A DNA stretch of 64,000 nucleotides from Eutreptiella sp. 'Long Island Sound 2002' (Eukaryota; Protista; Euglenida), in assembly GCA_964036045.1 (NCBI GenBank), contig OZ038378.1, forward strand, positions 166,346,001 to 166,410,000, read 5' to 3'. The notes beneath the pieces are model-generated. The model saw only the letters and a program-made list of their open reading frames with translations. It was not told where the DNA came from and ran no database searches. A program made the translations under genes and the position numbers. Every line of letters begins with the position of its first letter. The first letter of the stretch is position 1. Of this stretch, positions 1-64,000 are shown piece by piece.

Positions 1-405
1 TTGGCCTATCCCTGTCACTCTAAGCGAGCCCTCTCCTTATGTCCTCTCTCTCTCCGTCGTTCATTCAATCCCGTGACATCCCGTGTACAGTGCCTAGTCG
101 TCTTCCTCATTTGCCCCATAGTATGGAGCGGGATCACAGGAACAAGGGGTTTTTATAGTCAACTGGTAGGGTCATCTCCACTGTTGTCAGGTCCACTCCA
201 AAGCTTACATCCCACAACGCCTTCAGCGTTCTTAGATGGAACCCAACACCGAGGCCTTGTGCATAGGACTATGCAGCTTCCCATCACAGGCCAACACAGT
301 ACGGTGAGCCCGGATGGTACGCCACAAAGTTCCAACCAGCTACGGGGGACATTGCCATGCGTTGCATTTTTTGCTGCCGAGAATGTAGAAAATGCATCCG
401 CATGC

Positions 406-430
406 ACTTTCTGAGAGTCTGTTTTTTTCG
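406..430 (+). other. Genomic copy (relic) of euglenid spliced-leader exon
   Basis: ACTTTCTGAGAGTCTGTTTTTTTCG vs the Euglena gracilis SL as I recall it, ACTTTCTGAGTGTCTATTTTTTTTCG (2 substitutions, one T shorter). It is followed by a 16-nt UTR and an ATG, not by the GT of an SL-RNA intron. Confidence 0.85.
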
Positions 431-446
431 CCGCTTTCTTTGCCAA

Positions 447-1493
447 ATGGCCTTTCTCAGCCAGTCGCTTCACCCGACCGCTCTTGACGAGTCGCTTCCG
501 TACCTCCTTTCGCCCCGGTCTTCTCTCAGCGACGGTGTCAGTTCTGAGGGGCACAGTTCAGACAGTAATGACGCTTCCACCGACGAACGTCCGGAGGATT
601 TTTGGAAGTCCTTAAAAAGCAAGGGCATCTGCGTGGCTTTCCTGTTTGGCACCTGCGGACGATTTCGCAATCGCTGCAGGTTTCACCACCCCACGCCTGA
701 AGAGGTTGCGCAAGACACCGAGATTTGTCGTGCAGTGGAAGCTGTGCACGATGGGCACCGCAACCGGCGCTCGGATAGCGGTACGTCAGCAGACGTCATG
801 AAATCACTTCCCAAGACTCCAGGCACTGTGCCAAGCAAAGAGCACCCGAAAGCCCCTGTGCAGCCAACCAGAAGCACAGAAGCCAAGTCCAATCAAAAGC
901 TTCAGAACAACGTGGTAATGCTGGAAGGTTTGGAGCTCGATCCGCTAGATCTGCTTTGCCAAGGTGCGTTCAACGGCACCAACGTCCATGTCTACGACGA
1001 GTTACCACGGCTGTACAACAAGGCGATTAGCGGTCTTCACACTTGTCGGATGTTTGTCTCGCATGCGCTGCGCCTGCGACAGGCACTTCCATCCGAGGAG
1101 CATGACAATTTTGATGGAATGTTTTACCGCCTCGTCAAGCAAGGCATCTTGAGGGCCGTGGAGGCGGATTTGAGCACCAACGTCTCCCAGTTGCTGCGGG
1201 GTCGCGGTGTCCGAAGTGTGCATGTTTTGGATGAGGCTCTTCAGCATGAGCTGCTTGCGCCACAGCACGTCGAGGAAATCATGTCACTCCTGTGTGACAA
1301 TCTGGAGAACTGCTGTGTTGCGCAGCAGGATCTACGGCTACTTTTGGTTGGCCATCTTCTTGGGGATGTGTCGCACCGCTTTCACAGGTGCTGCGGTCAT
1401 CTCTTGCGCGTTCTACCGCATTTGAACGTCGCTGAATTCCACACAGACACCCAAGCGGTGCTTGACAGGCTAATTCAGGTGAGCATGATCTGA
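447..1493 (+). CDS. Intronless CCCH zinc-finger protein (348 aa), probable retrogene
   Basis: Uninterrupted ORF whose first ATG after the SL is at 447 (the ORF-track start at 357 lies upstream of the SL). C-x7-C-x6-C-x3-H motif CVAFLFGTCGRFRNRCRFHH at ~630-690; helical C-terminal half not identified. Confidence 0.8.
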   Translation: MAFLSQSLHPTALDESLPYLLSPRSSLSDGVSSEGHSSDSNDASTDERPEDFWKSLKSKGICVAFLFGTCGRFRNRCRFHHPTPEEVAQDTEICRAVEAVHDGHRNRRSDSGTSADVMKSLPKTPGTVPSKEHPKAPVQPTRSTEAKSNQKLQNNVVMLEGLELDPLDLLCQGAFNGTNVHVYDELPRLYNKAISGLHTCRMFVSHALRLRQALPSEEHDNFDGMFYRLVKQGILRAVEADLSTNVSQLLRGRGVRSVHVLDEALQHELLAPQHVEEIMSLLCDNLENCCVAQQDLRLLLVGHLLGDVSHRFHRCCGHLLRVLPHLNVAEFHTDTQAVLDRLIQVSMI

Positions 1494-2386
1494 CCGCATC
1501 TTCAAACTCTCATACTACCGACAAAGCAGAAGACAATCCCTGTCGACGATCGTCTCGTGTACAGCCCGTATGCCGCCCTGTAGGCCGTTCAGGGAAGGCA
1601 TGCAATGCACTGGGTACTGTCACTGGCGCGCCGCCAGCAGGATGGTGGAAGCCAGAAGCTGAGACACCATGTAAACCTCAAGCCAAAGATACCAGTGCGC
1701 TTGTTCCCTGTGTGCTGAATGTGTAGTATCAAAGGCCGCGCCACCTTTGACGCCCAAGCTTGTTAGTGATCCGAGTGCTGGGCTTCACATTGTCAGCAGA
1801 CCTTTTCTGCTTTGTAGCAGCACGGAGCTTCTATGTCACATCTTCTGTTGCTGTCGCCCCCCGGGACCCCCCCCCCCTCTCCCTCTCACTTTCGAGGTGG
1901 GGGATGGTGTTCGGGTCGATTTCGTGTGGTACTCAGATGAACGTGTTTCGAATCATATTTCTGAGCGCGACCACAGAGCAATGTGCTGTGTGGCGTTTAT
2001 GGTACATTTGCTGCGCACTGTGGTTTGGGGAGTACGTTTTGTGTGCACCATCTATCGCCCCCGTTCGCATTGGGTTACACGCATAGCAGTCGCTGAAGCA
2101 TGTCATGTGTCCTGCCATTCAGCGAGTCCTCATGCCCAATTTCACGTGTTTTGAGCGTCCTGGGCAACGTGCGCAACAATTCAACTGAGTATGCCATCAC
2201 TCTTCCTGATTGTCTTCACAAATATCAGAACCTATCTGTTACCACCATTCCAGAGATGTAATTTCTGTGCCTAATAAGTCAACGATAAATGTCATGCGGA
2301 AGCTGTCGTATGTTCCAGGTCCATCTCCACATGTGCCGCCGAAACTTTCAGCGCAACCCCACAGCAAATGTGTCTTGTTGACGCAC

Positions 2387-2691
2387 AAGAGGACAGTTGA
2401 GTAGGATGCAGAGAGAGTGAGTAAGGACCAGCATACGCTTGATGGAAGAATGTATCTTAGGTTCCCTCCTCGTAGGGACCAGGGCAGACTTAGCCCACAG
2501 TGTCTCCTTGGGATGCGTGACCGATAAGGCATACCCTGATGGTTGCATGTACCACTACTGGGAATCCGAGGGACTGTTTTGTTAAACGCCCCGGACAGAC
2601 CAGCAAGTACTACCATTATGGACCGTGGCATTGCCATGTTTCCGCTCCCCACTGGGGCCCTCTAAGGACTGGCCGAGTACACAAAAAAAAA
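2387..2691 (+). mobile_element. Short retroposon (SINE or 5'-truncated LINE) with poly(A) and 24-bp TSD
   Basis: AGCAAATGTGTCTTGTTGACGCAC at 2363-2386 and 2692-2715; the insert ends in an A run (2683-2692). Confidence 0.85.
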
Positions 2692-2828
2692 AGCAAATGT
2701 GTCTTGTTGACGCACTAGCTGCCACTGTCAGCAGTGCCCGACAGTACTGACTGTCACATGTTTTTGTCAGATGGTTTGGTCACATGGTTTTGAAGGGCAT
2801 ATTGGGTGTTCTCCATTGTGCCACCACA

Positions 2829-3070
2829 CTGTCTTTTTCAGCCTACAGTCTGTTGTGCCTCATGTGCACACGGGGACGCCTATGGGCATTCGGGCATGGC
2901 AGTTTCCCACTGCATGATCTGACATTAGACTCAGCTCATCTTTACTGCTTGTCAGATCCGCTACTGCAGTCATTGGTGGGATCATTGTAGAACTGGACAG
3001 CTCTGAACTTTGATCCCATGAAGCGGCAAACTACATCAGCTCATCTCAGTCTGCCCCCCCCCCAAAAAAA
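2829..3070 (+). mobile_element. LINE-like 3' end fragment (same family as 6107-7471)
   Basis: Aligns by eye with 7230-7471 (CTGTCTTTTTCAGCCTACAG...GACTCAGCTCATC...GTCAGATCCGCTAC...CTGGACAGCTCTGAAC...CAGCTCATCT); ends in a C run plus A7. Confidence 0.7.
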
Positions 3071-6000
3071 GCATGTCTCCTGACTGCGTATACCTGTCCT
3101 TTGTTGATGCATTGTTCCAGTGGTCGCATGTAGTACTGTGTCTGTCGTATCTTCCATGTCCTTCTTCACCTGGTTTGGTACACCGCACTGCTTTTGCGCC
3201 ATGGTTGGGGACAGTGGGCAAGTAGTTTCTGTATCCGGCGCACAACCAGAGATATGCACGGTACTGGGACACCTGTGCACAGTGCACGCCAAGATATTAA
3301 GTTTTTGAGCGTTGGTCAAGGTGCCCTGCGTGGCCGAAACGTCCACTCAAACGCCAGAGCAGAAACCTATGGAAATATGTCCGCCTGTCTCCAACCAGAC
3401 ATATGTCTAAGCTGTGCCCCCCCCCCCCCCCTCCAGTTATGGTGAGGAAGGGTTGCCTGTCATGGTCTCCCAGTGAGCCGGTGTTTGTGCAGGGTGGGGG
3501 CGGAGTGCTTCAGGGCACATGAGGTGTTCCCCCTGCCACTCCTAGAACACTGTGCCCCTGGAACATCATGCCCTTGGACACTACCCCCCCCCCCCCCCGC
3601 TTGCATAGTAACCGCCCTTGCATAGTAATCGGGGTGGCGAGGGAACCGTCACTTTCCGTTTTGTCAATTTACGCAGAAGGTTGGATATTGAGCTTCTCTG
3701 GTGCGTTTGCTGGCTGGCCAAATGCACACAGTCGACCCCAGTCCCCAGTGCGTGCCCGCCCACAGACACAGGCACCATGACAGCTTCTCCCGCTCACCTG
3801 CGCTACAGTGGGGTCCATGGGGACTGTCCTAGTCTGAGCAATCCTACTCCTCCCGGGGCTGCACCCCATATTATGCCTCATCCCAATGTCAGCGGTGCTC
3901 CCCAGAAAGTTTTGTGTGCCCCTTGGGTGAGTTGTATTTCGGTTAGAGAAATGATCTCTTCTCCCAGCTCAAAGATGATCTCGTGATATGCTCGCAACGC
4001 TATGACATTGATGAGAGGCACCCCTGTGGGACCTGGATGTGGCTGTACGTCACCGTGCATTTCCTGCATAACATCGTGGTATTGCACAGGAGTAGAGGTT
4101 GGGATGGGTTTCTGGGCTGCAGCCTCATAGCAGCTGATTGTTGTCCTCCATATCCTCCTGCTCTTCCTCTACAAAGTTGGCTCTTCTGCTTGCGATTCCA
4201 CAATGAGTGGAAGGGCCTCTTGTTTCCTTACCATGTGCAATTTTCCCTTGGCCATGGTGCGCCTGCATTTCTGCCAGCGTTTGACACCTTCTCTGCCGGT
4301 ACCGTACGTCCGACCAGTCAGTTTGGTAAGTTTGCATGCTGTGAGAGTGCCACCATTTGCCATTTTACAGGTTCAGCTCCACCACAGCCGTGAACGGCAC
4401 ATATTCAACGGTGTTGCACAGCGTGATTTTCTCTCCACCTCGGTGTCATGTGCACTTCCAGACTGAGCTCTGGGACAGCTGCAGCACTGGACTGCTCTGA
4501 TTCCTGAATCCAAGAACTCTCTCGAGTACCGTCTGGTAAGAGGGCTTTGCCAGCTTGCTAATGTCTGAACCCAAAAAATAAAACCAGGAATTGCTGGTTT
4601 AGGCGTGACAGTTTTTTTCTTCATCCTATCAACTTTATTGAATTGGGATGCTTCGGCAGGGCAGTTCCCGCTGCACTACCATGCACCAGAGTACACTGCA
4701 GGTCCAGGACCCTTGCCACTGAACATCTTTCATATCTGAATCTGCCACTGAACATATCTCTTCATACCTCTTTTGTACCCCCCGCATCCAACGAATGCCG
4801 TGTCCCACGAACACTTCCGTTCGGACCATATTTTATGAGGACATACATAATTACGCACTTAATTATGTACCCAGCTTCAGAATCGAGGTTTCGGGCAAAA
4901 GTATTGGGGAACTGAGTGGTTCGCAGAGGGGTGACACGAAGGTGTTGGATGGGATGACCCCCCGGCCACTGGCGAACATAGCGTATGTCACCCCCCATCC
5001 ACACGTCGGTTTGGGGTGGGGCGCAGCTCCTGTTCCTCCCCTGGCCCTGTCTCTAGCCCGCAGCCCACCCTGAGGGAGGGCGTCTGCACGTTCGCTTGCC
5101 GGGGCACGGGCTGGCGTGCACTTCGCCCGCCAAGAGAACGGTGCGTTGGCCGGGCGGTGCTGTGCACGGCACTCGTGGGGACGCGGCAGGGGTTTGCATC
5201 GGGCAGGCCTGGCCTTCGGCCAAGGGATGTGTGGCAGGGGAGGCCGTCCCATGCCCATCAATGTGCGGGGTTTCACATGGCGCTGGCACTTGGCGTCAGG
5301 GGGACAGCGGCTGGGCATGGGCTGGGCGCCCTGGAGGCCCCCACCCACCCCCTTCCATCGCACCCCCCCGCCCCTCCGGAGGGGGGGTCCTCAAGCAAAA
5401 AGCCTGCTCCCCCGTGCCAACTCCGCAGCAATTGAGACCCAGGGGGGCAGGCAGGGGGTGCCGGCCTGGCTGAAAGGGGGGGGAGGGAGGGGGTCTGACG
5501 GGGGGAAGGGGGGGGGTGTAAAGGGGGGTTTGGCTGGGACCCCCCCTCCTCCCAGGGTCCCCCTATGGTCCCCGCCGAAGGTAAACCGAACATTTTGAAT
5601 CGTAAATCCCCTTGGCACCGAAGGCGCCGAAGCAAAATGTTGGCTGTCAGCCTCAAACATTGGAAGGGGAGGAGGCGGGGGGGGTCTAGGGGGGGCTACG
5701 GCGCACGGCCTGCCCACCACCCCCCTGCCCATCCCCATCGGCCGAGGCCCCGCACACACGCGCATACCACACACTCCTCCCACAAAACGGGACCCCGCCC
5801 GAGGGCACGACCTCCTCCGGGTGGGTGGGGGGGGGGCAAATCAATGCGGTCCGCTCTGCGCCGTGGACAGGGGCGTCGCGTGTGCAAGCACGCGGGAGCC
5901 CCCCCCCCCCCCACACACACACACTCTCTCTCTCTGTACATAGCCTTGATGTAGTGCAAAAAGGGAGGAAAGGCCGCACAGAGCGGGGTCTGAACATTGC

Positions 6001-6074
6001 TGCAGTGCGAACAATGCTGTAGAGAGGTGATGTATGTTAGCGAACGCTATGGAGTTTGTTGAAATGATTGGGCG

Positions 6075-6106
<32 letters not shown>

Positions 6107-6107
<1 letters not shown>

Positions 6108-7471
6108 GGCGCCCACCCTTCTGGTTACACGCCGGATAAAAAAGCTGCTGACCCAAACCCCTACCTCCCAGAATCGGTCCAAGGCCGTCCGTCACCTCAC
6201 CCAGCACCCTGGTACACCCTACACGGCTGATCTGAAAGCTTTTGCATCCTTGCACTACGTGCATTCCCAGGCGTGTTTCACACCGACCTGCCCCCCCCAA
6301 CCATGCATTAAAGTTTCCGGCTACTGCAATTGCGGATTACAAGCAGTTTGCCCACACCCTCATGCGGCACCGACGGTGGGACATGGAGTTAGGCAGCCGT
6401 TTCCTACAGTATGCCCAATACACAGAAGCCAACCTCCTGCAGCAATTTTACAATCGCATGTGGCGATGTTACAGCAGTTCACGCACCTCCATTGCCACCT
6501 CGCGTCGCCGTATCATTGCCTGGAGGCGCCAAGGGACTCTTCTCCTTGACCACTATGACACACTGATGCAAACGTGCCACACCAGGAAGGAAAAATTTTG
6601 GCTTCAATCCCGACGTACTTTGAGACATCGGTCAATGCAGACACTCACACACGTTGCCACTCAACTACTAAGGGAAAACTGGTCAGCTGCGGAGGACCTG
6701 TTCCGGGCTGCCGTTGCCACCGTACATCACCTCAAAAAGCGCTCCCGGCCCTATGACACTGCAAACCCCAACCTAAAACGGATCTACACGCCCCGCACTA
6801 CCCCTCAACCCTCCGAGTCCGAGCCGGTGTGGCCTAATCCCTGAAGACAGGGACCAACCCCTCTACAGACTTGACATCTGACACTGGATTCTTGCACTTG
6901 GCGGTGGTGTCGGCTGCGCGCCAGTTCCTATTTTTTCACCAACCCATGGCAGGTTGGCCCCCCTGTGGCGTCCTCCCCTTGTCTATTTTTTCCCCCACAG
7001 GTGTGGAATGCCACTCCCCAGCGCGCCGTAACCCTGCCTGTGTTCTACTTCCCATTTTCGCCCTCTTCTGTGTGTCACCAATCACACCACAGCAGTGCGC
7101 TCTGCCCCTGGCGAATAGTGACCCTTTGTGCCTGATTGACCAATCGTGCCTGAATGTCATCCCCCTCCCACTCTGATAGTGTATGACATGCAACCTGTTG
7201 ATTCACCTCGGCCTTCAATCTTCACTCCGCTGTCTTTTTCAGCCTACAGTCATTGTGCCTCACGCACACTGGGAAGCCTACGGGCGTGGCAGTCTCCCAC
7301 TGCATAACCTGGTTTCAGACTCAGCTCATCCTCACTACGTGTCAGATCCGCTACCACAGTCATTTGTGGGATCATCGTAGCACTGGACAGCTCTGAACCT
7401 TGATCCCGAGGGGTCACCTCGAGTACTGTGAAGTGAGCAGGCTACGCCAGCTCATCTTGGTCTGAGCCAAA
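6107..7471 (+). mobile_element. 5'-truncated LINE-like element inserted in a (CA)n microsatellite
   Basis: (CA)n on both sides (6076-6106, 7472-7501); ORF remnant 6242-6844; 3' end shared with 2829-3070. Confidence 0.6.
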
Positions 7472-7651
7472 ACACACACACACCCACACACACACACACA
7501 CGGGCCGCCCTCGGGGACGCGGTTCATGAGGGCACTGCAGCGGCCGTCACACCGACTTCCTCATGCCACGGCCGGAGTAACTGTGGGTAAATTTGTGAAG
7601 CAGGATGTGAGGGAATTGTGTCCCTCAACTACAGGACCTCTATTGCCCACC

Positions 7652-7860
7652 ATGACTGATTCTCTGCTTGCACCTGGCCAGGAGGTGCTATACAAGCGGT
7701 GTCCGTCCCAAAGGTCCCCAAGCCAGATCAGGCTGCCACTTCTGCCTGTGCCAAGAACAAGGAGGGCCCCAAGCCCAGGGAGCATGTTCAGCTTTTCCGC
7801 ATGGAGCAGGACCGCAACAAGGGCTTCTACTCTGAAAAGCGCTAATTGGAGGCCTCCATC
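7652..7860 (+). pseudogene. Degenerate fragment of the transposon-borne Tudor/SH3-like protein
   Basis: MTDSLLAPGQEVLYKR resembles [16 protein letters not shown] (57630); PKPREHVQLFRMEQDRNKGFYS resembles PKGKHVQLFKMKCKVGKGFYS (~11160-11220). Confidence 0.55.
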
Positions 7861-8120
7861 GCTTTGTACTTTGAATGGGCTGGGTGTCTTGTCCCTAGGG
7901 ATGGGTTACCGCCGTTTCACACACCACGCCCTATGCACATTGCTGATTGTGGATTTGCGATGTGCACTCTGCATACACCCACCCTGCCTGACCCAGCCAC
8001 CATCTCTGCATCCAATGCCATGCAAAGTGCTCTTGCGGTATGTTGTGCAGCCATGGCACAGCGACAATTGTGCACAACTGGAACAACATTGGACTGTGGT
8101 ATAAACAGCAAACAGCATGA

Positions 8121-8990
8121 GGGGCGCCCTTAGCGCAGTGCGGGCGCAGTGCAACTATTTGGGCGTCTAGCCGTACTAGAGACCCATACCCATTGTGATA
8201 CTAGGGGCATCATTGTTGCCCCTAGCATAGGTTTTGATGCTTCTTCCACATGGGGCATATGGCACTTTTGGATTTTCACCCACCTTCGCCCATTTCCACC
8301 CCTTTTCACATTTTGTTTTGCTCATCTTCACCATAGACTCCCACATTTTGGTGTGGGCCCTTGAGTTGGGGTGATGGACTCCCACGCTTTGGCGTGGCCC
8401 CTCGAGTTGATATGACGGACTGCCTGATTTTTGCCTGACCATAGTCGAATGCCCTATGCAAGGCCGCATTCCTGTTGATGAGGAAGCGTGGTTGTGCCAC
8501 AAGTTGAAAACAGAGGTTGATGTGGATTCCCTCCCGCAAGAAACTTTGCCCCCCGGTCCAGTTGAGGGTGGGGTGGACACATACGCGGCTTTGGGACTAG
8601 CTGGTAGGGTGAGTGACCTTTCAATTGAACAAAAAAGAGGATATGTGTGTGGCTTTCCGCATTTTGCATGATGTCTTATATAAAGGGAAGGTAGCTGCAT
8701 TTGTCTTGAGCTAGGGTACTTTGGGTGACCTAAATTTAGGGGCATTTGGGTAGCTAGGGTGGCGTAATTTTGAGGGTGTTTGGAAGGGCCCGGTCCCCTT
8801 ATGCTATATGCACAACAGACTCGAAAACACCCGCGATGCATACTGGTTTGCAGAGGAAGGAGGTCACGTGCCGTGAGGCAATGCGCCTGCGGGCCCACCA
8901 ATACCCCAGCTACGCACTAGAATGAGGCCAACACACACGCGATCGAGGGGAATCTAGTCTACACGTAGCGCGCAGTGCAAGGGTTCCCCC
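8121..8990. mobile_element. PIF/Harbinger-like non-autonomous DNA transposon
   Basis: Imperfect TIR GGGGCGCCCTT...AAGGGTTCCCCC; 3-bp TSD TGA (8118-8120, 8991-8993); both ends homologous to 23284-23972. Confidence 0.7.
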
Positions 8991-9783
8991 TGAGCTGCCA
9001 GTTGGAGGCACCAAGGTGTAGCGCGTGTAAAGAGCTGATTGGAGTCAGCCGTGTCAATTGATTTGTGGCAGTCCATTTGCAAATGCCAGATTGATGTCTA
9101 AAATCTGCTGTTTTTGCCCTGTGGACGTCTCCTTCCCCGGTGATGGGTGGTTTTCAGGGTGGTCATGGGAAAGCTAACTTACTATTGGGCTCTGTGCGCG
9201 CACTGTGCAGAGACGCCCCAACACTGCCTTGGCACACCTGCTGGTTTGAAGTTGGAATGGCTCACAATTGCGGTCGTGGACCTGGCACTTTCACATTGGC
9301 CCATCTGATCACAAAACAAAGGGGTGGCTCACAATTGTACCTTCGTTTTGGAATAATGAAAACCGACCCCCCCCCATTTTCAATAGGGCAAAGCTCATGG
9401 CTGTTATTGTAGTGGTCAGGCAATTTGGATCTTGCAATAGGAAAATTGCAGTGGCAATGGATTTGGAGTATGGCAACAAAATGGGTGGCTGTCCTCTGCT
9501 GGGCCCGTCTCTAATGTGGATCTCTGGATCTAGTTGCTTTCTCTTGTTGGGTCGTCTTGCACTGTTTTTCACTAGGTGGAGATGTCGAGCCATGCAGGTT
9601 TACGTGGCAATGATACGGCAGATACTGATTAGCAAATAGAGGGCAGATAGAGGACATAAGCGACCCGACCGGGACCGATGCCACTGGTGTCGAACTCTGG
9701 CTGTGTCTCCGGTGGCGCCACCTGGGCCGGAGCAACCCTCGTCGCCAACACCACAAGAGCAGGTCACCGGAGGAGCACGGCCA

Positions 9784-9846
9784 AAACACTAGTTGAACCT
9801 CGTTTCAATTTTTGTTTGCATTTCTTCTCTCTTTTTCTGTCTTTAT
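9784..9846 (+). repeat. Shared ~60-bp hairpin leader (copy 1)
   Basis: AAACACTAGTTGAACCTCGTTTCAATTTTTGTTTGCATTTC, near-identical to 11948-11988. Confidence 0.75.
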
Positions 9847-10653
9847 TTTGGGAGGAGGGGGTCCCCCCCCCCCCCCTCACCCCCATCCGCACGGCAAGCA
9901 TGGCAATACAGCACTCAGTGGCTGGGGTGTCGATTATTGCGGCTGTGAGACTAAGGCAAGCAGCGGTCGACTTTGCCAGCGTTGGGACCGCCAGGGTTCA
10001 CACCAACCTTGGCAACACCGATGTGGGTGTGGACATCGACGTTTTCGCCATGCCTGTTGGGGCGCGCGCTGACTTTGATGGGCGGCCGTGAGTACTGTCG
10101 ACCCAGGATCCCCTTCGCGAGGCCTATGGGGAATGCCGAGGATGACATGGCATCACTGAGCGGTGCCAATTTCGGCTTTGCCGGTTTCGCCCACATGCTC
10201 CAGGATGAGGAACTGGCCGCCCTGAGAATGACGATTCCCAGAGTTTTGACACTACCACTGTGGAGTTAACGACTGACACTGCCACTGTGGAGTTGGCGAC
10301 GGAAGTCGAGGCCCCGGGGCGGCTATCTGCGGTCACAGCCTGCTCGGGCACAACCAGAGCATGCATTGTTTGGGGAACACCGTCAAAGCCTGGACACGCT
10401 GTGAGTGATGACTTTTTTGGATGACGGCGATAATCTCAGGTGTCTCAGGAAATCAAGCTGGTTCTTGATGGTGGCCATTGAAGAGTTGGTGTCTTTCGGG
10501 GAGCCTATGATTCTTTGGGATTGGATGATGACCATGGCATATTCGCCGATTTGTGATATCGAAAATCGAGGACGGCCGGCTCGCAGTGTTTTGGACATTG
10601 GGTGCTGTGTGTAGGCCGTCGTGATTGCTGGGGACCCTGTCGTAAGCCGGGAG

Positions 10654-11457
10654 TCCTCCCCCCCCCCCCCCCTTGCGCAAGCACGGCCTTGTCTAAGCAC
10701 GAAGACCCCGTGTGACCGTTGTTTTGATGGGTTTTTCTGACCACGGTTTTTATGGTCAGAAATTCATTGTTTCGTGATTGTGCGCTGATTGTCTAGGGAA
10801 AGAAGGGCTGGGTCATGTTTGTGATGGTTCCTCTTGCTCACAACAACATTCTGATTGGTACTGCAACCCAATGGTAATTGCTTTGCTGTTGTTTTTAGCC
10901 ATGAAAATGTTGCTATCGCTGGCTTGGGTGTCACATACATCCGATCCACTAGTGAGCATGCACCTGCCACCATCGTTGGTCCTTCTACGCGTGGAGATGA
11001 CTTCATGCATTTGAAGTACATGAGGAATGGGCATGAGCTTGAGCATCATGCCCCTTTTGATTGTGTTTGCTTCCCAATCCGCAGCCCATCCCCATCACCA
11101 TCAGAGGCAGCCCAAACCTATTCCCAAACCTGCAGCCAAGCCTGCTCCAAAGCCTATCCCGAAGGGGAAACATGTGCAACTATTTAAGATGAAGTGCAAG
11201 GTTGGAAAGGGTTTCTATTCCGTACTCGTTGATGGGCAGTAAGGACATGAGGACCATGCTGAATTTTGCCTACACGTTGTGTTCTAGTGCCATGTTTGTG
11301 AGTGATGTGCTTGGTGTGGGGTACGGGCAGGTTTTCTGTGTGCAGTGTCTCTTTGTGTTGCGCGTCGCGCGCAAGCACGGGCTTGTCTAAGCGCGGGGAC
11401 CCCGTGTGACCGTTGTTTTTCTGACCTTGGCCGTGCTTGCGCAAGGGGGGGGGAGGG
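10654..11457. mobile_element. Poly-C/poly-G TIR MITE (Tc1/mariner-pogo-like) carrying a protein fragment
   Basis: TIR C(n)TTGCGCAAGCACGGCC / GGCCGTGCTTGCGCAAG(n); TA at the right flank; direct subterminal repeat GCAAGCACGG.CTTGTCTAAGC...ACCCCGTGTGACCGTTGTTTT near both ends. Confidence 0.75.
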
Positions 11458-12615
11458 TAAGCACATAATTTTTTATTGGTTGCTGTGTGTACAGGGTTTT
11501 CTGCCCGGGCCTACCTTCATGCCATCCAGCTTGAAGAACGCTTCGGTTTTTTTTCTATGCATAATCTGACGTGCATGACCTGAGTGCACCGTTGCGGCGT
11601 ATTGGGGGGAGGGGGGCTGCATGTTTGTTGCGAGTTGCTGGGCGTCCACGGCTTGGCGGTCCTCTGGCCTTTTGGCTGTCGAGGGCTGTAGAGAGTGGTG
11701 CTAGCTCAGCCGCAACACACTTACATGCCCCCAATTTTCTGTATTTTCTTGGGGGGGGTGTTTAGGACTCAGTTTCCACCCTCCTTGTACGCTGTTGGCA
11801 CCATAACCAGCGGGTCTCCGGATGGTACCATGGGAGTGGCTGGGTGGGGTTGGGGGGGGGGGGGGGGTTGGCGCCTCGGGAGGGCGAGCCCAGGGCGGAG
11901 AATGAACACCCAAATTCTGTTGCAGTATTCTTGTGCTCCGCCTTTGCAAACACTAGTTGAACCTCGTTTCAACTTTTGTTTGCATTTCCTCTCACTTAGG
12001 CAATTCTGTCTTTTCCCACCCACCCACCCTCGGCGGCCACACTCCTTCTCGGTTGGCTCGGCCGCCCACCCCCCCCCCCCCCCGCAGTGTGTGGGTCGTG
12101 TATGGCTGCGTCCCGGCCCTTTTGGAGACTGTGATTGTGTTGTTTGGTCGGGTCCAACATTATGACCGGTTCGCTTGCCGGCAATCTAAAGTGCTGAGCG
12201 GGAGGCTGTTTTCGCCCCCGGGTTCTTGCGTACTGTCGGTCTTGCGCTGTGAGCAGGGATTGAGTCCGCATAGCGTGCGGGCAACTACGGCTCTCTTGGA
12301 GGGCTGGATGCAGCTACTATCACCGGCGATGCCGGTCTTTGGTGACATTGTACTGCTGCCGTCCCAAATTCTGTTGCAGTATTCTTGTGCTCCGCCTTTG
12401 CAAACGGCCGCGGAAGCCACGTGCGGGATCCTGGCAGTGCAGCTGTGGAAATGTGAACTATCCATCCCAGGTTGTTTGCAACTGGAGAGGATGCAATCTA
12501 AGCCGACCCGCGGCCAACCCCATTGTCGTTGTTGATCAAGCAGGGAAGATTGTCCGTGATGCCACCCATGCACCCACCGGTGCATCTCACGGGTGCGACA
12601 CCATGACCGCCTCTA

Positions 12616-12841
12616 CGAAACGCACCACCCCCTCGCAGGCCCAGCCTGCCCCTGTGGAGGGGTACATCCCGGTGCCACCAGTGTTGGACAAGTTGTTCCC
12701 CCGCTAGAGATCGGAGTGGCTCACTCCTCGAAACGCACCACCCCCTCGCAGGCCCAGCCTGCCCCTGTGGAGGGGTACATCCCGGTGCCACCAGTGTTGG
12801 ACAAGTTGTTCCCCCGCTAGAGATCGGAGTGGCTCACTCCT
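12616..12841. repeat. Perfect 113-bp tandem duplication
   Basis: 12616-12728 = 12729-12841. Confidence 0.9.
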
Positions 12842-12957
12842 CTGGAAAATCATTGGGTAGCTACAAGCCTGAGGCCGGGAAAGGAACCCAGACGGTCCGT
12901 CTATGCGTCCGAACGGGTCCACCCTTACCGCCCCATCTAGCCCCCATCCGTCCCGTC

Positions 12958-13318
12958 GACGGATGAGCTCCTCCGTGAGCTCCGGGCCATCGTGGTCCAC
13001 AGTGTAAGGGCCCCTTGCAGGAAGCTGGATTGCAAGAAGGCTACAGCGAGAGCAGATGTGCCTCCATGGACAACTGCCGGTCGGACCTGCTATACTAGGG
13101 CCGCAGCTGTTACTCCTCACTCTGGGTTTCCCATAGCGATGGACGAGCTCCTCCGGGAGCTCTGGGCCATCCATGTGTCCACAGTGTAAGGGCCCGCTAC
13201 AAGAAACTGGGCTGCAAGAATGCTACAGCGAGAGCAGATGTGCCTCCATGGACAACAGCCGGTCGGACCTGCTGTACTAGGGCCGCACTTGTTACTCCTC
13301 ACTGCCGGGTCTCCCATG
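12958..13318. repeat. Diverged ~180-bp tandem duplication
   Basis: Two copies of GAGCTCCTCCG.GAGCTC.GGGCCATC...CTACAGCGAGAGCAGATGTGCCTCCATGGACAAC...GTTACTCCTCACT. Confidence 0.85.
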
Positions 13319-14752
13319 GTGCCTTTGCACATTGGACCGAAGGGGACTCAACTCAACTCATCGTGTCACCATTGTGCATGTACGTCACCCCAGATGATTA
13401 GGATGACACTTGACCGCTCTATGACCTGGCCACTCGCAGAAAGCCCACCAGAAAATTCCCCAACCTAACCACAGCCACTGTGCCTGCCCTCACGACTCTC
13501 AGTTCACCGACTCCCCATGACACCTCAATGACACACACATGCGGCGCGACACACGTGCACTCACGCTACACCCGCAATTTGCCGCCACACCGCCACGCCA
13601 TGGTATGACAAAGCCACAGGACTTATCCACATGCACACAAGACCCACACATGATGTCCCCTACGCGTCCTACATGCTCTTATCCTATGCTGGGCTTTACC
13701 CTCACACAAGACTTGAGCTCGCTGTGTTGAGCTGCAATGGAACTTTACATGCATGATCCTGATCCAATCCACACACCACATAGGTTAATCATTTGGATTG
13801 GCCCACAGATGTTGCCCCTGTGTGTGGTGCACGCACTTGTCCTGTGTTTTGCCTGTACACGGGACCGGGCTGCAATGTATATGCACTTAGAGTCGCATGT
13901 TGTTGGCACAATACACACATCACTCACTATGAACGAATGCCTTCTAGGCGTGGCAGATCGTCTGCACTAGTGCATGAAGGAATCACACATGTTATGTCAG
14001 CATGATGCATGGATCTGTGGTCAACTCAGTTTCTTAGTGCGTCTCGGCTGTACATAAATGGACCTTCGGCTTTCCGGGTTCTCCCGAGCACACTCAATGA
14101 CAACTTGAGCATCAGGAACTCAAACAAAATGCATCCGCATGCACACACCTGCGTCAGCTAACCCTCACTCTACCCAATGCCCAACTCTCTCTTCCATCGT
14201 GTGTCATGCCCTCCGACACTTCTTACACGCCTCCCTTGTAGGTGCCATCATGAGGACCAATTTCAAAATCGAAGAACTGTCCATGAGTGCGTGAAGGGCC
14301 TCTTGCATCCGAAATCATTACATCTGTTGTGGTCCCCAGCATAAGATCACAACTCCACACAATATTTCCCAAGGTTATCCATTGCCACGGTAACTTTATA
14401 CACATGAGATGCATACTTGGGATCAAATAACACACCTGCAAGAGTGCCACCCACTATGCATATGGGCATGCTATCAATATAGTGGGTAACAAAGTAAGGG
14501 AAATGGGTATCGTGGTACACCACGTGATATACCAGGAGCGGCTGCATGAGGCGGACCTATCATATCATATCCTGGGTCTAAGACACGCACTTATCCAAAA
14601 AGGCTTGCAACGGCGCGAAGAAGCACCACACAACACAGCCTGCTCACCGCCACAAGCCAAACGGACATGTACGACTAGGAGGATAACAGGGCGAATCAGA
14701 GCATCAATGGACTCACCCATGCACATCCCCGTAGCAAAGAAAACTTGTCATA

Positions 14753-15247
14753 GAGGGTGCCTCGCGCGCGGTGCGCGCGGTGCGACTGTAGCCCGGTTGA
14801 CTTAGAACGGCGGTACCATAGAATGTTGCCAAAAAGCGGTCATAGGGGCCTTAGTATCACAACTAGGTGGCCAATTGTTGTGTTTGGGTGGAAATAGCAA
14901 TGTCCAGGTGTAGAAGTGGGCAGCAGGGCACCTTGTGCATTAGAAAATATCGGTGTGGTTATGTTTTGTGTTAAAACAAAGCATTGGGAAACAAACATTG
15001 CAGTGGAAACCAAACATTTTGAGACCGTTTCAAAACAAAGCATTGCGAAACAAACATTGCAGTGGAAACCAAACATTTTGAAACCGCTTGAAAACAAAGC
15101 ATTGGGAACCAAACATTGCAGTGGGAACCAAACATTTTACTGTAGCATTTCACAAAACACCTGTCTGAAAAAGGTGTGCATTTCACCGGTAAGTGACGCG
15201 TCTGCCTCAGCGCGCGGTGCGCGCGCGCGGTGCGCTGAGGCACCCTC
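14753..15247. mobile_element. Harbinger-like MITE with internal ~55-bp tandem repeats
   Basis: Perfect 11-bp TIR GAGGGTGCCTC/GAGGCACCCTC; TSD ATA (14750-14752, 15248-15250); 3 repeats of AAAACAAAGCATTG...AAACATTGCAGTGG.AACCAAACATTTT at ~14973-15138. Confidence 0.8.
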
Positions 15248-15748
15248 ATAGGTGAGAAGACGAGGGCCAATCAGAGTCGTAGCGACCCCAGGTCGCCCTG
15301 CAAGTATACTCAAGGTAGGAATATAAGTTGCTCCTTCTTTGTCAACCTTGACCCCTGTCCTTGACAGGGGAATAAGCTATGGTATGTTCAGAGAGTGTAC
15401 TTAGATCTCGAGGTTGACTCGTACTGCTACAGGACTATTGCAGAACTATGGGTATTGTGGTTCGGGGACAATCTATTGGACCACCAAATTTCATCAACCA
15501 CGGCATTCAAGTATTCACGAACACACGTGACATTGCACCGATAAACATCATCAAAACTATCGGAGTGGCCCATATATGCGGAGTTATCAGGTTCCATGTA
15601 CTGAGACCACCGGAGCAGAGCTCAAGCCGGACTTGGGCTCCCCGAAGGTACCACCTCGGCATTTGCCCCCGGAAGCGATCTACGTAGATGCTCCGGCTTC
15701 CCTCGTCTCCCTCAGGTAGAATTAGTGTTGGGGGATTGAAAAGAGGCC

Positions 15749-15855
15749 GGTCCATATCTCCAATTGGAAAGGGGCCAGTCCATATCCCCAACCGGAAAGG
15801 GGCCAATTTATCCCCCCAACTGAAAAGGGGCTAGTCCATATCGCCAACCGGCAAG
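15749..15855. repeat. ~28-bp minisatellite, 4 copies
   Basis: TCCATATCCCCAACCGGAAAGGGGCC-like units. Confidence 0.7.
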
Positions 15856-15982
15856 GTACAGCCTCTACGACCACAAAGAATGTAGTGGTGTTGCTTGTAG
15901 ATGTTCTTTTTGAAACAAAACTACTGCAAATTTTCAGTGGCCTCTCAAAATGTTCAAGTTCACGAAAGACAAAAGCAATAGT

Positions 15983-16268
15983 GGGGGAATGCCGTGCACG
16001 CAGTGCGCATGCGGTGCGAAGTTTTCGATGTCGGCAAATACTCGCACCCTAGCTACCTTTTGGTGGTAAAACATTGATCGTGTGCCCTTGGTTTCCTATA
16101 AAGGAAAAGTGCTTCCATAAATGGTCAAATATTTTTGGATTGTTCATTTTTCTGGAATGGATTCCGAGGAAATAATACGGTCACCACCAATGGTATTACT
16201 TGGGTGAGTATCCCAGCCTCTGCGTGCGCAGTATGCCCACAGTGCGCACACAGTGCAAGAACTTCTCC
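15983..16268. mobile_element. Degenerate Harbinger-like MITE
   Basis: GGGGGAATGCCGTGCAC...GTGCAAGAACTTCTCC ends, with the same GCAGTGCGCA-type subterminal motif as the 8121 and 14753 elements. Confidence 0.4.
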
Positions 16269-16395
16269 TAGGATACTACAATGAAGATCAACTAACTTAG
16301 TTTGAATACATCCACCACGTGTACGGGGCCTGCGAATCAGCCAAGGAGAGGTTGCTTTTGATGGAACGGCACTGAAGGTTTTAAGGGCCTCTCAA

Positions 16396-17108
16396 TTGTG
16401 GCCGCAAGAGTGTGTGGATTACCAAGTGCAATTGTGGGAGGAATACCACACACAACACCGGGTACTTAGACATAGCCATAACGCAGTTTGCCGCCTACGC
16501 GGGATAGCCGAGCAATGGAGGAGTGCAGTGACAGCAGTTTGGATAGAAGCCGCACTGTGGGTGGGGGCATGGAGGCGTGCGTGGACTAGGAATGCACTGA
16601 AGCAAACAAGTGGATGAAGGACACCATTAGGTACCACGAAGCTCAAAAGGAGGATCTCTGGGCTAGGGTCAGGAAGAACATCCATACTGTTGTTCCATAT
16701 CTTGGTCGCAAGACTTTGAGTGACGACCAACAAGAATCTAATGGTGTGCATGGTCTCTATCGCGCAAGGATGGAACACCTCTTTGCACGCCTTTGGCATT
16801 GGAAGATCGTCCGCAATGTGTGGATGGGTTCTACCAGAGATTTGCACCATCATGTCCATATTTTGCTGCACTTGACGCGGTTTTGTATGAGGAGACAAAC
16901 TAGGTATCAGCCCTATGGACCTTGGCCTACTGTGCTTGAGTCCATGTGGGCACAACGGGATGCCTCTAAAGATGTTGAGGAAAATGATGATGGTGTTGGT
17001 TGTCAATTCTGTGCTCACCATCATGCAGATATGTGTGAGTGTGGCATGTGTCATTTGAACATCTGCCCCTCTTGTATGCCTTTGCACAGTTGCGGTTTGG
17101 ATTTGTAA
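16396..17108 (+). pseudogene. Frameshifted retroelement-like ORF remnant ending in a B-box-like zinc finger
   Basis: AWRR / KEDLW / RQTRYQPY motifs are colinear with ORF 6242-6844; CQFCAHHHADMCECGMCHLNICPSCMPLHSC at 17001-17093; 55-bp tandem duplication at 17058-17171. Confidence 0.45.
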
Positions 17109-17687
17109 TTGTAACATGTGCCCCTCTTGTATGCCTTTGCATAGTTGCGGTTTGGATTTGTAATTGTAACAATAGAGGATTTTGAATCTGTCAGAATCAG
17201 ATTGTTCTGTGGTGTTGCTGCACCTTGATGTTTCCTCCTTCTCCTTTGGGTGTTCTTTGATACATGTGGCCGCAGTGCGCCCGCAGTGCAAAGTCGTGGC
17301 CATATTGTAGGGATACGTGCATATCAATCCGATTGTTTGACAAAAGATGCAGCACAAACGTGGAGTGGTGGAGCCAGGGGCTGAATGGGTCATGGTACCT
17401 CGGCACCCCAACCGCAAAGGGGACACATGCTGGGGCTGTGTTTGCAACTGAATACACATTCTGGATTAATGGTGACGGTGGAGACATCCCTCCAGACGAT
17501 CAGACATTGGGGTAACGGTCAACCATGCCCACCGCTTCTGCCACCCCCGACGGCCCTCCAGCCGTTTTGTACCCACCAGAAACCGCCTGCCAGCCGCTCT
17601 TTCAACCGCCAGTGACCGCTTCTGCAACCGCTCTTGCAACCCTCCTTTAGGCCCCCTCCCCCTCAAAAGCACCCCTGGTTCTGTTGC

Positions 17688-17714
17688 CCCTCTTCAGTGT
17701 TTCTTCGCTGCCAG
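17688..17714 (+). promoter_or_regulatory. Probable trans-splice (or 5'UTR intron) acceptor of the Kelch gene
   Basis: Pyrimidine tract plus CCAG (AG at 17713-17714), 46 nt upstream of ATG 17761. Confidence 0.5.
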
Positions 17715-17760
17715 GTGCTGAAGTGTGGCAATGTGAAGGGCCCCCAAAGGAGGCACCAAA

Positions 17761-18247
17761 ATGAGGGTTTGGCTGCTCGTTCTGTGGCTGGTCTGCAGCA
17801 CAACGCTCACGTCCACACAGACATTGACGCCAGGTTCCATCGACCCCACCGTCGTGCCCATCACAAACACATGGACTTTCGTCAGTGGTGCCCCCTATCT
17901 GATGCAGCATTCGCTGGTACACCTCGACTCCAAGCTGGTCGCATTCGGCGGGTGGACGGCCGCCACTGCCATCGGGACCCACAGCATTAGCGACGACATG
18001 TACATTTATGACATTTGGGGCAACGAGTGGACTAAGTTCGACTATGACCCAGGGAACTCAACCGCTCCGACGAGTCCCATGGGCCGCTACAGCCACACGG
18101 CAGTGGCGTACAATGGGAGCATGTATCTGTTCGGCGGAGAGAACAACGACCAGGTGTACAATGACATGTGGGTGTACAATTACAGCATCGGCGAGTGGTA
18201 TCAAGTGGACTCCTCGGGATGGCAAGAGAACACTTATCCGGACCCAG
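17761..18247 (+). CDS. Exon 1: signal peptide + Kelch repeats
   Basis: [12 protein letters not shown]...; [32 protein letters not shown]...W; donor CCAG|GTTTGT. Confidence 0.9.
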
Positions 18248-20093
18248 GTTTGTGATGGTGCAGGGCAGGGGGGAAGCTCATTTGCCGGGGCCGGATTATG
18301 GAGACACTCCCATATTGGCAGCCTCATCCGGCTATACGTCCCCATGCTCCTGGAAATCCAGGGAGACTGCTTGGCATCCTCCCTGCGTTTGTCATCCCCC
18401 CCTCCAATGTGGTCCCCTGGGGGGCGTCATCTCAGTGCCAAACATTGGTAACAGGGCAAGCCTTGCAGGCGTATTGTGCCTTACGCTGTGCCTCATTTTC
18501 CATGCATATCAAGCCGGGTGTACGGTGGCGGTACCACACCCCAGGGGAGGCAGGGTGTCCGTCACCTGGCAACTATTCCGTCGGGGAGGGGCGGCCGTCG
18601 CACACCAGCGGGGGGCGGTGACAGTGCGAGGGAAGGGGGGGTGGGGGTGCAGATCTACATGTGTGTGTGACACGGCGCGGCAGCCGGCTGTCTTGTTTGT
18701 TCATTGCCGGCGTTTGCGGCCACGACTCTGGTTCTCTGTTTGTCTGCAGCGTGTCCCAGTATTGCACGTATGACGCTGATGATGTTGCCTCCCTTCTCAC
18801 GCAAAACAAGGTGAATTTCCATTACGTCTCACAGACCTTTTTTTTGCGAAAGGCGCCTCGGGCGGTTTTTCGGCTCTTGACAAGCTTTCCTTTCCCTCTT
18901 GTGAACTGTCTCGCCAACCAACACCACACACGTGACAGCTCACACGTGACCATACGGGGGTCACAATGCTCTGGGTCCTGGATTCCACCGAATCTTTTTC
19001 TTGTGTGTACACTATCTGACACCTTGGAAGACCCGGACCGCCCCTTCCCTCGGCCTGGTTGACGCTTTGGTGGCACCATAAGACCACAGATCTGTGGCCA
19101 CCATGGTCGCCATGACCTCTGCCTGGCAGATTGGTTGCTCCCCTGGTGCCCAGAGGGAGACCAGGAAGGGGTCGTTGACGATACCCTCCTCTACCAATGG
19201 GACTGGGTTGCCAGATGGGGCATGGTCTTTGCCTTGCGCTGGGGTGAGCAGAGTGGCCCCCTGTTTGCCACCAAAGGGCTCTGGACGTCATGCATGGCTC
19301 CCACGCCATGGGTCAGAACCGCGACAGCCAGAGTGGTGAGACTACGGTTTAGCCCCTTGTGGAGCTTTGCAACCCCTGCAAGTGCTTTGAATTTGTACTC
19401 GCCGACATTTTCTTGGCATATTCCTTGTGGACGAGAAGTCCACATTGCCTCTTCATTTCCAAAACGCGAGCCTTTCCTGCCAGGTAGTGCACACTGCATC
19501 GATTCTTTCGCCTTTCTGCTTCCAATTCCGCAGCCCAAAGCCCACCCTCCTCATCTGAAAGTGTGCCCATCCCATCCGCAGTGCGAGGGCATTGCTCAAT
19601 CGTCATCGGCAACGAGATGTACGTCTTTGGCGGCATCGAGAGCCCCACCGCCACGTCGAGCGTCTACGGCGACAAGGTGTACGTCTACTCTTTTGTCACC
19701 AACACGTGGTCCGCCATCAACCCCACAGTACGGCCGCCGGCGCGGGCGTACCACAGCTGCGTGTCATACACCAACAGCAGCAAAATCGTGCCGGGCTACT
19801 ACGACTCCATCTGCGTCGCGCAACCATGTCTCTGGGTGTATGGGGGAGAGGCCCAGGGAGGCATCCTCAGTCTGGAGGATGTATGGCTCTATCCCCTCGA
19901 GACTCAGAGCTGGGTCTCCGTGGCCTACCTGAACGAGCAGCGGATGTTGACCACCCTGAATGGCGCCTTCGACCGATCGGCCAGCGCCACGTTGGTGTCC
20001 GGTCTGTGACTGGGTGTCCTAGGGCTGCGTGTGCGTGCTTGCGTGTGTGCGTGCGTGCGTATGTGTGTGCAGGCGCGCGCGTGCGTGTGTGTG

Positions 20094-20132
<39 letters not shown>

Positions 20133-20359
20133 GTGTGTGCGTGTGCGTGTGCGTGTGCGTGCGTGCGTGCGCGCGCGCGTGTGTGTGTCTGCCGGTCACT
20201 TGGAGCACTGCTTACCTGCTACCAACAGAAAGGCGCCTGGTGGTCACGTGGTCTTTTGTTGACTGTCTGACGGCCTGACGAGAATCAAGCACTCAGCGCT
20301 TTTCTCGTGCCTGTTTGTCGCATATCACGTGTGTGTGTGTGTGTGTGTGCGTGTGCATG

Positions 20360-20426
<67 letters not shown>

Positions 20427-23400
20427 CGGGGTGGATGCACCCAGTATTTTTCTAACAAGGGGAGGGGGGTATTCATAAAGGGCAAAGGGGGACATGTTTC
20501 CAAAAATTGCGAACGCCTACTGTTGTTCTGACAAAGGCATTGTTCTTGCAAGCGGGGGTGACAATCAGTGCAGTACATGCACAGCCTTGTGTGTGTTGTT
20601 GGGCAGGAAAATAGTGTGTTGCTACATCGGGGTAGCCCAGTTACCTGAAACCTTGGCGTGCAGGGCCACAGGCATCTGTAATGTAAGTGCACTAGAAAAT
20701 GCACAACGACGTGGATTGGGAGGCATCCAATATATGAAGACCCACACTCACCCAAAAGCAAGTCAAGCCGCAAACATTGCAACGCATCAAGACTGCCATA
20801 TACTGCCTGGGCACTATATAAACTGGTCAGCCCCATGATGAACAGTCGCCATGAGGATAGGATCGCTCATCACTTGGATCATCTTGAACAGGAACCCAAG
20901 ACCAATAGTCACGCAAATCGCCGGGGACAGAGGAGAGCATCTGGGATTTGGGAAGTGCACAGACATGGTTACACACCCCCCCCCCCCACCGTATGGGAAT
21001 CCCGTATTCCCCTTACAGCCCCGAACAGTGGCCCGTACAGTGGGTTCTCAGAACCATACCACAGAAATAGACAATATTAGGCACCCATTTGTCTCTTTTT
21101 CCTGCCCTCCCCTATGCTCCTGACCAGACTATGCCTTGTAATGTATGCCACTCCAAGAATGCTGAAACTGTTGCTTTTTTGTCTTTGGCCGAGTTGGATC
21201 GTTGTACCCTTCGACAGAAGCATTCTGATTGTGCTGAAGATTGGGTTATTTGTGAACTGTGTGTCCGCCAAGCCCAGCCAAATCCTTTTTTTGGATCAAC
21301 GCAAAGTATGGGAAGTATTGGTTGTGCAACAACAATGGAGTTCTGACTTGCGGGCAATCACTGCTTTAACTTTGCCAGTGACCACCACTGTTGCAGAGGG
21401 GTCATGCTGAGAAAAAACACCAGAAAAAGTGCCAGAAAGGGCGCCAGAAGCAGGATTTGAACCAACGACTTTTGAGTTGCATGTGTATATGTACCAACTA
21501 GGGTATGACATGTTTCTGCTGACACCATGCTAATTGGTGGTATAGATTGTGAACATATTTTGGGGTTTGGGGTCACTACGCAATGCCCTGCTGAGGGTTT
21601 TCTTACCAAAAATGGTCCGCCCCGCACAGTGGCCCGTACAGTGGAAAAATTTTGCCCCGAACAGGGGGGGGGGGGGAGGTTACATTCGCCCACTGGGCAT
21701 GCAGGGCATGCAGTGATATATTCTGAATGGGTCGAAAAAGAGTATGTGGTCTGTGGCACCATACCAACTGCCTGTACCAGAGGCATGTGCCTGAGACTGC
21801 ATGCCAAACCCGCTTTTGGAGATGCAAGGGGACTACTGATAATGAAACTGATTCCTGCATTTCTGTACTGTACTGCAGACCCAAGCCTCTCCCGAACAAA
21901 ATGAACCGAAAGCATCATTTCTAACCCGTTATCATACATGTCATCTGGGCTGCATGACTGTGAAGCTGAAAACTTAAACTGCGTAGGAGGCTGTCGAAGG
22001 GCATCAACATCTCTCCAGGGACGTCTTCACAAAACCTCGTGGTGGAGTGCACCAGCCACGCAATACCCACACGCACGCACACATGTTGAGAACCGCAAGA
22101 CGAGAACAAAGCCACCCAACACACTAGAATTTTAGGCTGTGGTGTACATAAAATATGAGCTCCTCAGGGGGCTTATTTGAGGTGTGGGGAGGGCAGGGTT
22201 CATTTGCTTCATACAGCACGAAACATGTCTCCATGTGCACTGCTTCTTCATCAGACCGAACGACGTCTAGGACAGCTCTGTTGTCTTCAACTACTTTTTC
22301 TTAGTTGTGTTTTCTAGAGTTATGCCCCTTTTTGGCATTTTAATTGTGAGCAGCATCTGAATTGCAGGAGGTTCTTTGAGGACATTTTAGACAATGTGGA
22401 CGTTTGTGGCCCACACTCTAGTAGGGCAAGGGCAAGCAGATTTGAATTGAGTGCACAAGTTGTTGACACAGTGTGCCATGCCATGTGATTGAAGCACAAG
22501 GTAGCTGTGTTTGATAAATTTTTGCCCCTTTGGGGCATTTTGATTGTGAGCAGCATCTAGATCGCAGGAGGTTCCTGGAGGATAGTTCAAACAACGTGGA
22601 TTTTTGTGGTTCACACCACAATAGGACCAGGGCTGCAGGGCTTGGCCAAGCAGATTTCAATTGGGTGCACCAGTTGTTGACATAGGAAAGGGGGGCTATA
22701 TGGGTCAAATTTTGAAAAATTCATTGGGGGATCATTTTGTCGCCCAAGATGATGGTTTTACAAGGGGTAAGACATCCGGTATCATACATTGGGTTATGCT
22801 ACACGGATGACCCCAAACTAGGAGGGTATAAGACGCCAATGCGTGCGCTTGATCTAACAACCTCTTTTCGAGGTGAGTTGATGGAAACAAGGGTACCACT
22901 TTGGGGGGGGGTCGGGGGGGGATCAAAATTTCTTTGCGCATGGTGGCCGCTGTGTGTTGAATTTGACCCAGGTCATGCGCAATTTTTGTCTTGTTCATGG
23001 ACCCCTAACCAATGGTGGGGTCTTGGGTCCGAACACCGGGTACCCCAAGGTGCCCTCCCCTCACCAGTGAGGATGTTTTCAGGTTGGCATGCGGCGGCTG
23101 AAAATCACCTCACAGAGGTTGTTAGATCAAAACCACGCAACCGTATGTATGGGAAAGTGCCACATACCCCACCTTTGCATACCCTATCCCCGGGGGTTGA
23201 ATTGTTGGTGTGACCCCTTGCAAAAGCATCATTCTGTCCAAAAAACACACCCCCCAATGAGTTTTTGGTGGGGACCCCCCTAAGGGGGGCGCCTTAAGTG
23301 CAGTGTGCACACAGTGCAACTATTTGGGCGTATGGCCGTAGTACAAACCCATACTTTGTGATACTAGGGGCATCATTATTGTTTGATAACATGCATTTTG

Positions 23401-26400
23401 GTCCTTCTTTTGCATTGGATATGGCGTTTTTGGGTTTTCACCTATTTTCCCCCATTTTCACCTATTTTCACTCGCCGCATGTTCTACTTTCTAGGTTGAT
23501 TTCTCACCACTATGGTAGCCCTCAATGTGGGCACTCCACATCAGCCTCTCTTGATTTGCATCCTGCGTCGGATGCTATTGTCAAGGTAAAGATCAACATG
23601 CAAATGGCAAGCGTGCAAACGAAGATCAACCGTTAGACAAAGAGCTGCTCGATAATCTGAGGATGCATGGTGGGCAAATGTGCATCGTGTGTAGTCTTAC
23701 TTGAATTGTGTTGTTGCTAGGATTCAATGGGTAGAAAGACTTTCGTTTGTCCCTCCTGACATTGGCGGGTGCTCTTCGTTGGGATCCTAAAGGGCTTCAA
23801 AGATTCAAGGGACATTATTTCATGGCATCTGATGGGAAGGGAAGGTAGTACGCAACCATCTTGAGCTACGGTAGCTTGGGCGGCCTGAGTTTGAGGGTGG
23901 CCAGTAAGGGGGTTCTTCACAGGGGAATCTAGTCTCAAAGTAGTGCGCAGTGTGCAGTGCAAGGATTCCCCCTACCCCCCCCGCCCCACACACATACGCA
24001 CACCACCACTTGAACCCCATTTTTTTCGACGTGGGGTGGGGGGTGAGGGTCTAGCCGCTTTCAAACGGGCGCGTTGGCTGAAAAATCGAGATTCCTGGGC
24101 GACTTCCGACGCCCCTAGGCTGTGGTTGGGTGATCATTTGATGGCAAAGGGAGTACGTATGAACCCATGGGGAGCCATGTAGCACCAACGAGGCCCTCTT
24201 AGTAGGGCTTGTTGGACCCCAAAAGTGCCGTTTTGGACTTGTGTGCACTGAAATGGGCTAAATTCATTGGCCTATAGCGGCCACTGTGCATCAATCCCAA
24301 CCTACGTCCGATAGAACTTTTTTTTCTCAATTAACCCCATCACCAATGATGGGCGTCTCGGGTGCTATCTCCAAGTTTCATAGATCGGCCCCCCTTTGGG
24401 GCCCCACCGGTGGGAGACATATGCACCTTGTGGACAGCAGCCCTGCCTGGCATGGACGGCACGCACCTCACAGACAGCCACACTCTGGCAATGAGGGCAT
24501 GCACCTCATGGACAGTGCCTCTGCCGAGTAGTGAGGGCATGCACCTTGTGGACAGCGGCTCTGCCTGGCAGAGTCATAAAGCACGCAATGGCAAGGGGTG
24601 GGAGCAAGCCTGCCCCCCACCCCTGAGGACACAGCTCGTGATGCCCAGCCCCTGGGCACGGGGTTTTGCGGCCAGAGGGCCACCCACTTGCCCACCCGAT
24701 GGGTCCAAGAGACTGCACCCCAGTTGGCTGCACCCAAGTTTCCAGTGCAGGCCCCAGTCTCTGAGCGGATGCACAACACCCCTCTCCCCCTTGCAGCCTG
24801 ACACATGGCAATGTGCTGCCATCTTGACCCATCCTTCCCCCCTCGCTTTCAGGAAGGAAGCACCATCACTGCATCATGGTCTTGGCCCGAATGATGTGTT
24901 TGGGGGGGTACCAATTTGCTGGCTACACCGATTTGGTGGAGTTCGATGCCATTTTCAACCGCTGGCTGACCCCCAACTTCGCTAACACAATGCCCTTTGG
25001 CCTCATGGGGCATCAGATGGTGCTGGTGGACGGGGTCCTGTATGTCCTTGGGGGAGTGAAGATTGCCTCCCGCAACTTTTATGACTATGCGCTTGCCAGC
25101 ACCCCCTATCAACGCCCCATGTGTCGATCAGGCTGGGCAGCCCCGGACGGCAATGACATGTGCTTCCCCTGCTCAACGGGATGGGCTGCTTTTGCAGGTA
25201 TTCTGCCCTGCTCCACCCTGCCCTATCACCCAGGCGCATTACCTCTACCTCTGTCCTTACCCTGCAACCCTTGGGTCTGCCTGAAAGTGCCACGCCAGTC
25301 GAGGGTTAGCCATGGGAAACCAAATCGTACCTCCAATCCCCACTCACCCAATACAACCACAATAAAGTCCCATTTGAGTGCTCCAATTCTGGATGAGGCC
25401 CCAATGCAATGTTGGGTGGAACAGAGGTCTGATATCTGGTTTTGGAGACGACACAGGTGTCAACTTTGCCTGATCAATCCACACAAGTATCACAACTCCT
25501 ACACCACTCCTACGCCAAGCCGACACAAACCCAACAGAAAACCTACACACAGGAGGTGGGCCCGCTTCTTCTCGTATGCCTGCTTGCAAAGTTCCCGGAA
25601 ATTTGTTGCCCGGCCACCTCGGCATGTCGGCTCCCCCTCCCTGAGCCAACCCCATGTGGGTTTAGGGTGGAGGGCCTTGGAGGTTTGCCGACACTAGCAC
25701 TCTGTTGAGTCTGAATAGTGCATGATGGCGTCCACAACAACAACAACCGATTCCTTGCAGGTGCGTATCAATGTGAAATGTGTCCCGTGGGGACGTACGC
25801 CAGTTTCAACGCAGACGATTGCCTCAAGTGTCCGCCCGGCAAATACCAGCCCCTGACTGCACAGGTGTCATCAGCCATGTGCCTCCGCTGCCAGCCTGGC
25901 ACGTACTACCCATCGTGGGGAGGCACGGACCCCAACTGTCTGGAGTGTGATGGGGGACGCTACGAAGATCGCTTCGGATCCTCAGGTATGCTCCACAGTT
26001 GCCCTTGTCCTTTCAGCAGCTGGGTGCTCCGACAGCACACGCGGCAAGCGATCCGGACAGACAGGCGGGCGCAGTGCACGCCAAGGCGCGCGTGCACGGG
26101 GCAAGAAAAGCGGCAATGGGGTGTTGGCTCCGAGCATACCCTCTGCCTCTTGGACCCTGAGCATCCTGTGTCCAGGGATTCCTCGGAGCTCTAGCTCTGA
26201 GGGTGCAACATGCAAACCAACACCCAACCACCGCCTGGACCACCAGCAGCCCCTGCGGAAGGGATGAATATACTACTGCCACAATTATTTTGGTGGGGGT
26301 GGGTGGGGGGGGGGGGGGCTGAGGACCCCTGAAATGACGAAATGACGATTATGAAATTGCAATTTTCCACTGCTTTTTGATTTGCAGTTATGCCTCACCG

Positions 26401-29400
26401 TTGCATGTGTCGCCGCTGCCAACGCCCGTCCATCTGACTCAGTCCAGTCCAGCCTCAGCAGAGGGCATAGACATCTGGGCAGGCAGGTTGCGGGTAACCA
26501 GTCCAGAACCAAGGGCCTCAACCTTTGGCAGGCAGGCAACGACCAGACCGGTCCCAGTACATCACCACCTCGACTCCATTGTAGGCAAGTCGATAATGCT
26601 AGTTCAGACCCAAAGGCACTGCTCGTGGGGTTGGCCTCAGGGTGTCCTCTCCTAGCTGGTGGATCTTCCCCGGCCATTCGTGTGGTAGTCGTTTGTAGCG
26701 CTATACCCCAGCTTGCATTCGGCAGCTGGGTAAGCTTGCCACATCAAGTTGTGCCAATGTGTGGGGCTGTACATCATACATGATACAAACCTGTTTTCCC
26801 TCCTTACTCACAGGCTTGCATGGGACTGCACTTGGGAGGGGAGGCAGTGGTGGTGGTGCTACTGGTGCTACAGGTGTTGGTGGTGGTGCTGGTGGTGGTC
26901 GTGGATTCGTGGATTCGTAGATTCGCGGATTGAAAGCGACGCTAATAAGCTGGTGGATTGTCCCCTGCCAGCATTTCCGATGGTTCTTGGCATCCGTGTG
27001 AGCATAATTATTTGTTTCATTCTCAATCCACAAAGCCCAAGACGCCACAAGCTTGGGGTGGTGTTCTCCGCACAGCAGTCATTGCCCTTGCTGCTCAACT
27101 TGGTCCATGGGCTCGCCAGGAAACTACTAAAGTTCAGCAATGTCATTTGAGCCCCACTGCACTAGTTCAGGGCGCTCAATGTTGGCCTTGGCCTCAAGCC
27201 CAGCACAAATTACGGAAGTTTTGGGTGAATTGGCATACGTCGAGCATTGCAGGATACGGCACCAATGCAAGGCGCTCAGTGTTGGCCTCATCACAAGCCT
27301 AGCAAGATACTCCACCGCACCAGCTGTTGTGGTTCAAGTTCTAATTCAATCAGGGCCATAAACGGGTGCCGGCCCATTTACAAGTGTAAATTACATAAAT
27401 TCCACACATCCTCCACGAACCCCACGTAAATCCCCGTAAATTCCCATACAGTGTTACTTCGATGTGGTGCTTTTTTTTGGGCTGCGGAAGTGGGCTTTGG
27501 GGGGGTTGGGTTGGGTTGGGTGAAGGCCTCACCTGGTCGCCTACCCACGGTCCGCGCTGCCTTCCCTGCCGGACCCGACTGGGCGGCTGTACCCGGGTGT
27601 CCGGTCACAAGGCCTACCGGACTGCTGACCGCCCCCAGACCCCGCGGTGGCGCTCGCGGGCGGGTGATGCCGCCGTGCCTGTGTGTATGTGCCCTTGTGT
27701 GTCTGAGGGGGGGGGGGGAGGGCTGTGGCACACCTGCTTGCTCCATTGTTGTTCGGCGTTGGCGCACATGGCGCGGGGAAGTGTGTGCGTGGTGCTCCGG
27801 GCCCCGGCAGGGAGGCTGGAGAGCCTGACTCTGAGCCCGCCGGGGGAGATGTGGGCCTGGGCTCGCAACCTCCACGTCACAAGGACATGCTACCCAACCA
27901 CTCCACGACTGCCTGTTGGCACGGGAAGGCGGTGGTACGTGGCACGACTGGGGTCATACCCGCACTCCTTGACTGCCTTTGGCACAGGTGGTGCTGCCAC
28001 GCGGGCTGGGTCCGGCTCCCCACGGCCGAGGGCGTACCGCGGGCAGGTGGAGGGGCACCAGGGCGCAGAGAGTGCTTCCCTGCCCTGGGTGCCACCGGTG
28101 CTGGCTGCACTGGCTGCGGCGCTACAGCCCGCGTAGACGAGGGGGCCCAGAGGGCACCACACCCGAATGGCCTCTCCGTTGAGGAAGGGGGGGGGGGGGG
28201 CAGGGGTCGGCAGGTGGCTGTCTGGCCTCCAGGGGTCGCCCACAACTGCACTGGAGTGCACGGGGCTGTGCTGGCCTAGGCATCTGTGATGAAGTTGGAG
28301 GGGCACGCGCACACCTGGAGGTTCCCTGGGCAGCTCGCTCAAGGGATACCCACAGCGTTCAAGCTGTGAGCCCTTCACAGCCTCCACTTTTTAGGCCCTG
28401 AGGGCGCCGACTCCGTGCACCCCTCCCGTCGGGGGCGCAGGCGGGGGGGGGGGGGGGTTGTGGTGGATGGGTCTACCTGTTCACTTGTTTGGGAGAGGAG
28501 GACCACCTGCTGGGTTACCATGCGGGTCCCAGATCCCAACATACTTGTCTTTCGGCGTCCGCTCCCTGTCCGTGAGGGGTGGGACCTCGATCACCTTGTG
28601 TCGGCCTGCAATGAGGGTGCGAGGGCATGCTGGGGGGGGGGGGTGCTGGGCCTGCTTTCGGTCCGGCCCCATTTTAGTTGGGGGGGGGGGGGTAGGGGCA
28701 GCAAAAGGCCTGCTCCCCGGTTTCCTGGTCCCCAAGGGGAACCAGCCCACGGCCTGCACCCTCGCTTTGTGGTGGCTGAAATTTGGGCCGACAGAGGGCT
28801 TTGGGGGGGGGGGGGGGGGGGCACCATGTGTGTATTTAAATTTAGGCTTGTTCCAGGTCCAGAATATGTGTGTGTAACCATCCGCTTGCCTCCCATAAAT
28901 CGGCGTAGAGCCTCTTCCTGTTCCATCATAGAGGCGACGCCAAGGGGAACCATGGGGCGCCTCTCCACGACCGAGTGCACCTACCTACCTACCTACCTCC
29001 CATAAATAGGCAGCCTGCAAGGCTCTGGCACACTCGTATGTTGCATGGTGGTGACTATCGAAGAGTCTCTCATATTTTTCTTTCGGTGAGTGCGGTAATT
29101 TGATTTTTACAAGGGGAACTGTGCGGAAGGAGGAAAAGGAGGGGGCATGGGACTAGAAAAAATGGGTATTTCATCCATTTTTCTCCCATTTTTCTCCCAT
29201 TTTCCTCCATTTTTCGCCTACTCTGGAAATTGTTCCGAAATTTTCCATCCTGATCCATTGATGGCACCCCATTTCCCCCCATATTTCCTGCTTTGCCCCC
29301 ATTTCCCCCCATTTCTCATTTTTTCCCTTTTTTCCAGACTCCAAATTCCTGGTTTAGTGAGCTGGTGAGTTTGGTGAGAGTGAGTGCGGATGCCTGCAAT

Positions 29401-32400
29401 TCAGGGCGCTCAGCATTGGCCTTGGTCGGTGTCTCAAGCCCACTACGAAAGTGCACCAATTTTGGGCGAATTCAGCAATGTCACTCGAGTCCTGCAGGAG
29501 ATTGCACCACCACTTCAGGGTGCTTAGTGTTGGCCTCGTTCTCAAGCCCAGCAAGATACAACACCAGTTGTGGGTGAATTCAGTAATGTACCACGAGCCT
29601 TGCAAGACACTGCACCAGTTCAGGGTGCTTGGTCAATGTCTCAAGCCCAGCATGAATTTACATCAGTTGTGGGCGGCAGATGGGATCTTTTATACATTTT
29701 GTGTTCACACTTAGGAACCAGCTCCTACAAGGAGGGCAGAGGTGGCGGTGGTGTTGATGGTGTTGGTGGTGCTAGTGGTGGTGGTGGTGTAGTGGGGTGA
29801 ACACATGTAAATAGCAGGTTGCTCAGTAGTCTGCAGTCTCCGGAGGCACAGTGACAGTGCTGACATGGGTGGGCTTCCCAGATTTGGAGTGGAGCCGAGC
29901 CTTCTGCTTGGCTCTCCTCCCCCCATGTGCCTTCTGTTTGGCTGTACGCTCTGTGCCTCTGTGTCCTTTCCTTTTGATCCCTGTGTGCTTCCTACGCAGA
30001 CCCTTGTGCCCCCACATGCCCCCCTGCCTTCTGCCTGGCCTTCTTTGTGTCTTCGTCCGCAACCCACAACACACACGCAAACTCTCGGGCCGTTTCTTTG
30101 TGGCGTTTGAGCTGCATGCTGCCTCCCTCTCCCTGACCTCCTCCCCCCCCCCCTTCTGCTGTTGCAGATTGCAGGTACTGTCCAGCAGGGACCCACCGCC
30201 CCAAGGCCCTTGGACCAGTTGTGTTGGCCACGAACATCACCGACTGTCTGAACTGCAACGCTGGCGAGTTCAGTCTGATTGGGTCTGAGGTATGTCACAG
30301 GCTCCTGAATGAAAGGTGCCTGGGATGTTGAGATGGGGCTCATGCACACGTGTGTCAAGATTGGCGTTGCGCGTTCAGTACAAATTACAGCAGGTGCAAA
30401 TTACCTCAACAGCGGGTAGTCAGCACGAGCGGAAATGAGCCAGCGGCGAAAGTGAGAGGCCCGGGTCACTGGGGATGGTGTGTAATGGGACCAAGGAGCC
30501 GGCAGGTGGTGGCTGCAGCGGGAGGAGGGTCATTCAGCCGCCAGTGGCTATTGGTGGGTGCATGCAAAAGTGTCGTGGGCAGCCAAGAGTGTAGGGGGTA
30601 ATGTTGTGTTGTGATATCACCCATGAATGTTGGGGACACCTTGAGCTCTATATGCCGGAGATTCAGAGTCGCTGCGGAGCTTCAACAGATGACACTTGTG
30701 GGCGGGGGGCTGGGTGGGGTGGATTGGGACAGGGCCTCATGCAGGTGGGGATCGCAGGCCTGCACGTCCATCCCGGCGCGGCACTGCTCCCGAATCCTGG
30801 CTGTCCGGTTCGAACTGGGGCAGCCCCCATGGACCACACCATAGTGCTGATTTGCGGAAAGACTGTCATGGTGCCTGCTTCTGTGTGTGTGCGGGGGGGG
30901 GGGGTGTTTGCCCGGTGCTCCGGGCCCCGATGGGGATGCTAGGGGAGCCCTACCCGGAGCACCGGAGGAGAAACGGGCGAGGGCTAGGCAGTCTCCAGGT
31001 CACAGAGACATGCTGCCAAGCCGGCCCACAACTGCTAAGGCATGGGGCCAGCCCCAGTGTGTGGCGCGACTGGGGAGGACCCACACTCCTTGACTGCCAT
31101 ACGGCACAGGTGGTGCTGCCAGAATCGGCTGGGTCCAACATTCCACTGCCTGGGGCATGCCCGAGGCAGTAGGAGGGGTCACAGGGCGTGCAGAGCACTT
31201 TCCTGCCTTGGGGATTTGCCATGGAAGACTCCCAGGTGCGGCACTACAGCCCTGTTAGCTTCACAGGCAGCGAGGGCACACCACCCAGCTGGCCCCTCCT
31301 GAATCCTGCGGGGGGGGGCAGTTAGCGCAGTTGGAATCCTCGACCATTTGGAATCCGTGACCCCAACACCGACATTAGAAATGCAAAGAGCATGAATTTG
31401 ACACCAAGCAACCACAAGAACAGCATAGAACACATAAAAGATCAGAGGCATCAAAACGGAGACAATGCTGCAAGCATCCAGCAGAAACGAGCAAGGTTAA
31501 AGGATGTTCATGGTAGCAAGATAGAGCACATGAAGGGAAACATATCGCTGATAACAACCGCTCCCTCTGCTCTTTGGGAGGGCCCAGACCAAGGGCGCTA
31601 GATAGCCATGATGCGGTTGCTGGTAGCTTTCTCCTGCCTTGGCACGACTCGCCATCTTATGACAACCAAAAAAACGAATCCAAAAATTGGAAAGAATGTA
31701 CAGCCTTGTGTTGTGGCTGTACCCGCAGCAAAATGTTGCAGCCAAGATCCCACCTGTAGGGGCTGTGCAGTGTATTGAAACCCTCGTTTTCTGACCAAGT
31801 AGGGTGAAATGCTGACTCCCAAAAATGTTTGGAAAGCTGCGCTCTGTTTTAGTTCGTAAACCCAATTCCCCATCGCTTTTGAAAAGCACTCACCATGGCT
31901 CTGGTTCAGCACACCTACCTGTGCACTTGCCACCTGACACTCCAGAAGGTTACTGATGCGACCATTGCCCATAGGTTGACAACGCCCCACACTCGCTCCT
32001 CTGTCATGGCATTGTTCTTTTAGATTTTACATGCTCTTGACGGATGTTGCCCATGCAATTTTTCAGCTGAGAACCTGGAAGTCAAACAAGGCTATAGTGG
32101 GTGCTGGGCACTCCATATTGGCCACCCACCTGAGAATTGCTGATGCGCATGTAGGGCTAGTGAAAAATTGAATCTGGGGGGGGGGTTCCATTACCTAGTG
32201 CTCACGAGTCACTGGCAAGCTGCAAACCAGAAGCTGGCCATTGGAGCCCCTTTCTGATGGCCTCCACCTGAGAAATATCACTGGAGCCCTGGAGCCCTAG
32301 AACTGAGAAATGGTGATTGAGCGCCTTGGAACCCCTTTTGCCAAACCCCACCCACCCACCCATTAAATTAGCGGGGCTCCGTATAGGGCCCAGGTACCAA

Positions 32401-35400
32401 TGTTACTGCTGCAAGGGGCTAGTAAGGCGAATTTAAGGGCAACAACTGGCCCTTGGAGCACCCCACTAAAGCGGGCAAACTAGCCCACGTCTGACGTTCC
32501 TTGCCCATGCACAAAGCCAACAAGTGTGTGCAGCAAAGAATATGGAGGGTAGGCTGCAGCCAAAGCTGTGCGCACAGAGCAAACAAAATTGTGTACGCCT
32601 CGGGCCATAATACAGACAGTTCTGGCTGGCAGGCCGACAATCTGGATAGAGCCCCCAAAGAGTTACTGTTTTCAACAGCATCATCCACCAGGTGCTGATT
32701 GGAATAGATTTGCTCATTAAGTGTCGTACAGTGTTTCCGTCCTTTACTGTGATGAGCGCAAGACCTGCGGAAGGGCAAGGCAAGGCAAGACAGCAGACGC
32801 ACGCATTTGGCTTTTTTTCAAACGGTCCCCCCTAGCCCTGTTTGGGGGGAGAATGTACTGGGGAATTCAGCCCTGTGTACAAATGCCCCAAGAACACCCC
32901 CCATTCTGGGGCACTGCTTTGTGTCCTAGCTGATGGAAGTTGGGGCCGGGTAACAGGTAACAGGGGGGGTTGATGCCATCCCTCCCACATTGCGAGTCAT
33001 GGAGCAACAGATGCGCAGCACGTATCATTTCCATGGTTGTGGTCTTTTGTGCACAATTTCAGCAGCAAAACTTTGGGGGGGGGATGGAGAAAAGAAACGA
33101 AGTATGCCACCCTGCCCCTACCCCATGTGTGACTCAGCCCTTTGGTTCTTTGATTGGGTGAGGTGGAGAAGGTCCGGTCAAGGTCATCCAGATTTCCAGA
33201 CGCCTGGCACTTCCACTGCACAGGTGGGCGAGGTGGTGGGGCAGAGGAGATAATGCTCAAGGGGTACAAATGGAACCCACCTTAGTTTATTTGTTTATGC
33301 AACTTCCCTGATTTATGCCCCTCTGATCAATGCCCTAAGATGCAGGCCCCGTTGACAGGGGATTGATTTTTAGGGTAGGCCTGGGGCTTGCAAACGTGCT
33401 TGCAGGGGCTGCTCAATCAAGTTTGATTTCCCTTCTTGTGCATCAAACTCGGTAGTGACTGGGAAGGTGGGTGGATGGGTGGGTGGTGGGGGGGGGGGGG
33501 CTTCTGGGCCCACAATGAAGCAGGGCCTCGGCAGCAATCTATGACCCGCACATGTAGGTCTCGCACAAATCGCCACATTTGCCTCAGCTTCCCTCTGCCC
33601 TTCCCCACCTCCACCCTATCTCCCCTTTATTCTTCCATCTCTCAATGCCTCCCTCTCCACCAATGGTGTGCATGGTGCCTGGACAACACTCTGTGGGGGA
33701 AAAGCTCTCTCACTGTGTGCTATACTATGGCAGCCCGCTGGTAAGCAGCTGCACAGGGTGGTTGATTTAGATTGGGTGGTCAAGGACATAATGGAGTGGG
33801 GTTCAATGTGGATAAATGTGGATAACACGCCAATACGCCACACGGTGACAGGGGAAGTGGCACATCTAAGGAACTAGTGATTGACATGGTGGAAGCAAGG
33901 GGGGGATGGTTTCACCATGCGATGGCTTCCCATGCACATAGGTATCTTTGGGAACAAGTAGACCAACTAGGGCGCCTTCAATTTGATGTGGGGTAGGGGG
34001 GGCATCCCATCTTGGCCCCTTACAGGATTGGGCTTCTTTTACAACGGGGGAGAGGGGGGGGGGGGGGCAGGATGGGTGTATGTTGGGGTTGGTTGGTTGA
34101 AAACCCGGTGCCGAAGCCCTGGTGTAAAAAATTTCTTCCTGCTCCACAAACTATACCTCAAATTGCACTGATCAATTGGAGGTATATATTGTGGTGTTAG
34201 AAAAGTTTTCCGCCGCTGCGTTTTCCGCCGTGTGGCCTCAACACACACCCGGTCTGTCCCACCCCTTCACATGTTTCGGGGCCAGGGGAGTGACAGGAGG
34301 AGGGGCTTTAGGGCAGGAGCTAGCCCTACCAAGCGGAGCAAAGTAGGGTGAGGCATGCGGCCTACGTAGCAGAGTGGGCAAGGGAAAAAGGCACGCCAAA
34401 ACAAGAGGGTTGTTAGATCAAGCCCAGGCGCAGGCATTGTAAACCCCTCTTTTTGGGGGTCCGTCGCGTAGCATACCCCAAGTTGTGGTATCGGATTTCC
34501 GACCCCTTGTAAAATCATCATTTTGGGCCAGAAAATGATCCCCTAATGAATGCTTCGTTTTTGGCCCCCTAACCCCCCCTGTACCTGGGTGCCCGATTTT
34601 GGGGCGGACGGGGGGGGGGGGGGGGGCTCAAAACTTCTTTGCGTATTGTGGGCGTTGTGTGTTGACTCAGACCAAGGCCCTTGTGTGTTGATTCAGGCCT
34701 AGGTCCTGAGGAAAGTTTTTTTGTATAGACCCCCGAACCCATGGCGGGGGTCTCGGGTCCTAACTCCGGGTACCCCCGGTCGCCCCCCCCCCCCCCCACC
34801 GGCCCTTGTCAATGGACTGAGCCGTTTTCACGTTGGTGAGGCTGTTTAGTGTCACCTGAAAACTTTCTTCAACTTTTGATTTTTGCCAAAACCCTTCTGT
34901 CGCCCTTGGGATGGGTTTGGGTGATCATTTGGTGACAATGCGGGTACTTGAGCACCCATGAGGACCCACGCGGTAGCCACTAGGCCCATGTAGCCCGCGT
35001 CATGGGCCCCCTGGAAGCCCCCTGGAAATTGCTGTTGTTTAGGCTATTTAGTGGTGGAAGAATTTTTTTCGATACTTTTTTCGAGGTGCCTTGCTGAAGG
35101 CAATAGAACTTTGTCGCCTTATTTGTGCTCAAAATCACAGGTTTTTTGGAATTTTTTGAATTCGAGCCAAAAATGTCACTCTCAGTTTTGAAATTTTCAG
35201 CCCGGCCGTGGCCGGCCAGGGCATCAAAACCAACCGAAAACCAGACCATCGGATGCTGGTTCGCAAGGTCTACCATTCTGTTCCAGCAAAATTTGCTGAA
35301 ATGGCACGTAGCCCCCGGAAACCACAATTTATTGCCGTTTCGGTGCATACCACTGCACAGCAAGTGCAGTTGTGACAGTTGCGTTGACAGGGGAGACCAC

Positions 35401-38400
35401 AGTTCGACGAATTCAGGGGAAGACCATGCAAGCTAGAGGGTGCCCTCCACCACTGATGTGAGATGGTGTGACACACGGCCGGAAGGTTGTGGATCCACTC
35501 CATTCGTCCCATCACAGATCTGTATGCCCTGTCCGCCCGGGTTCTACACCCCAACCGATGGCAAGCCCTTCTGCATCGCCTGCCCCTTGGGGTACTGGAG
35601 CAATGGTGGCTCCAGCACATGCCAGGCGTGCCCTGTTGGTACCTTCTCAACGTCCTTTGGCACGGAGGCGCGGAGCTCTGACTCGTGCCAGCCCTGTGCT
35701 CCTGGCAGCTTCAACGACCAAACGGGGCAGTCCGCCTGTCAGCCTTGTGGCAAAGGGGAGTACCAGCCTGACTTCGGGAAGACTGGATGTCTGGAGTGCG
35801 AGGCAGGTCTGTTTTAACTTGTTATTGCCTGCAGCCCGATGAGCATGTGTGTGATGGACTGCGTTCAGGGGCTGTGGACGATGTGGCAGTAGGGCATCAC
35901 TCCTCCGTCAGACCCAAAACGGATGTAAAGCGCCGGAGTATTCAGAACTGACTTCGGCGCTTGTTTATCACCCCCGGCATCACTGTCCTCTTTTTTCTTG
36001 CGAAGGAGCGCCTTTAGGGAGCGCCTAAAATAAGTGCTCAACCGCCGTCCAGCCGCCTTCGGTTACCCTCCGACCGCCTTTGGCCACCGCACGAATATGA
36101 CGAGTGTATGGCCAGTCGCCCGTTTTTCATTTTATTTGAATTAGGGAGCGCCCTGCAATTCAGTGATAACTCCAGGGGTTTGCTGGGTATTTGGGACATT
36201 GTATTGGAGGACACCCACCTGACCCTGTGGAAGTGGGTCGCCACAAGAAGCTTGTTTCCCTTTTGTGCCTTTGGGTCAGGGTGTGTGGTTGGTGGGTGGC
36301 CCTCTCCCCCCCCCCTCCCTGTGTCGGGTTGGGACAATTTTGGTCTGGCCTTCCCCAAAAGTCCGGGTGAGTGTATCTCTGGATCCCCCCCCCCCTCCTC
36401 TTGGATAAGCAAATCCCTGGCCGGTGCTCTGTTGAGGAGCAGACGTCACGGGAGTCTTGCGTTGTGCTTTTGTTGTCGTGTCGTCGTTGACAGCCCTGGC
36501 CATGACCTCATGGGTGCAGCAGGACCCCCCGCCTGAAAGCCGCGGATCATGCGACACACGGAGGACACTGCGCGCTTCTCGTCCCGAGGGAAGTATTAGA
36601 ATGGTGTCAAGTCCAAGCCAGCCAAACCAGCTGCCAAAAGGGCTGGAAACCGAGCTGCACAGCCTATCTCGTCTTCCAATCCTCAGCCTATCCCTGAATT
36701 GCCCACTGAGCATGTCCAGGAGTTTAAGGCTGTTTGGAGTCTAAAAAGAAGTTTCGCACAGTTCCTGTGGAAAGGGCACGCACACAGAAGTAACACCATG
36801 CCGTACGCCATGGGAGGAGGGGGGGAGTCCCCCCTCCTTAAGACCCCCCCCCCCCCGGCCCAGACCAAAGGGACCGTGGGGAAAAACGTAATTTACCGTT
36901 GGGCCATTTTGGTACACACACTTTCGGGTCCCAGACCTCCCCCTCCCCATCTTCTATCACTCCCCTGCCCGCCCCCCCCCCCCCCCGTTCCAGTGCCCCG
37001 CGCACACGCCCTGCGCCCAGGGACGTTCGGCAACACGACCGGCATGTCCATGAAGGCCTGCTACCCCTGCCCCGCCGGGACCTACAACCCCAACACCAAA
37101 CAAGAGGTGTGCCAGGAGTGCCCCCTCGCCTCCTTCAGCAGCCAGATCGGTGCCACGAACGACGGGGTCTGCGTCCCGTGCCCCGACGGCACCTACAGCC
37201 CCCTCACCGGCAACGCGGCCGTCTCCGACTGCCTCCCCTGCCCCGTCGGCCACTGGGGCAGCAAGATCCAGTTCGACGAGGGCCTGACCGCGTGCTTCGA
37301 GTGCGAGCCCGGGACGTACCAGCCCGAGACCGGCGCCACGAGCGCGGCCCAGTGCCTGCCCTGCCCGCCCATGACGTACAGTGGGGCCGCCGCCTCGGGC
37401 TGCGTCGGGTGCAGGTGTGGCCGGCCTCTGTCGTCCCCCGCCTGAGAGCTCCGTTCCATCCGCCTTCTCCGTCTTTTGGAGAGCACAAGCCCCTCGATCA
37501 CCGGTACCTCGATGCCAAAAGATGACTGCCAATCGGCCCTGAGGAGGGCGGGGGGGGCGGGGGGTGCAGGAGGGGGGGGGGGGATTGGAAGCAGGCCTTT
37601 GCCTAGTGACTGGTTGATACTGGTCTGAGGGTGGGTGGGTGGGTGGGTTTGTCTGAGTTTTTGGCACAGTGCAGGTAGCCCCCCCAGGGGGGGGGGGGGG
37701 GTTGTCAGCTATTTTGGTGGGTGGGTGGGCGTTTGTCCATGGGCTGAGGCACATGGGGGCGCTGCCGCGCTGTGCAGACCTGTTTTGCTTTACAATTGTG
37801 TCATGGCCACAAAAGAATGCAAATGCGGAACGATCATCGGGGGACCATCCCAGCGCTCATTTTGATCAACTTGGGGGAAAGGGGACAGCTACTTGTGCCG
37901 ACTGGCATGGCGTCTCTCCTCCGTGCTACAGCTCAAGGGCCTTCATTCTTTACAGGCGTCTTTATGTCTATGGGCAACGTTGGTAGACCAAGCTCTGTGA
38001 CCCCCCCCCCCCCCCAGGGATGAATTGGAAGGGGGGAGGTAGCCCCCCCCCCCCCCCCCTCCAGGGCGCCCAGCCTATGCCCAGCTACTGTCTCGATGGC
38101 GGCAAGTGCCAGCCTCAGTGGCATTTGTAACCGACAGTAACCGCCCGCAACCGCTTTGGCAACCTCCTCCAACTGTCCACCTAACCGCTCCTGGGGCCGC
38201 CTCTGAGGTGCCTTCCCTACTAATGCATCCTTGCCCTGCCCCTCTCCCCCCTTGGGAGTGTGGGTCGGTGGGTGGGTGTCAGCCGAAATCCTGGCGGGGG
38301 GGGGGGGGGGGGGGGGGGGGCAGGGCCCCCAGTATCACTAAGCAAAGGCCTGATTGGATCCTTGAAAATAAGTGGGCAGAGGGGCCAAAAAGTTTTGGTG

Positions 38401-41400
38401 GTGTCCATTTTGGGTCATCTCAGACCCCCGCCCTTCCCATTCTCGGTTTCTCAGGCGCACGATGCAAGACAATCAAGACAAGCAACGTAGGTCAGCCATA
38501 CGTCGCCAAGTGAACTGGTTCCGCGGTGGACAGGGCGCTGCCTAATCCCCGCAAACAAAAAAACCAGGAAAAAGGGGGACCATTCACTCAATCGGTCCGG
38601 AATCACGAGACAGTGTTGTGGTGCGTGTGCCGGGAGGGTGTGTGCCGGGTGCCCAATGGGTACCAGCATTACCCAGCGACGTTCTTGGCGCTAAGATGTG
38701 TGGCATTGGCTTAACCTGTTGGCACCCCCTGCCCAAGGTCAGGGCCTCTACAAAGATGATACTGATACCCCCTCCCCCACTGGGCAGGTGGAGAGGGAAA
38801 CACAAGGGGAGGTAACAGGGCAGGGCAGACCGCGCTCGCCGAAGATGGTGCCGAGCGCAGAAGGAGGCAAAGGAAAGGACAAGAGGGAAAGAATGATTGT
38901 GGTTGTTAGAAGCCCCTGTCAGGGAAAATTTTCCTGCAGATGCACACACCGGCGCGCACAAGTCAGTGCTGGAGTCGGAAACCCCGCATGGACTCGAAGT
39001 GTGCATCTGGATGCACTGGTCAACGGCACGGGCAACAGCCCGTCTCTGGGACAGCCAACCCCGGAATAGTCAAACAGGACAAGTCATCCGGGGGATCCGT
39101 TGACACAACCAAAACACATTCGGGCCCACAGAGGGTCAGCGCTTTTCAGATGTCTGTTGGCGAGGTGGAGGGTCCACCCCCTCTCTGAGACCCCCCCCCC
39201 CCTCCCTCCAAGCACATGCCCCGGGGGAACGACCCCCCCCCTTAATGTCCATCCCCGAGCACCGACACGTTGGCTGAGGACTCGGGGGGGGGGGGGGATA
39301 TGCGCCGTGTTCGTGCCGGTGCTGTTCGGCCGTGCGCCGGCGCCCGTCCGCCCTCGTCTCCGCCGCGCAGGAGCGGCTGGTACGCCCACGGGGGCTGGCG
39401 GGAGTGCGTGTCCTGCAATGACACGCAGGGGGAGCACGAGGGGTGGGTGCAGAACGGGCACTTCGACATCCACTGGGACGCCCCGGACTGGGTCGGCATG
39501 GACAAGTGGGAGCAGGTCGGGTCCGCCGCCGAGCAGTCCCTCCGCACCGACCAGGCGGGCAACACGCGCCTGCGCTTTGAGGACGAGTACACAGGTGTGC
39601 CCGGGGCGGCGGCGCCGCGGGGGCACGGCGGGGCGGGCGGGCCGCAGGAATGGGGGCGCACCGCATGCCATACCAATGCCATGCCAAGGGAGCCCTGCAG
39701 AGGCGTGCACCGAGTGCCAAACCACTGGATCGAAGCTCTCTTTTACAAAATTTTTCAGAATTTTTTGCAAATTTTTTTGCAAATTTTTTTGACCTTCTGC
39801 ACTTGCCCTCGTGTTGAACGGTGCGAAGCACTGCAGGCACCTCCAGCAGATTGAACACGGGCTCTCCCGGTTATTCGGGGCTTCGTGCCCCACACCGTGG
39901 GGCGCCGCGGAACGTCCATTGCCAACCGCCGTCGATTTTGTGACACCAATGGCCCACCACCTCCGTCACCCACAATTCTGGTGGGACTCGGGTGCTCAAT
40001 TTTAGACAGCTCCTTGTCGGAGCACCACCGTTCAAAATGATGCCTCCTTTCAAACTGCACAACTAGAGTGAAAATTATCCACCCAACTGGGTGGATTTGG
40101 TAGGTTGCTGTCGGATTGAACCCAAAAAATCCAAATCCTCAACTAGGCCGAGGACCAAAACCAAAAAAGACAGTGGGCGCATGGTCAGGGGAGGACACAA
40201 GATTGACATGATTATTGAGGGGCGGGGGGGGGGGGGGGGGCTGAGGGTCCGATGACGACATGAGGAAATGTGTGCCCACCCACGCAGTGCACCCGAGTGT
40301 CACGTGGTTCCCGTCCTCTTCGTCCCCTGGCGCTGTTGTTGTCTGTGCAGTCCTCTGGCGTGACAGGGCCTGGCTTGGTTATGTGGTGTATCATGGCACA
40401 GGGAAGGCCGCACTCCCCCGTGGCCCTGTCCTCCTGCGATACGGAGCATTTGGATTGCATCGCGTTCAGCTTTTGGTTTTGGTGCTTTGATACCTCCCCT
40501 CTGCAGCCCCCTGGGCCCGGGACGCCCTCAGCACGGCTGAAACAGCGTCACCTTCTTGGGGGTCTGTGATCCGAATTCCGTGCCCTCTTCGTTTCTTTCG
40601 CCGTTGGGTCGCGGCATATGTTCCCGCAGGCGTTTTGTGCTTCTTCAGGCGGAGACACGGGGCAGTTTGGTACCGGTTTCATGCGGTACTTCTTGTCGGG
40701 GCCGATCAACTTCAACTACCGGCAGACAGTGAATGTGGATGCGTTCAACTTCCCCACGTTCAGGGGGAGTGTGTGGACCCGCTCCATTTACATGTTGCCT
40801 CTGCCGGGGCAGCAGACCACATATGCCGCAAGGTGTGCAGCTGGACACACGTGCAGGGGCATCCGCACATGTTCCTTCTTGGAACAGAAGTCCGCCCCTT
40901 GAACCGTCTTGCTGCTGTTTGGCCTCCAGACATTTTTTGCGCAAGACTGGCAACACCAGACGTATCGGCCGGGTACTTTTTGCTGGACCGGTATGGACGC
41001 AAGGCGATAGAGGGGAGAGGGGCTTTATGTGGGGGGGGGGGGGGAGGCGAAAGGACAACAAGGAAGCAACCAACAACCAGTGGCACCCGAACAAAAAATT
41101 TGGCCTCTGTGGAGTGAGGCACAGAATTTCTTCGCCGACGTGTTGGTACCCAGAATTCTCAGATTTGAATGCACAATCCAAATGCGAGTAATTTGCCCGC
41201 ATTAGCCATGTTAGCCATTTCATTCCTCCCCAAGACGGCAAAGTTACACAGCCATTTTATTTCTCCCCGAAAGGGCAGGGTTTACACCGTTCTTCCCCTC
41301 TTCCCCGTGACAATAGGGTTTACAGGGTCATTTCACTTGTTCCCAGGATGGCAGGGGTTGCGTAGTCATTCCACTGTTGCCCTGGACGGCGGCAGCGACC

Positions 41401-44400
41401 CGGGCATTTCATTAATCCCCGACGCGGTTGGGCGACCCAGGCATTTCATTGTTACCACACATGCCGCAAGGTGTGTAGCTTGGTGGACACATCCACGGCT
41501 TTTCTTTCTTGAAAGCCCATCCCCCTCACTGTCAATCATGTGAGCTGCTGTTGTTTGGCCTCCAAACATCCTTCCACAAGACTGGCAACATCGGAAGTGT
41601 CAACGAGGGTTTGTTGTTGCTTGACCTCAGTGGGAACATGGTGGGGGGAGGGGGGCAGACCACGATCCAATTCGCCCCACCCCCCAAGGAATCCCCGCAC
41701 CACACCAATGGTGAACAACGACGAGCAACCAATGGCTGTGGCACCCGGACCATTTTTCGATTTTTGTGGACCAGGGCACAGAATTTCCCCCCCCACTTTG
41801 TTTATGCTCAGTGCTCATATTTGAATGGCAGTGATGCAGTTCAAACCATATTGGGAATCTCTGTCACTTTGTGAAACCACATCCCAATATGGACAGCTTT
41901 TGGCAATTCAAAGTGGACAAGCTTGCAACAATTCTCAATACCCACTGTACCTTGTAGTCGCTTGGGATGTGCAAAAAGTATTTGGCAATTGAAAACGGTT
42001 GTTGGGCAAGGGCCAGTGGTGTGTTGTTTCAAAGGTTGTGAGTAGTGCATGTGGTTTGTGGGCATGTGAGCACACAATGTCGCACGTTTCTTGTTGGGAC
42101 AATTGTTGGGACAGGGAAGAAGGCGCATATCCCTCAGCATATCCCTCACCAGTAAGTGTTTTTTGTGGTTCTTCAGTGGGTTGTGTCACACAAGGTTGAA
42201 AGGCAATGGTAAGATCATAATAATTGCCTTCTTGCCTTTGCAAAATTGTATGTGAGAAAAACAAGAAAGGGCTCCTAATGGAGCCTATGCAGGATCTACC
42301 CACTCCATGCCGTTTGAAGTTGTGAACCAAGTGACAGCATTGCATGACCACATGCCAACGGCACATCCCTTCATGGGCCCGTCTGACTGAATTATTGGGG
42401 AGCGAGCAGCTGTAGCAAAATGTTTGGGGTTGAGGAGAACTTGCATAGAGGGAAGCCCCATTATCTAGTCCGGTCTCATGACAACCCCTCTTGATTTGTC
42501 GTGATGTATGATATGATATAGCTAACAGCAATGCCAGCAATTCAGCTCGAGTTTGAGTGCCAACTCTGATTCTAACTCCTCTTCAAGCTCCTTTGGGACA
42601 TCCGGCTCTTTGTCAAGTAGTAGTGGAAGTAGTGAGTCTAGTGCCTCGGACTTTGTACCCTTCGAGGATGTCTGGAATGTAGGCCAAGCAGCCACGGTAA
42701 CGAGGGCGCACCGCAACAAATGCAAGCACCCCTCAATGCCATCAAAGGGAAAGGGAAAGGAGAGGAGTGCTCTATGCACATCTCGTAAATGGAGCGAGGA
42801 CTCCCATTTGGATCAACCTCATCCGTGTTTCGGTGCATATGAGGAAGCTCTGCCGCATCCTAAATTCGCAGCAAGGGAGCAAAGTGCCCAAGCTAAGGCT
42901 TGGGCGAAGGACGTTCAAGCAAGGATTGAGGAAACACATTGTACACATTGTGGTGCACATAAAGCTATTCCGCATATCTCTCGGGATCATTTATAGTGTG
43001 CCATCACGGTGGGTTTTGGCCCTTTTCCTGGGTTTTATGAAGTTTTGGTCCAATGTGCCAAAATTTCGTCCCGCTGGGCTGGGGGGGGGGGATACTTTTT
43101 GAAATCTGTGACAAAAGGCCGTTTCACAAATGTATGGGTTGAGGGGGGGTAGATGATCACATTTTTGAGCAAATGGAGCTGCAAAGTGGACGATGTGCAA
43201 CACACAGCAATGCTCGAGGGACCACAGATTATTCTGAATCTGAATCGTCGTCATTGTTGCCCCTTTCCACATGGGGAGGGACCCCATTGGGGCACACATC
43301 CCCCTGCTTGTGAATTGGAACATATTTTTCAGTTTTTCCCAATCCTGCAGCCTGCGTGCCTTGACTGGCACCCACCCCGTGTTGAGAGGCATGGCCCACA
43401 GACCGTCAGCTGTCAGGTCCACATTGCGCAGTTTGGTCAGCTGGACCTTGCGCCGGGCGATGGTCTCACTGTACCCTGATATCACCCAAACAAAGCCAGG
43501 ATGGGGCTGCAGGTTCTCAGGGTCTGGGGTTGTACCAAAATCCAACCATTTCATCTTGTTTCTGTGGTGCATCATGGGAAGCAACAGCCCGTGGAGAGAG
43601 TTTGTATGCGGACATGGTAGCTGCCTGTTGACAAAAAGAGGCAGCAAGCAACACAGGCCCTGTCCAAAACGGACGAAAATCTCAAACATGTCGTCAGTAC
43701 AGCATGCAGACCCAGGGTGTTCCAGATAGCCCTTTTCAAGGGCTTTCCGAGTATACCCCACATACCCCCCCCCCCCCTTACGGGACACACATTGGGCACA
43801 AATAAGGCAACAATGACGACGACCACCGAAAACCCACCGAGTTGGCGCAATCCCCAACGACCCCGAGAGATATTTAGAGTGGATGGAATGGTGCAATGCG
43901 CTTGCAACAATGGCTTGCAAACAGTGGAAAATGTCTTGACTGCTCACTAGGTGCCTTTGTTGGTTCAGTTGTGCATCTGATGGCTTTACTATTTTTCATG
44001 TGTCATAGATGGTAAAAGGAGATGTTATCCCACTCTTGCAAAGTGTCCAGAATGAAACAGAGGTACCTGCTTGATCAGAAAACCATTTTGCAACCACCCC
44101 TACCCCTCCACTGCCCACGCCGCGGTGTTTGGGGTCCGGAACTGAACCGAAGATGCCCCTATTTTTTTGGGTCACACCCAAAGTAGGTAGGTACTGACCC
44201 CAGCACTGCCCCCTGGTGTTGCTCTTGATGTCCCACACGCAGTGGGCGCGGGCCACCTACAATATGCAGCACCTGGTGTTCTCCTGTATCCCTTTTTAAT
44301 TCCCGCACTGTCGCTGTCACCAATGTCACCACCCACTGTCACCACAACTGTGCCCAGGGGTGAGAATGGGCAGTGCTTTGCGGCCTCAATGGCCCAGGGT

Positions 44401-47400
44401 GAATTGTGTTCTTGCTTTCTGCTACCAGGGTTTTTCTTAGTGTGTGTCCTACCCTACGGGGGGCAGGGGGGTTGTCAGAATTTCTGGGTGGGTGGGTTTC
44501 CAACCCCCCTCCCCTCCCCCTGTAGGGTGGGCCATTGTGGGGGACTTTGGGTCAGCGCCAAAGGCGCTGGTCTGTGGTAAGGCATTTTGCCTATGGTAGT
44601 TGGGTAGATGGTTGGGTGGGTGGGTGTCCAATAGCCCCCCCCCCCCCCTTTGGGGGTGGGACATTTGTGAGTCTGTGGGTTTGCCAAAAATCTGGGTGGG
44701 TGAGTCCCTCAAATTACAGCCTCCCCCCCCCCCCCCGCGGTTAAGAAAAGCCCTGTCTGCTACCCCGTCCATGCACGGCTTCCAGGTTCACATTCGTGAC
44801 GACCAACGGGACGGATGTCAGGGAAGCGCCATTTGTTGGGGCTTTCACTGGGGTCGGAGCCTGGCAGTACGGTGAAGTGCTGTATACACCGGAGTTCCCT
44901 TTGAAAACAGTGACAATAGAACTGATCCTTGAAAACTGGAGCCCAGGTCTGAATGTACTTTGCAGCTCAAGGAGGGGGACTGATGTGCGTTAGAGATAGG
45001 AGAGAGGAATCCCCAGGGAATCCTTATAGGGAAATAGGGTCCCCAGGGGCTGTACAGGGGCATTTGGGAATGCCTTCACTGCTGAGCGGCAAAGCAGCGG
45101 GGCAGTTGTGGCAGTTACCAACACAGTTGGCAGCGCTTGGGGCCAGGTCACGGCTTAGTGGCGACCGGGGGGGGGGGGGGTCAGAGCGGCTTAGTGGCGA
45201 CCGGAGGGGGGGGGGGGTTGATTGGGTGGGTCAGAGGCCAAAAAAAACTTTGTGTACCTAAAATCGACCTCCAATTTCCGCCCCATTCGATAAATTTCAT
45301 TCTTTTCCGGAGGAAAAATTTTCTGATGTGGGAGGAGCCCAGGCCACCATTCTGCCCCCCCCCCCCCCCCCGGTAACGGTAAGCTGTGGCCTGGTTGGGG
45401 CCATAGGCCATAGCCCAGGGCATCCCTGTGTTGGGCTATGGAAGATGAATCCCAGAATCACCACCCCATACCATTGCAGCAACAGAATCAGCAACGGACA
45501 AGTGTCCGTATCATAAGTCTACGAGATGCCTAATTGTTCAGTTGGGGGTGGGGCAGGCGGGGGGGGGGGGGAGCACAGGTGCGGTATCCCCACCCTCTAC
45601 ACTCTATGTCCCTCCATCCACTTGACACTACCCTCAGTGATCCACGCAGGTACTGCCAAAACGAGTGCCATGCTTCACATGCCATATTCCACAGACGGTG
45701 CCGTCACAGTCCGAAGGCAGGGCAGCCACACTACAAAGGCAAGGCCACGGTCCAAAGGCACTGCGAGTGGGAGACCGCCTGACAGACCACTGCCGTCTGG
45801 TGTTTTGCCGAGTGCTGTCGGAAATGCATTGTACGACGCGTCGGGGCGTCGTACAAGGCGTCGGGGCCCGACGCGTCGGGAGCGTACGACGCGTCGTACA
45901 GTGTCGTACAAGGTGTCGTACAGGCGGGTAAACGATGACTACTGGGGACCCCTTGCATCCCGGCAGGAGCACTGCCCCCGGCCCCTTGCATCCCGGCAGG
46001 AGCACTGCCCCCGGCCCCTTGCATCCCGGCAGGAGCACTGCCCCCAGCCCCTTGCATCCCGGCAGGAGCACTGCCCCCGGCCCCTTGCATCCCGGCAGGA
46101 GCACTGCCCCCAGCCCCTTGCATCCCGGCAGGAGCACTGCCCCCGGCCCCTTGCATCCCGGCAGCAGCACTGCCCCCGGCCCCTTGCATCCCGGCAGGAG
46201 CACTGCCCCCGGCCCCTTGCATCCCGGCAGGAGCACTGCCCCCGGCCCCTTGCATCCCGGCAGGAGCACTGCCCCCAGCCCCTTGCATCCCGGCAGGAGC
46301 ACTGCCCCCGGCCCCTTGCATCCCGGCAGGAGCACTGCCCCCGGCCCCTTGCATCCCGGCAGGAGCACTGCCCCCGGCCCCTTGCATCCCGGCAGGAGCA
46401 CTGCCCCCAGCCCCTTGCATCCCGGCAGGAGCACTGCCCCAGCCCCTTGCATCCCGGCAGGAGCACTGCCCCCGGCCCCTTGCATCCCGGCAGGAGCACT
46501 GCCCCCGGCCCCTTGCATCCCGGCAGGAGCACTGCCCCCGGCCCCTTGCATCCCGGCAGGAGCACTGCCCCCGGCCCCTTGCATCCCGGCAGGAGCACTG
46601 CCCCCAGCCCCTTGCATCCCGGCAGGAGCACTGCCCCCGGCCCCTTGCATCCCGGCAGGAGCACTGCCCCCGGCCCCTTGCATCCCGGCAGGAGCACTGC
46701 CCCCGGCCCCTTGCATCCCGGCAGGAGCACTGCCCCCGGCCCCTTGCATCCCGGCAGGAGCACTGCCCCCAGCCCCTTGCATCCCGGCAGGAGCACTGCC
46801 CCCAGCCCCTTGCATCCCGGCAGGAGCACTGCCCCCAGCCCCTTGCATCCCGGCAGGAGCACTGCCCCCGGCCCCTTGCATCCCGGCAGGAGCACTGCCC
46901 CCGGCCCCTTGCATCCCGGCAGGAGCACTGCCCCCGGCCCCTTGCATCCCGGCAGGAGCACTGCCCCCAGCCCCTTGCATCCCGGCAGGAGCACTGCCCC
47001 CAGCCCCTTGCATCCCGGCAGGAGCACTGCCCCCGGCCCCTTGCATCCCGGCAGGAGCACTGCCCCCGGCCCCTTGCATCCCGGCAGGAGCACTGCCCCC
47101 GGCCCCTTGCATCCCGGCAGGAGCACTGCCCCCAGCCCCTTGCATCCCGGCAGGAGCACTGCCCCCAGCCCCTTGCATCCCGGCAGGAGCACTGCCCCCA
47201 GCCCCTTGCATCCCGGCAGGAGCACTGCCCCCGGCCCCTTGCATCCCGGCAGGAGCACTGCCCCCAGCCCCTTGCATCCCGGCAGGAGCACTGCCCCCAG
47301 CCCCTTGCATCCCGGCAGGAGCACTGCCCCAGCCCCTTGCATCCCGGCAGGAGCACTGCCCCGGCCCCTTGCATCCCGGCAGGAGCACTGCCCCCAGCCC

Positions 47401-50400
47401 CTTGCATCCCGGCAGGAGCACTGCCCCCGGCCCCTTGCATCCCGGCAGGAGCACTGCCCCCAGCCCCTTGCATCCCGGCAGGAGCACTGCCCCCGGCCCC
47501 TTGCATCCCGGCAGGAGCACTGCCCCCAGCCCCTTGCATCCCGGCAGGAGCACTGCCCCCGGCCCCTTGCATCCCGGCAGGAGCACTGCCCCCGGCCCCT
47601 TGCATCCCGGCAGCAGCACTGCCCCCGGCCCCTTGCATCCCGGCAGCAGCACTGCCCCCGGCCCCTTGCATCCCGGCAGCAGCACTGCCCCCGGCCCCTT
47701 GCATCCCGGCAGGAGCACTGCCCCCGGCCCCTTGCATCCCGGCAGGAGCACTGCCCCCAGCCCCTTGCATCCCGGCAGGAGCACTGCCCCCGGCCCCTTG
47801 CATCCCGGCAGGAGCACTGCCCCCAGCCCCTTGCATCCCGGCAGGAGCACTGCCCCCGGCCCCTTGCATCCCGGCAGGAGCACTGCCCCCAGCCCCTTGC
47901 ATCCCGGCAGGAGCACTGCCCCCGGCCCCTTGCATCCCGGCAGGAGCACTGCCCCCGGCCCCTTGCATCCCGGCAGGAGCACTGCCCCCGGCCCCTTGCA
48001 TCCCGGCAGGAGCACTGCCCCCGGCCCCTTGCATCCCGGCAGGAGCACTGCCCCCGGCCCCTTGCATCCAGGAGCACCTGCCCCCGCCCCTTGCATCCGG
48101 CAGGAGCACTGCCCCCAGCCCCTTGCATCCCGGCAGGCAGCACTGCCCCCGGCCCCTTGCATCCCGGCAGCAGCACTGCCCCCGGCCCCTTGCATCCCGG
48201 CAGCAGCACTGCCCCCAGCCCCTTGCATCCCGGCAGGAGCACTGCCCCCGGCCCCTTGCATCCCGGCAGGAGCACTGCCCCCAGCCCCTTGCATCCCGGC
48301 AGGAGCACTGNNNNNNNNNNNNNNNNNNNNNNNNNNNNNNNNNNNNNNNNNNNNNNNNNNNNNNNNNNNNNNNNNNNNNNNNNNNNNNNNNNNNNNNNNN
48401 NNNNNNNNNNNNNNNNNNNNNNNNNNNNNNNNNNNNNNNNNNNNNNNNNNNNNNNNNNNNNNNNNNNNNNNNNNNNNNNNNNNNNNNNNNNNNNNNNNNN
48501 NNNNNNNNNNCCTTGCATCCCGGCAGGAGCACTGCCCCCAGCCCCTTGCATCCCGGCAGGAGCACTGCCCCCGGCCCCTTGCATCCCGGCAGGAGCACTG
48601 CCCCCGGCCCCTTGCATCCCGGCAGGAGCACTGCCCCCGGCCCCTTGCATCCCGGCAGGAGCACTGCCCCCGGCCCCTTGCATCCCGGCAGGAGCACTGC
48701 CCCCGGCCCCTTGCATCCCGGCAGGAGCACTGCCCCCGGCCCCTTGCATCCCGGCAGGAGCACTGCCCCCGGCCCCTTGCATCCCGGCAGGAGCACTGCC
48801 CCCGGCCCCTTGCATCCCGGCAGGAGCACTGCCCCCGGCCCCTTGCATCCCGGCAGGAGCACTGCCCCCGGCCCCTTGCATCCCGGCAGGAGCACTGCCC
48901 CCGGCCCCTTGCATCCCGGCAGGAGCACTGCCCCCGGCCCCTTGCATCCCGGCAGGAGCACTGCCCCCGGCCCCTTGCATCCCGGCAGGAGCACTGCCCC
49001 CGGCCCCTTGCATCCCGGCAGGAGCACTGCCCCCGGCCCCTTGCATCCCGGCAGGAGCACTGCCCCCGGCCCCTTGCATCCCGGCAGGAGCACTGCCCCC
49101 GGCCCCTTGCATCCCGGCAGGAGCACTGCCCCCGGCCCCTTGCATCCCGGCAGGAGCACTGCCCCCGGCCCCTTGCATCCCGGCAGGAGCACTGCCCCCG
49201 GCCCCTTGCATCCCGGCAGGAGCACTGCCCCCGGCCCCTTGCATCCCGGCAGGAGCACTGCCCCCGGCCCCTTGCATCCCGGCAGGAGCACTGCCCCCGG
49301 CCCCTTGCATCCCGGCAGGAGCACTGCCCCCGGCCCCTTGCATCCCGGCAGGAGCACTGCCCCCGGCCCCTTGCATCCCGGCAGGAGCACTGCCCCCAGC
49401 CCCTTGCATCCCGGCAGGAGCACTGCCCCCGGCCCCTTGCATCCCGGCAGGAGCACTGCCCCCGGCCCCTTGCATCCCGGCAGGAGCACTGCCCCCGGCC
49501 CCTTGCATCCCGGCAGGAGCACTGCCCCCGGCCCCTTGCATCCCGGCAGGAGCACTGCCCCCGGCCCCTTGCATCCCGGCAGGAGCACTGCCCCCGGCCC
49601 CTTGCATCCCGGCAGGAGCACTGCCCCCGGCCCCTTGCATCCCGGCAGGAGCACTGCCCCCGGCCCCTTGCATCCCGGCAGGAGCACTGCCCCCGGCCCC
49701 TTGCATCCCGGCAGGAGCACTGCCCCCGGCCCCTTGCATCCCGGCAGGAGCACTGCCCCCGGCCCCTTGCATCCCGGCAGGAGCACTGCCCCCGGCCCTT
49801 GCATCCCGGCAGGAGCACTGCCCCCGGCCCCTTGCATCCCGGCAGGAGCACTGCCCCCGGCCCCTTGCATCCCGGCAGCAGCACTGCCCCCGGCCCCTTG
49901 CATCCCGGCAGGAGCACTGCCCCCGGCCCCTTGCATCCCGGCAGCAGCACTGCCCCCGGCCCCTTGCATCCCGGCAGCAGCACTGCCCCGGCCCCTTGCA
50001 TCCCGGCAGGAGCACTGCCCCCGGCCCCTTGCATCCCGGCAGGAGCACTGCCCCCGGCCCCTTGCATCCCGGCAGGAGCACTGCCCCCGGCCCCTTGCAT
50101 CCCGGCAGCAGCACTGCCCCCGGCCCCTTGCATCCCGGCAGGAGCACTGCCCCCGGCCCCTTGCATCCCGGCAGGAGCACTGCCCCCCGGCCCCTTGCAT
50201 CCCGGCAGGAGCACTGCCCCCGGCCCCTTGCATCCCGGCAGGAGCACTGCCCCCGGCCCCTTGCATCCCGGCAGCAGCACTGCCCCGGCCCCTTGCATCC
50301 CGGCAGGAGCACTGCCCCCGGCCCCTTGCATCCCGGCAGGAGCACTGCCCCGGCCCCTTGCATCCCGGCAGGAGCACTGCCCCGGCCCCTTGCATCCCGG

Positions 50401-53400
50401 CAGGAGCACTGCCCCCAGCCCCTTGCATCCCGGCAGGAGCACTGCCCCCAGCCCCTTGCATCCCGGCAGGAGCACTGCCCCCGGCCCCTTGCATCCCGGC
50501 AGCAGCACTGCCCCCGGCCCCCTTGCATCCCGGCAGGAGCACTGCCCCCGGCCCCTTGCATCCCGGCAGCAGCACTGCCCCCGGCCCCTTGCATCCCGGC
50601 AGGAGCACTGCCCCCGGCCCCTTGCATCCCGGCAGGAGCACTGCCCCCAGCCCCTTGCATCCCGGCAGCAGCACTGCCCCCGGCCCCTTGCATCCCGGCA
50701 GGAGCACTGCCCCCGGCCCCTTGCATCCCGGCAGGAGCACTGCCCCCGGCCCCTTGCATCCCGGCAGGAGCACTGCCCCCAGCCCCTTGCATCCCGGCAG
50801 GAGCACTGCCCCCGGCCCCTTGCATCCCGGCAGGAGCACTGCCCCCGGCCCCTTGCATCCCGGCAGGAGCACTGCCCCCGGCCCCTTGCATCCCGGCAGG
50901 AGCACTGCCCCCGGCCCCTTGCATCCCGGCAGGAGCACTGCCCCCAGCCCCTTGCATCCCGGCAGGAGCACTGCCCCCGGCCCCTTGCATCCCGGCAGGA
51001 GCACTGCCCCCGGCCCCTTGCATCCCGGCAGGAGCACTGCCCCCAGCCCCTTGCATCCCGGCAGGAGCACTGCCCCCGGCCCCTTGCATCCCGGCAGGAG
51101 CACTGCCCCCGGCCCCTTGCATCCCGGCAGGAGCACTGCCCCCGGCCCCTTGCATCCCGGCAGCAGCACTGCCCCCGGCCCCTTGCATCCCGGCAGGAGC
51201 ACTGCCCCCGGCCCCTTGCATCCCGGCAGCACAGTGTCGTACAAGGTGTCGTACAGCACCAACACCGTACGACACAGTACGACATAGTACGACCGCCCTC
51301 CCCCTCTAGGCGGGTAAACGATGGCAGCGGACCGTCTTGGGGGAAGGGGGCCTTCGGCCCCCTTCCCAAATATTGGCACTTCGCGTCTACAACATGCCGA
51401 CAGTGTCTACAATTAGCAGGCCGCGTCTACCTGTGGTGCACAGTGTCTACAGACCCCAGACCGCCCTCCCCCTGTGCAGAGTGTTGCTTAATAGAAGGGG
51501 GGGGGGCAGAGTGTTGCTTAAGAGAGGGGGGGGGGGGGGGCAGAGTGTTGCTTAAGAGAGGGGGGGGGGGCAGAGTGTTGCTTAAGGCACTGTACGACGC
51601 GTCGTACAGTGTCGTACAAGGCGTCGGGGCCCGACGCGTCGGGGATGTACGACGCGTCGGGAGGTGTCGTACAAGGTGTCGGGGCCCGACGCGTCGGGGA
51701 TGTACGACGCGTCGGGAGGTGTCGGGGCCCGACGCGTCGTAAAATCCCTATTTCGACAGTAGTGGTTTTGCCACCCCACGACAGAGTCCTGTGGGCTGGC
51801 CCTACCCCTGAGACTGGAAACAGCAAAGGAACGAGGCTGTCCAGCAGTTGACCCCCCCCCCCCCTTCTCTGTCTGGGGCACCCGGTCTGGCTGTACACCC
51901 GAGACTGCCCTGCACAGCCACCATAGCATGGCTGCAGGTGAAGCTCATACAGGGGCCGCCCACAGTGGCTGAGCTTGGTGACACCATGCGTCCCCGCCCT
52001 GCCTCACCCGCTGATCCTACCACGAACTGCCCTCCACTTAAGGAGCATTCACAGTGAACCCTCCTGGTAGTGGAGTACAGGGGCGGTAGGCACAAGGATC
52101 CCACATCGGTGTCCGCTGGTCCGTTGAAACTGACGCCAGCGGTTAATGGCCAACTGTTTTGTTCACTAGGCACTGCTGGAAGGTTCGCATGTCTTCTCTG
52201 TACCAATGGCAAACTTCAAATGGATGTGTTACTGGGTGATTTGAAATTTTGTTGTGTGTAGTCCTGCCATGCCCTCCCCATGTTGTGTGTTGTGCGCATG
52301 TACTGGGGCAAGTGTACATCGACGAGAAGTTTTTTTTTGCGTTGAGGACAGGGTTGTGCTTAGTGTTTGGCCGATGGGACGGGGGTGGGTGGGTGGGTGT
52401 CCAAGCAGCCCCCCCACCGCCCTCGTGTGGGGGGTGGGATGTGTTTTGTTCTCTGGGCGCGGGGCTGGAAGTCTGGATGTGGTGCGGAGGTGCAATGCTG
52501 CTGTTGTGTTCCCATTTCATATTCACCCACTGTTTGCTGCGGTCTCCATTGCAAGGCACAGCAGGGGGTGCCATAAGGAGGCTCACCTTTTTTTTTTACT
52601 ATGGCATCCACTCTCTGATGTTTGGTGGCTATCCACCAACCGCCATCGGTTACCCACCAACCGCCATCGGTTACCCACCAACCGCCATCGGTTACCCACC
52701 AACCGCCATCGGTTACCCACCAACCGCCATCGGTTACCCACCAACCGCCATCGGTTACACACCAATCGCCATCGGTTACCCACCAACCGCCATCGGTTAC
52801 ACACCAAACGCCATCGGTTACCCACCAACCGCCATCGGTTACACACCAACCGCCATCGGTTACCCACCAACCACCATCGGCCACACCAACCGCCATCGGT
52901 TACCCACCAACCGCCATCGGTTACCCACCGGCCGCCATCGTAGGGTGTATTGGACACTCCGAGTTTTTTTTTTCCTTTTCATTACGGCACCCCCTGAGGC
53001 ACAGTATAAAATTTCTTTGTGCGTATGGGCTGTATGCAGATGACAGCGAGAGTGCACAACAACAGTGAACAGACTGCACATATGCTCCCACAATTTGAAA
53101 CCCCATCCCATGCTCGTGTATTGTGTATTGCATCGGTGGCCGGGTGGGCGGCTGGCTGTTCTACACCCCCCCCCCCCCACGGGGGGGGGGATAGGACCAT
53201 TCCGGATCCCTGGGTTTCCCCAAAATCTTGGTGGATGGATCTCCTCACCCCCCCCCCCCCAACAGAGATGCACATCCCTGGCTGAGGACTGCCCTGTCCG
53301 AAACTCTCTGACCCTGTGTTGCAATTCCACGCGTCATTCGCGTGGAGAGCACCCTCTAAATGGCACGGCTCGTGGACTGAATGCCTGGCATCGCCGTCTG

Positions 53401-56400
53401 CATTGAGACCGCCCCGCCAATCCACTCCGGTGCGCGCAGGCGGGACCGTCGACTGGGACGACGCCAGTCTGGTGGCCCATCCCGCGGACGTGTGCCAGTG
53501 CATTTATACGCCGGGGACGTACTTCTCCCGGAACGAGACCGACGCCATCACCGAGAGCCACTGCATCTGGTGCCTGCCCTCCTACGCCTGTCGGGCGGGA
53601 ATGCAGTACAAGTGCCCGGCCCACGAAATGTCCCACGGCCAGTCCTCCACGTGCATGCCCTGCCTCCCGGGCTGGAAGTGTACGTACGAGGGGGCAGAGC
53701 CGTGTCCCTACCTGACCTACATGGACCAGGTCTCGCATGCGCGCACACACGCCCACCCCAGCCCATAGCCCCACTTTGCACCCCGGTTTGTCCATGTTTC
53801 CCCCCCGTTTTCCCCCGTGTTTCCTTGCTTTTGGGGACCACGCTGATTAGCTAAGGTAAACTTGGGGCACCTGATATGCCTCTCGCTATGCACCACCTCA
53901 CTCCTTTGCCCCCCCCTTGCCCGGTCCACCAGGGCACCTCATTACAGAATTTCCCCGCTGAAGTGTGTTGGCCCCAGCCCCTCCAAACTGAACACCCGTG
54001 TGGGGGGCCTGAACAAACCTACTTGGCCTATTGCAGCCGTGATGCATTGAGCCAGACCCAGGTCCACCAGCGGTGTTTTCTTATCATGGACACCCTCACC
54101 ATTGGCAGGGTCCCAGGCTCTATGCCCAGGCACCTCGATCGGCCCGCAGACGGGGCCCCACAGGCCAAAATGGGTTGGCGGTTTTTTTGGCAGCCTCCGA
54201 CGAGCCCGCGGGCGATAACACGGGGGGCCATGTAGAGCCAAGTAGGGCCCCCTTCATGGGCCTTTCAAGGGGTGTTTTGAGGTGCTGTGCAGAATGATAG
54301 GCATGACTTGATTGGCTTACTGCGGCTGCTATGTGTCTATCGCCCCTGCCGACGTCCTGTTCAGCTTCTTCCTTCTCCATGGACCCTCTGATCAATGTCC
54401 GATCTCCAAGTACCCCTGACTGGACCCCCTATGGGGCCCCACCCGTGAGGACTTCGCGGTTTGCAGAGAGCCATGTGTTGCTGAACACTCGCAACCCCCC
54501 GGGAGGCCTTGGGGCAGCCTTGGGTCATCATTTTGCGACAATGCAGCACCAACCACAACGCTGTACCCACTTTTCTGGTGTGCGATGAAGAGCATTTTCT
54601 GCGAAGTGGACTTGCCGAAGGCAATAGAAGTTTCGAGTTTTTTTTCCGACAACTCTGGCCATCAAAAATGATAAAAAAACGCATTTGTATATCTTGATTC
54701 ATTTTGCATTGTGTTCACCCATTTCAGTTGCCAGGAGTAGGGGGCACTGGGATTTGAACCTGGGACCGGTGCATTTTGCCCCGTGGCTGACCATTCTGAA
54801 CCTGTGGCCAGGCTGGGTCCGGGTCCAGGCTGCGGCATGTGAGAAATTTGAGGTGCCCTGCCGAAGGCACTCGAATGCATTGTGCTCAGTGCAGCAGTCA
54901 TCATCGTCCAGCTCCTCATGGTCCGCGACACAATCGACAGCGGTTCCTGCTGGACAACCGCTTTGTGGGGGGTTCGAGCAGCGTGGGGTCCAGCAATTTC
55001 GTGTGTTGGGTCGTATGGCTACGTCATGAGACTCCGTGCACACCACTGCTTTGCCGTCAGGAATCCAACGACTGCAAGTTCTGCACCCCTGGTCACGAGT
55101 GTGGGGAGCTGCAGCTGCTGCCGTGCTGGCCTGGCACGTACGGGCACGGGGGTTACGAGTGCATCCAGTGCCTGCCCGGCAGCTTTAGCAATGTGTCCGG
55201 GGCTCAGTTCTGCTACAATTGTGAGCCAGGTACGCTGGTGCTCTGAAGGGGGGGGTAAGGGACTGGATCAGCTCCATGATACACTGCGTCAGAGAGTGGA
55301 CGTCGGTACTGGACCAAACTGGAATTATTTCGAGGGTTTCTGCAGCCATACAGAGGGGGGGGGGGATTTTCGTGGCACTTTAATTTCGCGTGGGAAATTT
55401 CGCGTTTCAAATTGACTGCGAAATTTCCCACGCGAAATTCAGGGTTCAAGGTACATTTTCGTGCAATGCGGGCTTTTTGCAGGGGCCATTGTCAGGAGAC
55501 TGCACGGCGTTTCTCGTGCAGGTTCACAAATTGTGCAAAAGGTGCATGCGTTTCTGGAGACATACACTCGTGGGAGGTCTGCCGTTGTGCTGATGCATTA
55601 CGATTTGGTGGCAGCCAAACGTCTCGAAGTCAGACCGTGCGATGAAGCTCAACATTAATGAGACTGTCAAATCAATCGCGCGTTGTCCAAGTTTCAATTG
55701 TTCTTCTTCTGAGTTTTGGTGTTGGTGTATTTGACAACATTCATGTGAGATGGAGGATTTTTTTTCTTGTGTGTCGTTTTTGCGATGCTCATTGTGTGTG
55801 GGGGGAGGTTTTGGCATGTCGCCTTGTGTATTGTTGTCGTCTGCAGCTGGCAGCGCCTATCGGCCAATCGCCATTCGCTGCCATTCCCTTGGGCCCATCG
55901 GCCTCCCACCGCCCTGTGTCCTTCCTGTGCCTCCTTGCCCTATCTTTCCCTTTCTACTTCCCGTTCCTTTCCCTTGGTCGGTTGTGCCAACGCAGCCCCC
56001 GGACTTTCCCTGTTCCTGTCCCCCGTTCCCTGCCGCTTGGGGGGGGGGGGGGGGTTGCATGTGCGCTGTTCCATTGCTCTTTGTGCCAGGGACGACAAAC
56101 AACTACATGAGGACCGGCTGCATCCCGTGTGGCGTGAACCATTACTCCGCCGACGGCAAGTCCTGCCCCATGTGTCCCAAGGGAACGTACACCCTCCGCG
56201 AAGGCTCGACCATTTGCCAGCAATGCTCCAACATATCGGAGGTGTGATGTGTGGGGCATGCGAACACGCGGGTGCGTGAGGCCGTTGAGAGGGGGGGTGG
56301 TCTGGGACCCCCCCCCCCCCGACTGGAGCTGAGCTGTCCAGTGAAGCTCTGCCCCCGCCGCTGGGATGCCCCAGGGCACAGCGCTGGGGCCCTGGCTGAA

Positions 56401-59400
56401 CAGGCGCAGGTGCGCAGGTGCAGCCACCGATCGGGTGTACATTCTCTGAGACACGGCCCTGAGGGCCCTCAATCTGCACCCAACTCACTGGACTCGGCCA
56501 GGCCTCTCCTTCGCCAAAACGGGCGTTTTGCAGGGGCTCGAAGTTGGAGGCGCATTTTGGGAACCCGAACTTTGTGTTGGCCTCTGGCCCACACCCCCGT
56601 GCGCGCTGGCCTGCACCGACATCCGCACGTGTTGGGCCACGCACGCTTTCGCTGGGGAGTCTGGCGCTGTTGGCGCTGAAAGATGGAATTGATACTTTGG
56701 CACACACACCCACACACCTTTGTGCGCGCGCACGCACACACACACACGTACCCCCTATTGTCATCATTGGCACCCCCAGCCGCCCCATCACCGGTTGCAT
56801 TGCCTGCAGCCCATCACCACTGCTATCCCTAGCCCAGGCAGCCTCACCCTTGCGCCGCCTTCAGTAGCCTCATCATCATGTGCAGGGCTTGGGGGCCATC
56901 TTTGTGAGAGGTGGTCCAAGTTTTTGGGGGACTGGTCAACCTGACAGTGAACTGCAAGAGTAGATGAGAGTTTGAGCTGGTAATGAGACAACTATTTATA
57001 GCTACTCTCGGTGTTATTTTTCTTCTAGGACTCGCAACACCTGCACCCATTGAAGATTTGTTTCAAGCAATAGATGGCCATGCATTGGGAGCCTATCCTC
57101 TCTCTCACACACAGACAGTTAGGCATGCACACACAAACCCGTGTGCCTGTGGCCCTTTGTAGCCCTAAAATTGCCTCCGATATCCGCACCCTTCAGTAAG
57201 TTTCATTTTTCCGTTGCTCAAAGGGAAAGGGTTGGTTATGGCTCTCTTATGGGGTGGGGCGGGGGGGGGGGGGCTTGTGCCTTTGCTGCGCATGCGCTTT
57301 GCATGAAGAATCTCACGATTGACCTCCAAGCCGAAGCCCTCCTGAGCAATGGGCTCAGGGACCACAGCTGAGGTACCCCCCCCCCCCCTTTGTAATAGCT
57401 ACGCCCTTGTAATAGCTACAGTAGGCGTAGGGACCGTATTAATTTGGTACCTAATTTTAATTCGGTACAAATGTAGTGCAGCCGCATAACACATGGGTTT
57501 GGTGACAAATTTGCCAGCTACATAGGGTCATGGACACATTTGTTGTGAGTGTTTCCCCACTTCAACCCACATAGCTCTGATTTGGGGGAAATTTGTGCAT
57601 TATATTCCCCTTGCTTGCACCAGCTCACCATGCAATCTTCTCTTTTTCAACCTGGGCGTCCAGTGATTTTCACACGTTCCACCGCTGAGCGTGTGGATGC
57701 CACAATGAAGGGGCCATCAGAGAAGGGGGACCTGTTTGCGGTGCTGGAGTACATGAAGGGTGGGCAGGTGGTCACACACCCCTGTGCCCCCCTTTCAAAA
57801 ATCGAGTTCTTCATCCAATCACCGTCCCCATCCCCGGAGCCGGAGGTGCACTCATACCATGCATTCTCTCACGTGTATGTCGGTAGTTGTATGTGTCGTG
57901 CGCAAGCCACGCCCTTGTAATAGCTACAGTAGGCGTAGGGACCGTATTAATTCTGTACTTTGGCGTAGCTATTACAAAGGGGGGGGGGGTACAGCAAAGT
58001 GGAGAAAGAGCGCAACATCCAGTGACAATCGCACCCCTTCACCATCCGCCACCCACATCACCCACGTCATAGAATGCAGACCCCTTGGCTCTGCAAGTGG
58101 CGCCATACCTTTGGACCCCCCCCCCCCCCCCAGTGCTGCAGTCTGCAAACCCCGCATGGACTCGAAGTGTGCATGTGGGTGCACCTGGTCAAAGGCACGG
58201 GCAACAGCCCGTCTCTGGGACAGCCGACCCCCGGAGTAGTCCAACAGGACAAGTCATCCAGGGGCTCCGTTGACACAACCAAAACATGTTCGGGCCCACA
58301 GAGGGTCAGAATGAGCAGTAGCGAGAGGCCAATAGGCACCACCAAAGGCAAACAATCAGACACCGAGGCCTTGTGCCAAACACCCCCCCCCCCCTCTTCA
58401 GTGATTTGGGGGAATTTATTCGGGCCTTTCGGCCGACGAACCATTTCCTCGCCCCTTCGGTGCAGGTCCAAGATTTTTCTGCGGCGCCTTTGCCGCCGAC
58501 CAAAACTCAGCGGTTCATTGGTGGTGGCTGGGGGGTCGGGACCCCCCCCCCCCCCTCCTTTGGACCCGCCTCCCCACCCCACACCACACCCTCGGCGGGC
58601 GCCTCGCATGCAGCACATGCGCACGCGGCGTAGGCGTCTCTCGTTAGGCCCAGGCCACGGCTGGGCACACAGGCCCTGCACGGCCACTCCGTTTGCCGCA
58701 TCCCGCGGTCCTCCCCTTCTCTGTTCGCACGCATGCCAGACTCACTGGATCAGTAGCGTGTGGCATCGCCCGCTCGCGCCCGCTCTCCACAGGTCATCAC
58801 CGCCAGCGTCCAGCGCAACACGCTGTATTACCACGTCAATCTGGTGCCGGATTTCTGCCTCGGACACGTTGACTTTCGGGTGACTGGGAGTCAGGGCAGT
58901 ACCTACGGCACCATCAGCAGCGGCAATATGGACGGCAGGAGCATCACATACCTCACCACCGCAGGTTTGCTGGGCTATCGGAGGCCGGCGCACGCGTACC
59001 ACATTCACGCGCTGCGTCCGGCTTCTGTGCCTTCGAGGGCTCGCCCATGGGCAGCGATGCCAGGCCAGTGCTTGGCCGGTGACTACGGGGGAGTGATGCG
59101 GCTGGTGGCTGTTGTGTGCATTCTTTGTGTTGCTCCGGCATGCCAGGCATTCGTGCACCACCAGCACTGCGGGGGCTCCAAAAGGTTCGGAGGATGGAAC
59201 GTGATGGTCATCTGGTCCCGGAGGTGTTCAGGATCGGTTGGCGGACCGTTTTCTGGTGAAGCGATGCCGCAAGCACAACGACGCTCGACCACTGCCCATC
59301 CGCCTCGGTGCCGGCCCACGGAGGTGCTCCCCAGTGCGCAGTAGCTCTGCCAAGCGCTGGGCCGCAGTGCAGAGGCACTTGCAGCATCCGTCGCAGCGCG

Positions 59401-61775
59401 GCTTCAACGTGATGACCGAGGCGGTGGTCTCGGCGGCTTTTGTGCAGCCCCCGATCCCCAGCCTTACCGCCCCTTCCCCCGGCCCTGCCCTTGCCCCTCG
59501 CCTTTGCCCCCGCTGTTGCTCTTCCCGCTGGCGGACTTTATGCGCATCCTCCGTCGACGGTCGAGGAGGCCCCTCGCAGACAACGGCCTGCGCAACACTT
59601 CACCCCCCGCCCCCCCCCCCCCCCTCCCCCCATCATCAAGTGTGTAGCCCCCGTGTCTCTGGCATTTCCCAGGCGCCGTTGGGGTCGACGAATTTGAGGT
59701 CAGCATCTCTGAGTCCCTCACGCAGTCCAATCAGACCATCAGCGTTGTCTTGACGATCTACAACACCGTCCCCGAGGGCCGTGCCGATTTCCTTTCCGTG
59801 GACAGTCTCACTACCGTGGGCAGCGTTGCGCCTTTGGTCAATGACTACGACGCGGACAAGGACGAGCTCGTGATTCACAATATTTATTGGGACGGCGATG
59901 ATCATGGCATCCAAGTCGTTGGTATGCCTGGGGTATCCCCGTGGGAGGGGGGCATGGGTCATCCAGAGGCATTCCTCTCGTGGGCTATTCAGGACCCCAG
60001 CCGCCCGCCAGTACGTCCAAGCGTCTGGAGCTGTCCTGCATGTAGCGCCCCCTCCCTCCCCAGGGATGCATTAGAAGGCATGGGGCCTCAGAGGAGGCCC
60101 CAGAAGCGGGTAGACAGGCGGTTGGAGGAGGTTGCCAAAGCAGTTGGGGGCCGTTACTGTAGGTTACAAATGCCATTGAAGCTGGTACCTGCCGTCAGGG
60201 ACACGGTGGCTGGGCATAGGCTGGGCGCCCTGGAGGGGGGGGGGGGGGGGGGCGGTTGAGTCCCCCCCTTCCAGTGCATCCCTGTCCCTCCCCCGCAAAG
60301 ATGCGGGGGCCGAGCGCAGCAAACTGCTCGTTATACGACGGATCTGGCCCCACTCATGCAAGTGCTGGATGGCTGTGACCTGTGCCTCGTACTCCTCCTG
60401 TGAAGCACAAAGATTGGGGGTTGTGTACGTTCTCCGCACTGTTTGGACATCTGGGCCAGGGGGGGGGGGTCGCCCAGAATCGGTTTGCATAGTTTTCAGG
60501 GCAGCGTGTCTTTTCAGAACGAGAATTTTGACTTGGATTTCCATGAGACCCGTGGCTGAAGCATCGCCCTCTTGGCTGGCGGTAAGTGGCCAATGTTACT
60601 CTCATTCAGTGCGGGCTGCGGGTGAAGGTCCGTGTATCTTCTGTGTGCAGTGCCCGGCCGCCCTCTCCCGGTGGGTGTGCACATGAGGTGGATGCGGTGT
60701 CAATCAACGAGACCTGTTGTTTGCTCTAAGGACCCACCGTTGCAGGGGGGGACGAGGTCATTCCTGGTGCCTGGATCAGACCCAGCCCCGTGCGGCGTGT
60801 GTGTGCAGTGGTGTGTGCCGGTGCGGCGGGCGCACTGTGGCGCCGAAGGCTTGCCGGTGCCATTCCCCTGAAAACCCCCACACACACCACAGAGTGTGTT
60901 GCCCCCAGGAAGGTGCGCCGCGCCAGCCGGGGTGGACATGCCGCTGGTGTCCGCCCATGCGTTTCGCGGGGAGTCAGTCCGGAAACTCAGTAATACCCGC
61001 CCCCGTCACATCCCGACCTCAGTAGGAACCAGCTGCGTGGAGTGGGAGCCAGATCCATCCGAGCACGCCCGCTGTCGGACGCCGGTGGCAAGTCCGAACT
61101 GGGATCTGGGTGGTCCGTTGACAACAACATTCGCCTTTTTTATTTTCACTCGGGCCAGACTCCTAAGCACTTTTTAGTGGTTTGAGAAGTACGAACTGCG
61201 GGCGAAGGTCCGCATGTCTTCTCGTCACCGGCGACGACCCTCAGAGGGGTGTAGTACTGGAGGGTTGGACAGTTTGCTGTGGGTAGTGCCCGGTGGCTTT
61301 TCCCGCGTCGGCGTGCGCGTTTGTTGGTTGAAGCATACGTCAACGGGATTTTTGTTTCGGTGGTACCCTCCCCCCCCCAGTGGCCAGGTTCGCACACCGG
61401 CTGTGCAGTCTGCATGGGCACGAACAAGACTGCCTGGGCCCCCAGACGATCCCCCAACGTGGGGGCTCTGCAGCCCCATCTGCTCGGATTGCCGCATTTC
61501 CGAACACAGAGAACGCCGACAAGACTTTGACTGTGACGTTCCCCGGCGATTTCTACGGCAACGCCGACAATTTCTACTACTACGTCAACGACAGCCTTGC
61601 GCGGTCCGAAACGCCCACCCGCATCGCCCTCTGCCGCGCCTGCTCGACCCCCGTGGCGCAGCCGGACGCTTACTCCATCGCCCAAGGCACAAGTTACGTG
61701 ATGAATGTGTCGTTGAACGACGCAGACAGTGACGGTGATGTCATCACTATCACATCGGTGGCCGCCAGTACACAG
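17761..61775 (+). CDS. Multi-exon gene: signal peptide + Kelch + Cys-rich ephrin-receptor/TNFR-like repeats + CBM4/9-like + Big_9/cadherin-like Ig repeats (3' incomplete)
   Basis: 16 exons total 4149 nt (1383 codons); all 15 introns are GT-AG with matching phases; motifs continue across junctions; donor GT at 61776 and no stop reached. Confidence 0.88.
19582..20001 (+). CDS. Exon 2: Kelch repeats
   Basis: GCAG|TG; [32 protein letters not shown]; donor G|GTCTGT. Confidence 0.9.
20029..20424. repeat. Two (GT)n/(GCGT)n microsatellite tracts
   Basis: 20029-20188 and 20328-20424. Confidence 0.9.
20972..21680. mobile_element. Poly-C/poly-G-ended MITE with direct subterminal repeats and a CxxC...CxxC fragment
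   Basis: C-run/G-run ends; GCCCCG.ACAGTGGCCCGTACAGTGG at ~21018 and ~21620; MPCNVC...ICELC remnant; flanks read as TA or GGTTACA (boundary ambiguous). Confidence 0.55.
21440..21510 (-). pseudogene. Degenerate tRNA-like (pol III A/B box) sequence
   Basis: Minus strand TAGTTGGTA (21500-21492)...GGTTCAAATCC (21463-21453); no intact cloverleaf. Confidence 0.4.
22323..22690. repeat. Diverged 200-bp tandem duplication
   Basis: TGCCCCTTT..GGCATTTT.ATTGTGAGCAGCATCT at 22323 and 22523. Confidence 0.75.
22721..23260. repeat. Dispersed repeat with an internal inverted duplication; related copy at ~34400-35000
   Basis: 22721-22870 is an imperfect reverse complement of 23115-23260 and of 34400-34550. 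Confidence 0.6.
23284..23972. mobile_element. PIF/Harbinger-like element (sister of 8121-8990)
   Basis: GGGGGGCGCCTT...AAGGATTCCCCC; flanks TAA/TAC; shared terminal sequence. Confidence 0.65.
24417..24570. repeat. ~39-bp minisatellite, 4 diverged copies
   Basis: GCATGCACCTTGTGGACAGC...CTGCCTGGCA units. Confidence 0.7.
24853..25197 (+). CDS. Exon 3: Kelch repeats + first Cys-rich unit
   Basis: TTTCAG|GA; [16 protein letters not shown]; donor CAG|GTATTC. Confidence 0.88.
25761..25985 (+). CDS. Exon 4: Cys-rich repeats
   Basis: TTGCAG|GT; [21 protein letters not shown]; donor CAG|GTATGC. Confidence 0.9.
27500..28998 (+). mobile_element. Degenerate LINE-like fragment with a (CTAC)n tail
   Basis: Homologous to 30790-31300 (GGTGCTCCGGGCCCCG...GACATGCT...CACTCCTTGACTGCC...GGCACAGGTGGTGCTGCCA); ends in CTACCTACCTACCTACCT. 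Confidence 0.55.
30168..30289 (+). CDS. Exon 5: Cys-rich repeat (missed by the ORF track)
   Basis: TTGCAG|AT; [41 protein letters not shown]; donor GAG|GTATGT; bridges phase 1 to phase 0. Confidence 0.85.
30790..31300 (+). mobile_element. Second fragment of the 27500-28998 family
   Basis: Colinear nucleotide blocks as listed for 27500-28998. Confidence 0.5.
33675..33976 (+). pseudogene. RNase HI domain relic (probably retroelement-derived)
   Basis: [20 protein letters not shown] (DS.YV..GI..W...W motif) and [17 protein letters not shown] (W.P.H.G..GNE.AD..A motif), interrupted by stops. Confidence 0.6.
35518..35806 (+). CDS. Exon 6: Cys-rich repeats
   Basis: CACAG|ATC; CPPGFY, CPLGYWS, CPVGTFS, CAPGSFN; donor CAG|GTCTGT. 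Confidence 0.9.
37021..37414 (+). CDS. Exon 7: Cys-rich repeats
   Basis: CCCAG|GG; CPAGTYN, CPDGTYS, CEPGTYQ; donor CAG|GTGTGG. Confidence 0.9.
38015..38233 (-). mobile_element. hAT-like MITE, inverted copy of 60061-60284
   Basis: CAGGGATG...TGCATCCTTG ends; interior is the reverse complement of the 60061 copy. Confidence 0.75.
38964..39139. repeat. SINE-like dispersed repeat
   Basis: Near-identical to 58131-58309. Confidence 0.8.
39371..39594 (+). CDS. Exon 8: last Cys unit + start of CBM4/9-like module
   Basis: GCAG|G; WVQNGHFD motif; donor CAG|GTGTGC. Confidence 0.85.
40649..40832 (+). CDS. Exon 9: CBM-like module
   Basis: CTTCTTCAG|GC is the phase-compatible acceptor; YRQTVNV; donor AAG|GTGTGC. 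Confidence 0.8.
40816..41850 (+). repeat. Two diverged head-to-tail repeat copies; the first overlaps the exon 9 donor
   Basis: 40816-41170 is colinear with 41454-41830. Confidence 0.7.
44426..44755. mobile_element. hAT-like MITE
   Basis: TIR CAGGGTTTTTCTTA/TAAGAAAAGCCCTG; 8-bp TSD TCTGCTAC (44418-44425, 44756-44763). Confidence 0.85.
44786..44946 (+). CDS. Exon 10: CBM-like module
   Basis: TTCCAG|G; [10 protein letters not shown]...VTIELILEN; donor CAG|GTCTGA. Confidence 0.82.
45149..45387. mobile_element. Probable MITE
   Basis: CACGGCTTA...ACCGGGG / CCCCGGTAACGGTAAGCTGT ends; flanks GGCCAGGT/GGCCTGGT (7/8 match). Confidence 0.45.
45810..51764. mobile_element. hAT-like non-autonomous element containing a 33-bp minisatellite
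   Basis: 8-bp TSD GTTTTGCC (45802-45809, 51765-51772); imperfect TIR CTGTCG(G)AAAT..G.ATT.TACGACGCGTCGGG; many CGACGCGTCG/GTCGTACA subterminal motifs. Confidence 0.75.
45949..51230. repeat. 33-bp minisatellite, ~154 sequenced units plus a 200-N gap (48311-48510)
   Basis: Unit GCCCCTTGCATCCCGGCAGGAGCACTGCCCCC(G/A). Confidence 0.97.
52562..52996. mobile_element. hAT-like MITE with an internal 21-bp tandem array
   Basis: TIR CAGGGGGTGCC(A/G)TAA; 8-bp TSD AGGCACAG (52554-52561, 52997-53004); ~14x CCACCAACCGCCATCGGTTAC at 52633-52940. Confidence 0.88.
53440..53729 (+). CDS. Exon 11: end of CBM-like module + Cys-rich repeats
   Basis: GCAG|GC; [10 protein letters not shown]; CLPGWKC; donor CAG|GTCTCG. 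Confidence 0.87.
55061..55229 (+). CDS. Exon 12: Cys-rich repeats
   Basis: GTCAG|GAA; CTPGHEC, CWPGTY, CLPGSFS; donor CAG|GTACGC. Confidence 0.9.
55382..55439. repeat. Perfect 22-bp inverted repeat with 14-nt spacer
   Basis: AATTTCGCGTGGGAAATTTCGC...GCGAAATTTCCCACGCGAAATT. Confidence 0.85.
55809..56015. repeat. Diverged relative of the 58131-58382 SINE-like repeat (opposite orientation)
   Basis: TTTGGCA...GCCTAT.GGCC..TCGC...GGTTGTG.CAACG.AGCCCC.GGA blocks are shared with the reverse complement of 58131-58382. Confidence 0.55.
56090..56241 (+). CDS. Exon 13: Cys-rich repeats
   Basis: GCCAG|GG; CPKGTY; donor GAG|GTGTGA. Confidence 0.88.
57376..57989. mobile_element. TA-flanked poly-C/poly-G TIR MITE carrying a Tudor/SH3-like fragment
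   Basis: TA|C(n)TTTGTAATAGCTACGCC...GGCGTAGCTATTACAAAG(n)|TA; 44-bp direct subterminal repeat at 57401-57444 and 57909-57952; ORF from ATG 57630. Confidence 0.88.
58131..58382. repeat. SINE-like dispersed repeat
   Basis: Near-identical to 38964-39139; bounded by C runs. Confidence 0.8.
58793..58964 (+). CDS. Exon 14: Ig-like (Big_9-type) repeat
   Basis: CCACAG|GTC; YGTISS...SITYLT; donor CAG|GTTTGC. Confidence 0.8.
59673..59921 (+). CDS. Exon 15: Big_9/cadherin-like repeats
   Basis: CCCAG|GC; GVDEFEVSI...NTVPEGRAD...[13 protein letters not shown]; donor G|GTATGC. Confidence 0.87.
60061..60284 (+). mobile_element. hAT-like MITE
   Basis: TIR CAGGGATGCA/TGCATCCCTG; 8-bp TSD TCCCTCCC (60053-60060, 60285-60292). 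Confidence 0.88.
61510..61775 (+). CDS. Exon 16: Big_9/cadherin-like repeats
   Basis: CACAG|AG; [14 protein letters not shown]...PVAQPDAY...[16 protein letters not shown]; donor CAG|GTTGCT. Confidence 0.87.
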
Positions 61776-64000
61776 GTTGCTGCTGCTGTTGGCGGTGCGA
61801 GGGATTGGTGGCCTGGAGTGTCCAGATGAGTGGGCAATGCATGTCCCCCAAACCCCAACTGCTGTGTCACACCGTATCCAAAGTGGGTGTCATGTGTGCA
61901 TCCCAACTTTCAAGAGTGTGTCGCACGTGCGTCTCACAGCCGTCTCTGCTTTTGCAGTTCAACACGGGTCGTTCCCCGGTCCCTTGCGGCTCTTTCCCAG
62001 ACACGGCAACGCAATTATCCTGAAGATGTTTTCTTGATGTAGCGTGTGTGTTTGGGGGGGGAGACCCAGGTCTCTGTCCTCTGTCTTGGGTTTCATGCAT
62101 CGCATGTGTCTCCCTGGCTTCAGAAGTGTGTATCAGGTGTGCATCAGAGCACAAGTGTGCATCCCCTGCTGGCGGGGATACGTTTTGATCGAACATGCGG
62201 GTGCGTTGCGTGCAGACTTCCACTTCACAACTCAGCACCAGTGGGAGGGGGGCTTTGGGGGGGTTCCAGACCCCCCCCCCCCAACCCCAGCCCCAGTCCT
62301 TAAGTGATTGGGCCAAATTTTGCTCCGCGCCTGCCGCGCAATGTGCCACGGCATGAGACAGCACACATGACACTGCGGCACGGTCACATCCCTTTGGGGA
62401 GATGCCATTGCATGCCATGACTATAGGTGCGGTCTTTTTGCCTCCACAGATGTTCGAAAAAGGCTTGGAACCCCCCCATTGTGCAACACTGTATGGCACC
62501 TCGTCGCTCTGGGGTAAATGTATTTCTGGACTGGCCCAAAAATTCAGTACTTCGGGATTCAGGCCCTCCAATACTTCGGGACCAGAGGGGATTGGGGGGT
62601 GGGGGGTGGGGGCACCCACCCACCCAGTTCCCTCGGACCCACCCACCCACCGAACCCTCCCCCTTTTAAGTGGAACTCTGGTTGCGTCAGAGGCCCCCAA
62701 ACATCTTTGCTTTGTTTGGGGGGGGGGGGGGGGGATTGCACAAGGGCATACTGTGCAAACATTAAATATTTGCAGAAATATTTAATTCTCTGGGCACAGC
62801 CTGATTTAATACAAAAAAAATTCAAAAAATAGATAAATTTTTCAGTACCATGCCTCGGGAATGGTAAAAGGCGGCGCAAAAGTGTGCAAAAATAAAATTT
62901 TTCTATACAGATGCACCTCTATAGCCGTGCAGGAGTCACAGGAATGGGCGGATTGCTTACAAGTGCGAAAAGTGACCTTTTGCCAGGCCATGCATGTTAC
63001 CTCTTGTCATAAGCCCATAAACCAGAGGTTCCTGCAAGGGCGGCCAAGCAGCCCCAAGTGAAAGCCCCACCAATGTAGGGCAATGCTAAGCCTGCCCAAG
63101 CACCATCCTCACAGGCGTTGTATCAAACTGGGTTTTAAGTGGCAGGTTTGTCATGTACAAACGGGCCCATGGGGACCATGTGCGTGCAAAGGGGGTGCTT
63201 ATCCTGCGGTGCGCAATTTGGGTAATTATCTTGGAACATAGGCAATATAGTGGTACATACACGCATGCGTTTTTTATGTAACATATACCCCTATACGCCC
63301 TTTTTTCCCCTATTTTTGTTACTATTTTTACCTTTTGGGGCCTCTTATAAATGGTGCACTTGTTGCCCATCCCCAATATGGAATGGGCTGTGATGAACTT
63401 TGCGTTGTCCCTGCTTTGGGCCCTCCTAAGACGGCAATGGTTAGGTAGCACGGACGTGGTTGCCAGCCAGGACCCGACCCCAAGTGGGGGTGGGGGGGGG
63501 GGGGGCTCTACGGACCCCAAAATGGTTCTATGGAACAATGGGGTGTGTGGGTTCGGAGGTGATCTGCTGAACTAAGCTAAACGAAACCTATAGTGGCGTG
63601 TAAGAGTGCTTTGAGTGCCAAATGAGGCAAGACGAGGCACTATACAAATGCCGTTTGTCACTCATTGAAGATCCCGCCCTCGAGCTTAGCCCCGGCTCGA
63701 TGTGGCGGTGCCGTATTGTCTCCTCTGTAGAGAGTGATGGTGTCAAAAGATCAACGTTTTTGTTCTGGTGTATTTCCTAGACAGTGTACACTGAAGCTAA
63801 ATACCCTTACCCTGCGGCGCCTGCAGCGCCCCTGCGGCGCCTGCAGCGCACCTGCGGCAATCGTGCAGCGCGCAGTAAGCGCTCCCAACAGTAATGGAGA
63901 ACTATGGCAATGGGAGGTTTGATGTGCAGTGCCAAATGGAAGAAGGCCAAACAGTTGTCCGGCTTTCTGTCCACCATAGCATTTTAGCATTTACTTAGCC

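Follow-up and report, generated by a model that had tools for sequence, protein, structure and literature searches.

A 13.7-kb unit headed by a spliced leader (SL) and enclosed by a single 19-bp target-site duplication (TSD) lies in the window, the whole 64-kb stretch of Eutreptiella DNA analysed here. Between the two copies of the 19-mer come a relict SL, a CCCH-finger gene that lacks introns, and some 12 kb of repeats. The gene copy is expressed, and its transcripts receive a fresh leader, spliced on at 415/416 within the relict. With moderate confidence, we consider that one target-primed event copied a multi-kilobase SL-capped RNA with a retroelement-like 3' end, and that the copy was later enlarged.

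The boundaries of the unit are fixed by the two copies of the 19-mer.
Positions 389–407, plus strand: left TSD copy, beginning with AAAA, its last 2–3 nt overlapping the leader, crossed by DNA contigs of the runs X1 and X8.
Positions 14126–14144, plus strand: right TSD copy, with AAAC, the inferred priming site, directly 5' of it.
Both copies are exact, situated 13.7 kb apart, and are the sole two plus-strand sites with fewer than five mismatches in the 64-kb window. The chance expectation per 57 kb is 1e-7 to 2e-6 copies for the 19-mer and 2e-6 to 2e-5 copies for the 17-mer that remains without the AC shared with the SL. The bracketing by one TSD, first proposed in a sequence-only reading of this DNA, is thereby borne out at a chance of 1e-5 or lower. 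The relict SL overlaps the left 19-mer, giving a 5' microhomology of 2–3 nt and a duplication of 16–19 bp; the overlap had been described as the final AC, and it is seen, at this slightly less definite size. The same reading saw an A-rich 3' end merging with the adenines of the TSD; AAAA does open the duplication, but the tail itself is minimal, comprising just AAAC followed by that AAAA.

The left junction is genuine DNA. Contigs of X1 (positions 1–531, 0 differences) and X8 (positions 132–556, 1 difference), two runs that behave as DNA, cross it, and the left 19-mer copy sits in an exactly matching contig of single-copy depth. A contig bridging the right junction at 14126–14144 was not found among the contigs listed. 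The only partner of the right-hand 19-mer in the 64-kb window lies at the SL, which argues that the terminal element (element H, described below) has no duplication of its own. The leader has no alternative duplication partner among the candidates. Self-BLAST within the window found no empty-site homologue of either flank, and an empty allele is not evident in X1, whose contig runs unbroken across 407.

The unit opens with an SL, as had been read from the sequence, followed by a short leader-to-start interval.
Positions 405–430, plus strand: genomic relict SL, agreeing with the published Eutreptiella leader at 24 of 27 columns.
Positions 414–415, plus strand: AG inside the relict, acceptor for the fresh leader; the mature RNA consists of SL, relict 416–430, and UTR.
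Positions 431–446, plus strand: 5' UTR of 16 nt, assigned from the sequence.
Compared with the published 28-nt Eutreptiella SL (PMC3621762), the relict has two substitutions and one T fewer. Its local score is 19, against 12 and 10 for the best matches elsewhere, and it is the sole SL-like match in the 64 kb. A search of 1–15000 with Rfam gave nothing relevant and three chance-level matches. An SL RNA gene or a CRE insertion was rejected as the origin of this sequence, the leader being followed by the 16-nt UTR and an ATG, with no SL intron or array. A leader that is added only to RNA is thus found in DNA right after the duplication, which supports an RNA-templated insertion, and its position just upstream of a CDS is that of an mRNA-recycling retrogene.

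The RNA evidence consists of contigs throughout, and X4 and X5 may be one campaign. The RNA contigs of X4 and X5 begin at 415, and the depth of X4, X5, and X10 at 281–350 is zero. A loose T7C end stands just before 415 in X5, and X10 has the end of a leader followed by 416–421; X10 is presumed to be RNA, and its leader carries a C in the T run, so that it is probably primer-derived. The arrangement known from mRNA recycling, in which a newly added SL precedes a relict truncated at its own AG, is observed in the leader letters of X5 and X10, with the same start base in X4. A metagenome scan for the leader-plus-relict motif gave 0 matches in a collection that may hold no such transcripts. The AG of the relict provides a usable acceptor for a fresh leader, which would let the copy survive.

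The gene and its transcribed tail follow directly.
Positions 447–1493, plus strand: intronless CDS of 348 aa encoding a single CCCH zinc finger plus a helical domain predicted to resemble MIF4G.
Positions 1494–5068, plus strand: transcribed 3' tail through repeat debris, partly covered by X4 RNA contigs.
The CDS had been described as intact and intronless. The reading frame from 447 to 1493 is indeed uninterrupted, but a TGA at 1491–1493 replaces a Gly codon and ends the frame 30 codons short of where the sister copies stop. A Pfam search with the CDS alone gave no match, and a Pfam MIF4G match occurs in 3 of the 14 family members (best E 0.044). The fold search of the predicted model, with a mean pLDDT of 63.5, has the MIF4G domains of DAP5 and eIF4G as its top matches; the best Foldseek hit, DAP5 MIF4G, has an E of 0.012, a probability of 1.0, and a TM-score of 0.54 over the target. 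Distant family members have long unspliced frames with apparently one intron each, judged from the abrupt divergence of P0014 from P0030 and of P0028 from P0012. Since the family is intron-poor, the lack of introns is weak evidence for a retrocopy here. Neither a source locus nor an intron-bearing parent was found in the metagenome scans or the X1 contigs, and the metagenome scan with the protein gave 86 pattern matches, 0 of them confirmed.

At least 74% (3457 of 4654 nt) of 415–5068 lies under the zero-difference X4 RNA contigs listed. The depth of the RNA contigs stays at 4–9 from the CDS to 5068 without a step down, indicating that no strong poly(A) site lies close behind the CDS in the copied sequence. 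The X4/X1 depth ratio is about 0.11–0.2 on single-copy contigs in 415–5068 and 0.0005 over the bin of the high-copy MITE described below, so the RNA signal is not DNA carry-over; the X9 ratio is flat at 0.006–0.054. X4 depth is absent at 10001–10500 and 12501–13500, where missing contig cover is no sign of an earlier transcript end. Multi-kilobase 3' UTRs have been reported in Diplonema, a relative (PMC10161547). In trypanosomes, according to the text available of one preprint (bioRxiv 10.64898/2026.10.18.760011), polyadenylation is coupled to the downstream trans-splice site; if it is so coupled here, a short copied mRNA would read on too. The long RNA tail is a property of the present locus, not of the parent.

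Three sister proteins, 85–88% identical, provide evidence from outside the locus. P0002, P0007, and P0008 back-translate to the SL with 2–3 mismatches, where the background reaches no lower than 5 (2 of 51,097 placements), and their genes are situated on long contigs of 359, 672, and 433 kb. The possibility that the sister copies are DNA duplicates with the left flank in common was rejected, the X1 depth being 56 at 351–420 and 122 at 421–490. From this depth arithmetic we infer that the sister homology starts at about 406; together with the back-translated SL, this makes the sisters look like separate SL-headed insertions. The 3' tail is common to the sister copies to at least 2373. Past this point, the sequence of one paralogous contig looks like the beginning of the SINE-like insert listed below.

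The 3' end of the unit is occupied by element H, interrupted by an insert.
Positions 9655–9787, plus strand: 5' piece of H with the second RanBP2-like finger, 5'-truncated relative to the homologue P0009.
Positions 9788–12405, no strand assigned: 2.6-kb insert splitting the reading frame of H, formed by two head-to-tail units (9788–11951 and 11952–12405) with common ends.
Positions 12406–14125, plus strand: 3' piece of H with a RanBP2-like finger and a decayed frame, containing internal duplications of 113 and 180 bp.
P0009, on a further long contig of 415 kb, aligns to 9655–9786 and then to 12402–13316, and with 9788–12405 excised it aligns in one frame (E 9e-89). Its residues 1–82 are undetectable in 1494–9700 (best E 0.046), and it has no relatives among 1604 candidates. 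The junction at about 9655 is bridged by a single-copy-depth DNA contig, 9161–9813. The LINE-like element that had been drawn at 11952–14125 was therefore mis-bounded and is rejected as one LINE: 11952–12405 is the second unit of the nested 2.6-kb insert, and this insert splits a zinc-finger frame. No Pfam match to an RT or endonuclease was obtained in 150 of the 152 stop-to-stop frames of at least 55 aa in 1494–15000, a search that short decayed pieces could escape; the weak sub-threshold matches in the 150 frames were regarded as noise (zf-C2H2_14, DUF4532, DUF5732, Conotoxin, DUF5447, and Se-cys_synth_N). The summed depth over H, a rough measure, climbs from about 5 through 7 to 21 single-copy units and reaches about 119 at 13997, a 3' bias such as retroelements with 5' truncations should show. 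H may accordingly be described as a retroelement-like sequence and an unproven LINE-type candidate, as judged from sequence and depth.

About 5.2 kb of the 13.7-kb unit consists of self-contained inserts, which besides the 2.6-kb insert include the following.
Positions 2363–2715 with its duplication, plus strand: SINE-like insert (2387–2691) with an A9 tail and a 24-bp duplication at 2363–2386 and 2692–2715.
Positions 6107–7470, plus strand: 3' fragment of retroelement-like sequence, flanked on each side by an (AC)n tract and holding a 202-aa frame; its boundaries are inferred.
Positions 8121–8990, no strand assigned: nested MITE of high copy number, whose terminal inverted repeats are imperfect and whose duplication is TGA; the window holds another copy at 23286.
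The internal inserts keep their own perfect end repeats (24 of 24 bp, 43 of 43 bp, and 3 of 3 bp), and X4 RNA contigs bridge both junctions of the SINE-like insert. The very high-copy 3' end of the fragment, 7230–7470, recurs at 2829–3070. Among the contigs listed, 157 start at 8121, the first base of the MITE, which we take to be Harbinger-like. The 2.6-kb insert contains a further TIR element at 10660–11457. Single-copy depth (38–45) is found in X1 for the contigs 1786–2242, 2644–3001, 3676–4538, 4810–5312, 8815–9161, and 9161–9813, which argues that X1 holds no identical source of the unit.

In the preferred reading, an enzyme of the LINE type would prime on the A-ended 3' terminus of H and copy the multi-kilobase leader-capped read-through RNA as far as its 5' end, and nested transposons would later inflate the copy. 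The template RNA probably fell short of 13.7 kb; if every recognised insert came later, it measured at most about 8.5 kb. The insert is flanked by a TSD, as in target-primed retroposition. The proposal of an RNA-templated insertion starting at the SL within the TSD holds, the copy being expressed and re-trans-spliced and the sisters having a genomic SL. The A-tailed insert with its 24-bp duplication inside the unit also counts for a target-primed mechanism, as do two more repeat pairs of 19–44 bp, 0.5–0.6 kb apart, elsewhere in the window. Counting against this reading are the minimal A tail, the 3' end of H, which folds no better than shuffles, and the right junction, unbridged by any contig listed. 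Of the earlier option, a single copying of all 13.7 kb of a read-through transcript together with every internal transposon, the multi-kilobase read-through copy survives, whereas the full length probably does not: the copy is likely to have been shorter and enlarged afterwards. Copying of the whole unit fits the perfect TSD, the RNA that does traverse at least one nested insert, and the paralogous contig resembling the SINE-like start, through which some inserts may predate the copy; it is nevertheless unlikely, given that the internal inserts carry perfect end repeats of their own, that X1 holds no identical second copy, and that the drift of the leader and the divergence of the sister proteins give room for insertions at a later date in a genome dense with repeats. 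The argument for such copying from identical TSDs around diverged transposons proved weak, both for the same end repeats and because an unaltered TSD is statistically compatible with the 2–3 changes by which the SL has drifted (Fisher p 0.19 and 0.08).

Template switching or RNA ligation, in which the RT would have started on H RNA, broken off near 9655, and continued on the CCCH mRNA up to its leader, yielding an mRNA–retroelement chimera within one duplication while most of the intervening DNA arrived later, is a less probable route but deserves serious weight. The 5' truncation of H at about 9655 relative to P0009, the location of P0009 and the three sister genes on different long contigs, the unseen source locus, and the mammalian mRNA/LINE-1 chimeras described inside one TSD (PMC11838501) all agree with it; however, the H junction shows no A tract where an mRNA would end, some 5.9 kb would still separate the stop codon from H once the three recognised inserts there are removed, and the RNA shows no step down to 5068. 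The duplication might also derive from repair instead of a LINE endonuclease, if a cDNA or a DNA segment already holding the SL retrogene was patched into a staggered double-strand break. Such an origin seems quite improbable: the insert begins exactly where the leader starts and ends at the A run closing a 3'-biased repeat, the duplication opens with AAAA, and an A-tailed insert with a similarly long duplication lies inside the unit. In favour of repair are the minimal A tail, the absence of an RT-coding element at the 3' end, the 2–3 nt of 5' microhomology, and the ascription of dinoflagellate recycling to non-homologous recombination in the available text of PMC9311404. It is scarcely credible that the 19-mers pair by chance, represent a widespread repeat motif, or arose in the assembly, with the true 3' end of the retrogene elsewhere. 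The right junction is unbridged among the contigs listed and the window holds 12 isolated exact pairs of at least 19 bp outside masked arrays, but the anchored expectation is 1e-5 or lower, the left copy is in its exactly matching single-copy-depth contig, and the leader pairs with nothing else.

Relict-SL retrogenes are the mark of dinoflagellate mRNA recycling (PMC6050394, PMC5585692, and PMC12014239, in the parts available; Slamovits and Keeling 2008 as cited there), and this locus would extend such recycling to euglenids. In both, a genomic SL lies upstream of the CDS, a fresh SL is joined to a relict cut at an internal AG, and a parent is missing, here as for most of the dinoflagellate retrogenes, only 6–10% of which were paired with parents according to those texts. 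Unlike them, the euglenid unit belongs to another lineage with another leader, is many kilobases long with a repeat at its end, and has a long duplication that fixes both ends and points to target-primed copying; for dinoflagellates, the accessible text of PMC6050394 calls the mechanism unknown and favours LTR elements. Mammalian mRNA/LINE-1 chimeras and 5' transductions likewise have a cellular mRNA 5' of a same-sense retroelement within one TSD, but those described in PMC11838501, as far as its text is available, mostly comprise short first exons and near full-length LINE-1, whereas here a complete capped CDS precedes a truncated, unclassified 3' element and the outcome is a gene that is expressed. 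In Paulinella micropora, a non-dinoflagellate trans-splicing protist, a genomic SL similarly lies within 100 bp upstream of the gene; the six verified candidates are attributed to recombination, and the available portion of that study contains no TSD analysis (PMC9311404). The kinetoplastid CRE/SLACS elements also represent a TSD-forming non-LTR event adjoining SL sequence in a euglenozoan, and according to the available text of PMC12278014 they insert into SL RNA genes and encode an RT and a restriction-like endonuclease; here, in contrast, the insert itself contains the SL, an mRNA UTR comes next, and the frames searched gave no RT match. The literature searched yielded no report of relict-SL retrogenes in euglenids.

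Recycling of mRNA through relict leaders is a dinoflagellate hallmark, and the same cycle appears here in the DNA and RNA of a euglenid. The long TSD marks both insertion ends, which makes it testable genome-wide which enzyme generates SL retrogenes and what length of RNA it can copy; around each genomic SL, a search can be made for a duplication partner far away. A leader with a usable splice acceptor suggests why SL-headed copies survive. For annotation, retrocopy searches confined to a few kilobases would miss the ends of such units. More speculatively, and with well under even confidence, euglenids may run their own mRNA recycling by target-primed retroposition, in which leader-capped read-through RNAs of 8–14 kb would be caught via a retroelement 3' end in their tail, pasted back whole, and be expressible at once since the leader brings its acceptor; this family would then have been recycled at least twice independently, and giant TSD-bounded retrogenes would be common genome-wide.

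Compared with shuffles, the 3' ends of H (z 0.18), the SINE-like insert, and the insert units fold no better, and only the end of the high-copy family at 7390–7472 came close to doing so (z -1.89).

An exact 19-mer occupies 389–407 and recurs at 14126–14144, and no other plus-strand position in the window matches it with fewer than five mismatches. Markov models of the window put the number of copies expected in 57 kb at 1e-7 to 2e-6; for the 17-mer that excludes the overlap with the leader, the figure is 2e-6 to 2e-5. Two exact copies around a unit headed by a spliced leader (SL), as the sequence-only reading had it, are confirmed. The SL itself is likewise borne out: positions 405–430 agree in 24 of 27 columns with the Eutreptiella leader given in the available part of PMC3621762, with a score of 19 vs 12 and 10 for the next matches, and no comparable leader match exists elsewhere in the window. 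This leader marks the source organism as a euglenid. Twenty simulated windows yielded six exact pairs of at least 17 bp altogether, at any position. The real window contains 12 isolated exact pairs of at least 19 bp (two masked arrays left out), most of them members of repeat families or flanks of short inserts; the pair at 389–407 and 14126–14144 is the only one anchored on a leader. The left junction is real DNA, spanned by an X1 contig (1–531, 0 differences, depth 38.7) and an X8 contig (132–556, 1 difference), both from runs that behave as DNA. The right junction is taken from the assembly, no contig bridging 14126–14144 among the matches listed (32 of >84,000 pieces). Exact direct-repeat pairs also flank short, unrelated segments at 21025–21644 (19 bp, 601 apart) and 57401–57952 (44 bp, 508 apart); this genome may tend to produce long duplications.

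The gene behind the relict leader had been described as intact and intronless. Its frame, 447–1493 (348 aa), is indeed uninterrupted, but the stop falls 30 codons earlier than in the sister copies. The gene downstream, from 17737 onward, is intron-rich; the absence of introns here is weak evidence alone, because distant members of the CCCH family apparently have only about one intron each. Of 1.84 billion representatives, 12 fall in the family at a threshold of E 1e-10, and one distant member is labelled Eutreptiella gymnastica in UniRef. A 14-member profile matches Muscleblind CCCH fingers (E 5e-8), of which most longer relatives possess two and the clade of the window copy one. The predicted helical C-terminal part finds DAP5 and eIF4G as top Foldseek matches (E 0.012), with a weak Pfam MIF4G match in 3 of 14 members; a resemblance to MIF4G is thus predicted, and the product may plausibly be an RNA-binding regulator. 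At least a dozen diverged, intron-poor homologues (P0011–P0021, P0028, P0030, P0032) combine CCCH fingers with the predicted MIF4G-like part, and their translated N-termini contain no leader trace.

The joining of a fresh leader to the AG at 414–415 was predicted before contig ends were inspected, and was then observed. An X5 contig starts at 415 with the loose letters T7C, the leader end; an X4 contig has the same start and five loose letters; and an X10 contig carries the leader end followed directly by 416–421. Depth at 281–350 is zero in all three runs. The transcript, as seen in these contigs, is an SL-plus-relict structure as in dinoflagellates; X4 and X5 are possibly one campaign, and X10 is RNA only by conjecture, and its leader, whose T run contains a C, is probably primer-derived, while the letters after it are template. 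Of the 4654 nt in 415–5068, 3457 lie under zero-difference X4 contigs (depth 2–9), which also read across each end of the insert at 2387–2691. DNA carry-over is ruled out as their source, because the X4/X1 depth ratio, about 0.11–0.2 on single-copy contigs, drops to 0.0005 in the bin of the high-copy MITE.

Three sister copies (P0002, P0007, P0008), 85–88% identical to the window copy, lie on three different long contigs. Their N-terminal residues back-translate to the leader with 2–3 mismatches, against a background minimum of five, reached in 2 of 51,097 placements. Paralogous X1 contigs (depth 120–137) match the 3' UTR as far as 2373 or beyond, with variants that recur in X4 and X5 RNA. X1 depth rises from 56 at 351–420 to 122 at 421–490, so that sister homology would start at about 406 and the sisters would lack the left flank of the window copy. 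A search for the parent gene found none; an X1 contig joining the ATG to at least 255 letters of T-rich leaderless sequence, or P0010, a short and more diverged copy, could be its relic. The sisters' 5' UTR is 4 nt longer than the window's 431–446. Should the sisters' Ser codon be AGC, the UTR of the window copy would begin right after an AG, and, speculatively, the parent had two tandem trans-splice acceptors and was retroposed twice independently. In the database proteins P0001 and P0003, His259 and the early stop of the window copy (positions 1221, 1491) occur in mixed combinations with sister states, through either chimeric assembly or recombining alleles. After 2373, one paralogous X1 contig continues with letters like the start of the SINE-like insert (2373–2400), which could be older than the split from the sisters.

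A single terminal LINE at 11952–14125 is not what the right end contains. The homologue P0009 (329 aa), in whose frame Pfam finds RanBP2-like fingers at E 0.003, aligns to 9655–9786 and 12402–13316, and slicing out 9788–12405 produces one in-frame alignment (E 9e-89). The features are as follows.

9655–9787 and 12406–14125: host element H, retroelement-like
9788–12405: nested 2.6-kb insert, two head-to-tail units sharing both ends, with a TIR element inside
2387–2691: SINE-like piece, A9 tail, 24-bp duplication
8121–8990: MITE, TGA duplication
between (AC)n tracts: retroelement-like fragment

H lacks the first 80 residues of P0009, and no reverse transcriptase or endonuclease match turned up in the 150 frames searched out of 152. 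Summed depth over H, which is not a copy number, climbs toward 14125 (about 5, 7 and 21 single-copy units, 119 at 13997). The ends of the 2.6-kb insert may recall Helitron/Helentron termini; its inverted repeats are subterminal, CTAG and a short hairpin mark one of its ends, and the 43-bp end shared by its units could alternatively be a long duplication. The four self-contained inserts amount to 5184 bp, and the remainder of the unit to about 8.5 kb. The segments 7230–7470 and 2829–3070 both represent the 3' end of a repeat so abundant that its summed depth reaches thousands of single-copy units; RNA run X4 is rich in it too, which is not the case for the MITE.

The only partner of the word following the 3' end of H is the word that precedes the leader. 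Since H lacks a separate duplication, one event most likely ran from its A-ended terminus to the cap. The duplication begins with AAAA and the 5' microhomology is 2–3 nt, both of which fit LINE insertion by target-primed reverse transcription. Such a reaction would start at the A-ended terminus of H and copy a multi-kb leader-capped read-through RNA ending in H through to its cap. This account in full, with later enlargement of the copy, has about an even chance of being correct. Read-through is favoured because no A tract before H marks an mRNA end, because the RNA shows no step down as far as 5068, and because 3' UTRs of several kb are known in Diplonema (available part of PMC10161547). A template switch from H RNA to CCCH mRNA within one insertion would suit the truncation of H and the missing source locus and has a mammalian precedent (PMC11838501, in the part available), but the same lack of an A tract speaks against it, and we consider it rather unlikely.

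A strict copy of all 13.7 kb, internal transposons included, had been preferred on the ground that identical duplications enclose diverged elements. That argument is lost, as the inserts' own end repeats are also perfect, and the changes in the leader do not conflict with a duplication that stayed unchanged; such a copy now appears improbable. Repair-mediated capture ranks slightly lower still, and a chance pair or misassembly is very improbable.

Recycling of mRNA is already known in dinoflagellates, Perkinsus and Paulinella. Dinoflagellate recycled genes, in the available parts of PMC12014239 and PMC5585692, produce the same SL-plus-relict transcripts with the relict cut at its AG. No report of a euglenid relict-SL retrogene was found in the literature searched, and the available parts of the E. 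gracilis genome (PMC11252322) and intron (PMC11170887) papers do not discuss such recycling. New at this locus are the lineage, the DNA and RNA evidence together, and a duplication that connects a recycled gene with the far-off 3' end of a repeat.

Elsewhere in the window, ORF lists read by eye place intron-rich gene(s) with an apparent signal peptide and Kelch-like and Cys-rich repeats at 17737–about 61900 (plus strand). A satellite with a 33-bp unit, repeated some 150 times or more, extends over 45800–51300, with a 200-N gap at 48311–48510, and an array of 21-bp units occupies 52630–52940.
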